Source: an uncultured Candidatus Binatia bacterium
GTDB taxonomy: Bacteria > Desulfobacterota > Binatia > UBA9968 > JAJDTQ01
Length of the DNA stretch: 64,000 nucleotides
Assembly (NCBI GenBank): GCA_965215605.1
Contig: OZ244070.1
Location: 2,144,001 to 2,208,000, forward strand
Direction of reading: 5' to 3'
The notes under the pieces are model-generated. The model had not been told where the DNA came from. It was given only the letters and a program-made list of their open reading frames with translations, and made no database searches. Shown piece after piece: positions 1-64,000 of this stretch; the first letter of the stretch is position 1, and the number at the start of each line of letters is the position of its first letter. The position numbers were made by a program, and so were the translations under genes.

Positions 1-841
1 GCCCATACGCGACCACGACGGCTCCAGGCCCCTGGAGGTCACCGACGGCGTCCTCGAGTTCGAAGACGTGTCCTTCGCCTATGCCGGGGAAGCGTCGCCG
101 CCGGTGTTGCGCGGGGTGTCGTTCCGCGTCGAGCGGGGCAAGACCCTCGGCATCGTCGGCCCGCCGGGCAGCGGCAAATCCACCATCGCCCATCTCCTGC
201 CTCGCTACTACGACGTCACCGGCGGGCGCATCACCGTGGACGGCCAGGACATCCGCGAAGCGACTCTCGATTCCCTGCGCCGTACCGTGCGCGTGGTGCA
301 GCAGGACCCGTTCCTGTTCACCTCTTCGCTCGAGAACAACATCGCCTACGGCGATCCGTGGGCCGAGGACGCTGCCGTCCACGACTCCGCGGCCACCGCC
401 CAGATCGACGGGTTCATCGACCAGTTGCCGGACCGTTACGAGACCCTGGTGGGGGAGCGTGGGGTGTCGCTGTCGGGCGGCCAGAAGCAGCGGGTGGCCA
501 TCGCCCGCACCGCCCTGTTGCAGCCCGCGGTGCTGGTGCTCGACGATTCCATGGCTGCCATCGACGCGGGTACCGAGCAGCGTATCCGCGAGGCCCTCAA
601 GGAGCACACGAAGCGCTGCGCCACCCTTATCGTCTCCCACCGCCTCGGGGCGTTGCGCCACGCCGACGAGATCATCTTCATCGAGGACGGCCGCATCGTC
701 GAGCGCGGCACCCATGATGCGCTGGTGGCGGGGCAGGGCAAGTACGCGGCGCTGTTCGCGCTGCAGACCCTCGACGGCCCGCTTCAGGACATCGTGGACC
801 TGGCGGCGGAAGCAGGGGTCGCGGAGGGAACCGACGCATGA
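1..841 (+). CDS. ABC exporter ATP-binding/permease subunit, C-terminal part (5' end outside window)
   Basis: Frame is open from position 2. Walker A GPPGSGKST, signature LSGGQKQR, Walker B LVLDD; stop overlaps the next start. Confidence 0.9.
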   Translation, partial: PIRDHDGSRPLEVTDGVLEFEDVSFAYAGEASPPVLRGVSFRVERGKTLGIVGPPGSGKSTIAHLLPRYYDVTGGRITVDGQDIREATLDSLRRTVRVVQQDPFLFTSSLENNIAYGDPWAEDAAVHDSAATAQIDGFIDQLPDRYETLVGERGVSLSGGQKQRVAIARTALLQPAVLVLDDSMAAIDAGTEQRIREALKEHTKRCATLIVSHRLGALRHADEIIFIEDGRIVERGTHDALVAGQGKYAALFALQTLDGPLQDIVDLAAEAGVAEGTDA

Positions 842-2721
842 CCTCGACCCACCCTCAAGCCCGGGACGGGCGGGCGCGTCCGCCCAAGGCCGTGGTAGGC
901 TCGCAGATCAGCCGTGACGAGGAGATGTTCGGCGCCGCCTTCGACCGGCACGTGGTGCGGCGTTTCATGGCCTATGTCTATCCCTACCGGCGGCGCCTCT
1001 ATGCCGCCATCGGCGCGCTGCTGCTCTTCACCGGCGCGCAGTTGGCCATCCCCCTGGTCATCCGTTACGCCGTCGACCACCCCATCGCGCGTGGCGACGC
1101 CACCCTGCTGTGGCTCGTCGTCCTGGTCTTCGCCGCCCTGATCCTGGTGAACTACGCCGCCAACTTCGCCCAGGACTGGCTCGTGGGCCGCGCCGGCGAG
1201 CAGGTCATCTTCGACCTTCGCCGCGCCATGTTCGCCCACCTGCAGTACGTGGCCATGGCCTTCATGGACAAGACCGAAGTGGGCCGCATGATGTCGCGCT
1301 TGCAGGGGGACGTGTACTCCCTTCAGGAGTTCCTGGAGAACTCCATCACCGCCCTGGGCGACCTCCTGCTCCTGTTCGGCATCGTCGCCATCATGCTGTG
1401 GCTGGATTTCGAGCTGGGCCTGCTGACGTTGTCCGTGGTGCCCATCCTCTTTTTCGTGCGCATGGTGTGGCTGCCACGGGCACGGGCCGCCTTCCGCTAC
1501 GCCCGGGAGACCAATTCCATCGCCAACGGCGCCCTCGCCGAGGGCATCCACGCGGTTCGCACCGTGCAAGGGATGCGGCGGGAGGCCGTCAATTTCCATC
1601 TCTACGACGAGAAGGCGACGGAGAACCTGAATGCCCACCTGCGCTCGGCGCAGTACGCGCAGGTGATGGTGCCCATCGTCGACACGCTGACCGGAGCGGC
1701 GCTGGGCGTCGTCATCGTGGTGGGCGGCTCGCTGGTCCTCGACGGCTCACTGAACCTCGGTGTGATGATCGCGTTTTCGTTCTACGTGCAGCGGTTCTTC
1801 GACCCGATCCGCTCCCTCACCATCCAGTACAGCGTCATGCAACGGGCCATGGCCTCCGGCCAGCGCATCTTCGAGGTGCTGGACGTGCCGCTGGCGGTGC
1901 AGGACAAGCCCGACGCTTGGTCACCCGAGACCATCGAGGGCCGGATCGAGTTCCGCGGCGTCACCTTCGGCTACGAGAAGCACCAGCCGGTGCTCAAGGA
2001 CATCAACTTCATCATCGAGCCCGGGGAGACGGTGGCGCTGGTGGGACCCACCGGCTCCGGCAAGACCAGCAGCACCGCGCTGCTGCACCGTTTCTACGAC
2101 GTGTGGGAGGGCGCCATCCTGCTCGACGGACGCGACGTGCGGGACTACTCGGCGGCGGCGCTGGGCAGGCATCTCGCCATGGTGCTGCAGGATCCGTTCC
2201 TGTTCACCGGCACGATACGGGACAACATCCGCTTCCGCACCACCGAAGCCACGGACAAGGACGTCGAGCGGGCGGCGAGGATCGTCGGCGCCCATGAGTT
2301 CATCACGCGCTGGCCGGACGGCTACGACACCGTGCTAGAGCAGGGAGGCGGCAACCTGTCGCTGGGACAGCGCCAGCTCCTGAGCTTTGCCCGCGCGCTG
2401 GTGGCCGACGCCCGGGTGCTGATCCTGGACGAGGCCACCGCCAACATCGACTCCTACACGGAGTGGCAGATTCAGGTGGGTCTCGCCGCGCTGCTGGAAG
2501 GCCGCACCGGTGTCGTCATCGCCCACCGGCTTGCCACGGTGCGGGACGCCGACCGCATCATCGTCCTGCAGGACGGCCGGATCGTCGAGACCGGCACACA
2601 CCAGGAGCTTACCGCGCGAAAGGGCCTGTACGCACGGCTGTACGCTCTCAACTACACTTCCTTCGACGATCTGCCGGAGGACCTCATCAAGGATGCGGTT
2701 GGGGAAACCGCGCGTTCCTGA
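838..2721 (+). CDS. ABC exporter permease+ATPase (MdlB/TmrB-like heterodimer partner)
   Basis: N-terminal TM domain, GPTGSGKT, LSLGQRQ, LILDEATA. Confidence 0.92.
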   Translation: MTSTHPQARDGRARPPKAVVGSQISRDEEMFGAAFDRHVVRRFMAYVYPYRRRLYAAIGALLLFTGAQLAIPLVIRYAVDHPIARGDATLLWLVVLVFAALILVNYAANFAQDWLVGRAGEQVIFDLRRAMFAHLQYVAMAFMDKTEVGRMMSRLQGDVYSLQEFLENSITALGDLLLLFGIVAIMLWLDFELGLLTLSVVPILFFVRMVWLPRARAAFRYARETNSIANGALAEGIHAVRTVQGMRREAVNFHLYDEKATENLNAHLRSAQYAQVMVPIVDTLTGAALGVVIVVGGSLVLDGSLNLGVMIAFSFYVQRFFDPIRSLTIQYSVMQRAMASGQRIFEVLDVPLAVQDKPDAWSPETIEGRIEFRGVTFGYEKHQPVLKDINFIIEPGETVALVGPTGSGKTSSTALLHRFYDVWEGAILLDGRDVRDYSAAALGRHLAMVLQDPFLFTGTIRDNIRFRTTEATDKDVERAARIVGAHEFITRWPDGYDTVLEQGGGNLSLGQRQLLSFARALVADARVLILDEATANIDSYTEWQIQVGLAALLEGRTGVVIAHRLATVRDADRIIVLQDGRIVETGTHQELTARKGLYARLYALNYTSFDDLPEDLIKDAVGETARS

Positions 2722-2745
2722 GCGCGGCGCAAAAGGGAAGACCGT

Positions 2746-2777
2746 CCGACATCCGCCGGAAGCGACCGGGATGTCGG
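2746..2777. terminator. Hairpin between convergent genes
   Basis: ccgacatcc...ggatgtcgg 9-bp inverted repeat. Confidence 0.45.
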
Positions 2778-2798
2778 GAGCGGGCCGGTGACGGCTCG

Positions 2799-3386
2799 TC
2801 AAATCGGTGCGGGTATCAATGCGTCCGCCTGGCTGACGATGGACTGCAGCAACCCCGGCTCCGGACGGCTCCGGGCCAGGACCAGCATGCCGAGGAGCAG
2901 GGTGTTAAGGGATCGCGCGGTGGAATCCGCGTCCACCATGTGCGAGATCTCCGCGGCAGCCTGCCCCCGCTCGATGGCGATTCGGAAGAAGTTCTCTCCG
3001 TCGGCGAAGCCATTGGCCACAAGGGCTTCGATCTCGGCGTCGTGCGGCGACAGCTCCAGGGCCGTGTTGACCAGAAAGCAGCCATCACGGGAGCCTTGAT
3101 CGAGCACGTTGTCCGCAACGGCCTCGAACGCCTTCAGCACCGCCTCGCGTGGCGCCTTCGAGGTCGAAAGACCCGCGAAGCGGTTCGTGCGCTCCTGGTC
3201 GTAGTAGCGCAACGCCCTCAGAAAGAGGGAGCGTTTGCCGCCGAAGGTCCCGTAAAGGCTGCCCCGGCCGATGCCCATCCCGTCCACGAGGTCCTGTATG
3301 GACGTCGCCTTGTATCCATGGACCCAGAAGAGCCTCATGGCCTTCATCAAGGCCTCTTGTTCGTCAAACTCCTTCGGTCTACCCAT
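2799..3386 (-). CDS. TetR/AcrR family transcriptional regulator
   Basis: MGRPKEFD...FWVHGYKATSIQDL..GSLYGTFGGK HTH; GCFLVNTALE C-domain. Confidence 0.92.
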   Translation of the reverse strand: MGRPKEFDEQEALMKAMRLFWVHGYKATSIQDLVDGMGIGRGSLYGTFGGKRSLFLRALRYYDQERTNRFAGLSTSKAPREAVLKAFEAVADNVLDQGSRDGCFLVNTALELSPHDAEIEALVANGFADGENFFRIAIERGQAAAEISHMVDADSTARSLNTLLLGMLVLARSRPEPGLLQSIVSQADALIPAPI

Positions 3387-3694
3387 TACCCCTGCCCTTC
3401 ATACGCCCACCTCGTCGTCCACGGGAATGCGGGATACCCTTAGAATGGCTCACGAACTCACATATAACGAAGCATCGAACGAGATATTACAATAGTGATA
3501 TGCCTGTCGGCAAACGGCGAAATGCCCTTTAATTGCCGATTCGCGAAGCGACCATCCGACAGGCTTACGAAATCAATGGTTGCTTATTCGCGAAAAAGCG
3601 CACTGATCGGTTCCAGTTCGGTTGTTGAGCGGCGATGGCGGTCGGTCGGGAAGGTTGCGGTTTACGCCCCTCCGTGCAGCCGGTCAGAGACGGC

Positions 3695-4969
3695 TCAAGG
3701 GCGGCTCCCGTCAAAAGGACAGGGAAGGAGATGGGTTTCCGCGTTCAGGTCGTGGACCGAGCCGCAACCCAGAAGGCGCATGGTGTCTTCGATTTCTTTC
3801 CTGAGAATGGCGAATGTCTTGCGGACACCCGCTTCGCCGCCCGCGCCGAGCCCGTAGACGTAGGCCCGTCCGGCCAGCACGGCATCCGCGCCGTGGGCCA
3901 GCGCAATCACCACATCGGCGCCTGACCGCACGCCGCCGTCCAGCAGGATGCGGACCCCGGATCCCTTCAGGGCGGGCGCGATCTCCTTCAGCATGTACAG
4001 GGTCGGATAGACACGGTCCAGTTGGCGGCCGCCGTGGTTGGAGACGACGATGGCGTCGGCTCCGTGTTCCGCGGCCAGCCGGGCGTCCTCCACGCATTGC
4101 ACGCCCTTGACGATAACCGGCCGGTCCCCGCCCCAGACTCCCCGTATCCACGGCAGGTGCTCCCAGGTGATGGCGGAAGCGCGCAGTTGGGTGCCGATGT
4201 CGGTGTACGGCATGGGCGTGCCGTCGTTCTGGATGACGTTGCGGAACTGCATCATTCCGCCGTCCGAGGCGTAGCTCTTGAGCCAGGAGAGATGCCGCAT
4301 CATCTGGGGTGCGAACCTCAGTTTCTGGACCGGGGTTCCGTTGATGGCCCGCGACGCGCCCATCCACTCATGGTGCGCGCGGTTTCCGGGGACGGCGGTG
4401 TCGATGGTCAGGATGAGCGCGGAATAGCCGGCCTTCTTCGCCCGCTCGATGCCGCGCGCCGCGACCTCTTCACCGCCGATGAGATAGAGCTGGAACCAGC
4501 AGCGCCCCTTGGAGGCGGCGCTGACCTCCTCCAGGTCCGTTCCGGTGAGCGTGGAGAGTGTGCAGATGGTGCCGGCCTCGCCGACGGCCTTGGCCGCCAC
4601 CGCCTCGCCCCGGGGCCAGATCATCCGCGGGCTGCCGATGGGTCCCGCGATCACCGGCAGGTCGATCTCCTGCCCGAGGATCTCGGTATGCAGCTCCACC
4701 GACGGCAGCCGTACCCCGGACCTGGGCTTGAAACGTTCCCGCCGGAACGCTTCGACGTTGTCCCGGAGGGTGATCTCGTCGTCGGCGCCGCCGCGGTAGT
4801 ACTCCCTGACGATGGGGGGCACGCGCTTCTCCATCACCTGGCGGAGATGGTCCACCGTCACGCACCGTTCCACCTCTCTTGCCCAGCGCTTCTCGGCGCG
4901 AGAGTGGGCGCCTCTCAGGTAGGGTCCGAGCAGGAACATTCCAGGAAGGATAGAGGCCGTTGGCTCCAC
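3695..4969 (-). CDS. FMN-dependent alpha-hydroxy acid oxidase/dehydrogenase (LldD/MdlB family)
   Basis: WFQLY, TIDT, VKG, SNHGGRQL, DGGVRSG motifs; start uncertain. Confidence 0.9.
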   Translation of the reverse strand: MEPTASILPGMFLLGPYLRGAHSRAEKRWAREVERCVTVDHLRQVMEKRVPPIVREYYRGGADDEITLRDNVEAFRRERFKPRSGVRLPSVELHTEILGQEIDLPVIAGPIGSPRMIWPRGEAVAAKAVGEAGTICTLSTLTGTDLEEVSAASKGRCWFQLYLIGGEEVAARGIERAKKAGYSALILTIDTAVPGNRAHHEWMGASRAINGTPVQKLRFAPQMMRHLSWLKSYASDGGMMQFRNVIQNDGTPMPYTDIGTQLRASAITWEHLPWIRGVWGGDRPVIVKGVQCVEDARLAAEHGADAIVVSNHGGRQLDRVYPTLYMLKEIAPALKGSGVRILLDGGVRSGADVVIALAHGADAVLAGRAYVYGLGAGGEAGVRKTFAILRKEIEDTMRLLGCGSVHDLNAETHLLPCPFDGSRP

Positions 4970-5032
4970 ACGTCAATCCAGCACGATTCGTCGTCGAGTC
5001 TCTTGATGGGACGAGGTGTTTTCACAGGCGGC

Positions 5033-6277
5033 TCATACTGTTGAATTCAACTGCCTCCGTACCTTGCCGGTGCCGACGAATTGCGACAACAGGCGGTAAT
5101 TCCGCCGTTCATGCCGAACCCGGCCGGCGACGATGGCTGGATGAATCTGCGCGGCATTCGCCAGGCTCATGACGGCGAACGGCGTGGGTTGCTTCCGAAC
5201 ATCGGTTGTTTCCCAAACGTCGAGCGGGATGAACGCTTCTTCGGCCCATTGGTCGGCCTGCGTTTCTTTCGGGTCCGTCACACCGATCACGTTCCGGAGA
5301 GTCAGGTCATCAATGAAAGACTCGTCCTCATTGCCGTCAAGGTGCAGCCCAACGTGGGCCAGTTCGTGCATCAGGCAGAACCAGAAGTTGTCGATGCGGT
5401 CGTAGCGTAGCGTCAGTCCTATGACTGGCCTACCGCTGGCGAGCCGCAATGCAGCACCGTCAAGGTAGGTTCTCGGCAGGTGCCGCACAAATTCGATGCC
5501 GATGCCGTGCTCTCTCAGGAAGTCCCTTGCCTGGAGGGGGCCGTCTTCGTGGGGGCTGAACTGTGCGACACGACGGAGAAAGTCCATAGTGACGACACCG
5601 GGCTCGTAGGGGACCTCTGACTTCCGCTCGTTGGCCGAGGCCATTACCCGCCAGCACCATGCCTTGAGCGCGTATTCGTTGGTCTTGGCGTTGACTCGAC
5701 GGTTGTCGTTCTTCCGGTACAGCGGGGCGACGGCGACGGCGAACCCTCCCGCTCGACGGATCAGCCCGCCGATCAACTCTTCGGCATGATCGGTCAGGTC
5801 AGGCAAGTCCGGAATCCATCCCCGCTTCGCCATCTCCTTGAGCGGGAATCGGCGCGGCTCCATGTCATTGAAAGCAGCGTCCAGGTCGCTGCCCGGCTTC
5901 TGGAGCAGCACGTCGGCGGGTATTCCCAAATGTCGGTTGAGTGCCCGTGCCATCGACATGGTGATGTCCCGCTTGCCCGACAGGACCTCCGCGACTTTGC
6001 TGCGGCTCCCGATGTGGGGTATGAGGTCGCGCTGTGTCAGGGTCTGCTGGTCCATGCGATACTTGATGGCGGCGGCGGCGCTGGGAAGACTGAAGGGGTG
6101 ATGCCGTTCCTCGTAGAACTCCACCAGATCGGTGAGGACATCAAGCTCGACCCTGTCCGGGTCGTCGGTATCCTCCACCTGCCCCTCCGGACCCGACAAG
6201 GCATTCATAAGCTCGTCGATCCGAGCCAGAGCTGCGTCGTAATCCCCTTTGGTGCGGATTGGCTTGATGCTGGCCAT
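5033..6277 (-). CDS. higA: HigA-type HTH antitoxin fused to ImmA/IrrE (DUF955) metallopeptidase
   Basis: IKPIRT..DYDAAL..LVEFYE..AIKYRMDQQTLTQRDL N-terminus; RYDRIDNFWFCLMHELAH HExxH; GGAGG RBS before ATG 6277. Confidence 0.85.
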   Translation of the reverse strand: MASIKPIRTKGDYDAALARIDELMNALSGPEGQVEDTDDPDRVELDVLTDLVEFYEERHHPFSLPSAAAAIKYRMDQQTLTQRDLIPHIGSRSKVAEVLSGKRDITMSMARALNRHLGIPADVLLQKPGSDLDAAFNDMEPRRFPLKEMAKRGWIPDLPDLTDHAEELIGGLIRRAGGFAVAVAPLYRKNDNRRVNAKTNEYALKAWCWRVMASANERKSEVPYEPGVVTMDFLRRVAQFSPHEDGPLQARDFLREHGIGIEFVRHLPRTYLDGAALRLASGRPVIGLTLRYDRIDNFWFCLMHELAHVGLHLDGNEDESFIDDLTLRNVIGVTDPKETQADQWAEEAFIPLDVWETTDVRKQPTPFAVMSLANAAQIHPAIVAGRVRHERRNYRLLSQFVGTGKVRRQLNSTV

Positions 6278-6278
6278 G

Positions 6279-6434
6279 TTACACCTCCTCCACATTGACA
6301 CGGTCATATTCGGTGTGGGTGCCGATAAACCGTATGTAGATGAGACGCCCTGGGTAAAACACCCTGACGATCATTCGATATTCGTTCCCTTTGAACCTGA
6401 AGACGACTCGGTCACTCCCGACGATGCTCCGGTC
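6279..6434 (-). pseudogene. higB: 5'-truncated HigB toxin remnant
   Basis: Translates as SIVGSDRVVFRFKGNEYRMIVRVFYPGRLIYIRFIGTHTEYDRVNVEEV*, the HigB C-terminal half; preceded by in-frame TAA TAG with no native start. Confidence 0.85.
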
Positions 6435-6457
6435 CTATTAAGGACTCAAGTACAAAC

Positions 6458-7354
6458 CTATCTTTGTTTCGGATCCAGCGCGTCGCGGAGGCCGTCGCCG
6501 AGGAAGTTGAGGCTGAACAGGGTGACCGCGAGGAAAGTGGCCGGGAAGACCAGGGCCCAAGGCTGGGTTTCCATCTGGGTCGCGCCCTCGCTGATCAGCA
6601 CACCCCAACTCGTCATGGGTTCCTGGATGCCCAGGCCCAGGAAGCTCAGGAAGCTCTCGAACAGGATGGCGCGGGGGACGGTGAGGGTGGCGAAGACGAC
6701 CACCGGCCCGACGAGGTTGGGGATGACGTGCCGCAGGACGATCCACATGGACGGCGCGCCCATGGCCCGGGCCGCTTCCACGAACTCCCGGCGCTTGATG
6801 GAGAGGGTCTCGCCGCGCACGATGCGCGCCATGTCGAGCCATTCCACCATGCCGATGGCCACGAAAATCAGCACCACGTGGCGGCCGAAGTAGACCATCA
6901 GCAGAATCACGAAGAACATGAAGGGCAGGGCGTAGAGGATATCAACGAAGCGCATCATGAGGGAGTCGGCGACGCCGCCGAAATAGCCAGAGACCGTGCC
7001 CCAGGCGACTCCGACGAGGATGCTGACCACCGACGCCGCGAGCCCCACCGTGAGGGAGATGCGCCCGGCATATAGGGTGCGCAGGAACAGGTCCCGGCCG
7101 TTGGCGTCGGTGCCGAACGGGTGGCCGCCGGCCAGGGTGGGGCCGGTGCCGATGGCGTCCCAGAAGATCTCGTCGATGGCGTAGGGTGAGAGCGTCGGGA
7201 CGATTGCCGAGAGGACCGCAAGCACGCTCAACGTCGCCAGCCCGGCCATGGCTGCCCGGTTTCGCCGGAGGTGGCTGGCGGCGTCGCGCCAGGGGCTTCG
7301 GCCGGCGACGGTCGCTGCCCGGGGGCGCGGGGTTGCCGTTGCGGCCTCAGTCAC
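6458..7354 (-). CDS. oppC: Oligopeptide ABC transporter permease
   Basis: HPFGTDANGRD, EFVEAARAMGA (EAA), GDGLRDALDP. Confidence 0.92.
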   Translation of the reverse strand: MTEAATATPRPRAATVAGRSPWRDAASHLRRNRAAMAGLATLSVLAVLSAIVPTLSPYAIDEIFWDAIGTGPTLAGGHPFGTDANGRDLFLRTLYAGRISLTVGLAASVVSILVGVAWGTVSGYFGGVADSLMMRFVDILYALPFMFFVILLMVYFGRHVVLIFVAIGMVEWLDMARIVRGETLSIKRREFVEAARAMGAPSMWIVLRHVIPNLVGPVVVFATLTVPRAILFESFLSFLGLGIQEPMTSWGVLISEGATQMETQPWALVFPATFLAVTLFSLNFLGDGLRDALDPKQR

Positions 7355-8270
7355 GGCGCACCCGTGGATCCAGCACCCCGTACAGCAGGTCCACCGCGAG
7401 GTTGAGCGCGATGATGAGGGTGCCGTAGGTGACCACGACGCCCATCACCAGCGTGTAGTCGCGGTTCAGGGCGCCCTGGACGAAGTAGCGGCCGAGGCCC
7501 GGAATCCCGAAGATCTGCTCGATGACTACCGAGCCGGTGACGATGGCGGCGGTGGCGGGCCCCAGGTAGGAGACCACCGGGGTGAGCGCGTTCTTGAGGG
7601 CGTGGCGGAATACGATGCGCCGCTCCGTCAGCCCCTTGGCGCGGCCGGTACGGATGAAGTCGGCGGACAGCACCTCGATCATGCTGCCACGGGACAGGCG
7701 CGCGATGTAGGCCACTTGCGGCAACGCCAGGGAGATCACCGGCAGCAGCAGGTGCCGGATGCCGCCGTCGCCCCAGCCGCCCACGGGCAGCAGGTTCAGG
7801 TAGACGCCGATGACGAGCGACAGCAGCGGCGCCACCACGAAGTTGGGCACCGCGATTCCGGTCATGGCGAGGCCCATGACCAGATGGTCCGCGGCGGAGT
7901 TGCGCCGCCTGGCCGCCCAAGCGCCGAGGACGACCCCGAAGAGGACCGCCGTGACCATGGCCAGCAGGCCGATCTTGAGCGATACCGGAAAGCCGGCGGC
8001 GATCAGCTCGGTGACGGTGAAGTCGCGGTATTTGAAGGACGGGCCGAAGTCTCCGCGCGCGAGGCCCTGGAGGTAGCGGAGGAACTGTTGCGGCAGGGGT
8101 TCGTCGAGGTGGTAGACACGGTTCAGGTTGGCCGAGATCTCAGGCGGGACCACCCGTTCCCGGTCGAAGGGTCCCCCCGGCGCCAGCCGGATCATGAAGA
8201 ACGCGATGGCGATGATGATGAACAGCGTCGGCAGGGCCGACGCCAACCGCCGTATCACATAGGTCCACAA
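7347..8270 (-). CDS. oppB: Oligopeptide ABC transporter permease
   Basis: YVIRRL..APGGPFD, GDFGPSFKY, FIRTGRAKGL; probable TTG start at 8270. Confidence 0.9.
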   Translation of the reverse strand: MWTYVIRRLASALPTLFIIIAIAFFMIRLAPGGPFDRERVVPPEISANLNRVYHLDEPLPQQFLRYLQGLARGDFGPSFKYRDFTVTELIAAGFPVSLKIGLLAMVTAVLFGVVLGAWAARRRNSAADHLVMGLAMTGIAVPNFVVAPLLSLVIGVYLNLLPVGGWGDGGIRHLLLPVISLALPQVAYIARLSRGSMIEVLSADFIRTGRAKGLTERRIVFRHALKNALTPVVSYLGPATAAIVTGSVVIEQIFGIPGLGRYFVQGALNRDYTLVMGVVVTYGTLIIALNLAVDLLYGVLDPRVRRD

Positions 8271-8317
8271 GGGAGGTCCACGATGGCTGGCGGCCTGACG
8301 CCCCGCACTCCGGCCGG

Positions 8318-9940
8318 TCAGGGCGCCAGCGACAGGTAGCGCGTCGGGTGCACGTCCATGACGTTGTCCTTCCACCCCTTGACCCGCGGGCTCACCAGGT
8401 GCTGGGTCGTATAGTGGTAGATGGGGATGATGGGGAGGTCATTCAACAGGATGCTCTCGGCCTTCTGCATGAGTTCCGCCCGGACTCCCAGGTCGGTTTC
8501 CGTTTCCGCTTTACGCATGAGGGCGTCGTACTTCGAGTTGGCATACCCCGCGGGGTTCATGGAGCCGACGCCGCCCTTGAGCAGCTCGAGGAAAGTGTTG
8601 GCGTCGTTGTAGTCGCCGATCCAGCCGGCCCGGAGCACGTCGAACTGCATGGCGCGGCGGGTCGTGAGATAGACCTTCCACTCCTGGTTGAAGAGCTCTG
8701 TCCGGACGCCCAAGGCCTGTTTCCACATTCCCGAGATGGCTATGGCGATGCGCTTGTGGTTGTCGCTGGTGTTGTACAGGATCTGCACCTTCAGAGGGTT
8801 CTCCTTCGAGTATCCGGCTTCGGCGTAGAGTTTCCTTGCCCGGGCGAGACGCTCGGCCTTGGACAGTCCCTTCCAGGGTACCGCGGCTCCCGCGTACCGA
8901 TGGACGCCCGGGGGGACCCAGGCGTAGGCAGGGATCTCGCCGCCCTTGGTGACCTTGCCGGTGAGGATTTCCCGGTCGATGGTCATGGCCAGCGCGTTGC
9001 GCAGCCCCGGGCGGTCGCGGAACGGTGCTTGGGTCAGGTTGAGGGCATAGTAGTAGGTCCCGAGATACGCGGTATTGTGGAACTGCGCCCCCAGGTTCTT
9101 CTCCACCCACGCGATCTGGTCGGGGGGCACGTCATAGGTGATGTCCAGCTCGCCGCTCCGGAACCGCTTGAGCTCGGTGCTCGTGTTCTCCGTGGGGTGG
9201 AAGACCACCGTATCGATCCCCACGTTGGCCGCGTCCCAATAGTGCGGGTTGCGCTCCAGACGGATGTGGCTCTGGGGCACCCATTCGGTCAGGCGGTAGG
9301 CACCGTTGGAGACCAGGTTGCCGGCCCGGGTCCACTTGTCTCCGTGGCGCTCCAGCGTCCTGGGATGCACGGGATACGCATGTGGGTGCGTGAGCATGCC
9401 GATGAAGTAGGGCGTCGGCGCCTTCAGGGTCACCTTCAGGGTGTGCGCGTCGACGGCTTCCACCCCGAGCCGGTGGAGCTCCTTGATCTTGCCCGTGGTG
9501 ATCTCCTCGCCGTTGGCGATGGGCCAGAGGATGAAGGCGTAGCCGGAGCCCACCGCCGGATCCACGCCCCGCCTCAACGCGAAGACGAAGTCGTGCGCCG
9601 TGACCGGATCGCCGTTGGACCACTTGGCGTTCCTGCGGAGGCGGAACGTGTAGACCGTGCCGTCATCGCTCAGGGTCCAGCTCTCCGCCACGCCCGGGAT
9701 CAGTGAGCCGTCGGCGGCTTCCGCCACGAGACCCTCGAAGAGGTCGCGTTGGATGCCGGCAGCAGGAACGCCCGACGACTTGTGCACGTCGAGGGTTTCC
9801 GGCTCTGCGCCGTTGCCCCGCTGGAGGGTGTTCTTGTCAGCGTGGGCGGAGGAGATCCCCAGCAGCAGTGCGGCGAAAAGGACGACGACCAGCGTTCGGG
9901 TGGATGTTCCGAGGCGATGCCTTGCCGTCGTTTCGAGCAT
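8318..9940 (-). CDS. oppA: Oligopeptide ABC transporter substrate-binding protein
   Basis: Signal peptide, NGAEPETLD, LFEGLV, WSNGDPVTAHDF, RAGWIGDYND. Confidence 0.93.
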   Translation of the reverse strand: MLETTARHRLGTSTRTLVVVLFAALLLGISSAHADKNTLQRGNGAEPETLDVHKSSGVPAAGIQRDLFEGLVAEAADGSLIPGVAESWTLSDDGTVYTFRLRRNAKWSNGDPVTAHDFVFALRRGVDPAVGSGYAFILWPIANGEEITTGKIKELHRLGVEAVDAHTLKVTLKAPTPYFIGMLTHPHAYPVHPRTLERHGDKWTRAGNLVSNGAYRLTEWVPQSHIRLERNPHYWDAANVGIDTVVFHPTENTSTELKRFRSGELDITYDVPPDQIAWVEKNLGAQFHNTAYLGTYYYALNLTQAPFRDRPGLRNALAMTIDREILTGKVTKGGEIPAYAWVPPGVHRYAGAAVPWKGLSKAERLARARKLYAEAGYSKENPLKVQILYNTSDNHKRIAIAISGMWKQALGVRTELFNQEWKVYLTTRRAMQFDVLRAGWIGDYNDANTFLELLKGGVGSMNPAGYANSKYDALMRKAETETDLGVRAELMQKAESILLNDLPIIPIYHYTTQHLVSPRVKGWKDNVMDVHPTRYLSLAP

Positions 9941-10042
9941 GTCCGAGGCCCTCCCAAAGGGGTTGAGTAGACGGAAGTGTGCCTTGCCGGAAGGTTAACA
10001 CGGCGCCCTCCGGTCGTCCATGCGGAGTCTCGGAGGGTTCTG

Positions 10043-10858
10043 TCAGAAGCTCCCGGGCAGCGGTTTGGGCGTCCCGGGAAACAAGCCGTGCTTGTCGAGG
10101 AACTCGATCATGAAGCGGTTGAACAGCCAGGGCTGCTCGATCTGGCAGGCATGCCCGGCTCCGGGCAGCACCTTCATTTCGCAGCCCGGTATCCGCTCCT
10201 GCAGCGCGGCCGCGGTGGGATGGGAGTTGTCCTCGCTGCCGCTCAGGATGGTGACCGGACAGGAGATGTTGGAGTGGTGGCCGTCGGGTTCCGGCGCCTG
10301 CATCGCCCGGAACTGGCGGAGGATGGTATCGACGTCCGCGAAGTCGTTGCGTTCCGCGAAGAGGTTGGCGAAGAAGTGCGCCATCGGCGTCGTGCGAAAT
10401 GCAGGACTCAGATCCTCGAACGTATACGCCCAGCGATAGCCGATGCCCTTGGCGCCGTATGCGGCGATGCGCCGGGCGGCGAACGCTTTCTCGGGCGTGT
10501 AGCCCGTTCCCGACAGGATCATCGCCGCTGTCCGGTCGGGACGCCGGTGATACATGTACGGAGCCAGGGAAGATCCCACCGAACAGCCCACCAGGATGGC
10601 GGTCTCGCCCGGCAGCGCGTCGTCGATGGCTTCCCAGCACCCGTCCGCCATGTCGTCCATGGTCAGCCCCTCCGCGGCCTTGGGCGACCGGCCATACCCC
10701 GGAATGTCAATGGCGATGCACCGGTACCACGTTGACAGGTGCGCCATCTGGAAGATCCAGCACGACTGGTCCATGGGGTTGGGATGGACGAACGCCATCA
10801 CGGGGCCGGTGCGGCCCATGCGCTCGTAGTAGAGGGGTCCTGCGATGTGGTTGGCCAT
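10043..10858 (-). CDS. Alpha/beta hydrolase
   Basis: DIPGYGRS, GCSVG nucleophile elbow, GSED, GAGH. Confidence 0.85.
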   Translation of the reverse strand: MANHIAGPLYYERMGRTGPVMAFVHPNPMDQSCWIFQMAHLSTWYRCIAIDIPGYGRSPKAAEGLTMDDMADGCWEAIDDALPGETAILVGCSVGSSLAPYMYHRRPDRTAAMILSGTGYTPEKAFAARRIAAYGAKGIGYRWAYTFEDLSPAFRTTPMAHFFANLFAERNDFADVDTILRQFRAMQAPEPDGHHSNISCPVTILSGSEDNSHPTAAALQERIPGCEMKVLPGAGHACQIEQPWLFNRFMIEFLDKHGLFPGTPKPLPGSF

Positions 10859-10902
10859 GGTGAGTCTCCTTCTGTATGGTTCGTGCCTTGGTTGATTTTC
10901 AT

Positions 10903-10926
10903 TGACTAGTCATATAGCCTGGTCAT
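10903..10926 (+). promoter_or_regulatory. Putative TA operator/promoter
   Basis: Palindrome tgactagtca plus degenerate copy gcctggtca immediately before the antitoxin ATG. Confidence 0.45.
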
Positions 10927-11175
10927 ATGAGAGAAATCAATGCCTCGGAATTCAAGGCAAAATGCTTGGCCATCCTCGATGAAGTCGTACAGACAGGACA
11001 GGCGGTTACGATCCTGAAACGCGGCAAGCCGGTCGCCCAGCTTGTCCCGCCGGTCCCCAGGCAGCACCGCTATCCGCAGCATGCGCTCTTTGGAACGGTG
11101 GAGATACACGGAGACATCGTGGGGCCGGTCCTGGATGCCGACGTCTGGGAAGCCGAGGCGGGGAAGACGCGGTGA
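10927..11175 (+). CDS. Phd/YefM family antitoxin
   Basis: INASEFKAKCLAILDEV..VTILKRGKPVAQLVP. Confidence 0.9.
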   Translation: MREINASEFKAKCLAILDEVVQTGQAVTILKRGKPVAQLVPPVPRQHRYPQHALFGTVEIHGDIVGPVLDADVWEAEAGKTR

Positions 11176-11567
11176 AGGCGCTCCTCGATACACACATTCT
11201 GATTGACTGGATGGGCGCGGACCGCAGTCTTTCGTCGGAGCAGGAGGAAGTCCTTCGACAGGCCGGTCCCGAGAATCCGCTGTGGGTTTCCGACATCACC
11301 CTGTGGGAGATTGCCACGTTGTACAATCTCAAGCGGCTCTCGTTTCATTTGCCGCTGAGGGAGTGGCTCGAGGCCGCCACCGCGCCACCCTTGGTGCAGC
11401 GGGTCGGCATCTCACCCGCTGTTGCAGCGGTGGTGGCCGCCCTTCCCGCCGCCTTTCATCGGGACCCTGCCGACCGGGTCATCGTCGCCTCGGCGCAGCT
11501 TCTTGGCGCAACGGTGCTGACACGCGACGCGCGAATCATCCAATCCGGCGTCGTGCCGACGCTGTAG
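11172..11567 (+). CDS. vapC: VapC family PIN toxin
   Basis: LLDTH, SDITLWEIA, HRDPADRVIVA, TRD; GTGA overlap with antitoxin. Confidence 0.9.
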   Translation: MKALLDTHILIDWMGADRSLSSEQEEVLRQAGPENPLWVSDITLWEIATLYNLKRLSFHLPLREWLEAATAPPLVQRVGISPAVAAVVAALPAAFHRDPADRVIVASAQLLGATVLTRDARIIQSGVVPTL

Positions 11568-11601
11568 GCGCCTCATCGTTCAACGGGGCCGGCCATTCGC
11601 A

Positions 11602-14600
11602 ATGAAACGGACAGACGAATTCTTCGAACTCAGCGCCACCGACCTGGTTGCGTACCTCAATTGCCGCCACCTTTCCGAACTGGAGTCTGCCGCGGCAGAA
11701 GGTGTGCTGGCGAGGCCCGAGATATGGGATCCGTATCGCCAGATCCTTAGAGAACGGGGCGCGGCGCACGAGGAAGGGTACGTAGCGCATCTGACCGGGG
11801 AAGGTCTGGACGTCGTGCGCATCGAGGGCGTCGAAATATCCAATCAAGCAGTCTCCGACACGCTTGCGGCCATGAAGGATGGCGTCGAGGTCATCGTTCA
11901 GGGCGCTCTCTCCCACGATCACTGGGTTGGACGTGCCGATATCCTGCGCCGCGTCGAGGGCGCAAGCCGCTTCGGGTCCTGGTCGTACGAGGTGATGGAC
12001 ACCAAGCTCGCGCGGGAAACGAAGGCCGGGACGGTGCTCCAGCTCTGCGTCTATTCCGATCTGCTGGAGAAAGCCCAAGGCACAACGCCCGAATACATGC
12101 ATGTGGTCGTACCGTGGTCGGATTTCGAGCCCCGGAGTTATCGGCTCGCCGACTACGCCGCCTATTTTCGCAAGGTACGACGTGGGTTGTTGGCGGCCAT
12201 GGCACAACGCGGGACGCCAGCGACCTATCCCGAGCCGGTGGAACATTGCGACCTGTGCAGGTGGCGGGAGGCTTGCGACAAGCGCCGTCGCGACGACGAT
12301 CACCTCTGTCTCGTGGCGGGAATCTCGAAGCTGCAGATCAACGAGTTGAAGCAGCGCGACGTGACAACGTTGCGGCGCCTGGCCGGTATGCCCCTTCGGT
12401 TGGACTGGAAGCCGGACCGAGGGTCCCCGGAAGCCTACGGGCGCGTCCGCGAGCAGGCACGGGTTCAGTTCGAGTCCCGCGAGACCGGCGAGAAGACCTT
12501 CGAGCTGCTTCCGGTGGAGAAGGGCTTCGGCCTCTCTTTGCTCCCGGAACCGTCGGACGGCGACATCTTCTTCGACCTGGAAGGCGATCCGTTCGTGGGT
12601 GAGCACGGCCTTGAATATCTGTTCGGCTACGTGTCGATGAGCGACGCCGGCGAGCCCGTGTACCGCGGCGAATGGGCACTCTCGCGAACCGAAGAGAAAC
12701 GGGCCTTGGAGAATTTCGTCGACGTCGTCATGGACCGCTGGGAACAGTTCCCGGACATGCACGTCTACCACTACGCTTCCTACGAGCCGACGGCCTTGAA
12801 ACGTCTGATGGGCCGTTACGCCACCCGGCAGGAGGAGATCGACCGGATGCTTCGCGCCGGACTGTTCGTCGATCTCTACCAAGTCGTGCGGCGCGGCATA
12901 CGGGCCGGCGTGGAGAGCTACTCCATCAAGAGGTTGGAGCCGTTCTATGGATTCGAGCGCCAAAAGGCGTTGGCCGATGCGAATGCAGCCCTGGTGAGTC
13001 TTCAGGCGACCCTCGAACTTGACGATGCGCCCTCCGTGCCGGACCAGGTCAAGGCCACGGTGCTGGCGTACAACAAGGATGATTGCCTTTCCGCCTTCGA
13101 GCTACGCCAATGGCTCGAAACGCAACGTGGTGAGCTCGTGGCGGCCGGTACGGACGTACCCCGCCCGCAACCGGGAGAGCCGGACCCGAACGTAGGGATC
13201 ACCGACTGGCAGATCAAGACCGCCGCGTTGGTGGACAAGCTGACCGCGGACGTCCCCGTTGAACCGGAGGAGCGGGAAGAGGAGCAGCAGGCCCGCTGGA
13301 TATTGGCCCATGTCCTCGACTGGCACCGCAGAGAAGAAAAGGCCGTGTGGTGGGAGTATTTCCGGCTTGCCGGCCTTTCGGTGGAGGATCTTCTCGACGA
13401 GCGTGCCGGACTGTCGGGGCTGACCTTCGTCCACGAGGTCCCTGCAAGCGGAAGGCTGCCCGTACATCGATACCGGTTTCCGGCACAGGAGACCGAGTTG
13501 CGTGGCGGTGAAGATCTCCGTAGCGCGGGCGGGGAGCAACTCGGCTCGGTCGAAGCGATCTCGTCCGATGACTGCACCGTCGATATCAGGAAGCGGAAGG
13601 ACAGCATCGTCACGCACCCCGAAGCGGTCTTCGCCCATCTGTATGTCAATACGCAGGTCCAGAAAGAAGCGCTCTTGAGAATCGGGGAGTACGTGGCGGA
13701 GCACGGCATGCGTGGCGATGGGCCTTATCGGGCAGCGCGCGATCTCCTGCTCCGGGAAGTCCCCCGCGTCGGCGGGGAAGCGCTGCACCGTCAGGGGGAA
13801 ACGACGGTCCAGGCGGCTGTTCGGCTATGCAAGCATCTGACGTCCGGCATCCTTCCGATTCAGGGGCCGCCCGGGGCCGGGAAGACCTTTACCGGCGCGC
13901 GCATGATCTGCGAGCTGGTGCGGCAAGGCAAGACCGTGGGGGTTACGGCCAACAGCCACAAGGTCATCCGCAATCTGCTCGACGCAGCCCTGAACGCGGC
14001 CGAGGAAACCGGGGTGGACCTGCAATGCTGCCACAAGGCGGATGGAGCGGATAAACCCCGGGACGGTCTTTCTCTGGTCACGAAGAATCAGGACCTCTTC
14101 GACGCGCTTGAAGCCGGCGTATCCGTCGGCGGCGGCACCGCGTGGCTGTGGTCCCGCCCGGAGGCATTCGAGACGCTGGAGGTGCTGTTCGTCGATGAAG
14201 CCGCGCAAATGTCCCTTGCCAACGTCCTGGCCGTCTCGCAGGCGGCCAGGACCGTGGTGCTTATCGGCGATCCGCAGCAACTCGATCAGCCGACCCAGGG
14301 CGGTCATCCGGACGGCACCGGCGTGTCCGCCCTGGATCATATCCTGGCCGGCGACAAGACGCTGCCACCGGAGAAAGGACTGTTCCTGCAAGAGACCTGG
14401 CGGCTCCATCCCGACATCTCCGCATACACGTCCGAACTGTTCTATGAAGGCAAGCTCGGTTCAAGGGCCGGTCTCGATCAACAGGTTATCCACGCCAAGG
14501 GGCCGGTGAGCGGCTCCGGCCTGCGCTACCTGCCGGTTGAGCACCACGGCAATCAAAACTGTTCCCCGGAAGAGGCGGAAGTCATCGGCGCGCTCGTGAA

Positions 14601-15045
14601 CGGCATTCTGGAGGGTGGTGCGACCTGGATCGACCGCGACGGCCGGGAAAGCCCCGTCAGGCTGAAGGACATCGTGATCATTACGCCGTACAACGCCCAG
14701 GTCTTCGAGATCCAGCGCGCCTGCCCGGAGGGGGCACGGGTCGGCACCGTGGACAAGTTCCAGGGCCAGGAGGCTCCCATCGCCATCTACTCCACCGCCA
14801 CGTCAAGCCACGCGGACGCGCCGCGGGGAATGGAGTTCCTCTACAGTCTCAACCGGCTCAATGTCGCCACGTCCAGGGCCAAATGCCTGTCGATCCTGGT
14901 GGCTTCGCCGCAACTCTTCGAAGCCGAATGCCGTACCCCGAGGCAGATGCAACTGGCCAACGCCTTCTGCCGCTACCTCGAAATGGCGGAACGGTGTCCG
15001 CAGCAGGCGCCTTCCGGGACGGTGGAGGTCCACGGAAGAGTATAG
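11602..15045 (+). CDS. TM0106 RecB-like nuclease + RNase H-like + Upf1/DNA2-like SF1 helicase
   Basis: SATDL..CRH, GRADIL..EVMDTKLA, FFDLEG, HYASYE, YSIK, YNKDDC; GPPGAGKT, DEAAQ, GDPQQL, TPYNAQ, VDKFQGQE, NRLNVATSRAK. Confidence 0.88.
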   Translation: MKRTDEFFELSATDLVAYLNCRHLSELESAAAEGVLARPEIWDPYRQILRERGAAHEEGYVAHLTGEGLDVVRIEGVEISNQAVSDTLAAMKDGVEVIVQGALSHDHWVGRADILRRVEGASRFGSWSYEVMDTKLARETKAGTVLQLCVYSDLLEKAQGTTPEYMHVVVPWSDFEPRSYRLADYAAYFRKVRRGLLAAMAQRGTPATYPEPVEHCDLCRWREACDKRRRDDDHLCLVAGISKLQINELKQRDVTTLRRLAGMPLRLDWKPDRGSPEAYGRVREQARVQFESRETGEKTFELLPVEKGFGLSLLPEPSDGDIFFDLEGDPFVGEHGLEYLFGYVSMSDAGEPVYRGEWALSRTEEKRALENFVDVVMDRWEQFPDMHVYHYASYEPTALKRLMGRYATRQEEIDRMLRAGLFVDLYQVVRRGIRAGVESYSIKRLEPFYGFERQKALADANAALVSLQATLELDDAPSVPDQVKATVLAYNKDDCLSAFELRQWLETQRGELVAAGTDVPRPQPGEPDPNVGITDWQIKTAALVDKLTADVPVEPEEREEEQQARWILAHVLDWHRREEKAVWWEYFRLAGLSVEDLLDERAGLSGLTFVHEVPASGRLPVHRYRFPAQETELRGGEDLRSAGGEQLGSVEAISSDDCTVDIRKRKDSIVTHPEAVFAHLYVNTQVQKEALLRIGEYVAEHGMRGDGPYRAARDLLLREVPRVGGEALHRQGETTVQAAVRLCKHLTSGILPIQGPPGAGKTFTGARMICELVRQGKTVGVTANSHKVIRNLLDAALNAAEETGVDLQCCHKADGADKPRDGLSLVTKNQDLFDALEAGVSVGGGTAWLWSRPEAFETLEVLFVDEAAQMSLANVLAVSQAARTVVLIGDPQQLDQPTQGGHPDGTGVSALDHILAGDKTLPPEKGLFLQETWRLHPDISAYTSELFYEGKLGSRAGLDQQVIHAKGPVSGSGLRYLPVEHHGNQNCSPEEAEVIGALVNGILEGGATWIDRDGRESPVRLKDIVIITPYNAQVFEIQRACPEGARVGTVDKFQGQEAPIAIYSTATSSHADAPRGMEFLYSLNRLNVATSRAKCLSILVASPQLFEAECRTPRQMQLANAFCRYLEMAERCPQQAPSGTVEVHGRV

Positions 15046-15159
15046 ATTGAGCCACAGGATGGCGGACGGCAAATGAAGAAGCGCCCCCACTTGCCGCCGC
15101 TCATGTCCGTTGTGCTCCGAATCGGGTCCTTACGTACTCCTTCGCATCCTCCTCCGACA

Positions 15160-15392
15160 GCCTCAGTGATGGCGTGTTGTTCGGCTCTGGGTGGGAGAGG
15201 CACTGTGCCATTCCGAACTTGATCAGGGCTGACACGTGGCATCTTCGTTCCATGGGTCAGGGTGTCAGCCCATCGGATGTATAACTCATTCAGTAAGGAA
15301 TAGAATACGTAACTCTGAGAATACGCCACGGTACGTAAGACGACTATCTCGCCGGTGCTGGTGCCGCTGAATTCCGGACGGGCCACCTTGTT
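15160..15392 (-). pseudogene. hsdS: Internal fragment of type I R-M specificity subunit
   Basis: KVARPEFSGTSTGEIVVLR...THGTKMPRVSPDQV..VPLPPRAEQHAI resembles an HsdS TRD end plus conserved helix; AT-richer DNA; no proper ends. Confidence 0.7.
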
Positions 15393-15589
15393 TCGCCCCA
15401 AAGGGCAAGCAGCATGGCGCCCTTCAAGACATAGCGCTCACGGTGCCGCGATTCTCCGAGGCGGTAGAGGAAGCGCTCTGCCGTGTATCGTTGCAACAGG
15501 GCCTCGAAGTTCTCGCCGGTTTTGCGGCTCCGATTCAGCAGCCTTGCACGTACCGACGCACCGACATTTCGGTATTCTCCAGGTGTCAT
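15344..15589 (-). pseudogene. abiEii: 3'-truncated AbiEii nucleotidyltransferase toxin
   Basis: NVGASVRARLLNRS...LLQRYTAERFLYRL...YVLKGAMLL; homology ends at about 15395; start overlaps abiEi stop. Confidence 0.82.
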
Positions 15590-16194
15590 AGCCGAAGCGC
15601 CTCCAGGTAGGGCCGTATGACAGTCCGCGCGCGGCACGCCTCAGCCGCGCGCACGATCTCATCCACCGTGGCTGCTCCCGAGCGCAAGACGTCGTGCAGC
15701 GCCTCCATCGCGATGTCCAGACCGAACTTGTTCCGATAGCGAAAGCAATCCACAACGGTCCGGGCGGGCGAGGTCATGAGAAACGGGACGCCCAAGGCCC
15801 AATGGCGGACCACGCCGTAGGTGAGCCCTGCACCTGAGAAACGGACGACTCGCATACGGGCGGGAGGATGCGCCGGTTTGCGCGCTTTCCGATCGAGGGC
15901 GACCCAAACTTCGTACGGCAACTGGGTGCCGATATCGTGAAAATGGAGCGCTGTGACCAGACACATGATGGCGTTCGGGACCGCCGCCGCCACCATGGCA
16001 AGGGTCTCGAGTTCGGTGGTTTCCACTTCCGAGAGTCTATAGAGGCCGTCCCCGAAGTTCTCCACGGACCCGTCGAACACGAGGTTTTGAAGACGACGAT
16101 GGGAAATGCCGAGGGGTGCGATGTCCCGAGGCCGGAAGAAAGCGCCGACTCCTGCTTCCCGCAATATGTCAAGAGTGTCGAGAGCGACGGGCAT
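15586..16194 (-). CDS. abiEi: Type IV TA antitoxin AbiEi family
   Basis: GLYRL winged-HTH end, CLVTALHFHDIGTQLP, TSPARTVVDCFRYRNKFGLDIAMEAL, IRPYLEAL. Confidence 0.88.
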   Translation of the reverse strand: MPVALDTLDILREAGVGAFFRPRDIAPLGISHRRLQNLVFDGSVENFGDGLYRLSEVETTELETLAMVAAAVPNAIMCLVTALHFHDIGTQLPYEVWVALDRKARKPAHPPARMRVVRFSGAGLTYGVVRHWALGVPFLMTSPARTVVDCFRYRNKFGLDIAMEALHDVLRSGAATVDEIVRAAEACRARTVIRPYLEALRL

Positions 16195-16207
16195 CCAACG
16201 ATGATAA

Positions 16208-16243
16208 CAAATGTCGGCACTTTAGTTCAAGTGCCGACATTTG
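16208..16243. promoter_or_regulatory. Perfect 15-bp inverted repeat (probable AbiEi operator or grdA terminator)
   Basis: caaatgtcggcactt-tagttc-aagtgccgacatttg, 13 bp upstream of the abiEi start. Confidence 0.65.
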
Positions 16244-16253
16244 ATGTCCTCGT

Positions 16254-16724
16254 CTACCCTGCCCGCATCCCCGCCAACGCCCCCACGATCGCGTCCGCTT
16301 CCAGCCCCATCTCCAGGATCTCGATGTTCTCGGCGTACTGGTCGGGGTCGATGGCGGCTTTCACGTTGGGCTCGAAGACGTGGTAGGCCGGGAGGCCGAG
16401 CTCCACGCCGGCGAGGGGGCCCGCGTAGGAGGGGTCGCCGGTCGTGACGGTCTCGAACTGGACCTGGCTGCTCTCGGTGGTGGGGGCGCCGAGCAGCACG
16501 ACGATGCCGTCCTTTCCGTATTCTTCAGCGAGTTCTTTTATTCGACCTTGATCCTCAAGGTCCATGGCCCCAGCGGCTGTTCAAACGAAGCACTGGGTGG
16601 CGGCGTACGCGACTTCGCCTCCCAGTCCCGCGATGGCCTGCTCGATGACCGGGGCGGGGACGCCGTCCCGCTCGCCGAGGATGATGAGCTTCTTGCCGTT
16701 GAGGGTGATGGGTTGTGCCGTCAT
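16254..16724 (-). CDS. grdA: Glycine/sarcosine/betaine reductase selenoprotein A (Sec at UGA 16583-16581)
   Basis: MTAQPITLNGKKLIILGERDGVP...TQCFV-U-TAAGAMDLEDQ...ETVTTGDPSYAGPLAGVELGL; CxxU motif; AAGGAG RBS; 156 aa. Confidence 0.93.
16544..16562 (-). promoter_or_regulatory. Bacterial SECIS-like hairpin
   Basis: gaccttga-GGA-tcaaggtc 8-bp perfect stem starting 18 nt after the UGA, with G at the loop start. Confidence 0.7.
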
Positions 16725-16807
16725 GAGAGTTCTCCTTGTTTGGTAGGGTCAAACCTTGAACTTGACTCTATTGGTGTAAAACTTCGTATGTTCGCGGGGG
16801 TTGAGAG

Positions 16808-18262
16808 CTACTGTCGCTTGTCGTTCCGCTCGATCAGCACCGACATGCCGTCCGTCAGCTCGGTCATCTGGCCGAGGAACAGGCTGGCGCGGGCCACCAG
16901 CATGCAGTTCCGGATGGCGCCCGCGGCCATCTCCCGGAGCGCGTGGGGCACGTACACGAAACCCGAGGCAATGTGCCCCTGGGTGGGGGCGTAGCCGCAC
17001 ACCCCCTTGGCGCGCGCAAAACCGGCGATGTCGCTCCGGTCGATCTCCTTGGCCATAGCCAGCATGGCGGCCATCATCTTGTAGTTCCGGGCGGCCACGT
17101 CGCCGGCCTTGGCGGACACCATGATGTCGGGGTTGTGCACCTCGGTCACCACCCGATCGAGCCGGTCGACGCCCCATTCTAGCCGCCGCAACGGCTCCAG
17201 GACAAGCTCCCGGAACTGCTTGTCGAGGGCGGCGCCGGCCTTGACGGGATGCCGTCCGACGGCTTGCAGGTTCACCACCGGGCTCTTGCCGTCGTCGCGG
17301 CCGATCCACACGGCCACCGCGGACAGCGCGTCTTCCAGCACCGGGATGCCTTGTTCGAGGTGGTATAGGGACTTCATCCCGAGCTTGGGAAGCGACCCGC
17401 CGCCCACCACGACCACGTTCTCGAACACGCCGCTGTCCACCAGCGAGGCACCGATGACCATGGCGGGAATGGGCGCGGCGCAGAAGTCCTTGATGTCGAT
17501 GCCGGTGCCGAGATCGCAGCCCGCGAACTCGGCGATGGCCTTGGCCATGTTGCCGCCGCCTCGCTGGTAGCGGTCGCCCACCGCCTCCTCCGAGCAGCTC
17601 AGCACCAGGTCGACGTCGCTCAGGTCAAGACCGTCTACGTGGTTCAGCAGCTCGTGCACGGACAGCGCGCCCGAAACCTTGCAGCAGAGGTTCTCCAGCA
17701 GAACTGTCGCCGAGAGCGCTTCGTCCTCGGAGTGGCCCGTCTTGACCACTCCCACGGGCGCGCCTTCGCCGCCGGCGAAGAGCGGCAGGGAATCGGCGGC
17801 CGCCAGTTCCTTGTCCAGTTGGGCGTCGTCCACAAGCGCCGGCGTGCGGGAGGCCAGCGGCGCCGTGAGCGGCGAGGCCGAGAGCGCGGGATGCATCTCC
17901 TCCCAGAACCGTTCCCGCAGCAGCACGTGCTTGAAGGGGTCCGCGCAGGCCAGCAGGGCGAGGAAACGCCGTTCCTCCATGATGTGCCCGAAAGGTGTGT
18001 CGGCGCCGTCGGCGTCGGCCAGCTTGTCGAACCAAGGCTGCTCCACTTCCCAGAGGCGGGCCGGCGCCTGGCTGCCGATGAACACCTGGTTGGGAAGGTA
18101 ACGGCACGCGTCGTCGTAACCCCACAGCCCCCGCGTCAGATCCGCCAGGAACTCCGGTTTGGCCTTGGCCTCCCGGAACGGCTTGGAGCCGTAACGGACC
18201 AGGCTCGGGGTGTGGGCGAGGGCGGTGGCGGCGCCCTTGATGACGGGTCGGTTCGTCGGCAT
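16808..18262 (-). CDS. grdC: Glycine/sarcosine/betaine reductase component C beta subunit
   Basis: PVIKGA..HTP, LLENLCCKVSG, CSEEAVGDRYQRGGGNMAKA, KLGM, EVHNPDI, GYAPTQGHI, SLFLGQMT. Confidence 0.9.
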   Translation of the reverse strand: MPTNRPVIKGAATALAHTPSLVRYGSKPFREAKAKPEFLADLTRGLWGYDDACRYLPNQVFIGSQAPARLWEVEQPWFDKLADADGADTPFGHIMEERRFLALLACADPFKHVLLRERFWEEMHPALSASPLTAPLASRTPALVDDAQLDKELAAADSLPLFAGGEGAPVGVVKTGHSEDEALSATVLLENLCCKVSGALSVHELLNHVDGLDLSDVDLVLSCSEEAVGDRYQRGGGNMAKAIAEFAGCDLGTGIDIKDFCAAPIPAMVIGASLVDSGVFENVVVVGGGSLPKLGMKSLYHLEQGIPVLEDALSAVAVWIGRDDGKSPVVNLQAVGRHPVKAGAALDKQFRELVLEPLRRLEWGVDRLDRVVTEVHNPDIMVSAKAGDVAARNYKMMAAMLAMAKEIDRSDIAGFARAKGVCGYAPTQGHIASGFVYVPHALREMAAGAIRNCMLVARASLFLGQMTELTDGMSVLIERNDKRQ

Positions 18263-18387
18263 GGAAGCGACCTTATAACGTCCGCGAAGGCCGGGCAAGG
18301 CTGCACGGCAACGCCGTCCCATGACCGTCATTCCGCGAAACAAGCTGTGTCAAAACCCCATCCGAGCGAGGCAACGACCCCCGAAAT

Positions 18388-18422
18388 CGTCCTTCCCGCG
18401 ACAGCTTGTCCCGACCCCGATC
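18388..18422 (+). repeat. REP-like intergenic element, copy related to 36713-36763
   Basis: cgtccttcccgcgacagcttgtcccgaccccgatc vs cgtcattcccgcgaaagcatgccctcgaccccgatc; partial copy at 18326-18340. Confidence 0.6.
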
Positions 18423-18480
18423 CCCCTCGACGCGCCGCCCTCCTTGTAATATGATCCGCGCATGTCGTGAGGAGGACACC

Positions 18481-19926
18481 ATGCCGGATTCGAAGCAGAA
18501 GCAGTTCGCCATAGACGCCGTGGAGGAGAACGGGAACAACATCGCCCTCCTCGGCGACAACATCTTCTATTTCGCCGAGCTGGGGATGCAGGAATATCGC
18601 ACCACCGGGCTCATGACCGAGATCCTGGAGCAGGCGGGCTTCGAGATCGAGCGGGGCATCTCGGGGATGCCCACTGCTTTCATCGCCACTTACGGATCCG
18701 GCAAGCCGGTGGTGGCGCTCCACACGGAGTTCGACGCCACCCCGTCGAGTTCGCAGATGGCGGGCGTGACCGAGCAGAAACCCATCGTCGACGGCGCCCC
18801 GGGCCACACCGAGGGTCACAACGTCAACGCCGCGGTGATGGTCGGCGCGGCGGTGGCGGTGAAGAAGACCATGGAGCAGTTCGACATCGAGGGGACCCTG
18901 CGGGTCTACGGCGCGCCGGCCGAGGAACAGCTCGTGAGCCGGCCCTACTTCGTGCGGGACGGCTACTTCGAGGACGTGGACGTGGCGCTGCACGATCACA
19001 TCGGCTCCAACCTGGGCACCGTGTACGGCCTGCGGCAGTACGCGCTCATCTCCGCGGAGTTCACCTTCAAGGGCGAGAGCGCCCATGCCGCCACCTCGCC
19101 CTGGAACGCGCGCGACGCGCTGGACGCGGCGGTGCTCATGGACATCGGCTGGGACAAGCTGCGGGAGCATCTCGAGCCTTCCCAGCGCAGCCACCGGGTC
19201 ATCAGCAACGGCGGCGACCAGCCCAACGTCATCCCCAACACCGCCACCATCTGGTGGTTCTTCCGCGAGGCCACGGCTGAGAAGGCGCGGGCGCTGTTCG
19301 AGAAAGCCAAGCGCGTCGCCCAGGGCGCGGCCACCATGACGGACACCTCCTACTCGGTGAACGTGCTGAGCGCGGTGGCGCCCACCCGTTGCAACCAGAC
19401 GTTGGCCGAGGTCATCCAGAACAACATCGAGGCCGTGGGCATGCCGCGGTGGAGCGAAGCCGAGCAGAAACTCGTCACCGACCTTCAGACCAAGGTCAAC
19501 GTCAAGGCCACGGGAATGCCTACGAAGGTGGCCCAGCTCCGCGAGGCCGTGCAGTCCGTGTCCGCCAACGACTCCGGCGACGTCTGTTGGGTGGTGCCCT
19601 CGGGCGTGGTGAACTTCCCGTCCAACATCCCGGGCATCGCCTACCATCACTGGGGCGCGGGCGTCTCCCTGGCCACCTCCGTGGCCCACAAGGGGGCGGT
19701 AGCCGGCGCCAAGACCATGGCCGCCTCCGCCGTTGACCTGCTGATGGACCCGGAACTGGTGGCGCGGGCCAAGGAGACCTTCAGGGAGGAGATCGGCGAC
19801 GTGGAGTACCGTCCGTTGCTGCCCGACGGCCAGCAGCCGCCGCTGGAGCTCAACCGCGTCCTCATGGAGCGTTACCGCTCCGCCATGGAAGCGCACTATC
19901 CCAAGGAGAAGCCCGCATTCAGCTAA
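18481..19926 (+). CDS. M20 amidohydrolase (AbgB-like)
   Basis: AELGMQEY, GMPTAF, EFDA, GHTEGHN, PAEE, GESAHAA..PWNARDALDA, GGDQPNV; GGAGGA RBS. Confidence 0.9.
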   Translation: MPDSKQKQFAIDAVEENGNNIALLGDNIFYFAELGMQEYRTTGLMTEILEQAGFEIERGISGMPTAFIATYGSGKPVVALHTEFDATPSSSQMAGVTEQKPIVDGAPGHTEGHNVNAAVMVGAAVAVKKTMEQFDIEGTLRVYGAPAEEQLVSRPYFVRDGYFEDVDVALHDHIGSNLGTVYGLRQYALISAEFTFKGESAHAATSPWNARDALDAAVLMDIGWDKLREHLEPSQRSHRVISNGGDQPNVIPNTATIWWFFREATAEKARALFEKAKRVAQGAATMTDTSYSVNVLSAVAPTRCNQTLAEVIQNNIEAVGMPRWSEAEQKLVTDLQTKVNVKATGMPTKVAQLREAVQSVSANDSGDVCWVVPSGVVNFPSNIPGIAYHHWGAGVSLATSVAHKGAVAGAKTMAASAVDLLMDPELVARAKETFREEIGDVEYRPLLPDGQQPPLELNRVLMERYRSAMEAHYPKEKPAFS

Positions 19927-19949
19927 CGCTGCCGCTTCAGGGGCCGGAG

Positions 19950-21422
19950 GTGCGGCTACGCGCGATGCTCGACCGCGCCACCTCCGGCGAGAGGATCCAC
20001 GGCAGGCCCCGGCTTCGCCCGTCGCTGGTCGACAAGGTGCTGCGAGACCCGTTCTGGGTGTGGTGCCAATACCACGCACCCCGTGGCGAGGCGGTGAGCG
20101 AGGTCGGCCGCTACGAGCGGATGCGCTACCGCCGCGGCGTCGAGCACGAGGACGCCTGGGTGGCCGCGCACCATCCCGACGCCCTGGCGATCCGGCCCGA
20201 CTTCGGCTACGAGGCCCTGGCCCGCACCCTCCGGGCCATGCTGGATGGCGTTCCGGCCATTCATCAGCCGCAACTGTGGGATCTCGGGCGCGACGTCTAC
20301 GGCCGGGGCGATCTGCTGGTGCGCGACGACAGCCACGGCTCGGACCTGGGCCCCTACCACTACCGCGTCATCGAGATAAAGCGGGCGCGTAAGCTCCGGG
20401 ATGCCTTCGCGCTCCAGGCGGCCCTCTACAACCGGACCATCGGCGCCATCCAGGGCTACACCCCGAGCCAGGTGACGGTGGCGCTGCGGCACGATGTCCA
20501 ACCGGTGGACGTGTCGGGGCTCGGGCGACGGATCGACGATGTCGTGTCGCGTTGGGCCGCGCTGCGGGACGGCGCGGTGGAGCAGCCCGAGACCAGGCGG
20601 CCGCCCGACGTCACCGACTCGCCGTGGCGGGTGTACGGCAACAAGCTGGTACACGAGCGCCAGCACCTGGTGTTGCTGGCCGGGGTGCGGGCGCCCGAGC
20701 GGGCGAAGCTGCGCGCCGCCGGTATCCACGGTGTGAATGATCTATGGAGCCGTTCGCCGGAGGAGATCAACGAGATACTTGGTCCGCACCACGGCTCTAC
20801 GGCCTACCACGTGGCCCAGAGCTACCGGACAGGACAGCCCGTTCCCGGGCCCGGCCGCGAGCTGCGGATACCCCGGGCCAAACGGCTCCTCTACTTCGAC
20901 TTCGAGACCTCCGATGACGTGCATCCGACCCTGCCGCCCCACGTCTACCTCATCGGTTGTTGGGACGGCTCCCGCGACCAGTTCGTCAGGTTCCTGGCTC
21001 GCGGCCCCGAGGACGAAACTGAGATCTTCGAGGGGTTCCTGGACTACGTGGGCGATGACATGGAAGCCGTGCGCCTGTACCACTGGACCGACTACGAGGT
21101 GTGGCAGATGAAGGCGGTCATGCGCCGCTGGCCGCGGCTGGAAGGAAGACTGGCGCGCCTCATCGGCTCCTGTGTCGACCTGAAGCAGTGCATCCAGGAC
21201 GCGGTCTACCTGCCGGTGCCGAGCTACTCCATCAAGAGCGTCGCTCCGGCCCTGGGTTTCAACTGGCGGCAGCAGAGATTCGGCGCCTACGAAGCGCTAC
21301 TGTGCTACTGGGATTCCATCGAAACCGGCGACAGGTCCCTGGCCGAAAAGGCCGTCCGCTACAACGAGGACGACTGCGTCGCCATGTGGCACGTGGACCA
21401 GAGGCTCGCCGGCGGCGCGTGA
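19950..21422 (+). CDS. TM0106 family RecB-like nuclease + RNase H-like, no helicase
   Basis: GRGDLL..VIEIK..QAALY, YFDFET, YHW, SYSIKSVAPALGFNW, YNEDDC. Confidence 0.85.
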   Translation: MRLRAMLDRATSGERIHGRPRLRPSLVDKVLRDPFWVWCQYHAPRGEAVSEVGRYERMRYRRGVEHEDAWVAAHHPDALAIRPDFGYEALARTLRAMLDGVPAIHQPQLWDLGRDVYGRGDLLVRDDSHGSDLGPYHYRVIEIKRARKLRDAFALQAALYNRTIGAIQGYTPSQVTVALRHDVQPVDVSGLGRRIDDVVSRWAALRDGAVEQPETRRPPDVTDSPWRVYGNKLVHERQHLVLLAGVRAPERAKLRAAGIHGVNDLWSRSPEEINEILGPHHGSTAYHVAQSYRTGQPVPGPGRELRIPRAKRLLYFDFETSDDVHPTLPPHVYLIGCWDGSRDQFVRFLARGPEDETEIFEGFLDYVGDDMEAVRLYHWTDYEVWQMKAVMRRWPRLEGRLARLIGSCVDLKQCIQDAVYLPVPSYSIKSVAPALGFNWRQQRFGAYEALLCYWDSIETGDRSLAEKAVRYNEDDCVAMWHVDQRLAGGA

Positions 21423-21660
21423 AATCAGACGTTCATCGCCGCCGGCGGCGACTGCCACCAACCCACCTCAACGCCGGCGGCGCGGCTATCCCAGCCAAAG
21501 AATCACACCACTCGTTGGGAGACATCGTCTGGACACCTATGGGGTTGCACAGTACCAAATGGCTCCTGCGAGCCGCATCCACAGGATGCTGAATATCGAA
21601 GCGAATCTTGTTCCTCCTCGCATTCAGCGAACCTCATTTTCCCCGCGCGCCATCACAGTC

Positions 21661-22185
21661 TCAACGCGGCCCCGCCCACTCCTCCAGGACAAACTCCGCG
21701 AGCACTCCGTCCAGCCACTTCTTCGTATAGTGACGTTCGAGGGCATTCCTCGGCCGATGACCCGCGTCGACGAGCAACTCTTCGAGAGACACAAGCCGTT
21801 CCCGAAACCCGAGATTCACTCCGCAACGCAGACTAGCTTTGTCGGGACCGCACAGGAACCATCCGTCATCCCGCCCCAGCGCGTGCGCCCAGAGCGCCTC
21901 CTCACCCTTGTCCAACGCGATGTCCTGAATCCGAACCAACAGTCCGGCGCGTTCCCTGTCGCCAACATGATGCACCGCCGAGAGCGAGCCCCTTAGCTCG
22001 CTGGCAATGATCGACTGCTCAGACCGTCGCAACTGGAAGCCCGTCTGCGTCTCCGTCACGCAATCTTCAACGGTTTCCACCCGATAGCCACCAGCCAGCG
22101 CCTGCCACGAACTCGTCCGATGCGACTCGATGATCGTATTCGTGTCCACGAGCAGCGCCGTCTCGTGGTCGACCCTTCTGCTCAC
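21661..22185 (-). CDS. Hypothetical PIN-like protein
   Basis: LLVDTNTIIE..., LDKGEEAL, CGPDKAS acidic pattern; GTGA overlap with upstream gene. Confidence 0.65.
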   Translation of the reverse strand: MSRRVDHETALLVDTNTIIESHRTSSWQALAGGYRVETVEDCVTETQTGFQLRRSEQSIIASELRGSLSAVHHVGDRERAGLLVRIQDIALDKGEEALWAHALGRDDGWFLCGPDKASLRCGVNLGFRERLVSLEELLVDAGHRPRNALERHYTKKWLDGVLAEFVLEEWAGPR

Positions 22186-23285
22186 AGCCCAATCGCCTGA
22201 TCTACGCCATGGGCCGCAAACAGTTCTTCCAGGTCCTCGATCGGCAGCCCGACCAGCGCCGCTGCACGCCGAACCGAGACATGGCCTTGGTCGATGGCCT
22301 TCGCCACAACCTCCACGAATGCGCGTGAGAATAAAGGCGGAGGCTCCGAGGAGTCCTCGCGACCGTTGTTCCGCAAAGCGGCTTCCGGAATTGCTCGCGC
22401 CTGCCCCTTGGGCAACTTCCGGAGAGCGACCAAACGCCACCTGAGGGCAGACGAGGTCACACACAATTCGTCGGCCGTAGCGTTCAATCGGGTGATCAAG
22501 CTATTCACGTCCAGCCGCCCCCAATCGTCAAAGGAGTCAAGCGCCGCCTTCGGCATCAGCACGGCGGCCGCGAAGTTGTTGGCCAATTGCTCCACCCGAT
22601 TACCACTGAAATCGCTGGCATCTTCCGTGTGCTCCGGCGGCATCGCTTCCCAAGTGAGGATGTGAAACAGTTCATGCGCAAGGTCGAAGTTGCGGCGCCC
22701 CGCCACTTCTCCTCGTGCGACCAGCACCGCGTCGAACTCGGGCAGACGGCACGCCGCTCCAGAAATACCTCGGTAGGCGTCCACCATAAGCACGAGTATC
22801 CCGAACCGATCTTGCATCGCCGCAGCGAGACGTTGCGCCGGCACAACCCCGAGTTCGAACTCCGTAACAAACCGCTCGCCGGCGTCCGTTGCGTCCTCGA
22901 ATCTCGACACCTTCGTCAGCCCAAGGGCCTGCCGCATCAACGGCGCCCGTTGACCCACCTGCGCGGCCAGGATCCGGTACGCGCCGATCCAGCGACCAGC
23001 CGTCCGCTCATACTCGCCAAGCTCCGACGGTCCGACGCCCCCCTGTCGCCAGGAGAACAGCGCCTCGCCGTCCAGCCGAAAGGGGTCGGTGAAATAGTCG
23101 AGCGGGACACGCAATTTCTCCACGGCGAGCAACAGTTCCTCCGCAGTCACACGTCGTACGCCGTTCTCTATTGCCGACACCGTCTGTCGATCCTTGAAAC
23201 CGAACAAACGCGCCATTTCGTCCTGAGAAAGGTTCCGCGCCTGTCTCAACGCCTTGAGTCGTGTACCGATGATCTGACCCGTCAC
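22182..23285 (-). CDS. XRE HTH + ImmA/IrrE metallopeptidase
   Basis: IGTRLKALRQARNLSQDEMA..TVSAIENG; RRNFDLAHELFH, EQLANNFAAAVLMP. Confidence 0.9.
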   Translation of the reverse strand: MTGQIIGTRLKALRQARNLSQDEMARLFGFKDRQTVSAIENGVRRVTAEELLLAVEKLRVPLDYFTDPFRLDGEALFSWRQGGVGPSELGEYERTAGRWIGAYRILAAQVGQRAPLMRQALGLTKVSRFEDATDAGERFVTEFELGVVPAQRLAAAMQDRFGILVLMVDAYRGISGAACRLPEFDAVLVARGEVAGRRNFDLAHELFHILTWEAMPPEHTEDASDFSGNRVEQLANNFAAAVLMPKAALDSFDDWGRLDVNSLITRLNATADELCVTSSALRWRLVALRKLPKGQARAIPEAALRNNGREDSSEPPPLFSRAFVEVVAKAIDQGHVSVRRAAALVGLPIEDLEELFAAHGVDQAIGL

Positions 23286-23304
23286 CGGACCCCCCTTCTT
23301 CTAA

Positions 23305-23343
23305 TCTTGCATATATATAATCGCAAGAAATATATGCGAAGAA
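23305..23343. promoter_or_regulatory. AT-rich promoter/operator with tcttgc...gcaaga dyad
   Basis: tcttgc-atatatataatc-gcaaga upstream of the XRE gene. Confidence 0.4.
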
Positions 23344-23510
23344 CGATTCGCGTGCAAGTCTTGGGGAAATATGTTGACGAAGATGCGCAGGAATTTTTAT
23401 TGTCGGCAAGGCGCGATGACGAGCAGTGGCGTGTACCACGCGAGGAAGAGCAACGCAGCCGACGGCGAAAAGGACAAGCAAATTATCGCAGGAATTTGCG
23501 GGACAGGACG

Positions 23511-26500
23511 CTAGAGTGGGTTCTCCCGAACATGGTCCGGCTGCAGCGCCGCCGGGTCCTGCTGGGGCTCGGTCGCGGGCGTGGCAGTCCCGGCGGCGTC
23601 CGCCGGCTCGCCGGCGTGGGCCTTCCGCCACACCCGTTCCCGCACCGACGCGTAGAGCACCGGAATCAGCACCAGCGTCACCAGCATGGACGTGATCAGG
23701 CCGCCGATCACCACCCGAGCCATGGGTGCCTGAATCTCGCCGCCTTCGCCCCATGCCAATGCCAGCGGCACCAGTGCGAGGACCGTGGTCAGGGTCGTCA
23801 TGAGGATCGGGCGAAGACGGGTGCGGCCCGCGAGGACCACCGCGTCGACAACGCTCAGGCCCTCCTCGCGCATCTTGAGGTTGATGTAGTCCACCAGCAC
23901 GATGGCGTTGTTCACGACGATGCCCACCAGCAGGATGATGCCGATGTAGGAGTTGACGTTGAGGCTCGTCCCGGTCACGTGGAGCGATGCGAGCACGCCG
24001 ATGGCGGCGAAGGGAACCGCGAACATGATCACCAGCGGATCGAGCAGGCGCTCGAACTGGCCCGCCATGACCATGTAGACCATGAGCAACGCAAGGAGCA
24101 GGCCGATCCGCAGCTCGCCGAAGGCCTTCTGCTGTTCCTCGAAGTCCCCGCCCACCTGGAGGACCATGCCCTGCGGCAGCGGGATCTGTGCCAGCGCCGC
24201 CTGAATCTCGGCCACGGCGCCGGCCATGTCGCGTCCCGAGACCTCGCCGGAGATGGACACCACCCGTTCCTGGTTGAGGCGCTGGATCGACATGGGTCCG
24301 CGGCGTTCCTCTAGCCGGACCAGGTTCTTGAGCGACAGCACCCGGCCCGAGCCGTCGGAGACGCTCTGATCCAGTAGCCCGTCCAGCTCGGCGCGGTCGT
24401 CGCCGCCGAGACGAACGCGCACGTCGTACTCGTTGCCGCCCTCGCGGTAGAACGTCGCCCGTATGCCCCCCAGGCTCGCTTGCAGGCCGCGGGCGATGGT
24501 CTCCACCGGTATGCCGAGGCTTGCCGCCCGCTCCCGGTCCACGTGAATGCCCATTTCTGGCTGTCCGGCCTGCCGGCTGATGCGGACCCCGGCGACCCCG
24601 TCAACGCCGTCCATGGTGTCCTTCACCTGGCGCGCGACCCGCTGTAGCTGGTCCAGGTCGTGACCGCGCACCTTCACGTCGAGGTTGTCGTTGTCGGTGA
24701 ATCCGAGGCGTCTGAAGATCCACAGCCCGGAGCTCGCGCGTACGCGGGCGCGCATCCCGGGAACCTCGCTGACCCGCCGCCGCAGGACTCTGACGATGTC
24801 CTGATCGGACCGTTCCCGGGTGTTCCTGGGCCCCAGCCACACGTACACGCGCCCGTTGTTCTTGCCGCGGGCGCGCCAACCGAACTGGCCGAAGCGGGTG
24901 AAGTTCCGGTGCGGCTCGGTGACCTCCTGTTTCACGATGGCCTCGAGTTGCCGGAAGGCGCGGTCGGTTTCCTCGATCTTCGATCCGGCCTCGGTCTCCG
25001 CGATGATGATCACGTTGCCCTCGTCGGCACGGGGCATGAACTCGCTGGCAATGCCCTGGTAGAGGAAATAGCTGCTTGAAAGCAGGATCGCCGCGGCCGC
25101 CACCACGGTGAAGCGGTGGCGCAGGCTCCACCCCAGCAGTCCCTGGTAGGCCTTGTCCAGACCCGTTTGGGAACTCGAACCCGCGCGCGCGAGACGCGAC
25201 AGGAAGCGCCCGGTGCGCGCACGGTCCGGCCGGCCCAGGAGATGGTGCGCCAGCACGGGGACCACGGTGAGGGCCACCACCAGGGAGGCCGCGAGGGAGA
25301 AGAACACGACCCACGCGAGCTGTTGGAAGAGGATGCCCGCGGAGCCGGGGACGAAGATCAGGGGCAGAAACACCACCACGGTGGTCAGGGTGGACGCGGT
25401 GATGGCTCCCGCCACCTCGCGCGTGCCCCTGAGGACGGCCTCCCGGCGCTCGGTGCTGGCCTCGTGGTGCCGGAAGATGTTCTCCAGCACCACCACGGAG
25501 TTGTCCAGCAAGAGCCCTATTCCCAGGGCGAGACCGCCGAAGGAGATGATGTTGATGCTGAAGCCCTGGAAGTACATGAGCGCGAAGGTGGCGACGATGG
25601 AGATGGGGATGGCGGTGCCGATGACCACCGTGCTGCGCACGCTGCGCAGGAAGAACAGCAGCACGGCCAGGGCCAGCAGGCCGCCCCAGACCGCGGCCAG
25701 GGTCACGTTGTCCACCGCGTTGCGGATGTAGTGCGCGTTCTCGCGCAGCACGGTTACCCGGATGGCGGGGAGCTCCCGATTGATACCGTCGATGGCCTGT
25801 TTCACCCGGTCCACCACCGCGATGGTATTGGCGGAAGGCTGCCGCCGCACGGAGATGACCACGGCGTGGGCCCCATCCATCCGCACCGCGTGGTCCAGGT
25901 CCTTGAAGGAGTCCTCCACCTGTCCGAGGTCCTTGACATGGATGGGGATTCCGTCGCGGGAGGCCACCACCGTGTTGCGCAGTTGATCGAGATCGGTGAA
26001 CTCGCCCAAGGTCCGTACCGATACCTCCAGGTGGGCCCGGCCGAGATTGCCGGCGGGCAGGTTGATGTTGCTCGCCCGCAGCGCCCGGACCACCTGGTCC
26101 ACCGAGAGATTGAACGCCTTGAGCCGGTCCAGGGACAGGTGGACGTGGATCTCGCGTTCCAGTCCGCCGCGCACGTCCGCCGCGGCCACGCCGGCGACCC
26201 GTTCCAGTCGGTAGCGGACCTCCTGCTCCACGAAGCTCCGCAGCGCCACCGGGTCCATCTGTCCCGACACGCCGATGAACATGATCGGCGACGCGTTGAC
26301 GTCGTACTTGGAAACCACCGGGGCCTCGGCTCCCGGAGGAAGATCGTCCCGGATGCGGTCGATCCGTGCGCGTATGTCGCTCACCGCCACTTCCAGGTCC
26401 TTGTTCCAGCCGAAGCTCACCCGGACCTGGCTGCGGCCTTCGACGGAGATGGAGGTCATGTCCTCCACGCCTTCCACGGAGCTCACCGCCTTTTCGACCG

Positions 26501-26696
26501 GCACCGTCACCAGCGTCTCCATCTCCAGCGGCCCCACGTTGCCGTAGTTGGTCGAGATGGTGACCCTGGGGAAGGTGATCTCGGGCATGAGATCCACCGG
26601 GATCTTGAGAAACGACACCACCCCGAGGATCACGACGATCAGCGCCGCCATGCAGGTGGCCACCGGGCGTCTGAGACAAAGCGCCGTGAGATTCAT
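23511..26696 (-). CDS. RND efflux permease (AcrB/MdtB-like)
   Basis: RRPVAT, GLLLDNSVVVLENI, GIVVNNAIVLVD, RLRPILMTT; 1061 aa. Confidence 0.95.
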   Translation of the reverse strand: MNLTALCLRRPVATCMAALIVVILGVVSFLKIPVDLMPEITFPRVTISTNYGNVGPLEMETLVTVPVEKAVSSVEGVEDMTSISVEGRSQVRVSFGWNKDLEVAVSDIRARIDRIRDDLPPGAEAPVVSKYDVNASPIMFIGVSGQMDPVALRSFVEQEVRYRLERVAGVAAADVRGGLEREIHVHLSLDRLKAFNLSVDQVVRALRASNINLPAGNLGRAHLEVSVRTLGEFTDLDQLRNTVVASRDGIPIHVKDLGQVEDSFKDLDHAVRMDGAHAVVISVRRQPSANTIAVVDRVKQAIDGINRELPAIRVTVLRENAHYIRNAVDNVTLAAVWGGLLALAVLLFFLRSVRSTVVIGTAIPISIVATFALMYFQGFSINIISFGGLALGIGLLLDNSVVVLENIFRHHEASTERREAVLRGTREVAGAITASTLTTVVVFLPLIFVPGSAGILFQQLAWVVFFSLAASLVVALTVVPVLAHHLLGRPDRARTGRFLSRLARAGSSSQTGLDKAYQGLLGWSLRHRFTVVAAAAILLSSSYFLYQGIASEFMPRADEGNVIIIAETEAGSKIEETDRAFRQLEAIVKQEVTEPHRNFTRFGQFGWRARGKNNGRVYVWLGPRNTRERSDQDIVRVLRRRVSEVPGMRARVRASSGLWIFRRLGFTDNDNLDVKVRGHDLDQLQRVARQVKDTMDGVDGVAGVRISRQAGQPEMGIHVDRERAASLGIPVETIARGLQASLGGIRATFYREGGNEYDVRVRLGGDDRAELDGLLDQSVSDGSGRVLSLKNLVRLEERRGPMSIQRLNQERVVSISGEVSGRDMAGAVAEIQAALAQIPLPQGMVLQVGGDFEEQQKAFGELRIGLLLALLMVYMVMAGQFERLLDPLVIMFAVPFAAIGVLASLHVTGTSLNVNSYIGIILLVGIVVNNAIVLVDYINLKMREEGLSVVDAVVLAGRTRLRPILMTTLTTVLALVPLALAWGEGGEIQAPMARVVIGGLITSMLVTLVLIPVLYASVRERVWRKAHAGEPADAAGTATPATEPQQDPAALQPDHVRENPL

Positions 26697-27994
26697 TGGT
26701 TCCGCGTCCTTTCCGCTCGGCCGCGACCCCCGCCGGGCCGGCCTTCCCGCCCGGCTCCCCGCCGCCCTCGGCGGGAACCCGCGCGCGGGCCGTCACCAGC
26801 GATCCGGATCCGCTGGCCGTGGCGCACGAGGCTGCTGCCCAGGGTGACGACCTGATCACCTCTGCGCAGGTCTCCCGTCACCTCCACCCAACCGCCGTTC
26901 CGGAGACCCGGCGTGACCTTCACCCGCTCCACCTTGCTGCCTTCGTCCGTCAGCCTGAACACGCCGTACCCCGCCCTGGTCTTCACCGGTGAGGCTTCCG
27001 GAACCATCAGAACGCCGCGTTTGCGCTCCACCACGATGGTGGTACGCGCAAACATGCCGGGCTTGAGCACGCCGTCGGGGTTGTCGAGCTCGATCTCCGC
27101 CTCGGCGGTGCGAGTCTGCGGGTTGAGGATCGGCGACATGCGCGTGATGGTGCCGTTGAACCGCTCGTCCGGGTAGGCGTCGACCTTGACGGCCACCGGC
27201 TGTCCCAGGGAAACTCTGCGGTAGTCCCCCTCCACCACGGCAATGCCGACCTTGACCCGGTCGATGTCCACGACCTCGAACAAGGGGGTGCTGGCACTCA
27301 CGAGGGCGCCGCGGTCCACCATGCGGCGGCTCACGTGACCCGCGAACGGCGAGCGCACCTCGGTGTGCGCCAGGCGGATGCGGGCGTTGTCCAGGCGCGC
27401 CTGCATTTGCAGCATCTGGGCCTTGGTCAGGTCGACCTGGGATTCGGCGGACAGGACCTGGGTCTCCAGGTTGTTCACCTCCTCCCGAGACACCAGGTCC
27501 TTGCCCGCCAGGACCTTGACGTTCTGCCGGCGCCGTTCGAGGTTTTCCAGTTCCGCCTGGCGGCCCTTGAGCGTGGCCTGGGCCACGCGAAGCGATGCCT
27601 GCGCCTCGCGCAAGTCTTCCGCCAGCTCATCCTTCGCGAGCTGCCCCAGCAGTTGGCCCTCCTTGACGCGCTCGCCCACGGTGACGAACAGCTTGGCGAC
27701 CCGGCCGGAGGTCTTCGGCGCAATGGTGACCGCCGCGTTGGGTGCCAACGAGCCCACGTAGCTCAACGTCGCCTCGACGTTCCCCATCCGTACCTTTGCG
27801 GTTTTGACGGTGACCGCGCGGCCCGCGCCACGGCGTCGCCCTTGGTTGGCCTGTCCGGAATTGCGCTGTTCCGGCTTGTTCCTGGCTGCGCCGATTTCAA
27901 ACGGCCCGAGGCCGAGTGGAGGCCCGATGCCGAGGTAGTAGAGCACGCCGACGGCAATCGCCAGGACGACGAGAGTGGCAGCCACGCGTTTCAC
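26693..27994 (-). CDS. RND periplasmic adaptor (MFP)
   Basis: N-terminal TM, PKTSGRV, SPFAG, LKPGMFA. Confidence 0.92.
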   Translation of the reverse strand: MKRVAATLVVLAIAVGVLYYLGIGPPLGLGPFEIGAARNKPEQRNSGQANQGRRRGAGRAVTVKTAKVRMGNVEATLSYVGSLAPNAAVTIAPKTSGRVAKLFVTVGERVKEGQLLGQLAKDELAEDLREAQASLRVAQATLKGRQAELENLERRRQNVKVLAGKDLVSREEVNNLETQVLSAESQVDLTKAQMLQMQARLDNARIRLAHTEVRSPFAGHVSRRMVDRGALVSASTPLFEVVDIDRVKVGIAVVEGDYRRVSLGQPVAVKVDAYPDERFNGTITRMSPILNPQTRTAEAEIELDNPDGVLKPGMFARTTIVVERKRGVLMVPEASPVKTRAGYGVFRLTDEGSKVERVKVTPGLRNGGWVEVTGDLRRGDQVVTLGSSLVRHGQRIRIAGDGPRAGSRRGRRGAGREGRPGGGRGRAERTRNQ

Positions 27995-28270
27995 GGACGA
28001 AACCCCTGTCTCCGGGCCACGGCGGGTGCGGCCCGCTGCGGCTGGCAGGGCCGTGGCTTGCAGGTTGAGGATGAATCTGACGGGCCGTCCGGCTGGGTGT
28101 ACATAACCGTGAACTGCGCCCCGGCTTTCTCTGGAATAATCACGGATCCGCCGTCAGGCAGACCGAACCACCTATTGGACTCGCCGGGGTTCCGCCTGAT
28201 CCGTGCGCGACGGCAGAATAGCTTTCCGCGGACTCTACTGCAATACGCGAGCGGCGGGCGGGATGCGACA

Positions 28271-28876
28271 CTAGCGCGAACTGTCCAGGGCGATGGCCCG
28301 GGCCTCCTCCAGGTCGCGGCCCCCCGTCAGGCGGAGGATTTCGGCTTCGTACTCCGGCATGAGCGGCGTGAGGATGCCGCTCTGCCTGGCGTCCATAAGA
28401 TAGCGGATCCCGTCCCTCCCCACGGCGCCCGAGGGCGCCGCGGCGCTCGCGATGGCCAGACGAGCCAGGAGTTCAGGCGTCGGCTCTTCGACGTTCGCCC
28501 GCAACGCCGCGTGGAAAACCACGTCGAGCCCGGCGAAGCCGACCAGCCTCCCCAGGAAGGCGCTGTCCGGGTTGGCCGAGTCCACTTCCGCGTAGACATC
28601 GCCGCTGTCCACCCGGTTTCGCTCCCGCCGGTAGAGCATGTCCCGGGCGGCGGTCTCGTCCACCGAGTCATGCAGCACCAGCACCACCCCGGAAACGCGG
28701 GCGCCGCCCCGCTCCACCGGCACCAGCGTCGGCGCCCCGTCGCGCACGCGGCTGCTGCGGGAGAACTCGATCCTGAACGGCGTCTCCACACCGCCGATCC
28801 GGCGCACCGTCACCGGCCCGATCTCCGCTCCCGGATTGGGAATCAGCGAACCATACGCGAGAATGCCGATGGTCAT
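28271..28876 (-). CDS. Gamma-glutamylcyclotransferase/ChaC-like protein
   Basis: ILAYGSL N-terminus, APTLV, LYRRE. Confidence 0.6.
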   Translation of the reverse strand: MTIGILAYGSLIPNPGAEIGPVTVRRIGGVETPFRIEFSRSSRVRDGAPTLVPVERGGARVSGVVLVLHDSVDETAARDMLYRRERNRVDSGDVYAEVDSANPDSAFLGRLVGFAGLDVVFHAALRANVEEPTPELLARLAIASAAAPSGAVGRDGIRYLMDARQSGILTPLMPEYEAEILRLTGGRDLEEARAIALDSSR

Positions 28877-28887
28877 TGGGCGTCATT

Positions 28888-28914
28888 CTTGCAGCGCGCC
28901 CGCCGCGCTGCAAG
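28888..28914. repeat. 11-bp inverted repeat
   Basis: cttgcagcgcg-cccgc-cgcgctgcaag. Confidence 0.5.
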
Positions 28915-29123
28915 GTCCGGTTGTATTGGATGCAAGTGGAAAAGCGCAGCCGGCAATTCTTGGAAACCGGGTATTCAAACTCCTGAAATTCAGGAGTCTG
29001 ACTTCCTGAATTGTCGAAATATGGTGGAGTTCCAAAAGGGGAACTGTCCCCGTATTGCGGTTTGGGAAGTCTAACGGATTGCTATAAGTTGATATGCTAT
29101 AAGATGTCCTATAGGATGTCGTT

Positions 29124-29543
29124 ATGAGGCTGGTGCTTGACACCAATGTTATCGTTTCTTCTTTTCGGAGTCGTCGAGGTGCCAGCAATTTGCTCCTTGG
29201 ATTGGTGGAAGCAGGGCATGCGAAGTTGTTGTGCTCTACGGCGCTTTTCCTGGAGTACGAGGCCGTGTTGAGCCGTGCAGAAACACTTGCCGTCACCGGA
29301 CACGATCTAGGTGAAGTTGCCAGGATCACGAACGCCCTTGCTGCCGTGAGCGAACCCGTGGACATTTCTTTCCGTGTACGTCCGCTACTACCCGACGCAG
29401 GTGATGAAATGGTTCTCGAAGCGGCTGTGAATGGAATGGCTGAGGCTATCGTGACTTACAATGTCCGGGATTTCGGTCCGGCAGGCGGGTTCGGGATAGA
29501 GGTTGCGCCGCTGAACCGCATCATAGGGAGATTAACCGTATGA
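29124..29543 (+). CDS. PIN-domain putative toxin
   Basis: MRLVLDTNVIVS, LFLEYEAVL, DAGDEMVLEAA, IVTYNVRDF. Confidence 0.9.
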   Translation: MRLVLDTNVIVSSFRSRRGASNLLLGLVEAGHAKLLCSTALFLEYEAVLSRAETLAVTGHDLGEVARITNALAAVSEPVDISFRVRPLLPDAGDEMVLEAAVNGMAEAIVTYNVRDFGPAGGFGIEVAPLNRIIGRLTV

Positions 29544-29803
29544 AGAGTACACCACGATACAAGTACCCGTTGCAGCTACCGGCCTCGTTGAAAGAAGCCG
29601 CCACGCGATTGGCCAAGGAGGACGGTGTTTCCCTCAATCAGTGGATCGTCGCGGCCGTCGCGCAGAAGGTTGGAGCGATCGAAACCGCGAAGTCATTTCT
29701 TGCGGAGCGTGGCGCCAGAGCGGTTGAGGGTGATCCCAAGCGTTATCTTGACAAGGCGCCGGACGTGCCACCCGAGCCGGGCGACGAATGGCCTGAGCGC
29801 TAG
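29540..29803 (+). CDS. HicB-like/RHH antitoxin
   Basis: YPLQLPASLK..LAKEDGVSLNQWIVAAVAQKV; ATGA overlap. Confidence 0.85.
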   Translation: MKSTPRYKYPLQLPASLKEAATRLAKEDGVSLNQWIVAAVAQKVGAIETAKSFLAERGARAVEGDPKRYLDKAPDVPPEPGDEWPER

Positions 29804-30054
29804 TGAAGGCGGGTGGAAGATGTTCTGGACCGGTTTCCGTCGGCCACTGGCTCGTTCAGCACCCTTTGCCCGCGGCGCGACTCATGGCTAGAACTTCTCG
29901 GAAGCATCAGGTCGTAAGCCCGGTCAATTCGTCGAGGTTCTCACGTCGCGACACGCCGTTCCCGGGCTCGTCGCAATCAGTGGTAGGGGCTTCTTGACGG
30001 TTGGCCTCTCGGCGAAGTGTATATGTAGAGGCGGCGAAGGAGGACACAAGGCAA

Positions 30055-32019
30055 ATGGACGCCGACGAGTTCAAGGTACAAGACATTCTGAGCCGTAATG
30101 AGCGGTTTATCGTCCCACTTTACCAGCGTCAGTACCAGTGGCATGACAGTCGCGACGGAAGCCGGACTCGTGCTTTCTGGCAGGACGTTGCGGCCAAGGC
30201 GGGCGACGTGCTCGATGGTCGCGCTCGGTTCGAGCATTACATGGGGGCTCTCCTGCTCGCGCCGGGGGCCACGCAACGTTCATTCGGTACGACACCGGTC
30301 GCTCAGGTCGTCGACGGTCAGCAGCGGCTCACCACATTTCTTGTCTTACTTTCTGCCATACGTGAAACTGCCAAAGACAAGGGTTTTGACGACATCGTCG
30401 ATGAGTGCCAGAAATATCTTTTCAATGAACCCGGAAAATCCGACACGGACGAGCTTGTACGATTCAAACTGACACCTACCCCTGTCGATCGCGAGGTTTT
30501 TTTCGACCTTCTCGACAAGGCATTGGTTGAAGTGCGTGACAAGTATCGGGCCCGGGGTGCTTACTGGGGCGTTGGCGTACCCAAGAACACGCAATTCCGC
30601 GCGCTACGCGCCTACGAATTCTTCCTCGCGCAGGTCGCCGACTTTGTCGCCAGCGGTCCCAGCGATGATACCGAAGTGGATATTGACCGGGACGCCCCAG
30701 AGAGCGCTCTTGCGGAAGAGGAGCGGGATTGCGACATTGCTCACCGTCGGCTGACGGCTGTGCTTGAGGCGCTCGTTTTTCACTTGAAATTGATCGTGAT
30801 CACGCTGGGTGAAGAGGACGACGCGCAGGTCATCTTCGAGACATTGAACTCAGCCGGTCAGCCACTTCTCGCGATGGATTTGGTCCGTAACAATATCTTT
30901 CACCGAGCGGAGGCTCAGCATGACGATCGGGGCAGAGCACGTGAACGCGCTGAACAGCTATATGGCGAGGTCTGGGCACCCTTTGACGATGCGTGGTGGC
31001 GGACGCCAGCGCCTTACGCTAGGCCACAACGACCGCGCATTGACCACTTCCTCGCCAATCTTCTGACAGCAGAAACCGGTGAGCGTACGACGGTGCGAGA
31101 ACTGTACGCTGAATATCGATCTTGGGCCACACCCAATCGCCGTCCTCGCTTCGACGCTGTCGAGGACGAATTGGCCGTTCTCCAGAGGCACGCTCCCACC
31201 TACGAAATACTTGAGGGACGGCTGGACAGAGACGGTACGATGGCTTGGCTCGGCGGGCGACTCCGGATGTGGCAGCACACGACCGCGTACCCAATTGCCT
31301 TCCAAATTGCACGGGAGCAGGTTGACCAACACACACGCGAAGGCATTGCGACCTTACTCGACAGCTATCTCACACGCCGTGCGCTTTGCGACTTGACCCC
31401 TAAGAACCTCAATCGACTATTTCCGCGATTGGCGAGCGTCCTCCAGCGAGAGGGCGTGTCGGTGGAGACCGTGCGCCGGTTCTTCGAGGGGCAGGACAGC
31501 CCCACGATTCGATTTCCAGACGATGATGAACTGCAGTCTGCTATCCTCGAAAAGCGTGCCTACGACCGAATCCCCTCCCGTATCCTTTCGGATATCCTTT
31601 GGAGGCTCGAACTCGAAAGCCGAAGCGCGAAGACGGAGGCTACAGCGCGTCCATCACTACTGTGGGTAGAACATGTCATGCCGGTGTCTTGGAAAGAAAA
31701 TTGGCCTCTGCGCGACGAAGTAGGGGAAACCGTCGGCTTTGAGCACCGGCACTACTGGGAGCGGCATTGGAAGAGGGAGACGGCGATTCATACTCTCGGC
31801 AATCTCACCATCGTGACGAGCACCCTTAACAGGTCACTCACGAACCTGGGCTTCAATGAAAAGAAGATCAAGCTCATCGAGCACTCGAATCTGACCCTTA
31901 ACCGCCGCATAGCCGAGCGCGATGACTGGGACGAGTCGGCTATCCGTGAGCGTGGTGAAGCACTCGCGAGGCTTGCGTGTGTGCTCTGGCCGATTCCGAC
32001 GACCTCCGTTCCAACCTGA
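30055..32019 (+). CDS. DUF262-DUF1524 (GmrSD/SspE-like) putative restriction nuclease
   Basis: VPLYQRQYQW, VVDGQQRLTT, IFETLNSAG, VEHVMP...LGNLT...LN HNH-like; AGGAGG RBS. Confidence 0.88.
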   Translation: MDADEFKVQDILSRNERFIVPLYQRQYQWHDSRDGSRTRAFWQDVAAKAGDVLDGRARFEHYMGALLLAPGATQRSFGTTPVAQVVDGQQRLTTFLVLLSAIRETAKDKGFDDIVDECQKYLFNEPGKSDTDELVRFKLTPTPVDREVFFDLLDKALVEVRDKYRARGAYWGVGVPKNTQFRALRAYEFFLAQVADFVASGPSDDTEVDIDRDAPESALAEEERDCDIAHRRLTAVLEALVFHLKLIVITLGEEDDAQVIFETLNSAGQPLLAMDLVRNNIFHRAEAQHDDRGRARERAEQLYGEVWAPFDDAWWRTPAPYARPQRPRIDHFLANLLTAETGERTTVRELYAEYRSWATPNRRPRFDAVEDELAVLQRHAPTYEILEGRLDRDGTMAWLGGRLRMWQHTTAYPIAFQIAREQVDQHTREGIATLLDSYLTRRALCDLTPKNLNRLFPRLASVLQREGVSVETVRRFFEGQDSPTIRFPDDDELQSAILEKRAYDRIPSRILSDILWRLELESRSAKTEATARPSLLWVEHVMPVSWKENWPLRDEVGETVGFEHRHYWERHWKRETAIHTLGNLTIVTSTLNRSLTNLGFNEKKIKLIEHSNLTLNRRIAERDDWDESAIRERGEALARLACVLWPIPTTSVPT

Positions 32020-32046
32020 GGGCCGGGGTTTGCAAGGGAGAACAAA

Positions 32047-32652
32047 ATGGAATGGCTGACGATAATCGCTATCGTGGTTGGACCTTTTTTGGGAATCTGG
32101 GCACATGGGAAGCTCGAAGACCGGAAACGCGTTTGTGAGCGGAAGCTCGACATATTCAAGACTCTGATGGCTACCCGCGCCACCCCTCTGGCACGCGAGC
32201 ATGTTGAATCTCTGAATCGAATTGACATTGAGTTCACAGGACGGAAGGAAAAGAAGGTGAGAGAAGCTTGGGCTGTGCTACTCGACCATTATGGACAAGG
32301 CCCGACTCCCCCCATCAAGCCCCTACCGGGCCAACCGCAAGCAGAGCACGACAGCTACGCCCGCGACTTTCAGAAGTTTACGAGTGCTCAGGAACGATGG
32401 GGCGAGCGCGTGATCGAGTTGCGAGCCGCCCTGTTGAGAGAAATGGGAGTGATTTTCAAGTACGAATTCGACGAGGTAAAGATAAAAAAGGCAATTTACT
32501 ATCCGAAGCTGCACGGAGACGTTGAGACCGAGCAATTGGCGCTCTTGGCCGCCGCTAACGACGTTTTGTTGGGGAATCGGTACCTAGCAATGTATGTGGT
32601 CAACTGGCCTACGCAGGCCGACCCAAGCAAGCACGAGATGCGCCCCGAATGA
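32047..32652 (+). CDS. Membrane-anchored hypothetical protein (DUF6680-like)
   Basis: N-terminal TM, RKLDIFKTLMATRA..HVESLNRIDIEF. Confidence 0.6.
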   Translation: MEWLTIIAIVVGPFLGIWAHGKLEDRKRVCERKLDIFKTLMATRATPLAREHVESLNRIDIEFTGRKEKKVREAWAVLLDHYGQGPTPPIKPLPGQPQAEHDSYARDFQKFTSAQERWGERVIELRAALLREMGVIFKYEFDEVKIKKAIYYPKLHGDVETEQLALLAAANDVLLGNRYLAMYVVNWPTQADPSKHEMRPE

Positions 32653-32989
32653 CTTGCGTATGAAGGCAGATCTGGAAACAGGTCGGACGTTCTCTGCCAC
32701 CCGTGCGATGGCGCGAGAACCCGCGCGATCAGATAGTTTGCTAAAGACGTTCACTTGAGCCGTGGGCCTCTAACGGACGCTCTCCGCGATGGGCAATCCC
32801 CGTTTCGCCACCCCCGAAGCCTTGTTGGATCTGGACGGAAGTTGTCGATGGAAGTGAGGGGCGGACACCAAGGTTCGGCTGGAAAGAGCCGGTGCGGCGT
32901 TGTAAACCGCAGTGAATTGTCAACAACGGCCGTAGAGGCTATAAATCGGTCGATTGCCCGCCGATCGTTTGCCGGGTACTCAATCCGCC

Positions 32990-33847
32990 ATGACCATTCC
33001 CGCTTTCGACCTTCTGAAACCCGGCTCCGTGGCTGAAGCCAGCGAGATGCTGCTCGAGCACGGCGATGAAGCGCGGCCCATCGCCGGGGGTACGACGCTG
33101 GTGATCCTGATGAAGCAGCGGGCGTTGCGCTTCTCCCATCTCGTGGACCTGCAGTCGATCCCGGGCCTTGAACGGATCACCGACAACGACGACGGGCTGA
33201 GCATCGGGGCGCTGGCCACCCACCGGTCGGTGGAGCGTTCGCCCCTGGTGCAGCGGCGCGCGCCGGCCCTGGCGCAGGCGTTCAGCCACGTGGGCAACGT
33301 GCGCATCCGGGAGACCGCGTCCGTGGGCGGCAACCTGGCCCACGCGGACTACCGGCTGGACCCGCCGCCGGTGCTGCTGGTCCACGGCGCGGAGGTGGTG
33401 CTGGCCGGAGCCCAAGGCACCCGCGTGGTGGCGTTGAAGGACTTCTACCGCGGTATGTACGAGACGGTCATTGAGTCGGGAGAGATCCTGGTGGAGGTGC
33501 GGGTGCCGCACGCGGCCCCGGCGGCCCGGACCGTCTACTCGCGGTTCAGTTCGCTCTCGGCCAACGACTGGCCGTGCATCGGCGTTGCGGCGCTGCTGTC
33601 CCTGGAGGGCGCGAACGTCGGCGAGCTTCGGCTGGGCCTCAGCGGCGTGGCGGAAGCACCGCTCCTGGCCGCGGGCATGGACCGGTTCCAGCGGGAAGGC
33701 TGCTCCGAGGAGCTTTGGGAGGCGGTCTGCGATGCCGTCGACGAGCAGTTGTCGCCGGTATCGGATCTCCGCGGCAGCGCGGACTACAAGCGGGAGATGA
33801 CCCGGGTGTGGGTCAAGCGGACCCTCCGGGGGTTGGCGTCTTCGTGA
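32990..33847 (+). CDS. Mo-hydroxylase FAD-binding medium subunit (CoxM/XdhA-like)
   Basis: IAGGTTL, IGALAT, IRETASVGGNL, SDLRGSADYK. Confidence 0.92.
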   Translation: MTIPAFDLLKPGSVAEASEMLLEHGDEARPIAGGTTLVILMKQRALRFSHLVDLQSIPGLERITDNDDGLSIGALATHRSVERSPLVQRRAPALAQAFSHVGNVRIRETASVGGNLAHADYRLDPPPVLLVHGAEVVLAGAQGTRVVALKDFYRGMYETVIESGEILVEVRVPHAAPAARTVYSRFSSLSANDWPCIGVAALLSLEGANVGELRLGLSGVAEAPLLAAGMDRFQREGCSEELWEAVCDAVDEQLSPVSDLRGSADYKREMTRVWVKRTLRGLASS

Positions 33848-33856
33848 GGTAAGAGC

Positions 33857-36178
33857 GTGGCGGATTATTCCATCGTCGGCAAGCCGGTTGACCGCCGGGA
33901 CGCCGTCCAGAAGGTGACGGGCCGGGCGCTACACGTGGGCAACATGGAGCCGCCGGGGCTGTTGCAGGTGGCGGTGCTGAGAAGTCCTCATCCACACGCG
34001 CGCATCGTCCGCATCGACAAGTCCCGGGCCGAGGCGGCCCCCGGCGTGGCCGCGGTGCTCACGGGCGCGGACATCGCCGCCATGCCGGGCATCACGCCTT
34101 ACCACGGGCCGGCGTTCGCCGACCAGCCGGTGCTGGCCATCGACCGGGTGCGCCACGAGGGCGAGCAGGTGGTGGCGGTGGCGGCGGAGAGCCGGCGCGC
34201 GGCGGAAGAGGCGCTGGAGCAGGTGGAGGTGGAGTACGAGCCGTTGCCGGTGGTGCTGGACGTGCTCGACGCCATCAAGCCCGACGCCCCCATCGTCCAC
34301 GACGAGATCCGTCCCTCGGGAGCGTTCGCGGACCTGGCCCACGTCAAGGCCGGCGAACGGTCCAACATCTGCTACCACTACAAGCTGCGCAAGGGCGACG
34401 TGGACCAGGCCTTCGCCGAGGCCGACCGGATCTTCGAGGACGTGTTCACGGCGCCGCCGGCCCAGCACGTGCCCATGGAGCCTCACGTTTCGCTGGCGTA
34501 CGTGGACGAGGGCGCGCGCATCAACATCCACACCGCCAGCCAGTCGCCGTCCTTCGTCCGGGGCGAGTTGGCGCGCATGCTGGGCCTGCCCATGAACCGC
34601 ATCCGCGTGCGGGTGCCGTATCTGGGCGGCGGCTACGGCGCCAAGCTCTACAACAAGCTCGAGCCGATCGTGGCGATATTGGCCATGAAGACGGGCCGGC
34701 CGGTGAAGTACAGCCTGAGCCGCGAGGAGGAGTTCCAGACCGTCACCAAGCACGGCGTGGTGGTGAAGCTCAAGACCGCGGTCAAGGGGTCGGCCATGAC
34801 CGCGCGCAAGTGCGAGGTCTACTGGGACACCGGCGCCTTCGCCGAGATCGGTCCGCGGATCGTCCACAAGTCGGGCTATACCTCCTCCGGGCCGTACAAG
34901 ATCCCCAACGTGTCCATCGATTCCTACTGCATCTACACCAACAAGCCGCCGGCCGGGCCGTTTCGCGGTTTCGGGGTGCCGCAGGTGATCTGGGCCTACG
35001 ACTCCCAGATGGACATCGTCGCCCGGGGCCTCGGCAGGGACCCGGTGGACTTCCGCCTGGAACACGCGCTGGAGGAGGGGGACCTCTACGTTACCGGAAC
35101 GCCGATTCATGCATGCGGGCTGAAGGAAGCGGTACAGCGCGCGGCCGATGCCGTGGGATGGGATCAACCCAAGGCGACGGCCTCGGGCACCAGGCGCCGG
35201 GGCAAGGGCATCGCCTGCGGGGTGAAGGCGGTGCTCACCCCCTCCATCTCCGGCGCCATCGTCATCCTCAACGCCGACGGCAGCGCCAACATCCTGAGCA
35301 GCACGGTGGAGATGGGCCAGGGTTCCGAGAGCGCGCTGGCGCAGATCGCGGCCGAGGAGCTGGGGATCTCCCACGACAAGGTGCACGTGGTGCAGCCCGA
35401 CACTGACGTCACTCCCTACGACACCATCAGCGCGGGAAGCCGCTCCACCTACCACATGGGCAACGCCGTCCGCATGGCCGCGGCCAACGTCAAGGCGGAG
35501 TTGTTCGAGACCGTGGCCGGGAAGCTCGAGATCGACGCCGCCGACCTGGAATCCCGTGACGGCCGGGTGTTCGTGCGCGGCGCCGAGGAGCGGGGCATGA
35601 CCGTCACCGAGGCGTTCCTGGCCAAGTTCGGGAGCTTGGGCACCACCATCACCGGCGAGGGCCTGTGCCAGCCCGAGGTGACGCCCACGGACCCCGAGAC
35701 CGGCATGTCGGAGAAATGCACCGAATACTGGTTCGCCTCCGCCAGCGCCGTGGAGGTGGAGGTAGACACGGAGACCGGGCGGCTGGAGGTGTTGCAGTTC
35801 CACGCCGCCGGCGACGCCGGCACCGCCATCAACCCCAAGTACTGCGAGCAGCAGCTCGTGGGCGCGGCCACCATGCACCTGGGGCTGACGCTGTTCGAGC
35901 AGATGGTGTTCCAGGACGGACAGCTTCTCAACGGCTCGTTGCTGGACTACCAGATCGCCTCCATCAAGGATGTGCCGCCGGAGTGTCACCCCATCGTGGT
36001 GGAGGTGCCCCACAAGGACGGCCCCTTCGGCGCCAAGGGCATCGGCGAGACCGGCGCCCTGACCGTAGCCGCGGCCGTGGCCAACGCGCTGGAGGACGCC
36101 GTGGGCGTGCGCGTGCGCGACATCCCGCTCACCGCGGAAAGGATCCATGAGGCGCTCAAGGCGGCGGGAAAGACGTGA
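33857..36178 (+). CDS. Xanthine dehydrogenase/aldehyde oxidase family molybdopterin large subunit
   Basis: RSPHPHA, PMEPH, GGGYGAK, FRGFGVPQ, EMGQG, GSRST, AKGIGE. Confidence 0.93.
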   Translation: MADYSIVGKPVDRRDAVQKVTGRALHVGNMEPPGLLQVAVLRSPHPHARIVRIDKSRAEAAPGVAAVLTGADIAAMPGITPYHGPAFADQPVLAIDRVRHEGEQVVAVAAESRRAAEEALEQVEVEYEPLPVVLDVLDAIKPDAPIVHDEIRPSGAFADLAHVKAGERSNICYHYKLRKGDVDQAFAEADRIFEDVFTAPPAQHVPMEPHVSLAYVDEGARINIHTASQSPSFVRGELARMLGLPMNRIRVRVPYLGGGYGAKLYNKLEPIVAILAMKTGRPVKYSLSREEEFQTVTKHGVVVKLKTAVKGSAMTARKCEVYWDTGAFAEIGPRIVHKSGYTSSGPYKIPNVSIDSYCIYTNKPPAGPFRGFGVPQVIWAYDSQMDIVARGLGRDPVDFRLEHALEEGDLYVTGTPIHACGLKEAVQRAADAVGWDQPKATASGTRRRGKGIACGVKAVLTPSISGAIVILNADGSANILSSTVEMGQGSESALAQIAAEELGISHDKVHVVQPDTDVTPYDTISAGSRSTYHMGNAVRMAAANVKAELFETVAGKLEIDAADLESRDGRVFVRGAEERGMTVTEAFLAKFGSLGTTITGEGLCQPEVTPTDPETGMSEKCTEYWFASASAVEVEVDTETGRLEVLQFHAAGDAGTAINPKYCEQQLVGAATMHLGLTLFEQMVFQDGQLLNGSLLDYQIASIKDVPPECHPIVVEVPHKDGPFGAKGIGETGALTVAAAVANALEDAVGVRVRDIPLTAERIHEALKAAGKT

Positions 36179-36227
36179 TCCGGGGTGTGTCCGAAGAAGC
36201 GACGAAGAGTCATGGAGCCATGGGGTC

Positions 36228-36701
36228 ATGGAACGTAACATCAGCCTGACGGTCAACGGCCAGCAGCGGGAGCTGGAGGTCAACGACGCCGACACCTTGC
36301 TGGAGGTCCTGCGCGACGGGCTCAAGCTGTGGAGCGTGCGCGAGGCTTGCGGCGTGGGGGCCTGCGGAAGCTGTACCGTGCTCCTGGACGGACGCCCGGT
36401 GAGCGCGTGCTTCCTGCTCGCAGCCCGCCTGGACGGCCGATCCGTGGAGACCGTCGAGGGGCTGGCCGGCGACGACGCGCTGCACCCGATCCAGCAGGCT
36501 TTTCTCGAGAACGACGCCGCCCAGTGCGGTTACTGCACCCCCGGCTTCGTCATGGCCGCCAAGGCGCTGCTCGAGGAGCACGGCGACCCTACCGACGACC
36601 AGATCCGCGATTACCTTTCCGGCAACCTGTGCCGCTGCGGCGGTTATCCCAACATCATGCGCGCGGTGCGCGCCGCGGCAACGCGCCTGAGCGGTAGTTG
36701 A
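36228..36701 (+). CDS. Mo-hydroxylase 2x[2Fe-2S] small subunit
   Basis: CGVGACGSC..C, QCGYCTPG, NLCRC. Confidence 0.93.
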   Translation: MERNISLTVNGQQRELEVNDADTLLEVLRDGLKLWSVREACGVGACGSCTVLLDGRPVSACFLLAARLDGRSVETVEGLAGDDALHPIQQAFLENDAAQCGYCTPGFVMAAKALLEEHGDPTDDQIRDYLSGNLCRCGGYPNIMRAVRAAATRLSGS

Positions 36702-36712
36702 ATGCCTGCAAC

Positions 36713-36763
36713 CGTCATTCCCGCGAAAGCATGCCCTCGACCCCGATCGGGGGCGCGAATCCA
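36713..36763 (+). repeat. REP-like palindromic intergenic element
   Basis: cgtcattcccgcgaaagc...ccccgatcggggg..gcgaatcca; related to 18388-18422. Confidence 0.6.
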
Positions 36764-36787
36764 GGGGCGGGAAAGAGGTGCCGAACG

Positions 36788-38947
36788 ATGACCGATCCCG
36801 CTCCCGGTCCGCACAACCTCGCAGCGCTGTTGAGGCCCCGGAACATCGCGATGATCGGCGCCTCCGAGCGGGCGCCCCACGCGGCCGCGCTCATGCGCAA
36901 CCTCTTCCGGTTCGGCTTCCCGAAGGAGCGCATCTACCCGGTCAACCCGCGTTACGAGCAGCTCTTCGATCTACCGTGCTACCCCTCGGTGGCCGCGGTG
37001 CCGGAAGACGTGGACCTCGCGGTCATCGCGATTCCGCGCGACGGCACCGTCCAGGTCATGGAGGAGTGCGCCGCCAAGGGCGTCCGCGCCGCCCTCACCG
37101 TGGCCACGGGCTTCGGCGAGTTCGACGACACGGGCCGGAAGCGTCAGGCGGAGCTGGCGCGCATCGTGCGCGAGCACGGCATCGCGCTGGCCGGACCCAA
37201 CACCTTGGGCTACCTATCCCTCGAATGCGGCGCCGCGCTGTGGTCGTCGCCGCTTCCCGAGCGCCTCACCACCGGGCCCGTGAGCGCGGTGTTCAGCAGC
37301 GCCGGCCTGCTCAACCTCTTCCTCAACACCGCCGCCGACCGTTGCCTGGGGTTTCGCTACGCCATCGCCCCGGGCAACCAGGTGGGCGCGGGCTTCACCG
37401 ACTACCTGCGCGCCGCGGTGGACGACGACGGCACCCGCGTGATCGTCGCCGTCATCGAGTCCATGAGCCGTCCGCAAGAGATGGCGGGGCTCCTGGACCT
37501 GGCCCGGGAACGGGAAAAGGTGGTCGTCGCACTACGGCTCGGGCGTTCGCAGAAGGGCGGGCGCGCGGTCACCTCGCACTCGGGCAACATGGCCACCTCG
37601 GGCGCGGTGTGGGACGGCCTGTTCCGCCAGAAGGGCGTCATCCCGGTGGACAATCTGGATCAGATGCTGGAAGTCACCGCGTTGGCCGTGGGGACGCCGG
37701 AGCCCTACCGTCTGCCGGCCGCCGGCGGCGTCGGCATCGTCACCATCTCGGGGGGCGATTGCAGCTTCCTGGCCGATATCTGCGAGCGCAACGGCGTGGA
37801 CCTGCCCGAGCCTTCCGGCGCCACTTACGAGGCGATGCGCCGCTACTTCGACAAGGAGAGCTTCAACGGCAACCCCCTGGACATCGAGGAACTGCACTGG
37901 GCGAACCGGCCCGGATATCTCGAGTGTCTGGAAACTTTCATGTGCGACGACAACTTCGCCGTGGTCTGCTGCCGGCTGAACCTGCCCAAGAGCCCCAGCG
38001 ACCGGCTGACAGAGTTGTACCGCGAGTCGGCGGCGGCGCTCCGGCGCGGCGGCAAGCCGTTCGTGTTCCTTTCCAGGGCCAGCGAGCAGCTCGACCGCTC
38101 CTGGTTCGAGTTCTTCACCGAGCTGGATGTGCCCCTGCTGCTGGAGTACGAGAAGTCGCTCTGCGCCGTGCGCGGCGTCCTGGCGCTGTCGCGGGGTCGT
38201 GCGCGCGGCGTGTCCGGCGAGGTTGCACCACCCGTTGTCGAGGCGGCGGAAACCGAGACGCTGCGCCGTCTGGTGGCCGCCGGCGACGCCTCCCACGCCA
38301 CGGTGCGGCGGCTGCTCCAAGTCTACGGCATCCCGGTGGCGCCCGAGCACCTGGCGCGCTCCCGGGACGAGGCGGTCGAAGCCGCCGCCGGCATGGGGTT
38401 CCCGGTCGCCTTGAAGGCCGAGTCCGCGGACCTGCCCCACAAGACCGAGGCGGGCGGCGTGCGCCTGAACCTGGGCAGCGCGGAGGAGGTGGCCTCGGCG
38501 TACGACCGGCTGCTGGAGGACGTGGGCCGAAACGCGCCCGGCGCCCGCATCGACGGGGTGCTGGTGCAGAAGATGGTCGAGGGAGTGGCCGAGGTCATCA
38601 CCGGCACCTCGCGCACGCCGGACCTGGGCATCTGCCTCGCCTTCGGCCTCGGCGGCATCTACACCGAGGTGCTGAAGGACGTGGCGTTCCGGCTGCCGCC
38701 GCTGGGCGTGGCGGAAGCCCATGACATGATCCGTGAGATTCGCACCTACCCGCTGCTCACCGGGGCCAGGGGGAAGCCCAAGGCCGACGTGTCCGCCCTG
38801 GCGGAAACCATCGTGGCGCTGTCCCGGCTGGCGCTGGACTTCCGCGCCGAAGTGGACGAAATCGAGTTCAACCCACTCATGGTCCTTCCGGAAGGGCAGG
38901 GGGTGCTGGCGGTGGACACGCTGATCCGATGCGTCGGAGGGCACTAG
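36788..38947 (+). CDS. ADP-forming acyl-CoA synthetase (acetate-CoA ligase family)
   Basis: IGAS, YPVNP, GPNTLG, SHSG phospho-His, NPLD, HKTEAGGV ATP-grasp, EFNPL. Confidence 0.9.
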   Translation: MTDPAPGPHNLAALLRPRNIAMIGASERAPHAAALMRNLFRFGFPKERIYPVNPRYEQLFDLPCYPSVAAVPEDVDLAVIAIPRDGTVQVMEECAAKGVRAALTVATGFGEFDDTGRKRQAELARIVREHGIALAGPNTLGYLSLECGAALWSSPLPERLTTGPVSAVFSSAGLLNLFLNTAADRCLGFRYAIAPGNQVGAGFTDYLRAAVDDDGTRVIVAVIESMSRPQEMAGLLDLAREREKVVVALRLGRSQKGGRAVTSHSGNMATSGAVWDGLFRQKGVIPVDNLDQMLEVTALAVGTPEPYRLPAAGGVGIVTISGGDCSFLADICERNGVDLPEPSGATYEAMRRYFDKESFNGNPLDIEELHWANRPGYLECLETFMCDDNFAVVCCRLNLPKSPSDRLTELYRESAAALRRGGKPFVFLSRASEQLDRSWFEFFTELDVPLLLEYEKSLCAVRGVLALSRGRARGVSGEVAPPVVEAAETETLRRLVAAGDASHATVRRLLQVYGIPVAPEHLARSRDEAVEAAAGMGFPVALKAESADLPHKTEAGGVRLNLGSAEEVASAYDRLLEDVGRNAPGARIDGVLVQKMVEGVAEVITGTSRTPDLGICLAFGLGGIYTEVLKDVAFRLPPLGVAEAHDMIREIRTYPLLTGARGKPKADVSALAETIVALSRLALDFRAEVDEIEFNPLMVLPEGQGVLAVDTLIRCVGGH

Positions 38948-39016
38948 TGTAGTGTCCTGTCCGGTTCATGCGCATGATAAAATGCGCGGGATGTTCCCAG
39001 TCGAAGGAGTGCGATC

Positions 39017-40081
39017 ATGAAGATTACGGACCTGCAGTTGGAGACGCTCGAGCTCCCGTACAAGAAGCCCCTCATCACCGCCACCAACCAATTCTACTCG
39101 TCCAACGGGCTCCTGGTGAGCGTGGAGGCGGACTCGGGACACACCGGCTACGGCTATATCGACGTGTTCCCCAGGACCGGCGAGACCCCGGCTTCGGTCC
39201 GGTACGCCATCGAGGAGATCATGCGGCCGCTGCTGGTGGGGCAACCCATCGAGGAGCTGGCCCGGCTGAGCGCTCTCATCAACTTCCGTATGGTGGACAA
39301 CCGGCGCGCCAAGGGCGGCGTGGAGATTGCCTTGTACGACCTTCTGGGCAAGTGCCACGGAGCGCCGCTCTACGTGCTCCTCGGCGGGCTGGTGCGGAAG
39401 GAGATCACGGTCATCAAGATGGTGAGCGTGGGAGAGCCGATGGAGATGGCCCGGGAGTGCCGCGAGCTCGTCGGAGAGGGTTACCGCGCCCTCAAGCTCA
39501 AGGTCAGGGGTGAGGTGGGGCTGGACTTGGCGCGGGTGACCGCGGTGCGCGACGCGGTGGGGCCCGACATCTACATCAAGGTGGACGCCAACGAGGCCTT
39601 CGACGCGAAGTCGGCCATCCGCATGGCCGCGGGCATGGCCGAGCTCGGCGTTGCGGTGTTCGAGCAGCCGCTGTCCCGGCATCACGACACGGCCCTGGCC
39701 GAGGTGAAGGCCCAGTCGAGCATCAAGATAGAGGCCGACCAGTCGGCATCGTCGGTGCACGAAGCCTTCAGGCTCATCCGCGACAACGCCTGCGACTCCA
39801 TCAACACCGGCATCCTCAAGGCCGGCGGCATGCAGCAGGCCCGGCAGATCGCCGACATGTGCGCCCTCACCGGCACCGGGTGCGGCCTGAGCAACATCGC
39901 CGCCTGCATGGTCGGCGACGCGGCCCTGCTGCACTTGGCCCTCAGTTCCCCCGGGGTCTCCCAGTTCTGCGAGATCGGCGAGTGCGAGGGCCTCACCGGC
40001 GATCCGTTCACCGGCATCAAGGTGGTGGACGGGAAGCTCGGAGTCCCGGAAGGGCCGGGCTTGGGCGTCACCCGGGGCTGA
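39017..40081 (+). CDS. Mandelate racemase/muconate lactonizing enzyme family protein
   Basis: ALYDLLGK..PLYVLLGG, KLK, DANE, EQP, ADQS, GPGLG. Confidence 0.9.
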   Translation: MKITDLQLETLELPYKKPLITATNQFYSSNGLLVSVEADSGHTGYGYIDVFPRTGETPASVRYAIEEIMRPLLVGQPIEELARLSALINFRMVDNRRAKGGVEIALYDLLGKCHGAPLYVLLGGLVRKEITVIKMVSVGEPMEMARECRELVGEGYRALKLKVRGEVGLDLARVTAVRDAVGPDIYIKVDANEAFDAKSAIRMAAGMAELGVAVFEQPLSRHHDTALAEVKAQSSIKIEADQSASSVHEAFRLIRDNACDSINTGILKAGGMQQARQIADMCALTGTGCGLSNIAACMVGDAALLHLALSSPGVSQFCEIGECEGLTGDPFTGIKVVDGKLGVPEGPGLGVTRG

Positions 40082-40119
40082 CGCGCCGCACCTCCCGGTT
40101 CCCGGAAACGGAGGCGGAC

Positions 40120-41100
40120 ATGGACCCCCACGATTTTGCGCCCCGCTTCCCGTGGCTGGGCGGTGATCTGCAGACGCTGCGCTACTATTTCTTCCCCGCC
40201 AGCGAGGACTTGTCCGCCTGGCCGGCGGAGCGCTTGAGCTTTCCTCTGCCGGAGTCCGGCGGCGACGCGCTGCTTGCCATGCTGCATCGTCCGCCCCGCG
40301 CCACGGACCGCCCGCTGGTGATCCTGGTGCACGGCCTCACCGGGTGCGAGGGCAGCTCCTACATGTTCGAGACCACCCGCTCTTTCCTCAACCTCGGATA
40401 TCCGGTCATGCGCCTCAACCTCCGGGGCGCGGGCCCGTCGCGGGAGACTTGCAGTAGAAGTTATTGCAGCGGTTCCGGGGACAACATCGCGGCGGTGCTG
40501 TCGGCCCTCGACATCGAAGAGGCCCGCCGTGGAGTCGTGCTGATCGGGTTCTCCCTCGGCGGCACCGTGATGCTGCACGGTCTGGCGCGATATGCGTGCG
40601 CGGTCCCGCCCATCTGTGCGGTAACGGTGTCCACGCCGCTCGACCTGGCAGCCGTGATTCGCCGGCTGATGAGCCCCCGCAATGTGCTGTATCACCGGTG
40701 GCTGCTGGTGCGCATGAAGAAGGCGGTGATCGGCGGCGCCTCCGAGATTTCCCCGCGGCAACGCGCGGACGTCGAGGCCGCCCGCAGCATCTACGAGTTC
40801 GACAACGCCTTCACCGCGCCGCACCATGGCTTCGCGGACGCCGACGACTACTACGCGCGCTGCTCGGCCACCGGATTGCTGGAGCGCATCGACACCCCGT
40901 TGCTGCTGCTGCACGCCAGGAATGATCCTTGGATACCGGCGACGCCCTACGAGCGCATCGCCCGCGCCACCCCGCCCAACGTCACCCTGATGCTCACCGA
41001 CGACGGCGGCCACGTGGGCTTCCACGACCGCCGCAACGCCACGCCTTGGTACAACACCGTGATCCAGGCGTACCTGGAGCGTGTCACCGGCTCAGGATGA
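40120..41100 (+). CDS. YheT-like alpha/beta hydrolase
   Basis: GGDLQT, HGLTG, NLRG, GFSLGG, NDP, GGHVGF. Confidence 0.88.
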   Translation: MDPHDFAPRFPWLGGDLQTLRYYFFPASEDLSAWPAERLSFPLPESGGDALLAMLHRPPRATDRPLVILVHGLTGCEGSSYMFETTRSFLNLGYPVMRLNLRGAGPSRETCSRSYCSGSGDNIAAVLSALDIEEARRGVVLIGFSLGGTVMLHGLARYACAVPPICAVTVSTPLDLAAVIRRLMSPRNVLYHRWLLVRMKKAVIGGASEISPRQRADVEAARSIYEFDNAFTAPHHGFADADDYYARCSATGLLERIDTPLLLLHARNDPWIPATPYERIARATPPNVTLMLTDDGGHVGFHDRRNATPWYNTVIQAYLERVTGSG

Positions 41101-41947
41101 TGGAGATGGTGCCGGTCATGACCGCGAAGGTGCCGGTGACGGTGCGGGCGTTGATGCGCTCGAGGCCGCGCAGGAAGACGACGGTGAGGATCAGGGTCCA
41201 CAACGGGGTGGAGGCGACGATGGGGGATACCACCACCACTCGGCCCAGGCTCACGGCGATGAGGGACAGGAGGGACCCCGCGGACTCGAAGATGCCCGAC
41301 AGGATGAACGGAGGCACGGCGCGGCGGTTGAGCACGAATTCCTCGGTGCGGAGACGGACCGCCACGTACGGGCCCAGCGAGACGAACGACACCACGGCCA
41401 GGATGGCGGCGAAGTAGAGAGGCTCGTTGGAGATGTCGAAGGCGATGCGCCGTATCGGGAACGCGATGCCGGCGAACAGGGCGGCCAAGAGCGGGAAGAT
41501 CGCCTCCCACCAGTGGTAGCGCAGGCCGGATGCCGCCGGTTGCCAGGAGATGAGCGCGATGCCGCCCACCACCAGCACGGTTCCCGTGAGGATCCCCGGA
41601 CTGGCGTGCTCTCCCAGGAAAGCGATGGCGATGACGGCGCTCCACAGCGGATAGGTGTTGCGCAGAGGCTCGGCGCGGGAAGCGCCCAGGCGGTGGATGC
41701 CGGTCAACTGGAGCAGGCTTGTGGCGGTCTGCAGGACTCCCAGACCGACGAACAGCAGCAGCGGCAGCCATTCAACGTGAGGGATCCCACCCATGAGGAG
41801 CACGCCGATCCAGAAAACGACCGTGCGCAGGAAGAGCAGCACGCAGGCCGCGGTCAACGGGCTGGAGTGGTGCATCCCCATGCGCGCGGTGATGGAGCCT
41901 CCAGAGTAGAGGATGGCGGCGGCGAGGGCGATGAATTCGGGTCGCAT
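41084..41947 (-). CDS. DMT/EamA family transporter
   Basis: About 10 TM segments, duplicated EamA pattern (PLWS..FLGE). Confidence 0.85.
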   Translation of the reverse strand: MRPEFIALAAAILYSGGSITARMGMHHSSPLTAACVLLFLRTVVFWIGVLLMGGIPHVEWLPLLLFVGLGVLQTATSLLQLTGIHRLGASRAEPLRNTYPLWSAVIAIAFLGEHASPGILTGTVLVVGGIALISWQPAASGLRYHWWEAIFPLLAALFAGIAFPIRRIAFDISNEPLYFAAILAVVSFVSLGPYVAVRLRTEEFVLNRRAVPPFILSGIFESAGSLLSLIAVSLGRVVVVSPIVASTPLWTLILTVVFLRGLERINARTVTGTFAVMTGTISIILSR

Positions 41948-42061
41948 GGGGTCCGTAACGCGATATGGCAACAGGCCGGGGTTCGGGCGCGCCGATCCGG
42001 TCCACTGTCCTTCTTGAACCAAGAGTCGATCCGGAGCAAGCTCCGGGGCCGGCCCTGCGGG

Positions 42062-43222
42062 TCACGCGTCCAGGCGGGGCCGTGTGAGGACAGGCCAGTA
42101 GGCGACGAGGAAGACGGCAAAAGCCCCGGACCAGAGGAGCGCCGCGGCGTCGATGGCAAGTGCGCCCGCCTCCGGGCCGACCAAGGTGCCCAGGACCCGA
42201 AACGCGGCGGCCAGGTGCACCAGCACGAAGGCCGCCGTGTCCGCGGGTCCTGCCTCCAGCTCCCGGCCGGTGTGGCCCCGTGCGCTCCGCGTCATCATCC
42301 CCAGCATCAGCCCGCCCATGACGCCCACGCCAAACGCGTGCAGGGACGATGCCGCCGGAATCTCCGCGCCGGCGAGCCAGAGAGCGCGCAGGGCCAGGGA
42401 GACCACGAGCCAGCCGTAGGACAACGGCAGCACCCAGAGCAACGGCTTTCGGAAAGTTGAGAAAGGGTCCCAAAGCCAGAGCCTGATCCCATGGGCAACC
42501 GCGCCGGCGGCCGCCACCGCCGCCAGCCATGGACCGCCGGGTCCGGCGACGGCGAGCACCCCGAGGGAGGCGAAGGCGGCGAGGTCCACCCATCGGTTGC
42601 TCCGGGGACGCGCCGAGGGTACCGCGTTGGCCGTGAAGGCGGGGATCACCCGGCCGGCCATCAACGCGACCATCAGCGCGAACAGATCCAGGGCCAGCCG
42701 TGCGGCTCCGTTCGTCCGCGGCAGCGCCCACAGAGCGGCGTACTCGAGGTGGAACAGCAGATTGGCCGCCGCCAGCAGGATCACCACGGCGACCACCTTG
42801 AGGTTACGCCAGTTGCGGGCCTTGACCACCGGCACGGCCACGGCGAGCGCGAGACAGGGGAGGAACAGGCAGTCCACGGCCGCGGCCGCAAGCGCCGGTC
42901 CGGTGCCCGCCAGCACCCGGCCCGCCGCCCAGAGGCCGGCCAGGGCCGCCAGGCTCGCCCCCGTGGGCATGGCTCGACCGGTCCAGGTCCGCGCGGCCGT
43001 CAACAGGAAGCCTGCCAGCACCGCGGCGGCGAAGCCGAACACCATCTCGTGGGCGTGCCACGCCGTGCCCGCGAGATAGCCGGGGCCGGGTAGCGGAAGA
43101 TCGGCCCCGAACCGCCACAACGGCACCGCCGTCGCCGCGAAGGCCGCCGCCAGCAGGTAGAAAGGTCGAAAGCCCATGTGGAGCACGGGCCATGAACGCG
43201 TCTCTTCGGGCATCGTCTTCAT
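42062..43222 (-). CDS. nnrS: NnrS family protein
   Basis: GFRPFYL, WHAHEMVFGF, GFLLTAARTWTG, GRVIPAFT, MMTRSARGHTGR. Confidence 0.92.
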   Translation of the reverse strand: MKTMPEETRSWPVLHMGFRPFYLLAAAFAATAVPLWRFGADLPLPGPGYLAGTAWHAHEMVFGFAAAVLAGFLLTAARTWTGRAMPTGASLAALAGLWAAGRVLAGTGPALAAAAVDCLFLPCLALAVAVPVVKARNWRNLKVVAVVILLAAANLLFHLEYAALWALPRTNGAARLALDLFALMVALMAGRVIPAFTANAVPSARPRSNRWVDLAAFASLGVLAVAGPGGPWLAAVAAAGAVAHGIRLWLWDPFSTFRKPLLWVLPLSYGWLVVSLALRALWLAGAEIPAASSLHAFGVGVMGGLMLGMMTRSARGHTGRELEAGPADTAAFVLVHLAAAFRVLGTLVGPEAGALAIDAAALLWSGAFAVFLVAYWPVLTRPRLDA

Positions 43223-43317
43223 CGCTGCAGGCGACAAGATTTCCTGCGCATCTTCGTCAACGTACTTGCGGAACGTAACACTCGGGCCCTCTCAACCAGG
43301 CGATCCGTCGGGGCGGC

Positions 43318-43779
43318 TCACAGCAGCGGCAGGATGGCGCCGAACAGCACGCCCTCGAACAGCGTCCGGTGCAGCACGAGCTCCAGGCTGACGTACACCA
43401 GCGCCCACACCGACACGGCCGCCACGACGCACCGCTGCCAGGACAGTTTGGCGAAGCTGCGCAGGAACAGGACCATGTAGATGGGGATGGTGAGCTGGAA
43501 GCCGATGAGGAAAACCAGCACGCAGAAGACCGCCAGCCAGGCCACGACGGGGGCGGCCTTGGACCAGGGCGCCACCTCCACGGTGTCGTCCGGGGCCGCC
43601 CGCGGGGAGAGCGACTCGCGTCCCAGGCAGAACAGGATGAACGCGAGCGTGGGGATGCCCAGAACCAGCGGCACAAGCCCGCCCTGTCCCTCGAAGCCGA
43701 AGGAGGGGATGACCACCACCAGCACCACCGCGAGGTAGAGCAGGTTCACGATCACGTAGCTGTAGTTCACGCGCTTCAT
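43318..43779 (-). CDS. tctB: Tripartite tricarboxylate transporter small subunit
   Basis: 4-5 TM, follows tctA. Confidence 0.8.
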   Translation of the reverse strand: MKRVNYSYVIVNLLYLAVVLVVVIPSFGFEGQGGLVPLVLGIPTLAFILFCLGRESLSPRAAPDDTVEVAPWSKAAPVVAWLAVFCVLVFLIGFQLTIPIYMVLFLRSFAKLSWQRCVVAAVSVWALVYVSLELVLHRTLFEGVLFGAILPLL

Positions 43780-43789
43780 GGCATGACCG

Positions 43790-45259
43790 TCAGCGGGTGC
43801 GCATCCGCGCAAAGAGCGGGACTGCCACCATGGTCACGATGAGGATCCAGGAGATCACGCTGTCGAAGAAGCCCAGATAGCTGCCGTCGTGGATGCGCAC
43901 CGTCAGCAGGAACGAGTTCTCCGCCAGATTCCCCAGCACGAACCCGATGACCAGCGGCAGCACCGGCACGCCCGCGCGCCGCATGCCGAAGCCGAGGATT
44001 CCCAGCAGCACCACCAGCACCACGTCCCAGATGTTTTCCCGCAGGATGTAGGTGCCCGACAGGGAGACCACCGCGATGATGGCGGACAGGTAATACACCG
44101 GCACCCGGGTGATGATGGCCAGGTAGCGCGCGGCCAGCAGGCCGAAGATGCTGGCGAAGGCGTTGGACACGACGTAGCCGTTGAGCAGGGTCCAGATGAA
44201 GATGGGCTTGTCGAGGATCAACTGCGGCCCGGGGGTGACCCCGTGCATGATGAAGATGCTCAGCAGCAAGGCCATGGCCAGGCTTCCGGGAATGCCGAAG
44301 CTCAGGGTGGTCAGCAGCGCGCCGCCGTCCTTGGAGTCGTTGGCCGCCTCGCTGGCGATGACGCCCTCGGGATGGCCCTTGCCGAAGGAGCCCGGGTCCT
44401 TGGACGACTGCACGGCCACGGTGTAGGCGATGAGGTTGGCGGTCTCGCCGCCCACCCCGGGAATGATCCCCACCAGCGTGCCGATGGACGAGCTACGCAA
44501 CAGGCAGACCACGTAGCGGAAGTTCTCCATCACGCCCTGCCATGCGCCCCGGATGCTGGCCTGGATGTTGTCTCGGGCGATGGTGCCGCCCTGGGCCGAG
44601 TAGTTGATGAGCTCGCCGATGGCGAACAGCCCCACGAAGAACGGGATCAGCGGGATGCCGTCCCACAGGTACTCGCTGCCCATGGTGTAGCGGATGAGGC
44701 CCGTGGGCTCGTTGAGACCCACCAGGGACAGCAGGATGCCGACCCCGCCGGCGATGAGCCCGTTCAACAGCGATCCCTGGCTCACCGTGGCGGTCGTGAC
44801 CAGCCCGAACACCACCAGCCAGAAGATCTCCGGGTGGCCGAAGGCGATCACCAGCGGGCGCATGACCTGGATCAGCAGGGCCAGGATCACGAGCCCGAAC
44901 AGCGCGCCCAGGAGACACGCCCCGGCCGACAGTCCCAGCGCCCGCGCCGCCTCGCCGCGTTGGGCCATGGGGTAACCGTCGAAGCAGGTGGCGGCGTTCA
45001 CCGGGGTGCCCGGCGTGTTGAGCAGGATGGCGCTGACGGAGCCGCCGAAGGAACTGGCCCCCATGATGCCCGAGAACAGGTAGACCGCGGTGATGGCGTC
45101 CCAGGTGAAGGTGAACGGCAGCAGCATGGACATGGCGAGGATGCCGCCCAGGCCCGGGACCGCGCCGAAGATGAGTCCGATGACGCTGCCGACGAACAGC
45201 GTCAGAAGGACGTGCGGCTCGGCGATGGTGACCAGCGCGCCGCCGAATCCTTCAAACAT
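43790..45259 (-). CDS. tctA: Tripartite tricarboxylate transporter large subunit
   Basis: GAVPGL, SAILLNTPGTP..ATCFDGYPMA, EAAND, GIPGS. Confidence 0.93.
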   Translation of the reverse strand: MFEGFGGALVTIAEPHVLLTLFVGSVIGLIFGAVPGLGGILAMSMLLPFTFTWDAITAVYLFSGIMGASSFGGSVSAILLNTPGTPVNAATCFDGYPMAQRGEAARALGLSAGACLLGALFGLVILALLIQVMRPLVIAFGHPEIFWLVVFGLVTTATVSQGSLLNGLIAGGVGILLSLVGLNEPTGLIRYTMGSEYLWDGIPLIPFFVGLFAIGELINYSAQGGTIARDNIQASIRGAWQGVMENFRYVVCLLRSSSIGTLVGIIPGVGGETANLIAYTVAVQSSKDPGSFGKGHPEGVIASEAANDSKDGGALLTTLSFGIPGSLAMALLLSIFIMHGVTPGPQLILDKPIFIWTLLNGYVVSNAFASIFGLLAARYLAIITRVPVYYLSAIIAVVSLSGTYILRENIWDVVLVVLLGILGFGMRRAGVPVLPLVIGFVLGNLAENSFLLTVRIHDGSYLGFFDSVISWILIVTMVAVPLFARMRTR

Positions 45260-45298
45260 GAACGCCCGTTTCCTGTTTCGCGGGACCGCGGAGAGCCC

Positions 45299-45327
45299 GA
45301 CACGGTCCCGGGAGGCGGGACCGTGTC
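45299..45327. terminator. Intercistronic 12-bp hairpin after tctC
   Basis: gacacggtcccg-ggagg-cgggaccgtgtc. Confidence 0.55.
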
Positions 45328-45346
45328 AGGTCACCAGGGGCAAGGG

Positions 45347-46345
45347 TCACTTGATGTACTTCTTGAGCAGCGGGGTATTGTCCCCCACCAGGGCGATCAT
45401 GTCGGCGATGAGCTTGGTGGTGTCCTGCTTGCTCAACGGCGCTACGATGTTGCCGTTGGCCTCGATCCTTTCCTTCAGCGCTGCATCGTTGTTGACCTTG
45501 ACCAGGGCCGCCTCCACCACGGACGCGATGTTGTCGGGGGTCTTGGGCGGCAGCGCGTAGAGGTTCTGCCCCACCAGCGAAGCCGATCCCAGCGCCGGGA
45601 ACCCCTGTTCTACGCCGGTCGGGATGTCGGGGAACTTGGGGTGCCGTTTCGGCAGGTAGACGACGACGGCCTTGGCCTCGCCGGACTGGACCGCGGTGGT
45701 CCAGCGCTTGGTCAGCGGCAGGTTCGTGATGGTGATGTCGCCGCGGATGATGCCGGTGATCAGCTCGGGACCCTTGAAGCCGGCGATGAACTCCACCGGG
45801 AAGCCCACCAGGTTGGCGGTGATGACGGAGATGGGGAACGTGTTGCCGCCGGTTCCGGTGATGCCCGCCTTGATGGGCTTCTTGGCGGTCTTCATCTGCT
45901 TGAGCGACGTCCACTGGTCCTTGCCCTTCCGGGTGGTGGCCTGCATGAAATACGGGTTGGATACTTGGCGCCCGATCCAGGTGAAGCTCCGCAGGTCGGG
46001 CTTCATCCCCCGCGCGACCTGGTTGACGGCTTGTCCGGGCAGGTTGATGGCGGCCATGGTGTAGCCGTCCGGCTTGGACCGGTTCAGGATGGTGACGGAG
46101 TTCCTGCCCCCGGCGCCCGGCACGTTGCGGATGATCACGGGGACTCCCAGCAATTTCGACATGACCTCGCCCTGGAGCCGCGCGGCGGTATCCATGGCGC
46201 CGCCTACCGAGAAGCCCACCAGGATGGTGATGGGTTTGCTGGGCTTCCACGGGTCCGCGGCGGTTGCCGGCGTCGCCGCCAGCGCCAGCGCCCCGGCCGC
46301 CAGCGCGACCAGGCACGCGTTGCTCAACGTCTTCGGAATTCGCAT
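45347..46345 (-). CDS. tctC: TTT substrate-binding protein (Bug/TctC)
   Basis: Signal peptide, GGAMDTAAR, NVPGAGG, KPDGYT. Confidence 0.9.
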   Translation of the reverse strand: MRIPKTLSNACLVALAAGALALAATPATAADPWKPSKPITILVGFSVGGAMDTAARLQGEVMSKLLGVPVIIRNVPGAGGRNSVTILNRSKPDGYTMAAINLPGQAVNQVARGMKPDLRSFTWIGRQVSNPYFMQATTRKGKDQWTSLKQMKTAKKPIKAGITGTGGNTFPISVITANLVGFPVEFIAGFKGPELITGIIRGDITITNLPLTKRWTTAVQSGEAKAVVVYLPKRHPKFPDIPTGVEQGFPALGSASLVGQNLYALPPKTPDNIASVVEAALVKVNNDAALKERIEANGNIVAPLSKQDTTKLIADMIALVGDNTPLLKKYIK

Positions 46346-46456
46346 TACGGGCTCCTTTCGATTTGAGGGGAAACCTTTTCAGGACGCGTGTTTCGCCACG
46401 CGTGGCCGATTCTTGCACTCCTTCAACCCCCGGTCAAGAAGTCGTCCGGGGAGGCT

Positions 46457-47869
46457 CTACCGCAGCAGCGAGGGGTCGAAGGGCTTCAGCAGCCCGTCCA
46501 GGCTGACCTCCCGCACCTTGTCCCGGGGCGGCCGCGCCCGCTGCGGGTACTGCACCGGCGGCGCCGGTTTGGTGGCGTCCAGGATCATGACCGCGCCCAT
46601 GACGGGCTCGTGGGCGCCGTCCACCCGGTAGTTCCAGTTGGAAGGCAGCAGGTCGCCCGGCCCGTTCCAGTCCGGGATCGTGAGCACGTCCTCGTCCGGC
46701 CGCATGCGGGTCCCCACCGCCCAGGTCACCTCCGGCTCGTTGAACACGTTGATGTCGTCGTCCACCACCACCACGCAGCGGAGGTTCTCGGGCTCGGTGG
46801 AGATGGCGGCCAGCGCCGCGCGCTTGACCTCCGAGTCCTTGGTCTTGCGGATGGAGATGTAGCAGTGGGTGCGGGCGTGGGCCGGCACGTTGACGTTGAC
46901 CACGCCGGGAACGGCTTCCCGGACCCGCCGGTAGATGGTGCCCATGCGCGGCAGGCTGCCCAGTACCAGGTGCTCCTGGCCCGCGGGAAAGACGTCGTAG
47001 TAGATGGGGTTCCGGCGCATGGTCATGGCCTGCACGTGCATCACCGGCTGGGCCCCCATGCTGACGTAGTAGCCGGTCCACTCGCCGAAGGGGCCTTCGA
47101 GCCGGGTCTCGTCCGGCAGCAGCCGCCCCTCGATGACGATCTCCGCGTGGGCCGGTACCATGAGGTCCACGGTCTCCGCCTTGACCAGTTCGATGGGTTC
47201 CTGCAAGAGCGCGCCGGCCTCGGCGAACTCCCCGCCGATGCCCGGCAGCCGCGACACCGCCCCGAGCATGAAGGTGGGGTAGTGGCCGACCACCAGGGCG
47301 AACTCCGTGGGCTCGCCGCGCTCCGAGTTCCGCCGGTAGATGTAGCCGCCGTGATGGCTGCCCTGGATATAGACGCCGAGGGTGCGGGGGTCGTGGACCT
47401 GGTGGCGGTAGAGGCCGGCGTTCTGGGCGCCGGTGTCGGGATCCCTGACGATCATGACGCCGCCGGTGATGTAGGGCCCGGCGTCGAGCTCGTTGTGGAA
47501 CGGGATCGGCAGGGCCGACAGGTCCGCCGCGTCGCCCTTGAGTACGACTTCCTTCACCGGGCCGTCGGCGACCGTTTCCGCCTGGATGGGCTTCGCCTGG
47601 CGTTCGCCGTACACCCGGGCCATGTCCGCCACGCCGGTGTCCAGGGCCAGCGCCAGCCGCTCGTAGGTGGCCGTGAGGTTGATGACCAGCGGCACGGACG
47701 AGCCTTCCACGTCGGTGAAGATCAGAGCGGGGAACCGGCCGTCCTCGGCCAGCCGCTCGGCGATGGCGGTGATGTCGAATCCGCGGTCCACCCGGCGAGT
47801 GACCAGCTTGATCTGGTCCGGCGCCGATGCCGCAAGTTGCTCGATGAACGCGCGCAGGTCCTTGGCCAT
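46457..47869 (-). CDS. UbiD family (de)carboxylase
   Basis: DLRAFI, DAGPYIT, GLYR, VPAHAEIVIEG, EGPFGEWTGYY, VVVDDDI, DATKP. Confidence 0.93.
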   Translation of the reverse strand: MAKDLRAFIEQLAASAPDQIKLVTRRVDRGFDITAIAERLAEDGRFPALIFTDVEGSSVPLVINLTATYERLALALDTGVADMARVYGERQAKPIQAETVADGPVKEVVLKGDAADLSALPIPFHNELDAGPYITGGVMIVRDPDTGAQNAGLYRHQVHDPRTLGVYIQGSHHGGYIYRRNSERGEPTEFALVVGHYPTFMLGAVSRLPGIGGEFAEAGALLQEPIELVKAETVDLMVPAHAEIVIEGRLLPDETRLEGPFGEWTGYYVSMGAQPVMHVQAMTMRRNPIYYDVFPAGQEHLVLGSLPRMGTIYRRVREAVPGVVNVNVPAHARTHCYISIRKTKDSEVKRAALAAISTEPENLRCVVVVDDDINVFNEPEVTWAVGTRMRPDEDVLTIPDWNGPGDLLPSNWNYRVDGAHEPVMGAVMILDATKPAPPVQYPQRARPPRDKVREVSLDGLLKPFDPSLLR

Positions 47870-47997
47870 GGTATCCGTCCTCTTCAGGCCGTCTGAAGGC
47901 CCTTGGCCCCATCCATATCACACTCCCGCGGCCGGAACGATGGTCCTTGAAATCACGCCGCCTATGGCATAGACGATAAGGTTTCGAGAGACCTGCC

Positions 47998-48999
47998 ATG
48001 GGAACCTATCTGCTGCGCCGCCTCGTCGGGACGATCCCGGTCATGATCCTGATCAGCCTGCTCGTCTTCCTGCTGATCCAGGCGGCTCCCGGCGACCCCA
48101 CGCTCATGCTGCTGGGCGAGGACAGTACCCAGGAGGATATCGATCAGGCCACGAAACGGTGGGGCCTCGACCAGCCCGTCTACGTCCAGTACGTCAAGTT
48201 CTTCATGTCCGCGGCCCAGGGCGACCTCGGCCGCTCGTTCAAGTACGACGAGCCGGTGCTGGACGTGATCGTCAACCGGATCCCGGCGACGCTGGAGCTG
48301 GCCAGCGCCTCGGTCATCATCGCGATCATCTTTGCCATACCGCTGGGGGTGTGGGCCGCGGCCAAGCCCAACTCGTGGGTGGACAATACCGGCACGACCT
48401 TCGGCCTGTTCGGCATCAGCATGCCCAGTTTCTGGTTCGGCATCATGCTGATCCTGTTGTTCGCCGGGATACTCAACATCCTCCCGTCCGCGGGACGGGA
48501 TACCTACGGCATCGCGGGTGAGCGCATTACCGGGTTCTACATTCTCGACAGCGCCCTCCAGGGCAACTGGGCCGGAGTGCGCGACGGCGCGGAACACGTG
48601 TTCCTGCCGGCGCTGGCGCTGGGCTCCAACATGCTCGGGATCCTCATGCGGGTGACCCGGTCGTCGGTGCTGGAGGTGATGAACGAGGAATACGTGACCA
48701 CCGCCCGGGCCAAGGGCCTGGTGGAGCGCAAGGTGCTGTGGCGCCACGTGTTCAGCAATGCGCTGATCCCGGTGATCACCGTGGTGGGGCTGGAGCTCGG
48801 CACGCTGCTCAGCGGCTCGATCATCGTGGAGACGGTCTTCTCCTGGCCCGGCAGCGGCAGCCTGCTGATCACCGCCCTCAACGCCCGGGACCACCCGCTG
48901 GTGACCGGGCTGGTGCTGGTTTACACGGCGGCGTTCGTCGCCATCAATTTTCTGATCGACGTGCTCTATGCAATCATCGATCCAAGAATCCGGTACTGA
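47998..48999 (+). CDS. Dpp/Opp-type ABC permease (DppB-like)
   Basis: APGDP, GDLGRS, YVTTARAKGL, IDPRIRY. Confidence 0.92.
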   Translation: MGTYLLRRLVGTIPVMILISLLVFLLIQAAPGDPTLMLLGEDSTQEDIDQATKRWGLDQPVYVQYVKFFMSAAQGDLGRSFKYDEPVLDVIVNRIPATLELASASVIIAIIFAIPLGVWAAAKPNSWVDNTGTTFGLFGISMPSFWFGIMLILLFAGILNILPSAGRDTYGIAGERITGFYILDSALQGNWAGVRDGAEHVFLPALALGSNMLGILMRVTRSSVLEVMNEEYVTTARAKGLVERKVLWRHVFSNALIPVITVVGLELGTLLSGSIIVETVFSWPGSGSLLITALNARDHPLVTGLVLVYTAAFVAINFLIDVLYAIIDPRIRY

Positions 49000-49885
49000 C
49001 ATCGGCCAACCGGAACCTGTTCCCAAGCGGCGCGGACGCCAGTGGTGGCGCCGGTGGATGCGGACCAAGGTCTACATCGGCGGCTCCATCGTGGTGATTT
49101 TCATCATCGCGGGCGCCCTCGGGCCGCTGGTGGCGCCCTACGATCCCAACCACCAAAGCCTCGAGACCATGCTGCAAGGCCCCCAGTGGTTCTGGGGGCC
49201 CCATTTCCTGGGCACCGACAACCTCGGCCGGGACATCCTGAGCCGCATCATCTTCGGCGCCAGGGTCTCTCTGCTGATCGCCTTCGCGGTGGTTTTCATA
49301 TCCGGTTTCGTGGGCGTCATTCTGGGAGCCACCTCCGGCTACTTCGGCGGCAACATCGACTTCACCATCCAGAAGTTCGTGGAGGTGGTGTGGGCCTTCC
49401 CGCCGCTGCTGCTGGCCCTCAGCATCATGGCGTTCCTGGGACAGGGGCTGGGCAACCTCATCCTGGCGCTGGTGGCCCAGCGCTGGATCCAGTACTGCAG
49501 GGTAACGCGCGGGCAGAGCCTGTCCCTCAAGGCCCGGGAGTTCGTCATCTCCGCCAAGTCGCTGGGCGCCAGCGACGCCCAGATCATCGCGCGCCACATC
49601 ATCCCCAACCTGATCCAGGTGTCCCTGGTCATCGGCACCTTCGCCATGGCGTCCTCCATCATCTCCGAAGCCAGCCTGAGTTTCCTGGGCCTGGGCGTGC
49701 CCCCCGAGATCCCCACCTGGGGCACCATGCTCGCCGACGGCCGCATCTACATCAGCACCGCATGGTGGCTGGCGCTCTTTCCCGGCCTGTCCATCTTCGT
49801 GACCGTCCTGGGGATCAACCTGCTGGGCGACGCCCTGCGGGACGTCCTGGACCCGAGGCTCAAGCGGGCGGGAACCGGCATTTGA
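48968..49885 (+). CDS. Dpp/Opp-type ABC permease (DppC-like)
   Basis: LGTDNLGRD, EASLSFLGLG, GDALRDVLDP. Confidence 0.92.
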   Translation: MQSSIQESGTDIGQPEPVPKRRGRQWWRRWMRTKVYIGGSIVVIFIIAGALGPLVAPYDPNHQSLETMLQGPQWFWGPHFLGTDNLGRDILSRIIFGARVSLLIAFAVVFISGFVGVILGATSGYFGGNIDFTIQKFVEVVWAFPPLLLALSIMAFLGQGLGNLILALVAQRWIQYCRVTRGQSLSLKAREFVISAKSLGASDAQIIARHIIPNLIQVSLVIGTFAMASSIISEASLSFLGLGVPPEIPTWGTMLADGRIYISTAWWLALFPGLSIFVTVLGINLLGDALRDVLDPRLKRAGTGI

Positions 49886-50886
49886 CATCCTCGCCGTCAC
49901 GCCTGGGCATGGTGCTGTATCACGGCATCGACAGCGGCGACGAGTTGCGGAACCATGCCCGTGTCGCGGAAGAGGCCGGCTTCGATTCCCTGTGGGTGAC
50001 CGAGCGCTACTTCCACGAGGAAACCTTTTCGCTGCTGGGATTCCTGGCCGCCGCCACCCGGCGCATACGGCTGGGGCTGGGCGTCACCAATCCCTATACG
50101 CGAAACCCCGCGCTGATGGGCATGAGCGCGGCGACCCTGGACCGTATCTCCGGGGGCCGCTTCCTGCTCGGTCTGGGCCGGAGCGACAGGTCGGTGATCG
50201 AGGGCCGCATGGGCATACCCTACGAGCGGCCGCTGGAGCACATGAGGGAAACGGTCGCGCAGTTCAGAGAGCTCCTGGCCGGAGAGCGTGTCAGCGGAGC
50301 CGCCGCCTGTTGGGACCTGAAATCCGTGCGGCTGGCGGTGAAGCCGGTGCAGGAAAGCGTGCCCGTCTACCTGGCCGCCATCGGCCCCAAGGCGTTGCGG
50401 CTGGCGGGGGCGGTGGCCGACGGCGTCCTGCTCAACGCCTACGTCCCCGCGAGCTACGTGCGTTACGCGGTCCAGGAGATCACCGCCGCGGCCCGGGAAG
50501 CCGGCCGCGATCCGGCGTCCATCGACATCGCCTGCATGCTGATCGTGCGTCTCACCGACGATCCCGCGCGGATGATGCCGGCCCTCAAGGAGCGGATGGT
50601 GCGGCTCCTGGTGGAGCCCTTCGTGGGGGAGGTGTTGTTGGAGCGGGGCGGCTTCGATCCGGGAATTCTGCCGTCGCTGCGGGCCACCGCCGAAGATGAC
50701 GGCGAGAAGGCCGCCGTGCACCTGATCACCGAGGCCATGGTGGAGGCGTTCTATCTGCTCGGGGACGCCCGGGAGTGCCGCCGGCGCATCGACGAATACC
50801 GCGAGGCCGGGGTGAACCACCCGCTGCTGCTGCCCCGGCTCGAGGACTACGAGAGCGCCGTCGAGGCCTTGGGGCCCCGCCCGTAG
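49882..50886 (+). CDS. LLM class flavin/F420-dependent oxidoreductase (Mer-like)
   Basis: AEEAGFDSLWVTE, GVTNPYTRNP, SGGRFLLGLG, AAIGPKALRLAG..ADGV; TTG start overlapping the upstream stop (inside track ORF 49042-50886). Confidence 0.88.
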   Translation: MTSSPSRLGMVLYHGIDSGDELRNHARVAEEAGFDSLWVTERYFHEETFSLLGFLAAATRRIRLGLGVTNPYTRNPALMGMSAATLDRISGGRFLLGLGRSDRSVIEGRMGIPYERPLEHMRETVAQFRELLAGERVSGAAACWDLKSVRLAVKPVQESVPVYLAAIGPKALRLAGAVADGVLLNAYVPASYVRYAVQEITAAAREAGRDPASIDIACMLIVRLTDDPARMMPALKERMVRLLVEPFVGEVLLERGGFDPGILPSLRATAEDDGEKAAVHLITEAMVEAFYLLGDARECRRRIDEYREAGVNHPLLLPRLEDYESAVEALGPRP

Positions 50887-50951
50887 GGATGGGCCGCCTC
50901 GTCCCCGCGAGATATCATGGGGCAACCATATGACAAGCATTGATCCATCAT

Positions 50952-52271
50952 ATGATAAACACTGACACGCCCCAGCCGCGCCCTCGCAAACCGCTCAACG
51001 TTCGGTTCTTCTACGGCTGGGTCGTGGTGGCGACGACCTTCACGGCATCGCTTTTGGCCGCGGGCATCCGCGCCGCGCCGCAGACCTTCGTGCGGCCGCT
51101 GGAAGCGGACTTCGGCTGGAGCCGCGGAGCGATCAACGCGGCGGTGTCCATTAACCTGGTGCTTTATGGCGCCATCGGTCCCATCGCCGGGCGCTTCCAG
51201 GACCGCAAGGGGCCGCGGGTGGTGATGCTCATCGCGCTGACGCTGTTGGCGGTGGGGGCGGGGGCCACCGCGTTCATCAACGAACTATGGGAGTTCCTGC
51301 TGGTGTGGGGCCTGATCGTCGGCAGCGGCGCGGGCGGCATTTCGTCGGTGCTGGCGGCCAGCGTCGCCCACCGCTGGTTCGTGCGCCATCGCGGGGTGGT
51401 GCTGGGCCTGCTGAACAGCGCCGGCTCCACCGGACAGCTCATCTTCATCCCGGTGGTGCTGAGCCTGATCGTGGCATGGGGCTGGCGCGTGGCGGCCATG
51501 GCGCTCTCGGGTGTGGCGGTGGTGGCGTTCCTGCTGGTGTGGTGGTTCATGCGCAACGATCCCGCGGAGGTGGGGGAGGAGGCGCTGGGCGAGTCGGAGG
51601 CCAACGCGGCCGCGGCCGCGGCCGCGAAACCGGGCGGCGCGGCGCCGGTGACCAGCACCACGGTGCGGGACGCGATCCGGACGCGCACCTTCTGGCTCCT
51701 GGCGGGCGCCTACGCCATCTGCGGCGGCACCTCCAACGGCCTCATCGGGGCGAACATGATCCCGCACGCCCTGGACATCGGCATCAGCCACCAGGTGGCC
51801 AGCATCACCGTGGGGATCATGGCCGGGCTGAACTTCGTCGGCACCATGGGGGCCGGGTGGCTCTGCGACCGCATGGACCCGCGCAAGGTATTGGCGGGGA
51901 TCTACGCGTTGCGGGCGGTCGCGCTGTTCATCCTGCCGTCGGTCACCGGCCCCGCCGGCATGTTCGTCTTCGCGGTGATCTACGGCCTGGACTGGTTCGC
52001 GACGGTGCCGCCGGTGGTGGCCATCGCCGGCAACACCTTCGGCAAGAACTCGGTGGGCAGCATCTACGGCCTGATCTTCCTGGCGCACCAACTCGGCGGC
52101 GCCGCCATGGCCCAGGGCAGCGGCATCGCCTACGATGTGTTCGGCGACTATGGCCCGTCCTTCCTCACCGGCGGGGTGCTGGCGTTGCTGGCCGTGCTCA
52201 TGTCGATGGCTATTTCCAAGGACCCGCCGGTCCGGCTGGCGCCGCCGCAGCCCGGATTGGCGGCCACCTGA
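50952..52271 (+). CDS. MFS transporter
   Basis: FFYGWVVV, FGWSR, GRFQDRKGPR, about 12 TM. Confidence 0.9.
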   Translation: MINTDTPQPRPRKPLNVRFFYGWVVVATTFTASLLAAGIRAAPQTFVRPLEADFGWSRGAINAAVSINLVLYGAIGPIAGRFQDRKGPRVVMLIALTLLAVGAGATAFINELWEFLLVWGLIVGSGAGGISSVLAASVAHRWFVRHRGVVLGLLNSAGSTGQLIFIPVVLSLIVAWGWRVAAMALSGVAVVAFLLVWWFMRNDPAEVGEEALGESEANAAAAAAAKPGGAAPVTSTTVRDAIRTRTFWLLAGAYAICGGTSNGLIGANMIPHALDIGISHQVASITVGIMAGLNFVGTMGAGWLCDRMDPRKVLAGIYALRAVALFILPSVTGPAGMFVFAVIYGLDWFATVPPVVAIAGNTFGKNSVGSIYGLIFLAHQLGGAAMAQGSGIAYDVFGDYGPSFLTGGVLALLAVLMSMAISKDPPVRLAPPQPGLAAT

Positions 52272-52347
52272 GCCGCGCGCCGGAGCGACGGTCCCACCGG
52301 GCCGTGGCCGGCTCATCATGGTGGACGGGAGCGAATGGAGATGACGC

Positions 52348-53520
52348 ATGGCTTGTGATCCCAACTATCTCAGCTTTTCCGACGCGGAGTACCAGCGTCG
52401 CAACGCGGCCGTGCAGGCGCGCATGAACCGCATGGGCCTCGACGCGGTGGTGTTCTACGGCAGCCGCACCGCGCCGGACATCCACTACCTGTGCAACTGG
52501 CTCACCACTTCCGAGGCCTACTTCATCTATCCGGGCGAGGGAGAGTCCACGCTGTTCGTGCAGTTGTCCAACCACCTGCCCAACGCCAGGCGCATGGCTG
52601 TCATCGACGATGTCCGCTTCGGCGGCTCCAGCCCCACGGGGTCGGTGGATTCGGTGCCGCGGGTGCTGGAGAACCTGAAGGAGCGCGGGCTGGAGAAGGG
52701 CTCGGTAGGCCTGTGCGGCAACGTGCCCTACCGGCACTACCTGCGGCTGGTGGATGCCCTGCCCGAAGTGAAATGGTCGGATTTCAGCGCCGAGATGCGC
52801 AACCAGCGCCAGGTGAAGAGTGCCGAGGAGATCGAGCGCCTGCGCCAGGCCTCGGCCATGAGCGACGACTCGGTGGCGGCCCTGCGCGAGCGGGCGCGCC
52901 CCGGCATCCCGGAGCACGAGCTGGCGCGCATCGTCGAGGACGTCTACCTGGGGAAGGGCGGCGTCAACGGCATCCATTTCATGATCACCACCTCCATGCG
53001 CGACCCCAGGGGCGGCGTGCCGCAGCAACACCTGTCCAATCGCATCCTGCAGAAGGGCGACGTGCTGGTGACCGAGATCAGCACCAACTACGCTGGCTAC
53101 ACCGGACAGGTCCTGCGCACCTTCACCATCGGCGAGGAGCCCACGCCAGAGTACCGGCGGCTCCACGACGTGGCCATGGAGGCCTTCGACCGCATCGCCG
53201 GGGTCATCAGGGCGGGCGCCGGAGTGGAGCCGGCGCTGGAGGCCGCGGACGTGGTGCACGAGCGCGGTTTCACGGTCTATGACGACGTGGTCCACGGCGC
53301 CAGCCAGTTGCCGCCGATCCTGCGGACCCGGAAGACCAGCCGCGGGACGCCGCCGGATTTCCGTTTCGAGACCAACATGTGCCTGGTGATTCAGCCCAAC
53401 GTGGTGACCGAAGACGGGTTGCGCGGGGTCCAGTTCGGCGAGATGATGCGCGTAACCGATACCGGACTGGAAAACATGCACGATTGCCCGAGAGAGCTCA
53501 TCGTGTGCCGTAACGGATAA
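52348..53520 (+). CDS. M24 (creatinase/Xaa-Pro peptidase) family protein
   Basis: FSDAEYQRR N-domain, VKSAEEIE, pita-bread domain with atypical metal ligands. Confidence 0.85.
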   Translation: MACDPNYLSFSDAEYQRRNAAVQARMNRMGLDAVVFYGSRTAPDIHYLCNWLTTSEAYFIYPGEGESTLFVQLSNHLPNARRMAVIDDVRFGGSSPTGSVDSVPRVLENLKERGLEKGSVGLCGNVPYRHYLRLVDALPEVKWSDFSAEMRNQRQVKSAEEIERLRQASAMSDDSVAALRERARPGIPEHELARIVEDVYLGKGGVNGIHFMITTSMRDPRGGVPQQHLSNRILQKGDVLVTEISTNYAGYTGQVLRTFTIGEEPTPEYRRLHDVAMEAFDRIAGVIRAGAGVEPALEAADVVHERGFTVYDDVVHGASQLPPILRTRKTSRGTPPDFRFETNMCLVIQPNVVTEDGLRGVQFGEMMRVTDTGLENMHDCPRELIVCRNG

Positions 53521-53538
53521 CCGCGGAGAGAGGGCCCT

Positions 53539-54441
53539 GTGCCGTACATGCCCGTGGCTCGTTTCAAGAAGGGATATGCCGCCGGCCTGGCGCTGGCGCT
53601 GTGGGTGGTGACGTGGCCGCCCGGGGCCGGCGCGGCGGACGACCGGGTGGCGCGAGGTGCCTATCTGGCCCGCGCCGGCCTGTGCATCGCCTGCCACACC
53701 GACTTCGGGAACAAGGGCGCCGAGCTCGCCGGGGGCTACGCCATCGAGGTTCCCTTCGGCGTCATCCACAGCACCAACATCACGCCGGATCCGGAGACGG
53801 GCATCGGCGGCTGGAGCGACGAGGAGTTCCTGCGGGCCATGCGCCGGGGCATCGGCCGCGGCGGCGAGCACCTGTTTCCTGCCTTCCCCTATACCTCGTT
53901 CACGGGCATGACCGACGAGGATGTCCTTGCCATCAAGGCGTACCTGTCCACGGTGAACCCCGTACGCAAGGAAAACCGCGCGCCCGAGTTGACCGTGCCC
54001 TTCGGCTGGCGCTTTCTGGTGGCGGGATGGAAGTGGCGCTACTTCGAGGAGGGAGCGTGGCAACCGGACCCGGACCGGTCCGCCCAATGGAACCGGGGTT
54101 CGTACCTGGTGAACGCGGTGGTCCACTGCGGCGAGTGCCACACGCCGCGGGACTGGGCCGGTGGGCTCGACCGTGAGCGCTTCATGGCCGGCGCCGCCGA
54201 CGGCCCGGAGGGCGAGACTGCCCCCAACATCACGCCACACAAGCAGACCGGGGTGGGTGACTGGTCGGTGGAGGACATGGTGGAACTGCTCAAGAGCAGC
54301 TACAAGCCCGACGGCGACAACGTCCAGGGCCTCATGGAACGGGTCATCGTTCACGGCTACGAGCACCTGAGCGATGAAGACCTCACCGCCATTGCCGTTT
54401 ACCTGCGCTCGCTGCAGGGCGTGGACAACGCCGTTGACTGA
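53539..54441 (+). CDS. Diheme cytochrome c
   Basis: Signal peptide, CIACH, NITPD.ETGIG, CGECH. Confidence 0.9.
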   Translation: MPYMPVARFKKGYAAGLALALWVVTWPPGAGAADDRVARGAYLARAGLCIACHTDFGNKGAELAGGYAIEVPFGVIHSTNITPDPETGIGGWSDEEFLRAMRRGIGRGGEHLFPAFPYTSFTGMTDEDVLAIKAYLSTVNPVRKENRAPELTVPFGWRFLVAGWKWRYFEEGAWQPDPDRSAQWNRGSYLVNAVVHCGECHTPRDWAGGLDRERFMAGAADGPEGETAPNITPHKQTGVGDWSVEDMVELLKSSYKPDGDNVQGLMERVIVHGYEHLSDEDLTAIAVYLRSLQGVDNAVD

Positions 54442-54628
54442 GAGTGGTCGAAGTCAGCCCCACGGATGAACCCGTATCCGTTCACCGTTCAATCGATGAG
54501 GTTCAGGACATCGAGTTCGCTAATATGCCGAATTCGCAGTTGCCCTATATGGCGCAGTTATGCTATGTATTATTCGAGTTTAGGCAATGGTGTGGTATTC
54601 TGCCTGCCTCAGAAAGGGAGGGATTGTC

Positions 54629-55105
54629 ATGAAGAGCTCATTGCAAAGGCGGCCGGTGTGGAGACTGGCCCTGGTTGCCGTGCTGGCCGTGTCGTTCGTG
54701 ATAGCGATGAATTCAGGAACGCCGTTTGCGACCACCCAGATTTCCACCGACGCCGACGAGGGAGACAAGATGACCTTCACCGTCAACCTTGGCGTTGCTC
54801 CCAATGGCTATTCCATCCGTTATACCTTCAAGACCGAGGACGGCACCGCCGAAGCGGGAAAGGACTACACCGCGCGTACGGGAAAGGTGGTCTTCGCTTC
54901 GGGTGAGAGCACCAAGACGGTGGACGTGTGGACATCGACAGACCAGATTGAGGAGGATGACGAATACTTCACTTTGAAATTGTACAATATCGAAGCGAAA
55001 GGATTCTCGGCGGCGCACTCCGGGTGGGTCTCGTTCCGGAACCAGCTCTATGGCGTTCCGAATGAGCAGTCGCTTAACGGCGAGATCAAGGACGTTGCGC
55101 CGTGA
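54629..55105 (+). CDS. Secreted single Calx-beta domain protein
   Basis: Signal peptide; EGD.MTFTV.L, TEDGTAEAGKDY, GKVVFASGE.TKTV.V, D..EEDDEYFTLKL. Confidence 0.85.
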   Translation: MKSSLQRRPVWRLALVAVLAVSFVIAMNSGTPFATTQISTDADEGDKMTFTVNLGVAPNGYSIRYTFKTEDGTAEAGKDYTARTGKVVFASGESTKTVDVWTSTDQIEEDDEYFTLKLYNIEAKGFSAAHSGWVSFRNQLYGVPNEQSLNGEIKDVAP

Positions 55106-55253
55106 AATGGAGGCCAGGATCTGATCGGTTGGGGTTGAAACGGCCTTGAGCCGGTCGCCGCAACAGGCGACCCCGGGCACGGCGAAGAAGTTTCCCGGGT
55201 TCCCTGGGACCGCCGTCGCAACAGAAGACCTTAGCGAGCGAGGAGGGAGGATC

Positions 55254-55772
55254 ATGAGACAGGAATCGAACAGGAAAACCGAATGGACCGCATGGCGCGC
55301 CGCCCTTGCCGGCGTCGTACTGTTGGGGGGTGCGGCGCTCGTGGCGCCGCAAGCGGCCGACGCCGTGGACGCCGGCACAACCGAGGGCGACACGATGGAG
55401 TTCACCGTCGAACTCGGGGCTGCACCGAACGGCTGGGCGGTGCGCTACAAGTACAAGACGGAAGACGCCGCGGCCGTCAAGGGCGAGGATTACGAAGAGA
55501 CCACCGGCACCGTGACCTTCAACTCGGGGGTCAAGACCAAGAAGATCTCTGTGGACACGATTGACGACAGCGAGGAAGAAGACCCGGAAGTCTTCAAGCT
55601 CAAGCTCTATGACCAGGAGGTCAACGGGCTCTACCGCGACGTCACCGGATGGGTCACCCCGACGTCCAGCATCCGGTCCATGCCGCGCACGATGACGTTG
55701 AAGGGCCAGATCCAGGACAACGACCAAACGGTCAAGGCGGATTGCGGGAACGCGGGTCAGTATTGCCAGTGA
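55254..55772 (+). CDS. Secreted single Calx-beta domain protein (paralog)
   Basis: Signal peptide; EGDTMEFTV, TEDAAAVKGEDY, GTVTFNSG, DDSEEEDPEVFKLKL; C-terminal CGNAGQYC. Confidence 0.85.
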   Translation: MRQESNRKTEWTAWRAALAGVVLLGGAALVAPQAADAVDAGTTEGDTMEFTVELGAAPNGWAVRYKYKTEDAAAVKGEDYEETTGTVTFNSGVKTKKISVDTIDDSEEEDPEVFKLKLYDQEVNGLYRDVTGWVTPTSSIRSMPRTMTLKGQIQDNDQTVKADCGNAGQYCQ

Positions 55773-55805
55773 CCGGGGACCAGGGATCAAGTACAAGGGA
55801 GACAA

Positions 55806-56633
55806 GTGATGAATACCGATCGAACCTCAACCGGGCGCTTGGCGATTGCCCTTGCAGCGGTCGTGCTGGCCGCCGCCCTTGCCGCAGCCGGGCCCGCCCG
55901 CGCCCAGAACGCCCCTACATATGGCGACTGTGCTGATGCGTGGTACCAGAGCGACGCCTCCGATCATTGCCCGGCACGCGGCACCCAATTCTGGTTTGAC
56001 ACCCCGAACGGACAGTGCAGCGTCACGGCCAGGTGCAGGAAGTTGAATGGCGTGCCATCAACCCAGCAAACTGTCACCGGCGATCTGGATGACATGCGCG
56101 ATCTGGTGAGTTGCGACGGCAAGCTCAAAATCGGCTCTTGCCTCGACGCTACTCAACAAGCCGCCCTGGAGACAGCATGCAAGGATGCGTGGGATAACAG
56201 CGATGCCAGCCAGAGATGCGGTTCGTCCCGCGGATCCCACAGCGTGTCGACCTATCAAGGCGTGCAATGTCATGTCTCGACCTCCTGCGGGACCCCGGCG
56301 GTGTCGGCGTCCTTCTACGGGTCTACCGACACTGTGAAACAGCTCGATTACTGCAACAACGAGTTGTCCACCTCCTGCCCCACGGTCGAGAAATGCACGA
56401 GCGCATGGAATGCGAGTTCGGCCAAAGTTACCTGTAACTATTCCGGCGCCTTCAGCACCCAAGTCGGAGTGGATTCGGGACAGTGCTCCATAAAGACCCA
56501 TTGCGAAAGACGGGTTGACGATCCATTGGGGAAGACTGGGGGAGTCCTCGCAGTTGAGACCTCGTACAAGGGGGACCTGGGACAGGTGCAAAACCTCAAG
56601 AACTGCCATGGGACACTCAAGACATCCTGCTGA
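55806..56633 (+). CDS. Secreted Cys-rich protein, 3 x 6-Cys modules (paralog 1)
   Basis: Signal peptide ending ARA-Q; three CxxAWxxSxAxxxC...C..C...LxxCxxxLxxSC repeats. Confidence 0.85.
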   Translation: MMNTDRTSTGRLAIALAAVVLAAALAAAGPARAQNAPTYGDCADAWYQSDASDHCPARGTQFWFDTPNGQCSVTARCRKLNGVPSTQQTVTGDLDDMRDLVSCDGKLKIGSCLDATQQAALETACKDAWDNSDASQRCGSSRGSHSVSTYQGVQCHVSTSCGTPAVSASFYGSTDTVKQLDYCNNELSTSCPTVEKCTSAWNASSAKVTCNYSGAFSTQVGVDSGQCSIKTHCERRVDDPLGKTGGVLAVETSYKGDLGQVQNLKNCHGTLKTSC

Positions 56634-56771
56634 GGTCCCGGTTTCTCCCGGTTTCGCGGGTCGCATGACATCGATCGGGTCGCACGTCTTCGGTCGCATA
56701 TCCCGGAGCGGGAAAGCTCGCCATGACCGGTCGGATTGTCGATCGGTGACCGGGCAGAAAGGAAGGAAGCG

Positions 56772-57638
56772 ATGAAGACCGATGGAACCCAGACCGGGCT
56801 GCGGGCCTCTTCCGGATCGACCGGGCGCTTGGCGATTGCCCTTGCAGCGGTCGTGCTGGCCGCCGCCCTTGCCGCAGCCGGCCCCGCCCGCGCCCAGAAC
56901 GCCCAGGACGGCCCGACGCGGGCCGAGTGCCTTGACGCGTGGGACGAGAGCGACGCCTCCGGTTCCTGTCCCTATTCCAGCAACCAGTTCTGGATGACGG
57001 CTTCGAACGGAGAGTGCAGCGTCACGACCAGGTGCAGGAAGTCGAATGGCAGGGCATCAGGGATGCAAAATGTCACCGGCGATCTGGATGACATGCGCGA
57101 TCTGGTGAGTTGCGACGGCACGCTCAAAATCAGCTCTTGCCTCTCCGCTACTGAACAAGCCGCCCTGGCGACAGCATGCGAGGAGGCGTGGGATGACAGC
57201 GACGCCAGCCAGCAGTGCGGTTCGTCCTACGGATCCCACAGCGTGTCGATATCAAACCGGCAATGTCATGTCTCGACCTCCTGCGGGACCCTGGCGGTGG
57301 CAGCGTCCTTCTACGGATCGCCCGACGATGTGAAACAGCTCGATTACTGCAACAGCGAGTTGTCCACCTCTTGTCCCGCCCCCGTGACGGTCGAGAACTG
57401 CAAGAGCGCATGGAATGCGAGCGACGCCAGTAATACCTGCAACGTTACAGGATATGCCGATACCAGGCCGGTCGCGGTGGATTCGGGACAATGCACCATG
57501 AGGGCCAGGTGCAGAAGATGGAGTACGGTATTCCCCGGCAACCCGGAGATCTCCCCGCAGTACGGCGATTTCAGGGGGAGTGTGGAACAGGTGGAAGACC
57601 TCAAGAACTGCCATGGGGCGCTTAAGACCTCCTGCTGA
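56772..57638 (+). CDS. Secreted Cys-rich protein, 3 x 6-Cys modules (paralog 2)
   Basis: Same architecture; ATG after a purine-rich RBS. Confidence 0.85.
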   Translation: MKTDGTQTGLRASSGSTGRLAIALAAVVLAAALAAAGPARAQNAQDGPTRAECLDAWDESDASGSCPYSSNQFWMTASNGECSVTTRCRKSNGRASGMQNVTGDLDDMRDLVSCDGTLKISSCLSATEQAALATACEEAWDDSDASQQCGSSYGSHSVSISNRQCHVSTSCGTLAVAASFYGSPDDVKQLDYCNSELSTSCPAPVTVENCKSAWNASDASNTCNVTGYADTRPVAVDSGQCTMRARCRRWSTVFPGNPEISPQYGDFRGSVEQVEDLKNCHGALKTSC

Positions 57639-57688
57639 GGTCCCGGTTTCGCGGACCGGGCCCCCGCGCCCCGGAATGAGGAAAGGCC

Positions 57689-58531
57689 ATGAGACAGGAC
57701 TCGAACGGGAAAACCGCACAAACCGCATGGCGCGCCGCCCTTGCCGGCGTCGTGCTGGCCGCTGCCCTTGTCGCAGCCGGCCCCGCCCGCGCCCAGAACG
57801 CGCAGGACGGCCCGACGCGGGCCGAGTGCCTTGACGCGTGGGGCGAGAGCGACGCCTCCGCGCATTGCCCATTTTCCAGCAACCAGTTCTGGATGACGGC
57901 GTCGAACGGAGAGTGCAGCGTCACGACCAGGTGCCGGAAATCGGATGGCTGGGCATCGCATATGCAAACCGTCACCGGCGATCTGGATGACATGCGCGAT
58001 CTGGTGAGTTGCAACGGCGTGCTCAAAGTCAGCTCCTGCCTCTCCGCTGCCGAACAAACCGCTTTGGCGACAGCCTGCGAGGAGGCGTGGGACGACAGCG
58101 ATGCCAGCCAGAAATGCGGTTCGTCCTACGGATCCCACAGCGTGTCGATATCAGGCCAGCAGTGTCAGGTCTCGACCTCCTGCGGGACCCTGGCGGTGGC
58201 AGCGTCCTTCTACGGATCGCCCGACGATGTGAAACAGCTCGATTACTGCAACAGCGAGTTGTCCACCTCTTGCCCCATCCCCGTAACGCTCGAGAACTGC
58301 AAGAGCGCCTGGAATGCGAGCGATGCCAGCGATACCTGTAACGTTACAGGATATGCCGATACCAGGCCGGTCGCGGTGGATTCGGGACAATGCACCATGA
58401 GGGCCAGGTGCAGAAGATGGAGCCCACGGTGGGTCGGCGAGGTCTCTCCGGGGTATAGCGATTTCAAGGGGAGTGTCGAACAGGTGGAAGCCCTCAAGAA
58501 TTGCGACGGGCGCCTCAAGACATCCTGCTGA
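57689..58531 (+). CDS. Secreted Cys-rich protein, 3 x 6-Cys modules (paralog 3)
   Basis: Near-identical to paralog 2 over long tracts; leader shared with the Calx-beta gene at 55254. Confidence 0.85.
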   Translation: MRQDSNGKTAQTAWRAALAGVVLAAALVAAGPARAQNAQDGPTRAECLDAWGESDASAHCPFSSNQFWMTASNGECSVTTRCRKSDGWASHMQTVTGDLDDMRDLVSCNGVLKVSSCLSAAEQTALATACEEAWDDSDASQKCGSSYGSHSVSISGQQCQVSTSCGTLAVAASFYGSPDDVKQLDYCNSELSTSCPIPVTLENCKSAWNASDASDTCNVTGYADTRPVAVDSGQCTMRARCRRWSPRWVGEVSPGYSDFKGSVEQVEALKNCDGRLKTSC

Positions 58532-58604
58532 GTTCCCGGTTTCGCGGGTCGCATGACATCGATCCGGGCGCGGGGCCTCTTCGGCCCGGCGCCCCGGCGG
58601 CTTC

Positions 58605-59804
58605 CTACTTGCCCTGGAGTCCGGCGATGGGATCGAGCCTGGATGCCTGGTGGGCGGGCTGGAACCCGAAGAACAGGCCGACCGCCACCGCCGTGCCGAG
58701 GCCGCTGGCCACGGAGAGCCCCGAGATCAGGAAGTCCCAATCGGTGAAGCGGCAGATCGTCCAGGTTGCCGCCAGGCCGAGCGCCACGCCAAGCACGCCA
58801 CCGGCGACTGTCAGGATGACGGATTCGATGAGAAACTGGCTCCTTATGTCCCGTTGCCGCGCGCCCAGGGCCCGGCGGATGGCGATTTCCGCGCGCCGCT
58901 CGGCCACGGACACGAGCATGATGTTCATGATCCCGATCCCGCCGACGATCAGCGAGATGCTGCCCACCGCGCCCAGCAACAAGGTGAAAATGCCCATCTG
59001 CGCCTCCATCCGGGCGATCAGCTCCTTCGCGGTGACGATATCGACGCCGAGATCGGGCGCGCGCTCGCGGAAATAGGACCGGACGTCCTCCACCGCCGCC
59101 TCGTAATGGACGCCGACGCCGGATCGGGCGACGATGACCTCGATTCCGGGGTCGGGGGCGATCCGCTGCGCCGTGGTTATCGGGACGAATATGGATTTGT
59201 CCGCGTTCACCTGGAACGGCAGTGCATAGCTCTCCCTCTTTCTGTCCAGCACGCCCACAATGGTGAAGAGAACCTCATCGACCTCGATGAGCGCCCCCAG
59301 AAGGCGGTCCGCCCCCTCCGCGCGCATTTTCTCCGCGACTTCGGCGCCGATGACGCACCAGTATCTGTCGGTATCCAGGTTCGAAACGAACCGGCCCTCT
59401 TGCAGCGTCAGCTTGTTCACGCTCGCGAAGGATCGGGTGACGCCCTGAACCGCGCCCCGCCCGACCTCCCGGCCGGCGAAGCGGAACGTCCCGCGCCCCG
59501 ATATCCTGGGCGCCGCCTCGACGATCGACGGGACCACCGCCGCCAGTTGCAGGGCGTCCGGGAGGCCAATCACGGCCCTTCCACCAGCATCCGACTTGCG
59601 GATGACAACGATGTCGGTGCCGAGCGCCTCGAATTGCTTGCGGGCCTGCCCCTTGGCGATCTCGCCGAGCGAGACCATCGCAATGACCGAGGAGATGCCG
59701 ATCATGACGCCGACCAGGCCCAGCACCGTGCGCAGCCTCGCCCGGCGCAGGCTGTTGGCCGCCTCGCGGGCATTGGCCGCAATGACCTGGAAGGTTCTCG
59801 ACAT
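58605..59804 (-). CDS. MacB/FtsX-like ABC permease
   Basis: RTVLGLVGVMIGISSVIAMVSLG, GGIGIMNIMLVSVAERRAEIAIRRALGA, PAHQASRLDPI. Confidence 0.92.
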   Translation of the reverse strand: MSRTFQVIAANAREAANSLRRARLRTVLGLVGVMIGISSVIAMVSLGEIAKGQARKQFEALGTDIVVIRKSDAGGRAVIGLPDALQLAAVVPSIVEAAPRISGRGTFRFAGREVGRGAVQGVTRSFASVNKLTLQEGRFVSNLDTDRYWCVIGAEVAEKMRAEGADRLLGALIEVDEVLFTIVGVLDRKRESYALPFQVNADKSIFVPITTAQRIAPDPGIEVIVARSGVGVHYEAAVEDVRSYFRERAPDLGVDIVTAKELIARMEAQMGIFTLLLGAVGSISLIVGGIGIMNIMLVSVAERRAEIAIRRALGARQRDIRSQFLIESVILTVAGGVLGVALGLAATWTICRFTDWDFLISGLSVASGLGTAVAVGLFFGFQPAHQASRLDPIAGLQGK

Positions 59805-59818
59805 GCCGGACGCCCGCG

Positions 59819-60523
59819 TCACGCCCCGGACGCCGCCGCGGCGCCGGGCCCGGCTCCTGGCTCGAAGAGCCTGCCGTCGCGAATGCGCGTCCGCCGCGCG
59901 CACTGGTCTGCCACCGACGGGTCGTGCGTGATAATCAGGATCGTGATGCCGCGCTCCTCGTTCAGCCGCCGTAGCAGCGCCATCACCTCGCGGGCCGTGT
60001 CGATATCCAGCGCACCGGTCGGCTCGTCGGCGAGCAGCAGCGCCGGCTTGCCCACCAGCGCCCGGGCGATGGCGACCCTCTGTTTCTGCCCACCGGAAAG
60101 CTGGTCCGGCCGGTGGCCGGTCCGGTCCGCCATACCGACGCGCTCCAGTATCTCCTGCGCGCGGCGGCGCATTTCCAGCCGCCCGGCACCCCGATAGACC
60201 AGCGGCAGGCAGACATTCTCCAATGCGGTCAGTTGCGGCAGCAGGTGGAAGGACTGGAACACGAAACCGATATGCCGGTTCCGGAGCGCGGACAGCTCGT
60301 TGTCGCGGAGCCCGGAGACATCGCGCCCGTCGAGGACACAGGCGCCCGAGGTCGGGCGGTCCAACAGACCGATAATGTTCATGAGGGTTGTCTTGCCGCT
60401 GCCCGAAGGTCCCATGATCGACATCAGGTCACCCGCATCGACCTCCAGATCGACGCCCCGCAGAACCTCGGTCGTGACCGGCCCGACCCGATAGGATCTG
60501 CGGATGTCGGTCAGCCTCAGCAT
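59819..60523 (-). CDS. MacB/LolD-like ABC ATPase
   Basis: GPSGSGKT, IGFVFQSFHL, LSGGQKQR, ADEPTGALD. Confidence 0.95.
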   Translation of the reverse strand: MLRLTDIRRSYRVGPVTTEVLRGVDLEVDAGDLMSIMGPSGSGKTTLMNIIGLLDRPTSGACVLDGRDVSGLRDNELSALRNRHIGFVFQSFHLLPQLTALENVCLPLVYRGAGRLEMRRRAQEILERVGMADRTGHRPDQLSGGQKQRVAIARALVGKPALLLADEPTGALDIDTAREVMALLRRLNEERGITILIITHDPSVADQCARRTRIRDGRLFEPGAGPGAAAASGA

Positions 60524-60566
60524 CCCGCCCGGCGCCTCCCTTCGGCGCCCCGGTCCCTGCTCCGGA

Positions 60567-62333
60567 TCATCGGACGAGGACGACCTTGTCGCCAGGCGAA
60601 AGGCCCTTCACCACCTCGACCGAATCGAGCGTGGTGAGGCCGAGTTCGACCGCGCGCCGCTCCGCGCCGCCGCCGTCGGCGAGGACACGCAGCCAAGCCT
60701 TGCCGTTCCCCTGTTCCACTGCGCCGATCGGCACCATCAGGGCCGCCGGGCGGTGGTGGACGACGATCGTGACATAGGCCGACATGCCGACCCGCAGCCG
60801 GTCACGCGCCTCCGTTCCCAGCCTGTCCAGCGTGACGACGACCTCGAATTGCGGCGCGCCGCGCCGTCGCGTTCTGAGATCCGCCCTCGGTGAGACACGG
60901 GTCACGGCGCCCGCGATCTGCAGGCCGGGAAATCCGGGGCCGGTAATCCAGGCCTGCTGGCCGGCCTCGACCTTCCTCACGTCCACCTCGTCCACGCTGG
61001 TGACGACGGAGAGGCGCTCCAGGTCCGCGATGCTCAGCATCAACTCTCCCTGTCCCACCGGCCTGCCCTTCGTCAGGGGCCGGGCCCTCGGGCCCTCCGC
61101 CGCCATGACGACCCCGGCGATCGGCGCCCGGACCCGCGCCAGGTCCAGCTTTTCCTCATGCACGCGCAGGCGGTCCTCGGCCGTCCGGGCCTCCAGACGC
61201 GCCACCCGCCGCGCTTCTTCGCCGCCCTTTGCCTTCACCGCCTCCAGCTCCCGCCGGGCCTCCTCGATATCCAGGGCCCGGTTCTGCCGCTGCCGCTGCG
61301 CATCTTCTTGCTGCGAGGCGGGAACGAGCCCCTGCTCCAGAAGGAAGGCGGTCCTGTCGAGATGCCGCTCCGCATCGTCGAACGCAATCTTCGCCCGCCG
61401 CAAGGCTTGGCGGGCGCGCGCCATGTCGGCGCTGTTCTCCCATTCCTCGAGCTCGACAAGCCGGTCGTGCGCCTTGATATGCTCGACTTGGGCACGCCTG
61501 TGGTCCGCGGCGAGCTGGCCCGTGTCGAGAGCGACCAGCGGATCGCCCGCCGCCACCCGATCCCCGGGGGCGGCATGCAATGCGCTTACATGGCTTTCGA
61601 TCGGGCTGACGATCTCGGCGACGCGGCCCGGTGCCAGATGGCCCCTGAGCGCGATGGTGGACCGGAATTCGCGGGGCTGCACCGTCACGGCCGGCAGCGC
61701 GCCTGGACCGCCGGCCTCCTCTACTCCCGGGCCGGCGTCCAGCGCCGCAGCGGCGCTGAACAGATCCAACGGCCGGACATACCAGGCGCCGATGGCGAGA
61801 AACACCACCATGACGAACAGCATCGCCGCGCCGCGCGCCGTGCGCACGCGCTTCGTCATCGCCAAAAGCGCTTCATTCCGAGCCTCGAGGTCGCGATAGG
61901 CGCTCTGGAGCTCACCGAGCTGCGTTTCGATGACCGCCGCCTGGCGCAGCTCCGTCTCGCGCAGCTCACGGACTTCGGTGATGTCGGAGACGACAACGAT
62001 CACCGCCACCCGCTCCTCTCCCACCATGAGGCAGGAGGTTGTGACGGACAGCGAGCGATGCGCCTCGCCGACCCGGACCCGCGTGACGCGCCGCGCGATG
62101 TCCCCGCGTTCGGCAACGGCGTCGAGGACAATCTGGGTGAACTCGTCGAAACCCTCGAACGCGATGAAGATCTGCCCGAAGGAACGCCCGGGCGCCTTAT
62201 CGGGGTCGAGCCCGAACATCCGGCAGAACGCGGCGTTGGCCATCCTGACCGCCCCGTCGAAACCGATGACGATCACCCCGTCGGACAGGTTCTCCAGAAG
62301 CGTGTGGTAAATGTCGGGGTCGCGGTCGGTCAT
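60567..62333 (-). CDS. PAS domain-periplasmic adaptor (MacA/HlyD-like) fusion
   Basis: LLENLSDGVIVIGFDGAVRMAN..F..MFG...VVSDITE PAS; coiled coil; TM; MFP motifs VRAPIAGVV, VDEVDV, LRVGMSA, GLSPGD. Confidence 0.85.
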   Translation of the reverse strand: MTDRDPDIYHTLLENLSDGVIVIGFDGAVRMANAAFCRMFGLDPDKAPGRSFGQIFIAFEGFDEFTQIVLDAVAERGDIARRVTRVRVGEAHRSLSVTTSCLMVGEERVAVIVVVSDITEVRELRETELRQAAVIETQLGELQSAYRDLEARNEALLAMTKRVRTARGAAMLFVMVVFLAIGAWYVRPLDLFSAAAALDAGPGVEEAGGPGALPAVTVQPREFRSTIALRGHLAPGRVAEIVSPIESHVSALHAAPGDRVAAGDPLVALDTGQLAADHRRAQVEHIKAHDRLVELEEWENSADMARARQALRRAKIAFDDAERHLDRTAFLLEQGLVPASQQEDAQRQRQNRALDIEEARRELEAVKAKGGEEARRVARLEARTAEDRLRVHEEKLDLARVRAPIAGVVMAAEGPRARPLTKGRPVGQGELMLSIADLERLSVVTSVDEVDVRKVEAGQQAWITGPGFPGLQIAGAVTRVSPRADLRTRRRGAPQFEVVVTLDRLGTEARDRLRVGMSAYVTIVVHHRPAALMVPIGAVEQGNGKAWLRVLADGGGAERRAVELGLTTLDSVEVVKGLSPGDKVVLVR

Positions 62334-63859
62334 TGCGGCGCCGCCTCAAGCCGGACGTCCCAGCGGTCCAGCACGCGTCCGGTGGTCCGGTCGAGCCGCG
62401 TCAGCGCAGCGAGCCAGGAGAGGATGGCGTCCGCTTCGGCCTGTTCCGCCTGGACCAGCTCTTCCTCGGCCGACGCCACCTCGAAGGTGGACGACAGGCC
62501 CTGGCCGAATTTTGCCTCCTCCACCGCCAGGTTCTGCTCCGCCAGTACGCGCGCGTCGCGCGCCAGTTCGGTCAGGCGGAGGCCCACCTCGACATCGTTC
62601 AGCGCCTGGCGCAGCGCCGTGCCGATCGACTCGCGCAATTCGACGACGCTTCTCTCCGCCTTCTTCAGCGCGTTGCGGGCCCTCAAGCGTGCGAGCTCAG
62701 GCGTCCGGTCGTTCAGCGGAACAGTGGCGTCTAACCGCACCTCACTATCCGGCCGGCCAGTGTCGCTATGCATCCACCGGAAGCTGAGAGCAACATCCGG
62801 CAACAGGTTGTTGCGGGCTACCGTCAACGCGATCCTGGCGGTCTCGACCCCGAGCCCGGCCTGGAGATAATCGACGCGGTTTTGCAGTGCTTCTTCGAGC
62901 GTCGGCGCAACGGCGGCGTCCTGCTGCCCGGCCTTCAACTCCTCCAGCGGACGGATGCGGATCCGGCTGTCAAGCTCCAGAATATCGATCAGGGCAAATT
63001 GCGCCGCTTCCAGGCGGTTCCGCGCCCGGACCAGCGCCAATTCCCGGGTGGCGATCGCCGCCTCGGACCGCCCCGCTTCGCGCTCGGCCACGCGCCCCGC
63101 GCCGATCAGCGCGCGCGTCGCCTCAAGCTGTTCGCGGGCGCGCTGCAATGAAGCTTCGCCGATTTCCACTTGCCGCACCGCGCCGATCAGCGCGCGATAC
63201 GCCCCGATCACGGCGACGACCAGATCCGCCGCAGTCTGGCGGAAGGCGAGGATGTCGATCCGTTCTTTCAGCCGCGCCTGCCGCACCGTTGCACTGTCGA
63301 TATCGGCCCAAGCGCCTTTCAGCAATGGCTGGGAAAAGCTGAAGGTTTGCGAACCGGCATCGTCGAACTTCCTCGACAGCCTTTCGTCCCAGCCGAGCGC
63401 GAACGCGCCGCCGGTGGGAACGCGCAGGCTCATCCGAGCGCCGAAGCCCGCCTTGTCGTCTTGCCGGTCCCTGCTCGCGAAGGGGCCGACGGTAACCTGA
63501 GGACTCCAGCGCTCCTCGGCCACATCCAGCGAAAACCTCTGCACTTCCCGGTCGAGCCGGCTGTTGAGAAGCGGCCGGTTGCGCGCCAGCGCCAGCCCGA
63601 TCGCGTCGCGCAGCGTCAGGTCGCAAACACTCGCGGCGCAGCCAGGGGGATCGTCCGCCGTCGCGGGCGTCTGGGCGGCCGCGGGGACCAGTGCCAAAAA
63701 GCACAGAACCGAGACGATTGCGAGGAAAAGCCCCGTCAGTCCCGGCGATGAGGCAAATGCAGTCGAAGCCCGGACGCGGCCCGCCGCCCCCGGTTGCCCG
63801 GACGATCCAACCGGCCTTGCCCAAGCTGTCGTGCGACGAACCTCAACTCCGTCGATCAC
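62330..63859 (-). CDS. TolC family outer membrane protein
   Basis: LTLRDAIGLALARN, FSQPLLKG, LLPDV, E..KF..GLSSTFEV; start uncertain (GTG 63859, frame open to 63988). Confidence 0.88.
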   Translation of the reverse strand: MIDGVEVRRTTAWARPVGSSGQPGAAGRVRASTAFASSPGLTGLFLAIVSVLCFLALVPAAAQTPATADDPPGCAASVCDLTLRDAIGLALARNRPLLNSRLDREVQRFSLDVAEERWSPQVTVGPFASRDRQDDKAGFGARMSLRVPTGGAFALGWDERLSRKFDDAGSQTFSFSQPLLKGAWADIDSATVRQARLKERIDILAFRQTAADLVVAVIGAYRALIGAVRQVEIGEASLQRAREQLEATRALIGAGRVAEREAGRSEAAIATRELALVRARNRLEAAQFALIDILELDSRIRIRPLEELKAGQQDAAVAPTLEEALQNRVDYLQAGLGVETARIALTVARNNLLPDVALSFRWMHSDTGRPDSEVRLDATVPLNDRTPELARLRARNALKKAERSVVELRESIGTALRQALNDVEVGLRLTELARDARVLAEQNLAVEEAKFGQGLSSTFEVASAEEELVQAEQAEADAILSWLAALTRLDRTTGRVLDRWDVRLEAAPQ

Positions 63860-64000
63860 GTCCCCCTCTGCGAGCCTCCAGTGACAGGCGAGATCAGTTC
63901 CCCAGCATCCCGCCTCCAGCAAATACCCGATTTCAGCGGGGCATGTCAATGTCAGCCCAGATCGTGTGAAAACTCGACGTCCCATCAACGGAAGCGTTCG

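Follow-up and report, generated by a model that had tools for sequence, protein, structure and literature searches.

A gene block of about 9.5 kb in the window (the whole 64,000-nt stretch of DNA that was analysed) encodes an ATP-driven export pump of the outer membrane with a predicted cytoplasmic sensor domain, together with small secreted cysteine-rich and Calx-beta proteins. This combination is found again in many unrelated symbiont genomes, which makes the pump a candidate release route for host-like surface proteins. Comparison of sequences and gene neighbourhoods supports a functional coupling of the pump with the secreted proteins, and we lean towards reading the locus as a secretion module, self-contained and horizontally mobile, that exports 6-Cys (see below) and Calx-beta cargo. 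Open reading frames and Pfam/NCBIfam profile searches define nine genes, all lying where the original prediction had put them, and a repeat arm.

54629-55105, + strand: Calx-beta protein 1, 158 aa, secreted (Pfam Calx-beta E 1.8e-14; signal-peptide-like N-terminus)
55241-55781, no strand: left arm of an inverted repeat, 541 nt (repeat search)
55251-55772, + strand: Calx-beta protein 2, 173 aa, secreted (Pfam Calx-beta E 3.7e-13)
55806-56633, + strand: 6-Cys protein A, 275 aa, 18 Cys, signal peptide and three 6-Cys units (unit HMM)
56736-57638, + strand: 6-Cys protein B, 300 aa from a TTG start, 18 Cys (translation, Cys count, unit HMM)
57689-58531, + strand: 6-Cys protein C, 280 aa, 18 Cys (translation, Cys count, AF2 models)
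58605-59804, − strand: MacB-type permease, 399 aa from ATG (Pfam MacB_PCD and FtsX)
59819-60523, − strand: ABC ATPase, a separate polypeptide (Pfam ABC_tran)
60567-62333, − strand: PAS and HlyD adaptor, a membrane-fusion protein (PAS_4, HlyD_D23, HlyD_3, TIGR01730)
62330-63988, − strand: TolC-like outer-membrane factor, OEP (Pfam OEP E 1.8e-34, in two stretches)

The five co-oriented genes on the + strand (two for Calx-beta proteins, three for 18-Cys proteins) converge on the four contiguous genes of the − strand (tolC, PAS-adaptor, ABC ATPase, MacB-type permease), with 73 nt between the stop codons of the two sets (58531 and 58605) and a 4-nt overlap of the tolC stop and the adaptor start. 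The picture from which the original prediction started, an array of signal-peptide genes facing a compact tolC-(PAS-MFP)-ATPase-permease operon, is borne out by gene order, strands, profiles and Cys counts. Read by eye in the translations, all five + strand proteins begin with a basic stretch, a hydrophobic stretch of 12-20 residues and an A-x-A-type site (for example ...AAGPARA followed by QNA, and ...PQAADA followed by VDA). The window module consists of pump and cargo genes with no other gene, and every 6-Cys and small Calx-beta gene of the window's genome sits in it. As to gene starts, an ATG at 56769 is likelier than the TTG for 6-Cys protein B, the open frame of the permease extends to 59903, and the true start of the TolC-like factor is probably downstream of 63988, its homologues beginning to align at residue 74 or beyond (most at about 90-125).

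Judged by sequence, the pump is a MacB/MacA-type tripartite system. The permease combines an FtsX-type membrane domain with a large periplasmic domain inserted between its first two helices, as in the MacB type (MacB_PCD E 3.4e-30, residues 59-276; FtsX E 1.6e-20, residues 313-425), and among solved structures it is closest to MacB chains, matched at full length (5gko, E 9.3e-44 over residues 15-397; also 5lil and 5nik). The ATPase matches ABC_tran (E 3.8e-36) and the nucleotide-binding part of MacB in NF007826 (E 1e-78); it also resembles DevA (E 7.5e-61, below the model cut-off). The adaptor, whose best solved relative is MacA, scores 125 bits with TIGR01730 (cut-off 94.9) and matches HlyD_D23 and HlyD_3; its likeness to the DevB family (E 9.6e-16) is below cut-off. 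What sets it apart is an N-terminal PAS domain (about 61965-62309), recognised by PAS_4 (41.3 bits, cut-off 23.1, residues 13-123), PAS_8 (36.4, cut-off 21.8), PAS (31.7, cut-off 22.6) and TIGR00229 (45.3, cut-off 22.9), followed by a conserved coiled coil, a single membrane helix (about 61764-61835) and the MacA-like periplasmic part, an architecture kept in 16 of 16 aligned homologues. The topology would place the PAS domain in the cytoplasm. No invariant Cys or His occurs in it among these 16 homologues, so no cofactor can be assigned. A type I secretion system (HlyB-HlyD-TolC) was considered and rejected: the permease is of the FtsX/MacB type, the cargo carries N-terminal signal-peptide-like sequences, and the type_I_hlyD model reaches only 48.9 bits against a cut-off of 208.65.

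The 18 cysteines in each of proteins A, B and C belong to three copies of one new 75-residue domain with six cysteines (6-Cys), a regularity that the original prediction had missed. The unit HMM matches all three units of protein A at 82-111 bits. None of the three proteins matches Pfam or NCBIfam at E<=0.01, and the domain is not represented in Pfam; it is a sizeable uncharacterised secreted domain family, with 415 cluster representatives (50% identity) at E<=1e-3. Most members are single-domain secreted proteins made of a signal peptide and one unit of about 8 kDa; the highest load in one genome is 31 units, and proteins of 6 and 7 units occur with no pump within 8 kb in the alphaproteobacterial order described below. 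An SRCR identity was tried and rejected: aligning the 89-row alignment with 11 distinct SRCR repeats (hhalign) gave 21 columns at 30% probability, and matches of the 6-Cys HMM on SRCR proteins span profile positions 4-21 only. Calx-beta is the only Pfam family in the cargo.

Structure prediction suggests a probable relationship between the 6-Cys fold and half of a cyanovirin-N-type (CVNH) lectin. The AF2 model of unit 1 of protein C has a pLDDT of 92.2 (81 for the whole protein), and in a wide VIA-align search its top five structural matches are all CVNH (Z 6.0-4.2, rmsd 2.2-3.1 Å over 50-55 residues), with unrelated folds beginning at Z 3.5; these Z scores are moderate, values under 8 falling, by the tool's own guidance, in the range of common arrangements. 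Foldseek gives the unit matches at E >= 0.03 and TM 0.2-0.4. The best hit of a PDB profile search is likewise a CVNH protein (5k79, at a non-significant E of 0.2), with which the 6-Cys domain has in common a stretch of the L-x-N-x-[DN]-G-x-L type, and among the families listed, 0 of 89 members match the CVNH Pfam model at E<=10. CVNH is a duplicated, two-lobed domain of 100 residues; a 6-Cys unit differs in being a single module (about 55 residues) with an added N-terminal helix, in having three disulfides with the C-terminal Cys as last residue, and in showing no significant sequence match, and its sugar binding is putative. The lectin-like character first proposed for the cargo gains moderate support from the fold.

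The two Calx-beta proteins score 54.2 and 50.0 bits with PF03160 (cut-off 27). A third copy, absent from the original prediction, lies on the − strand past tolC, just outside the window (L006:1287-1763; 47.7 bits, Pfam E 1.8e-12); it is 92% identical to Calx-beta protein 2 over 173 aa (tblastn) and forms part of the inverted repeat. The right arm of this repeat corresponds to window positions 64233-64773, just past the window end; the two 541-nt arms are 95% complementary and 8451 nt apart (3241-3781 and 12233-12773 in L132, window position being L132 position + 52000). The 5' leaders of 6-Cys protein C and Calx-beta protein 2 are also alike (86% identity over 80 nt, direct repeat D6). Elsewhere, fusions unite the two cargo families in one protein (P0003, two genes in L107, and L089), including proteins with Calx-beta plus three 6-Cys units, and among the pump neighbours are several large Calx-beta proteins (789-1624 aa).

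The block moves horizontally, a property that had escaped the original prediction. Its DNA is 78-93% identical between genomes whose RpoB proteins are 58-59% identical, it is bracketed by the 541-nt inverted repeats, and a transposase fragment is present; Calx-beta protein 1 falls outside the DNA segment common to other genomes. When the window is compared with loci L088, L092 and L093, identity is 86-91% for the cargo DNA and 78-79% for the pump DNA, with the orientation flipped; pump and cargo have therefore had separate histories, yet are neighbours all the same.

Mobility could in itself account for neighbourhood, the genes being mere co-travellers on an island with no functional coupling. 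The repeats at both sides and the transposase fragment would fit this reading, as would the close kinship of many of the pump loci compared, but we consider it highly improbable given how the association behaves across genomes. The original prediction had set as its own refutation an exporter whose relatives stand apart from secreted repeat proteins; put to this test, the link held. Of 61 PAS-adaptor loci of full length, 39 have 6-Cys and/or Calx-beta genes within 10 kb (both families in 10, fusions in 2, 6-Cys alone in 11, Calx-beta alone in 16), although many of the 61 are close relatives and the genomes are not independent. Among such relatives, movement of the module as a block would by itself preserve adjacency. 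That Calx-beta alone is a frequent neighbour of the pump is a further feature not foreseen. The closest spacing between cargo and pump is often 50-150 nt, and an unbiased all-against-all clustering of the ORFs around 64 pump loci, up to 4 kb away, finds a cargo family in 36 of them and no other neighbour in more than four, overlapping shadow frames of cargo genes aside.

The two cargo families are thus the sole recurrent neighbours, in several gene orders: convergent with the pump in the window and L081-L086, co-directional downstream of it in L088 and L091-L093, and co-directional upstream in G019, L119, L124 and L137. Adjacency holds down to 37-45% adaptor identity (the cargo-linked loci range from 37% to 92%) and across varied cargo architectures, 6-Cys neighbours occurring in at least four well-supported clades of a quick tree. 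It also holds despite the separate DNA histories described above, and cargo stays beside the permease where the operon is split: in G422, the ABC and permease genes are followed directly by about 10 single-unit genes, tolC and adaptor being 50 kb off, and in G015 the permease adjoins a 6-Cys variant on another contig. Among 37 genomes of one alphaproteobacterial order, 13 have 6-Cys, 14 the pump, 12 both and 22 neither; a 6-Cys gene lies within 10 kb of 20 of 34 adaptor genes, and 48 of 83 6-Cys gene places are more than 10 kb from any pump. In the window's class, the pump is found in 8 of 9 genomes with 6-Cys, versus 17 of 401 overall. As the gene content recurs in other genomes, the association is more than chance.

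Known MacB-type systems offer close points of comparison. E. coli MacAB-TolC likewise joins a permease of the MacB fold, periplasmic domain included, to a MacA-type adaptor and a TolC-type channel. It differs in that the ATPase here is a separate gene (separate in Dev and Lol systems too, fused to the permease in E. coli MacB), in that the adaptor here has about 165 extra cytoplasmic residues (PAS and coiled coil), and in that cargo genes adjoin the pump, which would transport their products. MacB pumps are described as taking the Sec-exported, disulfide-bonded STII and the 10-kDa dispersin from the periplasm (PMC5985334), and STII, a small substrate of this kind, resembles the proposed cargo type, although the cargo units here exceed it in size (75 residues with three disulfides, and up to three or more units in a chain) and come from other families. 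Aat (AatPABCD of enteroaggregative E. coli, for dispersin) and CexPABC (for CexE) are likewise dedicated MacB-type tripartite pumps, each encoded on a mobile element alongside a Sec-dependent surface protein of small size (10 kDa) (PMC5985334). Identity with this Aat/Cex dispersin type was rejected, as the locus has neither an AatD-type acyltransferase nor dispersin-family cargo: the window module lacks an AatD-like (Lnt-type) gene, a LNT_N/CN_hydrolase (Lnt-type) gene following the pump in G019 only, and its cargo has no similarity to dispersin. To our knowledge, the Aat system has no adaptor with a PAS domain. DevBCA-HgdD of heterocyst-forming cyanobacteria also combines a separate ATPase with a MacB-type permease and an adaptor; we know of no PAS domain in DevB. 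The cytoplasmic N-terminus of DevB is described as controlling export (PMC5985334), which is a precedent for control via the adaptor N-terminus. We rate the locus a novel variant of MacB-type two-step protein secretion.

In the mechanism that we infer for transport through the pump, PAS gating, an extracellular role and lectin activity, the cargo would be made with Sec signal peptides, cross the inner membrane and undergo oxidation in the periplasm (the window's genome has a gene for a VKOR-type oxidase). The periplasmic domain of the permease would pick it up, and the separate ATPase would drive it out via the MacA-like adaptor and the TolC-like channel, as in the two-step export established for E. 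coli STII and, with Aat, for dispersin, the PAS domain and coiled coil of the adaptor probably tuning ATPase activity or pump assembly on an intracellular signal. Outside the cell, the most likely role would be sugar binding and calcium-dependent adhesion toward a host, probably a sponge, or its matrix.

Size bears on this mechanism. The substrate bound discussed for MacB is roughly 20 Å or 10 kDa (PMC5985334), which the large (789-1624 aa) Calx-beta neighbours, and folded Calx-beta domains in general, may exceed. Two secretins are encoded in the window's genome, so another outer-membrane, type II-like route is conceivable. The pump might carry a glycolipid, a peptide or a host antimicrobial, with 6-Cys and Calx-beta proteins acting in the same envelope or host-interface process, either in the periplasm or via a secretin, for example by binding the exported material. 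MacB-type pumps are described as exporting glycolipids (DevBCA), pyoverdine and antibiotics (PMC5985334), the folded 789-1624 aa neighbours are unlikely to fit through TolC, and 22 of the 61 pump loci have neither cargo family nearby. We nonetheless hold another substrate to be rather unlikely. Dev moves a glycolipid, but beside the 64 pump loci analysed here neither glycolipid nor small-molecule biosynthetic genes recur, only secreted proteins being found in more than four. In the alphaproteobacterial order, moreover, there are up to 6 pumps per genome, and a 6-Cys gene lies within 10 kb of most of them. Arrays of 9-10 single-unit 6-Cys genes also run in the pump's direction, and this pattern suits cargo better than accessory parts.

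Such diversified small secreted proteins with pumps of their own are a pattern of toxin-immunity loci too. FtsX-type ABC systems are encoded beside some Sec-dependent bacteriocins, and the pump could similarly serve self-protection, clearing the periplasm of envelope-harming lectin-like proteins or host factors. The ATPase does resemble bacteriocin-linked ABC ATPases (TIGR03608, E 7.8e-57, below cut-off), a likeness that is one among many. We regard this as improbable: profile searches detect no toxin-like family in the cargo, and Calx-beta and CVNH-like folds are binding modules. In a diderm with a TolC partner, clearing the periplasm would in any case be export physically, so that it differs mainly in purpose from the cargo export that we favour.

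Calx-beta (PF03160) is reported to be enriched in sponge-associated bacteria across phyla (PMC9531527, PMC11706023) and is a main domain of sponge aggregation factors (PMC5400394, PMC11670116). The available parts of these symbiont reports present the eukaryotic-like proteins as a domain enrichment, with neither a dedicated exporter, a 6-Cys domain nor a mobile module, and name no export route for such extracellular domains (PMC9531527, PMC11706023). A bolder version of cargo export, which we entertain tentatively and at somewhat less than even confidence, is that of a symbiosis-specific, horizontally spread, PAS-gated MacB-type pump dedicated to proteins of adhesion and lectin type that mimic the host, namely Calx-beta and CVNH-like 6-Cys proteins. 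If true, (i) the lineages exchanging the module would be distantly related (RpoB about 58%) but have a common host, (ii) the module would be the long-missing route by which sponge symbionts export such proteins and (iii) every paralogous pump would be matched to its own cargo set.

The locus documents that a block of secretion and cargo genes has passed between organisms whose RpoB proteins are about 58% identical. It also offers a concrete candidate export route, namely a compact four-gene pump that, along with a cargo unit of 8 kDa, is transferable to a laboratory host, and which would widen both the substrate range of MacB-type pumps and, via its PAS-bearing adaptor, their regulation.

The module consists of two convergent gene sets within the 64-kb window, which has a G+C content of ~66%.

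Genes at the locus
54.6-58.5 kb, + strand: five small genes, converging on the four-gene pump operon
64.0 to 58.6 kb, - strand: four-gene pump operon encoding, in that order, an OEP/TolC-like protein, an adaptor, an ABC ATPase and a permease

Small genes 1 and 2 each encode one Calx-beta domain, while genes 3-5 are assigned to no family by the same Pfam and NCBIfam scan, and in all five products the N-terminus has a basic stretch that gives way to a hydrophobic one and an A-x-A-like site (signal peptides were judged by eye from translations). These databases also identify a PAS domain at the N-terminus of the adaptor, followed by HlyD/MacA-type domains, and MacB_PCD and FtsX domains in the permease, and the solved structures nearest by sequence are MacA chains for the former and MacB chains, over the whole length of the permease, for the latter (5gko, E 9.3e-44). 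Gene positions, domain calls and signal-peptide-like N-termini all match the original prediction, whose inventory and arrangement of the locus are thus correct in all details. A promoter/terminator scan of the locus gave counts at or below shuffled expectation, and a GC-rich hairpin between the convergent gene sets was no better than shuffles (z -1.1). An 80-nt stretch (repeat D6), 86% identical between Calx-beta gene 2 (55243-55322) and the third of the 18-Cys genes, gene C (57678-57757), takes in the ribosome-binding region of each and the part that codes for its signal peptide, and the other two (A and B) have a common leader distinct from that of D6; judging from these sequences, leaders seem to have been shuffled among cargo genes.

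The three proteins that were assigned to no family are built from a single new repeated domain. Exactly 18 cysteines occur in each, six per unit in three units of 70-83 residues, and these 6-Cys units have the signature C-x2-A-W-x2-S-x-A-x3-C ... C-x-V-x3-C ... L-x-N-C-x-G-x-L-x2-3-C, the sixth cysteine usually being the last residue of the protein. An 11-unit profile run against 1.84 billion representatives retrieved 415 proteins at E≤1e-3, of which 41 reached E≤1e-10; their length is mostly 95-145 residues, which is consistent with a signal peptide and a single unit. No Pfam match covered the unit in any of the 32 hits scanned, any given Pfam family matched at most two of 89 aligned members, and ten clusters checked for names yielded only 'hypothetical protein'. 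All six cysteines are kept in 153 of 205 aligned units, and the joint absence of the last two in eight units (the fifth replaced, the sixth column empty) hints at a C5-C6 disulfide. The domain is greatly expanded in five genomes from one order, that of genome G407 (G423, G413, G426, G416 and G427, with 16-31 unit matches per genome), whose repertoire includes proteins of 6-7 units and single-unit genes in arrays of 9-10. In two other loci, L040 (genome G003, 2207-13873) and L043 (G007, 4521-11474), secreted proteins of ~200 aa have a distinct second 6-Cys region preceding the unit, terminating in a Y-C-C-K-D-x-G-D-L-C-N-[RK]-S-D stretch; the one such protein scanned against Pfam (L040:13295-13873) matched no family.

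In the confident AlphaFold2 model of the unit, built from an 89-row alignment (pLDDT 92.2, pTM 0.78), an N-terminal helix leads into five strands and then a short helix. A Foldseek search of the PDB returned no match at E≤0.001, most of its weak matches being cyanovirin-N entries, and in an independent structure search the top five matches were lectins of the CVNH family, the next fold being unrelated (Z 3.5).

CVNH matches to the unit model
1n02: Z 6.0, rmsd 2.9 Å over 55 residues
5c8o: Z 5.8
2jzj: Z 5.4
2l2f: Z 5.1
2yhh: Z 4.2

The best match in a PDB profile search was also a CVNH protein (5k79), with a non-significant E of 0.2, over the ...L-x-N-C-x-G-x-L region. The unit may therefore resemble, on moderate evidence, one lobe of a CVNH lectin, while by sequence the unit falls outside that family, and sugar binding is a prediction that we regard as rather doubtful. 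A motif-level match to animal SRCR domains shrank to a helix motif of 21 columns (probability 30%), and kinship with them was rejected. In a model of a whole 18-Cys protein (pLDDT 81, pTM 0.50), the three units are well formed and their relative placement is unreliable.

Does the pairing of pump and secreted proteins recur beyond the window? PAS-adaptor homologues were collected from the window's class, where the pump occurs in 17 of 401 genomes and 2 of 146 genera, and from GTDB species represented by one genome each (51 loci), the species-wide search being seeded with a 7-row alignment. With the window locus included and seven duplicates dropped, there were 64 pump loci, in which the association put forward in the original prediction holds: label-free clustering of ORFs within 4 kb of the pump returned Calx-beta/6-Cys as the single dominant neighbour family (36 of 64 loci), after which came clusters of overlapping shadow frames from these genes, and no other family occurred in more than four loci. 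A profile search extended to 10 kb, covering 61 loci with a full-length adaptor (short-match rows L112, L128 and L080 were excluded), found both families in 10, fusions in 2, 6-Cys only in 11, Calx-beta only in 16 and neither in 22, including one with virtually no flank (L087). In many loci, 50-150 nt separate the pump from its closest cargo gene. Calx-beta neighbours were called with a local profile seeded with Pfam-verified proteins, and six of ten small ones that were spot-checked exceeded the 27-bit Pfam cut-off (the others were L097 with 26.1, L067:7163-7741 with 21.7, L103 with 19.7 and L069:14028-14618 without a match). Against a link, two of the three pumps in genome G024 are among the 22 of 61 without a cargo neighbour, and no part of a pump lies within 8 kb of the six- and seven-unit proteins of G423. 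In genome G356, three paralogous genes flank a PAS-adaptor pump without a 6-Cys or Calx-beta neighbour, their products being PQQ-propeller proteins of ~650-690 aa that all contain a cytochrome c domain (L075:3809-7694 and 15254-17335).

Counts per genome speak for the link, although they are drawn from related, non-independent genomes, for which reason no p-value is given. In the window's class, eight of the nine genomes with clean 6-Cys matches (E≤1e-3) also have the pump, and among the 37 genomes of the order to which one alphaproteobacterial carrier belongs, the 6-Cys domain is present in 13, the pump in 14, both in 12 and neither in 22. In that order, a 6-Cys gene lies within 10 kb of 20 of 34 adaptor genes, and 35 of 83 6-Cys gene places are that close to an adaptor gene (the 48 that are farther count against the link), while chance would predict a few percent for genomes of 4-6 Mb with at most six pumps; the maximum per genome is six pumps and 31 units. 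The pump and the secreted proteins very probably function together.

This link is more than inherited synteny. Cargo genes are (i) convergent with the pump in the window, the same-genus genome G021 and L081-L086, (ii) co-directional and downstream in L088 and L091-L093 and (iii) co-directional and upstream in G019 (two single-unit genes), L119, L124 and L137 (nine single-unit genes), with adaptors 37%-92% identical to that of the window across these differently ordered loci. In a quick adaptor tree, 6-Cys neighbours fall in at least four well-supported clades, and a careful tree with 61 tips calls for nine changes in the 6-Cys-neighbour state and eight in the Calx-beta state. Between the window and L088, L092 and L093, DNA identity is 86-91% in the best-matching cargo segments and only 78-79% in the pump, with flipped orientation, which argues that cargo cassettes have been swapped and yet still adjoin the pump. 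In both of two split operons, cargo has remained beside the inner-membrane part: in G422, tolC and the adaptor stand alone and the ABC and permease genes are 50 kb off, directly upstream of ~ten single-unit genes, while in G015 the permease, on another contig, adjoins a divergent 6-Cys gene. Some proteins fuse a Calx-beta domain with three 6-Cys units (P0003, two genes in L107, and L089). In G019, an apolipoprotein N-acyltransferase (Lnt-type) gene begins 7 nt past the permease gene (L013:14422-15960), an arrangement reminiscent of the dispersin system with its Lnt-like AatD.

The block has been horizontally transferred across deep lineages. In four carriers the adaptor is 92, 92, 89 and 76% identical to that of the window, while RpoB is only 58-59% identical and the flanks, with a G+C of 0.52-0.69, have little or no DNA similarity to the window's genome, hence the transfer. 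In G021 (RpoB 91% identical), the block lies at a different site, its flank matching genome G000 at 3.82 Mb (96%). DNA similarity to other genomes spans 55241-63943 and, counted on past the window's end, 64210-64830, where it stops; an inverted repeat of 541 nt (95% complementary) encloses the 6-Cys genes and pump, each arm carries Calx-beta gene 2 in one copy, and in the interval from tolC to the outer arm there is a transposase fragment (DUF772). The window's genome has no 6-Cys or small Calx-beta gene outside this locus, where G+C is 0.61-0.62 over cargo genes and ~0.67 in the surroundings. Copies of Calx-beta gene 2 also flank the module in L081 (7611-8136 and 18005-18536, direct repeats) and L083 (7682-8091 and 16284-16814, inverted as in the window), and these copies may be linked to recombination or movement of the block. 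Beyond the module and an amidohydrolase gene lies a two-gene restriction/defence-like pair (L006:3071-9310, ~66.1-72.3 kb in window numbering), encoding a SNF2/ResIII helicase with a PLD-like domain (1101 aa) and an Eco57I-type methylase (968 aa). Upstream of the module in G021, a 511-aa protein (L012:3305-4840) has many tandem R-R-I-A-G-S-P-D repeats preceding a He_PIG/Big_9 Ig-like domain.

How might export work? MacB-type pumps do not pass substrates over the inner membrane but expel periplasmic substrates via the adaptor and TolC. The passages on such substrates in PMC5985334 list STII, which is Sec-exported and DsbA-oxidised, and dispersin (10 kDa, ~20 Å by 50 Å), a possible upper size bound. 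By analogy, a single 6-Cys unit (~8 kDa, three disulfides) would fit the known substrate size, and multi-unit chains might be threaded through the pump one unit at a time. Folded Calx-beta domains and neighbours of 789-1624 residues are a real difficulty for this export model, and we only slightly favour the view that the secreted proteins are the pump's cargo. The window's genome, which is 97% complete, has a VKOR-type oxidase gene, and a search for DsbB in it found none. As for the PAS domain, it is kept together with the coiled coil and membrane helix in all 16 aligned adaptor homologues, and the corresponding passage on the DevB adaptor describes a cytoplasmic N-terminus required for export (PMC5985334). 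These 16 homologues have no invariant Cys or His pointing to a cofactor, so the 'signal-gated' route of the original prediction stays a hypothesis, and regulation of the pump by the PAS domain is possible, if somewhat short of an even call.

All 51 carrier records are metagenome-assembled genomes, with titles including Alpha- and Gammaproteobacteria, Ca. Binatia, Ca. Poriferihabitaceae, Ca. Porisulfidus, Acidobacteria and Chloroflexi, among others. Two of the carrier names occur in sponge genome notes, the 'jk18x' naming scheme common to some records is that of Ircinia sponge bins in PMC9531527, and Binatota have been reported in sponges (PMC9999580). Going by these names and bin origins, which are those of relatives and not the window's own source, carriers would be host-associated, probably with sponges.

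The pump has the sequence-defined features of MacAB-TolC-type systems, and its mechanism class is already known. Compared with E. coli MacAB, the ATPase is separate, the adaptor has a PAS domain and cargo genes lie beside the pump. An Aat identity is ruled out by the absence of both an AatD-like gene and dispersin-like cargo, and a type I identity by the MacB-type permease and Sec-type cargo. Full-text literature searches found no description of a PAS-domain membrane fusion protein with MacB, papers on sponge eukaryotic-like proteins with TolC and on sponge symbionts with COG0577 had no bearing on it by title and abstract, and these searches gave no account of this pump/secreted-protein pairing (supplementary tables of sponge microbiomes may list these genes as enriched). 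As far as these searches show, what is new is (i) the adaptor architecture, (ii) the cargo families, (iii) the one-pump-one-cargo expansion and (iv) the mobility of the block across lineages.

Follow-up and report, generated by a model that had tools for sequence, protein, structure and literature searches.

One gene in the window, by which we mean the whole analysed stretch of 64,000 nucleotides, raises the following question: what does a PAS sensor domain do on the cytoplasmic end of a membrane-fusion adaptor? A sequence-only reading of this gene had described a PAS fold at residues ~7-120 with a DITE motif at its end, followed by a signalling-type coiled coil, one transmembrane (TM) helix and an ordinary membrane-fusion protein (MFP), and had proposed that a cytoplasmic ligand or redox cue could control pump assembly or gating post-translationally. 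Its description of the architecture is borne out below, and its interpretation overall is partly supported. The features of the locus are collected in Table 1. Statements attributed to published papers refer to excerpts of those papers.

Domain anatomy and fold of the PAS-adaptor

The PAS-adaptor is encoded in a single reading frame without internal stops, and its start is well defined because this frame spans just 592 aa. A Pfam search, which had been suggested as a check of the architecture, scored PAS and HlyD families on the same protein. For the N-terminal region, PAS_4 reached 41.3 bits (cut-off 23.1; residues 13-123), PAS_8 36.4 (21.8) and PAS 31.7 (22.6), while in NCBIfam the sensory_box model TIGR00229 reached 45.3 (22.9; residues 7-126). 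The part after the TM helix matched TIGR01730 RND_mfp with 125 bits (94.9), HlyD_D23 with 55.9 (30) and HlyD_3 with 53.3 (22.2), all above cut-off, in agreement with an ordinary MFP. The DITE motif is present where the PAS domain ends, and the hydrophobic stretch of the TM helix is preceded by K161, R162, R164 and R167, a positive-inside arrangement read from the sequence.

Table 1 Features of the PAS-adaptor operon and of the neighbouring gene cluster in the window
Feature	Position	Strand	Basis
Gene cluster convergent with the operon; candidate cargo only	54587..58531	(+)	Gene neighbourhood
Small single-domain Calx-beta protein, signal peptide	54587..55105	(+)	Calx-beta
Small single-domain Calx-beta protein, signal peptide	55146..55772	(+)	Calx-beta
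Cys-rich secreted paralogue 1	55806..56633	(+)	No Pfam family
Cys-rich secreted paralogue 2	56736..57638	(+)	No Pfam family
Cys-rich secreted paralogue 3	57689..58531	(+)	No Pfam family
MacB-type (type VII ABC) permease, 399 aa	58605..59804	(-)	MacB_PCD 106.3 bits, FtsX 73.8 bits
ABC ATPase, 234 aa, polypeptide separate from the permease	59819..60523	(-)	PF00005 125.1 bits
PAS-linker-TM-adaptor gene	60567..62333	(-)	588 aa + stop, ATG start
Periplasmic adaptor (membrane-fusion protein) body, residues ~212-588	60570..61700	(-)	HlyD_D23, HlyD_3, TIGR01730, AF2, MacA matches
Single TM helix, residues ~168-186, N-terminus cytoplasmic	61776..61832	(-)	Hydrophobic stretch, AF2 helix, basic residues
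Signalling-type linker helix, residues 119-167, DITE at 117-120	61833..61979	(-)	AF2, linker counts, register, conservation
Cytoplasmic PAS domain, residues ~7-118	61980..62315	(-)	PAS_4, TIGR00229, AF2, Foldseek
TolC-family outer-membrane factor, first gene	62330..63988	(-)	PF02321 OEP 119.7 bits

Two AF2 models had mean pLDDT values of 74.7 and 80.9. The PAS domain was modelled as a five-stranded fold (strands 19-24, 28-32, 79-88, 91-104 and 107-117; pLDDT ~80-88) with helices at 34-40, 52-60 and 64-75, and a helix runs unbroken from residue 119 to 186 through both the linker and the TM segment, as the proposed coiled coil and single TM helix would have it. The adaptor body consists of a long alpha-hairpin (272-397, with helices 272-333 and 339-397) and beta domains. 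The pTM of the full-length model is 0.34, and the adaptor segments 235-246 and 405-439 are of low confidence. In Foldseek, the PAS domain gave 422 matches in the PDB (E<=0.001); the top ones listed are PAS and LOV domains, including WalK, short LOV, LOV-HK chimeras, DosP, FixL and NifL (E 9e-8 to 3e-6), and they bear C-terminal signalling helices. By score and by fold the N-terminus is thus PAS, and this refuting condition of the sequence-only reading does not apply. The adaptor matched MacA, AcrA, MexA, ZneB and EmrA at E 3e-20 to 1e-13. The best solved match was MacA 9qgy_G both by fold (E 3.4e-20; also 5nik_D, 4dk0 and 3fpp) and by sequence (E 2.3e-11). The TM-scores of the adaptor matches are low (0.27 normalised to the query, 0.44 to the target), owing to the additional N-terminus and to flexibility in how the domains are arranged. 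A predicted complex of the ATPase with the PAS-linker region scored 0.00 in two runs, which says nothing either way on contact.

Operon and neighbouring genes

The PAS-adaptor is the second gene of an operon with the order outer-membrane protein (OMP), PAS-adaptor, ABC ATPase and MacB-type permease, which was kept in all 12 close loci and in 10 of 10 distant loci from Desulfobacterota (~30% identity). The TGA stop of the outer-membrane factor overlaps the ATG of the PAS-adaptor (ATGA), indicating start/stop coupling, and an OMP match lies upstream of the PAS-adaptor in 12/12 loci, with only ~300 residues in L007. The outer-membrane factor also matched TIGR01844 (E 2.2e-21, under its cut-off). 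Its 5' end is uncertain: a TTG start gives 552 aa, and relatives align from residue ~14-122 on. The length of the permease is counted from the Met at which relatives start; the listed ORF reaches 59903, relatives align from its residue 34, and 399-aa ORFs are present in L011 and L013.

In NCBIfam, the ATPase best matched the N-terminal half of the MacB model NF007826, its ATPase part (E 1e-78), and the permease matched residues 242-645 of the same model. Both scored below the cut-off of this MacB equivalog (966), with 265.2 bits for the ATPase and 167.2 for the permease. By its MacB_PCD and FtsX permease, encoded together with an ATPase, an adaptor and a TolC-family duct, the operon specifies a MacB-type pump; ATPase and permease come from two genes, a split also present in DevCA and LolCDE.

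The sequence-only reading had seen no kinase or regulator within the window, and this fits a strict NCBIfam scan of 39 other ORFs (E<=1e-30) and Pfam scans of the flanking genes. Across loci, these scans likewise led us to reject a kinase or regulator conserved beside the operon, as the flanks differed between the present genome, L011, L013, L015, L016, L020, L025, L034 and L035. In L020, one of the distant loci, the gene directly upstream codes for an RsbW-like HATPase_c_2 protein, and a HAMP-SpoIIE phosphatase is encoded close by; neither neighbour was found in L025, L034 or L035. A database search listed no RNA sequencing runs carrying the operon.

Distribution of the family and exchange of the N-terminal domain

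Is the fusion of a PAS domain with an adaptor unique to this assembly, which would have made a chimera the simplest explanation? Searches returned 391 cluster representatives at E<=1e-30. A PAS domain was present in ~108 of the best 150 representatives at 50% identity, and PAS Pfam accessions occurred at full length in 118 of the 120 listed 90%-identity clusters. PAS and HlyD were found together in 78 of 80 scanned sequences of 28-56% identity and in 26 of a further 50. The architecture recurs in 12 genome loci and in the Desulfobacterota loci at ~30% identity, so the fusion is not confined to the assembly at hand. Judged from these comparisons, the PAS-adaptor family is large and old, and it is widespread in uncultured Proteobacteria and Desulfobacterota; its occurrence is sporadic: of 200 other genomes sampled from the phylum, four carry it. 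One family cluster, among 10 representatives, belongs to Syntrophorhabdaceae.

The remaining 24 of the further 50 sequences gave no PAS match; some of them are relatives of 350-450 aa that lack a sensor, or come from truncated gene calls. Since sensor-less relatives exist, the chassis does not require a sensor. The 21 atypical representatives comprise 15 with GAF, three with PAS+GAF, one with a cNMP-binding domain and two with PAS at the N-terminus; the GAF, PAS+GAF and cNMP-binding N-termini sit on the same linker-TM-adaptor chassis. In the P0131 representative, the PAS-adaptor is fused to a MacB periplasmic core domain.

Length, register and conservation of the linker helix

A further question concerns the helix that joins the PAS domain to the membrane. 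Linker lengths were obtained as alignment-anchored counts over 80 sequences. The distance from D117, which is near-invariant in the alignments, to R167 was 50 residues in 53 sequences, 43 in 23, 49 in three and 36 in one. The values 50, 43 and 36 lie exact heptads apart, and nearly all changes in linker length are of whole heptads. On the periplasmic side, the tether that follows the TM helix ranges freely between 34 and 59 residues in the same 80 sequences. Toward the membrane, spacing is nearly fixed: Y146 and R167 are 21 residues apart in 77/80 sequences and R167 and P188 are 21 apart in 70/80, and a conserved LQxAYRxxE motif keeps its distance to the membrane. The linker is also the most conserved region, with a mean pairwise identity of 0.70 against 0.59-0.62 in close relatives and of 0.38 against 0.34-0.35 in distant ones.

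The a/d positions of the linker (I118, V121, A132, I135, L139, L142, Y146, L149, N153, L156, T160, V163 and R167) form a continuous pattern with a near-invariant Asn at an 'a' position. From this hydrophobic pattern and the Asn, a parallel dimeric coiled coil is predicted for the linker; such a dimer, reaching the membrane, would have to be squared with six adaptor TM helices spread around a MacB dimer. Heptad-quantised length and a DIT motif are hallmarks of signal-transmitting PAS linkers.

What the PAS domain might sense

LOV cysteine and heme histidine sites served as comparison motifs for PAS cofactor types. In the family alignments, no conserved His or Cys was present among the invariant and near-invariant columns of the PAS core, and no recognisable cofactor motif was seen there. 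A LOV- or heme-type PAS domain was rejected on these grounds, and since there is no conserved His or Cys for heme or a flavin adduct, the 'redox' part of the proposed cue is without specific support. Many PAS domains act as dimerisation modules only, and the PAS core of the adaptor may bind nothing. Both cNMP-binding and GAF domains bind small molecules, and this speaks for an input role of the swapped N-termini.

Comparison with known systems

The sequence-only reading had held that MacA and HlyD adaptors usually have only a short cytoplasmic tail. This is only roughly right: adaptors of ABC, MFS and type I secretion (T1SS) pumps 'have sizable cytoplasmic domains', the structure of which is little known (PMC8277102). 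A close comparison is MacA of the E. coli MacAB-TolC pump (PDB 9QGY, 5NIK, 3FPP), which shares with the PAS-adaptor an N-terminal TM anchor, a MacB-type permease and a TolC-family duct, and the cytoplasmic/TM region of which controls the MacB ATPase (PMC5985334). MacA is, however, without a folded cytoplasmic domain, whereas the PAS-adaptor has ~165 residues of PAS and coiled coil before the TM helix; moreover, ATPase and permease are separate genes here and are fused in E. coli MacB. The score for the MacA equivalog NF008606 (59.9 bits) is under the cut-off of 342, and the PAS-adaptor is therefore MacA-like rather than a MacA orthologue.

The DevBCA-HgdD glycolipid exporter of Anabaena is likewise a MacB-type pump with a separate ATPase (DevA) and permease (DevC), but the PAS-adaptor scored 58.1 for the DevB model TIGR02971 (cut-off 129), DevA and DevC were also under cut-off, and the excerpt of PMC5985334 mentions no PAS domain for DevB. 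HlyD, the adaptor of haemolysin type I secretion in E. coli, resembles the PAS-adaptor in having a cytoplasmic segment at the N-terminus, a single TM helix and a long hairpin. In contrast, its tail is short and not PAS, it works with a canonical ABC exporter, which draws its cargo from the cytoplasm, and the PAS-adaptor scored 48.9 for TIGR01843 (cut-off 208.65). On the sensory side, PAS modules of sensor kinases and related receptors (WalK, LOV-histidine-kinase chimeras such as 4GCZ and 8A52, FixL, DosP, NifL) share the PAS fold, the DIT end leading into a parallel coiled coil, which is predicted in the PAS-adaptor, and a linker length quantised in heptads. Their output, however, is a kinase, cyclase or phosphodiesterase, while that of the PAS-adaptor is a TM helix and a periplasmic adaptor, and a signal would, unlike in these modules, travel from the cytoplasm to the membrane.

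The sole mention of a sensor domain on an HlyD-family adaptor found in the literature is a purely comparative analysis of 2015, an excerpt of which describes GAF-HlyD-biotin_lipoyl proteins at SecA_DEAD/peptidase_M50 loci, with a cytoplasmic sensor-type domain and an HlyD-family adaptor, and proposes that they have a 'regulatory and sensory role' (PMC4452313). GAF-adaptor relatives also exist in the present family. The locus type described there is different, the domain is GAF and not PAS, and no MacB-type ATPase or permease is described in the excerpt. Our literature search found no paper on the PAS-adaptor form and no experimental work on the family; PMC10434189 and PMC11218460 were rejected as PAS-adaptor reports, as the terms occur in them only in separate gene-table entries or unrelated text.

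Candidate cargo beside the operon

The two Calx-beta proteins encoded next to the operon scored 53.9 and 49.5 bits for the Pfam family. The same Calx-beta and Cys-rich neighbours are present in L006-L010 and L017, and three of the ~6 small Calx-beta ORFs of the genome and all three of its Cys-rich paralogues (3/3) lie at the operon. These neighbours have a common leader and carry Sec-type signal peptides. By gene neighbourhood, they are candidates for the cargo of the exporter in this lineage. The Aat system (dispersin/CexE) and MacAB with STII offer a parallel, in which small Sec-delivered proteins that are disulfide-bonded or of beta-sheet type are exported from the periplasm (PMC5985334); the small Calx-beta and Cys-rich proteins resemble such cargo, their putative link to the pump is drawn from gene neighbourhood, and no homology is claimed.

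Discussion

How could these parts work together? We consider it reasonably probable, from the sequence comparisons, that the PAS domain senses a cytoplasmic cue and modulates adaptor-dependent ATPase activation in a MacAB-TolC-like exporter. In this exporter the adaptor goes with a TolC-family duct, a MacB-type permease and an ABC ATPase that is a polypeptide of its own, and the cytoplasmic N-terminus of the adaptor is built out into a PAS domain on a rigid signalling helix running straight into the TM helix, with the PAS domains probably arranged as parallel dimers, three per adaptor hexamer. When the PAS domain binds or senses its cue, a change in the helix (by rotating, moving like a piston or shifting its register, as happens in sensor kinases linked to PAS domains) would be passed on to the TM helix, which would modulate both how the ABC ATPase is stimulated and how the pump assembles productively. 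The modulated step would be one known to be under the control of the adaptor N-terminus in MacA, DevB and HlyD. Removing MacA's cytoplasmic region or its TM helix abolishes MacB ATPase stimulation and resistance, and deletion of the DevB N-terminus blocks export with association intact (PMC5985334); HlyD without its N-terminal 45 residues neither recruits TolC nor activates HlyB (PMC4446572). The structural basis of the control of the MacB ATPase by the adaptor cytoplasmic/TM region is called 'unclear' in PMC5985334.

Since MacB-type pumps take their cargo from the periplasm, the PAS domain would be a regulatory valve and not a cargo-binding site. The lack of a conserved kinase or response regulator adjoining the operon fits a self-contained one-component design, and the swapped sensors and the heptad-quantised linker strengthen the inference of post-translational control by a cytoplasmic cue. 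A bolder version adds the neighbouring genes: the PAS, GAF or cNMP-binding domain would read a metabolite or second messenger, the phase-locked helix would license the MacB-type pump, and small Sec-delivered beta-sandwich and Cys-rich proteins, here the Calx-beta and Cys-rich neighbours, would be expelled from the periplasm. As a complete account, ligand-gated protein secretion of this kind is decidedly unlikely.

The same architecture could also serve as a scaffold, in which the PAS domain and coiled coil oligomerise the protomers or tether the ATPase independently of any ligand and stabilise the pump, with no sensing involved. The PAS core without conserved His, Cys or cofactor motif would suit this role, as would the common tendency of PAS domains to dimerise; an extra cytoplasmic tether could help where, in contrast to E. 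coli MacB with its fused ATPase, the ATPase is a separate polypeptide, and the constant depth of the conserved linker motif under the membrane would fit docking as well. Yet replacement by GAF or by cNMP-binding domains, the latter being ligand receptors, is hard to explain for a scaffold, heptad quantisation and the DIT motif mark signal-transmitting PAS linkers, and the chassis of the sensor-less relatives manages without the domain. We regard the scaffold as an unlikely explanation. Signalling in the opposite direction is quite improbable: the adaptor would sense in the periplasm whether the pump is occupied or assembled, and the PAS output would recruit or release a partner in the cytoplasm, for instance a transcription factor, a phosphatase or a kinase of the partner-switching type. 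MacA has been suggested to tell the cytoplasmic nucleotide-binding domains (NBDs) of periplasmic substrate (PMC5985334), and the RsbW-like and SpoIIE neighbours in L020 could be partners of this sort. However, no partner gene is conserved across the loci scanned, these neighbours were not found in L025, L034 or L035, and a PAS, GAF or cNMP-binding domain at the N-terminus ahead of a signalling helix occupies the typical input position.

It is very improbable that the PAS domain recognises a cytoplasmic cargo or precursor and, on binding it, triggers recruitment of the duct in the manner of the HlyD N-terminal domain. The HlyD N-terminus is indeed needed for TolC recruitment (PMC4446572), and adaptor cytoplasmic regions have been called essential for substrate recognition and assembly (PMC8277102), but the transporter here is MacB-type (MacB_PCD and FtsX), a type that moves no substrates across the inner membrane (PMC5985334), and the neighbouring candidate cargo carries Sec-type signal peptides. 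As for an assembly or gene-calling artefact, a chimera of a PAS gene and an adaptor gene, its probability is negligible: nothing was found that speaks for it, and it was rejected because the full-length architecture is found in 118/120 listed clusters from many assemblies, in 12 loci, in the Desulfobacterota loci at ~30% identity and in four other genomes of the phylum, and the gene is one open frame.

Control of tripartite pumps is usually seen as a matter of transcription. Control of the adaptor by a cytoplasmic cue, which is the reading that we prefer, would mean that a sensor wired into the adaptor acts as a post-translational switch on an envelope-spanning machine. The modular PAS, GAF or cNMP-binding handle and the heptad-locked linker offer a ready way to perturb the coupling between adaptor and MacB ATPase and make it a testable question how the cytoplasmic/TM region of an adaptor controls this ATPase. 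The family would also add a new type of output to the PAS, GAF and cNMP signalling repertoire. If ligand-gated secretion were true, a secretion system would have a one-component valve that acts post-translationally, and PAS/GAF/cNMP signalling would have a new class of output, in which a TM adaptor takes the place of an enzyme or DNA-binding domain.

Domain architecture of the PAS-adaptor

The open frame of the PAS-adaptor is just 592 aa long, and its ATG is therefore the first possible start. The sequence-only reading had proposed an N-terminal PAS domain ending in a DITE motif, followed by a coiled coil, one TM helix and a normal membrane-fusion adaptor, and each of these elements was recovered. 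Three Pfam PAS models score above cut-off at the N-terminus (PAS_4 with 41.3 bits versus 23.1, residues 13-123), as does the NCBIfam model TIGR00229 (45.3 versus 22.9), and DITE occupies residues 117-120. Two AlphaFold2 models, one based on a 32-sequence alignment (mean pLDDT 74.7, pTM 0.34) and one of the N-terminal 175 residues (pLDDT 80.9), both display a canonical PAS fold and then a single unbroken helix (119-186). The final ~19 residues of this helix are hydrophobic and are immediately preceded by four basic residues; the N-terminus is therefore predicted to be cytoplasmic. The remainder is a periplasmic adaptor (TIGR01730, 125 bits versus 94.9; HlyD_D23 and HlyD_3 also match). Its closest match is E. 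coli MacA, in sequence comparison (9qgy_G, E 2.3e-11) as well as in fold comparison (E 3.4e-20). A fold search with the PAS model retrieves PAS domains that are followed by a signalling helix at the C-terminus (WalK, short LOV proteins, LOV-histidine-kinase chimeras, DosP, FixL and NifL; E 9e-8 to 3e-6). Among the conserved PAS columns of the aligned relatives, we found no conserved His or Cys and no ligand or cofactor signature.

The protein is a member of both the PAS and the adaptor superfamily, scoring above the respective cut-offs. Orthology to MacA, DevB or HlyD was considered and rejected, the scores falling below the equivalog and subfamily cut-offs. By analogy, the PAS-adaptor may act like these proteins with a grafted input of the sensor-kinase type; the transporter of its operon is MacB-type, but split. 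A search of literature outside subscription-only sources returned no description of any PAS-adaptor. The nearest printed likeness is the GAF-HlyD-biotin_lipoyl proteins of SecA_DEAD/peptidase_M50 loci, for which a sensory role was suggested in a 2015 comparative genomics study (PMC4452313).

Distribution of the fusion and its operon

Is the fusion unique to one assembly? It is not: among the 120 top-ranking clusters at the 90%-identity level, which are 56-100% identical, 118 carry PAS Pfam accessions at full length. When 1.84 billion representatives of 50%-identity clusters were searched exhaustively with phmmer, 391 matched at E<=1e-30; the domain scan covered the best 150 of them. In an alignment of 80 remote relatives, query included, PAS was detected in 78 sequences and HlyD_3 in all 80. 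A further 50 representatives contained PAS (26), GAF (1) and HlyD (46), and 21 atypical ones comprised GAF-adaptors (15), a cNMP-binding-adaptor (1), PAS+GAF (3) and PAS (2) forms. One of these two PAS forms (P0131, 1064 aa) continues within the same polypeptide into a MacB periplasmic core domain, without an intervening ATPase; it is a genuine fusion of adaptor and permease or else a read-through in the gene call.

The PAS-adaptor is the second gene of a minus-strand operon, in which the TGA stop of the outer-membrane factor gene overlaps its ATG. The own genome has one PAS-adaptor, and four other adaptor paralogues match the periplasmic part only. The order OMP, PAS-adaptor, ATPase, permease was kept in 12/12 loci at 56-92% identity, from MAGs titled alpha- and gammaproteobacterial (in L007, the OMP match spans only ~300 residues), and in 10/10 loci at ~30% identity from Syntrophorhabdaceae, Geobacter, Trichlorobacter, Desulfobacteraceae and Geobacteraceae MAGs. 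The fusion is genuine and of long standing. A full-length match was present in 4 of 200 other genomes of an even phylum sample, one of them with two copies; the family is therefore ancient but patchy.

The DNA upstream of the operon, past the 3' end of the window (L018:4930-14600, own-genome locus), encodes an SNF2/PLD-domain helicase and an Eco57I-type methylase, besides an unknown 368-aa ORF and two transposases or integrases; the context is island-like and possibly mobile. One Rhodospirillales MAG contig carries the whole four-gene operon twice (L011 and L012, matches ~11.85 kb apart), with transposase genes, of the IS66 family and others, between the copies. L007 has a second copy that is partial and inverted (OMP C-terminus and PAS-adaptor start; L007:14880-15764). 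One Syntrophorhabdaceae locus has a gene for an RsbW-like HATPase_c_2 protein directly upstream of its OMP gene (L020:2885-3391, +) and one for a HAMP-SpoIIE phosphatase downstream (L020:10600-11760, -); none of the other inspected loci showed such partner-switching components.

Genes of the PAS-adaptor operon and neighbouring secreted proteins
Feature	Position	Strand	Remarks
TolC-family outer-membrane factor (OMP), operon gene 1	62330..63988	-	5' end uncertain
PAS-adaptor	60567..62333	-	588 aa
ABC ATPase, operon gene 3	59819..60523	-	
MacB_PCD + FtsX permease, operon gene 4	58605..59804	-	start at the Met where relatives begin
Small Calx-beta proteins	54587..55105, 55146..55772	+	signal peptides
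Cys-rich secreted paralogues, tandem	55806..56633, 56736..57638, 57689..58531	+	~275-300 aa
Third small Calx-beta protein	L018:4288-4875	-	single-domain, signal peptide; just upstream of OMP, outside the window

Linker conservation and exchangeable input modules

In the 80-sequence remote alignment, the distance from the DIT aspartate to the membrane-proximal Arg167 is 50 residues in 53 sequences, 43 in 23, 36 in 1 and 49 in 3, i.e. linker length varies almost entirely by whole heptads. A spacing of 21 residues separates Y146 from R167 in 77/80 sequences and, across the TM span, R167 from P188 in 70/80; the periplasmic tether (188-231) is free in length (34 to 59). If Y146 is assigned to 'a', hydrophobic residues mark the a/d positions between 132 and 163, and the near-invariant Asn153 falls on an 'a' position; an Asn buried there promotes parallel dimerisation. 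Sequence conservation peaks in the linker, where mean pairwise identity is 0.70 among close relatives (PAS 0.59, adaptor body 0.61) and 0.38 among remote ones (0.34 and 0.35). In the scanned representatives, the N-terminal input module (PAS, GAF, PAS+GAF or cNMP-binding) is interchangeable on a conserved linker-TM-adaptor chassis. Together with the PAS-model matches, these features speak for a signalling input at the N-terminus.

Neighbouring secreted proteins

The region 54587..58531, convergent with the operon, encodes a pair of small single-domain Calx-beta proteins and a trio of secreted, Cys-rich paralogues. Every member of the trio contains three internal Cys-rich repeats, and the Pfam scan assigned no family to any of them. 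Three of the ~6 small Calx-beta ORFs of the 4.06-Mb genome bracket the operon, and all three of its Cys-rich paralogues adjoin it. The N-terminal leader of ~25 residues is almost the same in one Cys-rich and two of the Calx-beta proteins, although their mature domains are unrelated. Among the close-relative loci, the same Cys-rich genes are found beside the operon in L006-L010 and L017, and Calx-beta neighbours recur in L006-L011, L014, L016 and L017; the latter were not found in L013 or the Desulfobacterota loci. Other small secreted-type proteins follow the permease in two distant loci (a chagasin-family inhibitor in L020, an He_PIG Ig-domain protein in L035). Next to the gammaproteobacterial operon version lies the gene for a 1441-aa protein that combines an M10 peptidase with RTX repeats and Calx-beta domains (L016:80-4405, -), with a small Calx-beta protein in the same neighbourhood (L016:11178-11774).

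By gene neighbourhood alone, and with the close loci mutually non-independent, the Calx-beta and Cys-rich proteins are plausible candidate cargo, since the proteins that MacB-type pumps are documented to export from the periplasm include dispersin, a 10-kDa beta-sheet protein, and STII, a disulfide-bonded enterotoxin (PMC5985334).

Other features of the window

A second, ordinary efflux system consists of an RND permease and an RND adaptor without a sensor domain (23511..26696 and 26693..27994, -). The ORF at 16254..16565 (-), which adjoins component C subunit beta (16808..18343, -), matches the profile of glycine/sarcosine/betaine reductase selenoprotein A from position 47 onward only. An in-frame TGA selenocysteine codon probably lies just ahead of this ORF, and the real gene would therefore be longer.

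Possible control of the pump

According to PMC5985334, MacB transports no substrate across the inner membrane and uses ATP for periplasmic work; MacA without its cytoplasmic region or TM helix loses both MacB ATPase stimulation and resistance, and removal of the DevB N-terminus blocks export with association unaffected. HlyD lacking its N-terminal 45 residues neither recruits TolC nor activates HlyB (PMC4446572), and the cytoplasmic domains of such adaptors are called essential, their structure not known, in a larger review (PMC8277102).

The simplest reading, which we consider somewhat probable, is that in this family a PAS sensor, or alternatively a GAF or cNMP one, governs this known control point. 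Against a sensor switch speak the PAS columns lacking conserved His, Cys or ligand/cofactor signatures, the existence of some sensor-less or fragmentary relatives, and the need to reconcile dimeric coiled coils with a hexameric adaptor ring. A ligand-independent scaffold or ATPase tether is an unlikely though credible role for the PAS module. It is improbable that the protein is an outside-in reporter presenting PAS to a cytoplasmic partner: the RsbW-like and SpoIIE genes near one Syntrophorhabdaceae operon would fit, but the other loci inspected have no partner gene in common. Recognition of cytoplasmic cargo in the manner of HlyD is very improbable, as the transporter is MacB-type, and the chance of an artefactual fusion is negligible, given the full-length architecture in 118/120 best clusters and the order kept in 12/12 and 10/10 loci.

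Under sensor control of the adaptor, a cytoplasmic cue would alter the coiled coil, the TM helix would relay the change, and ATPase stimulation or productive pump assembly would be switched. The proposal of the sequence-only reading that a cytoplasmic cue could control the pump is strengthened and plausible for this family.
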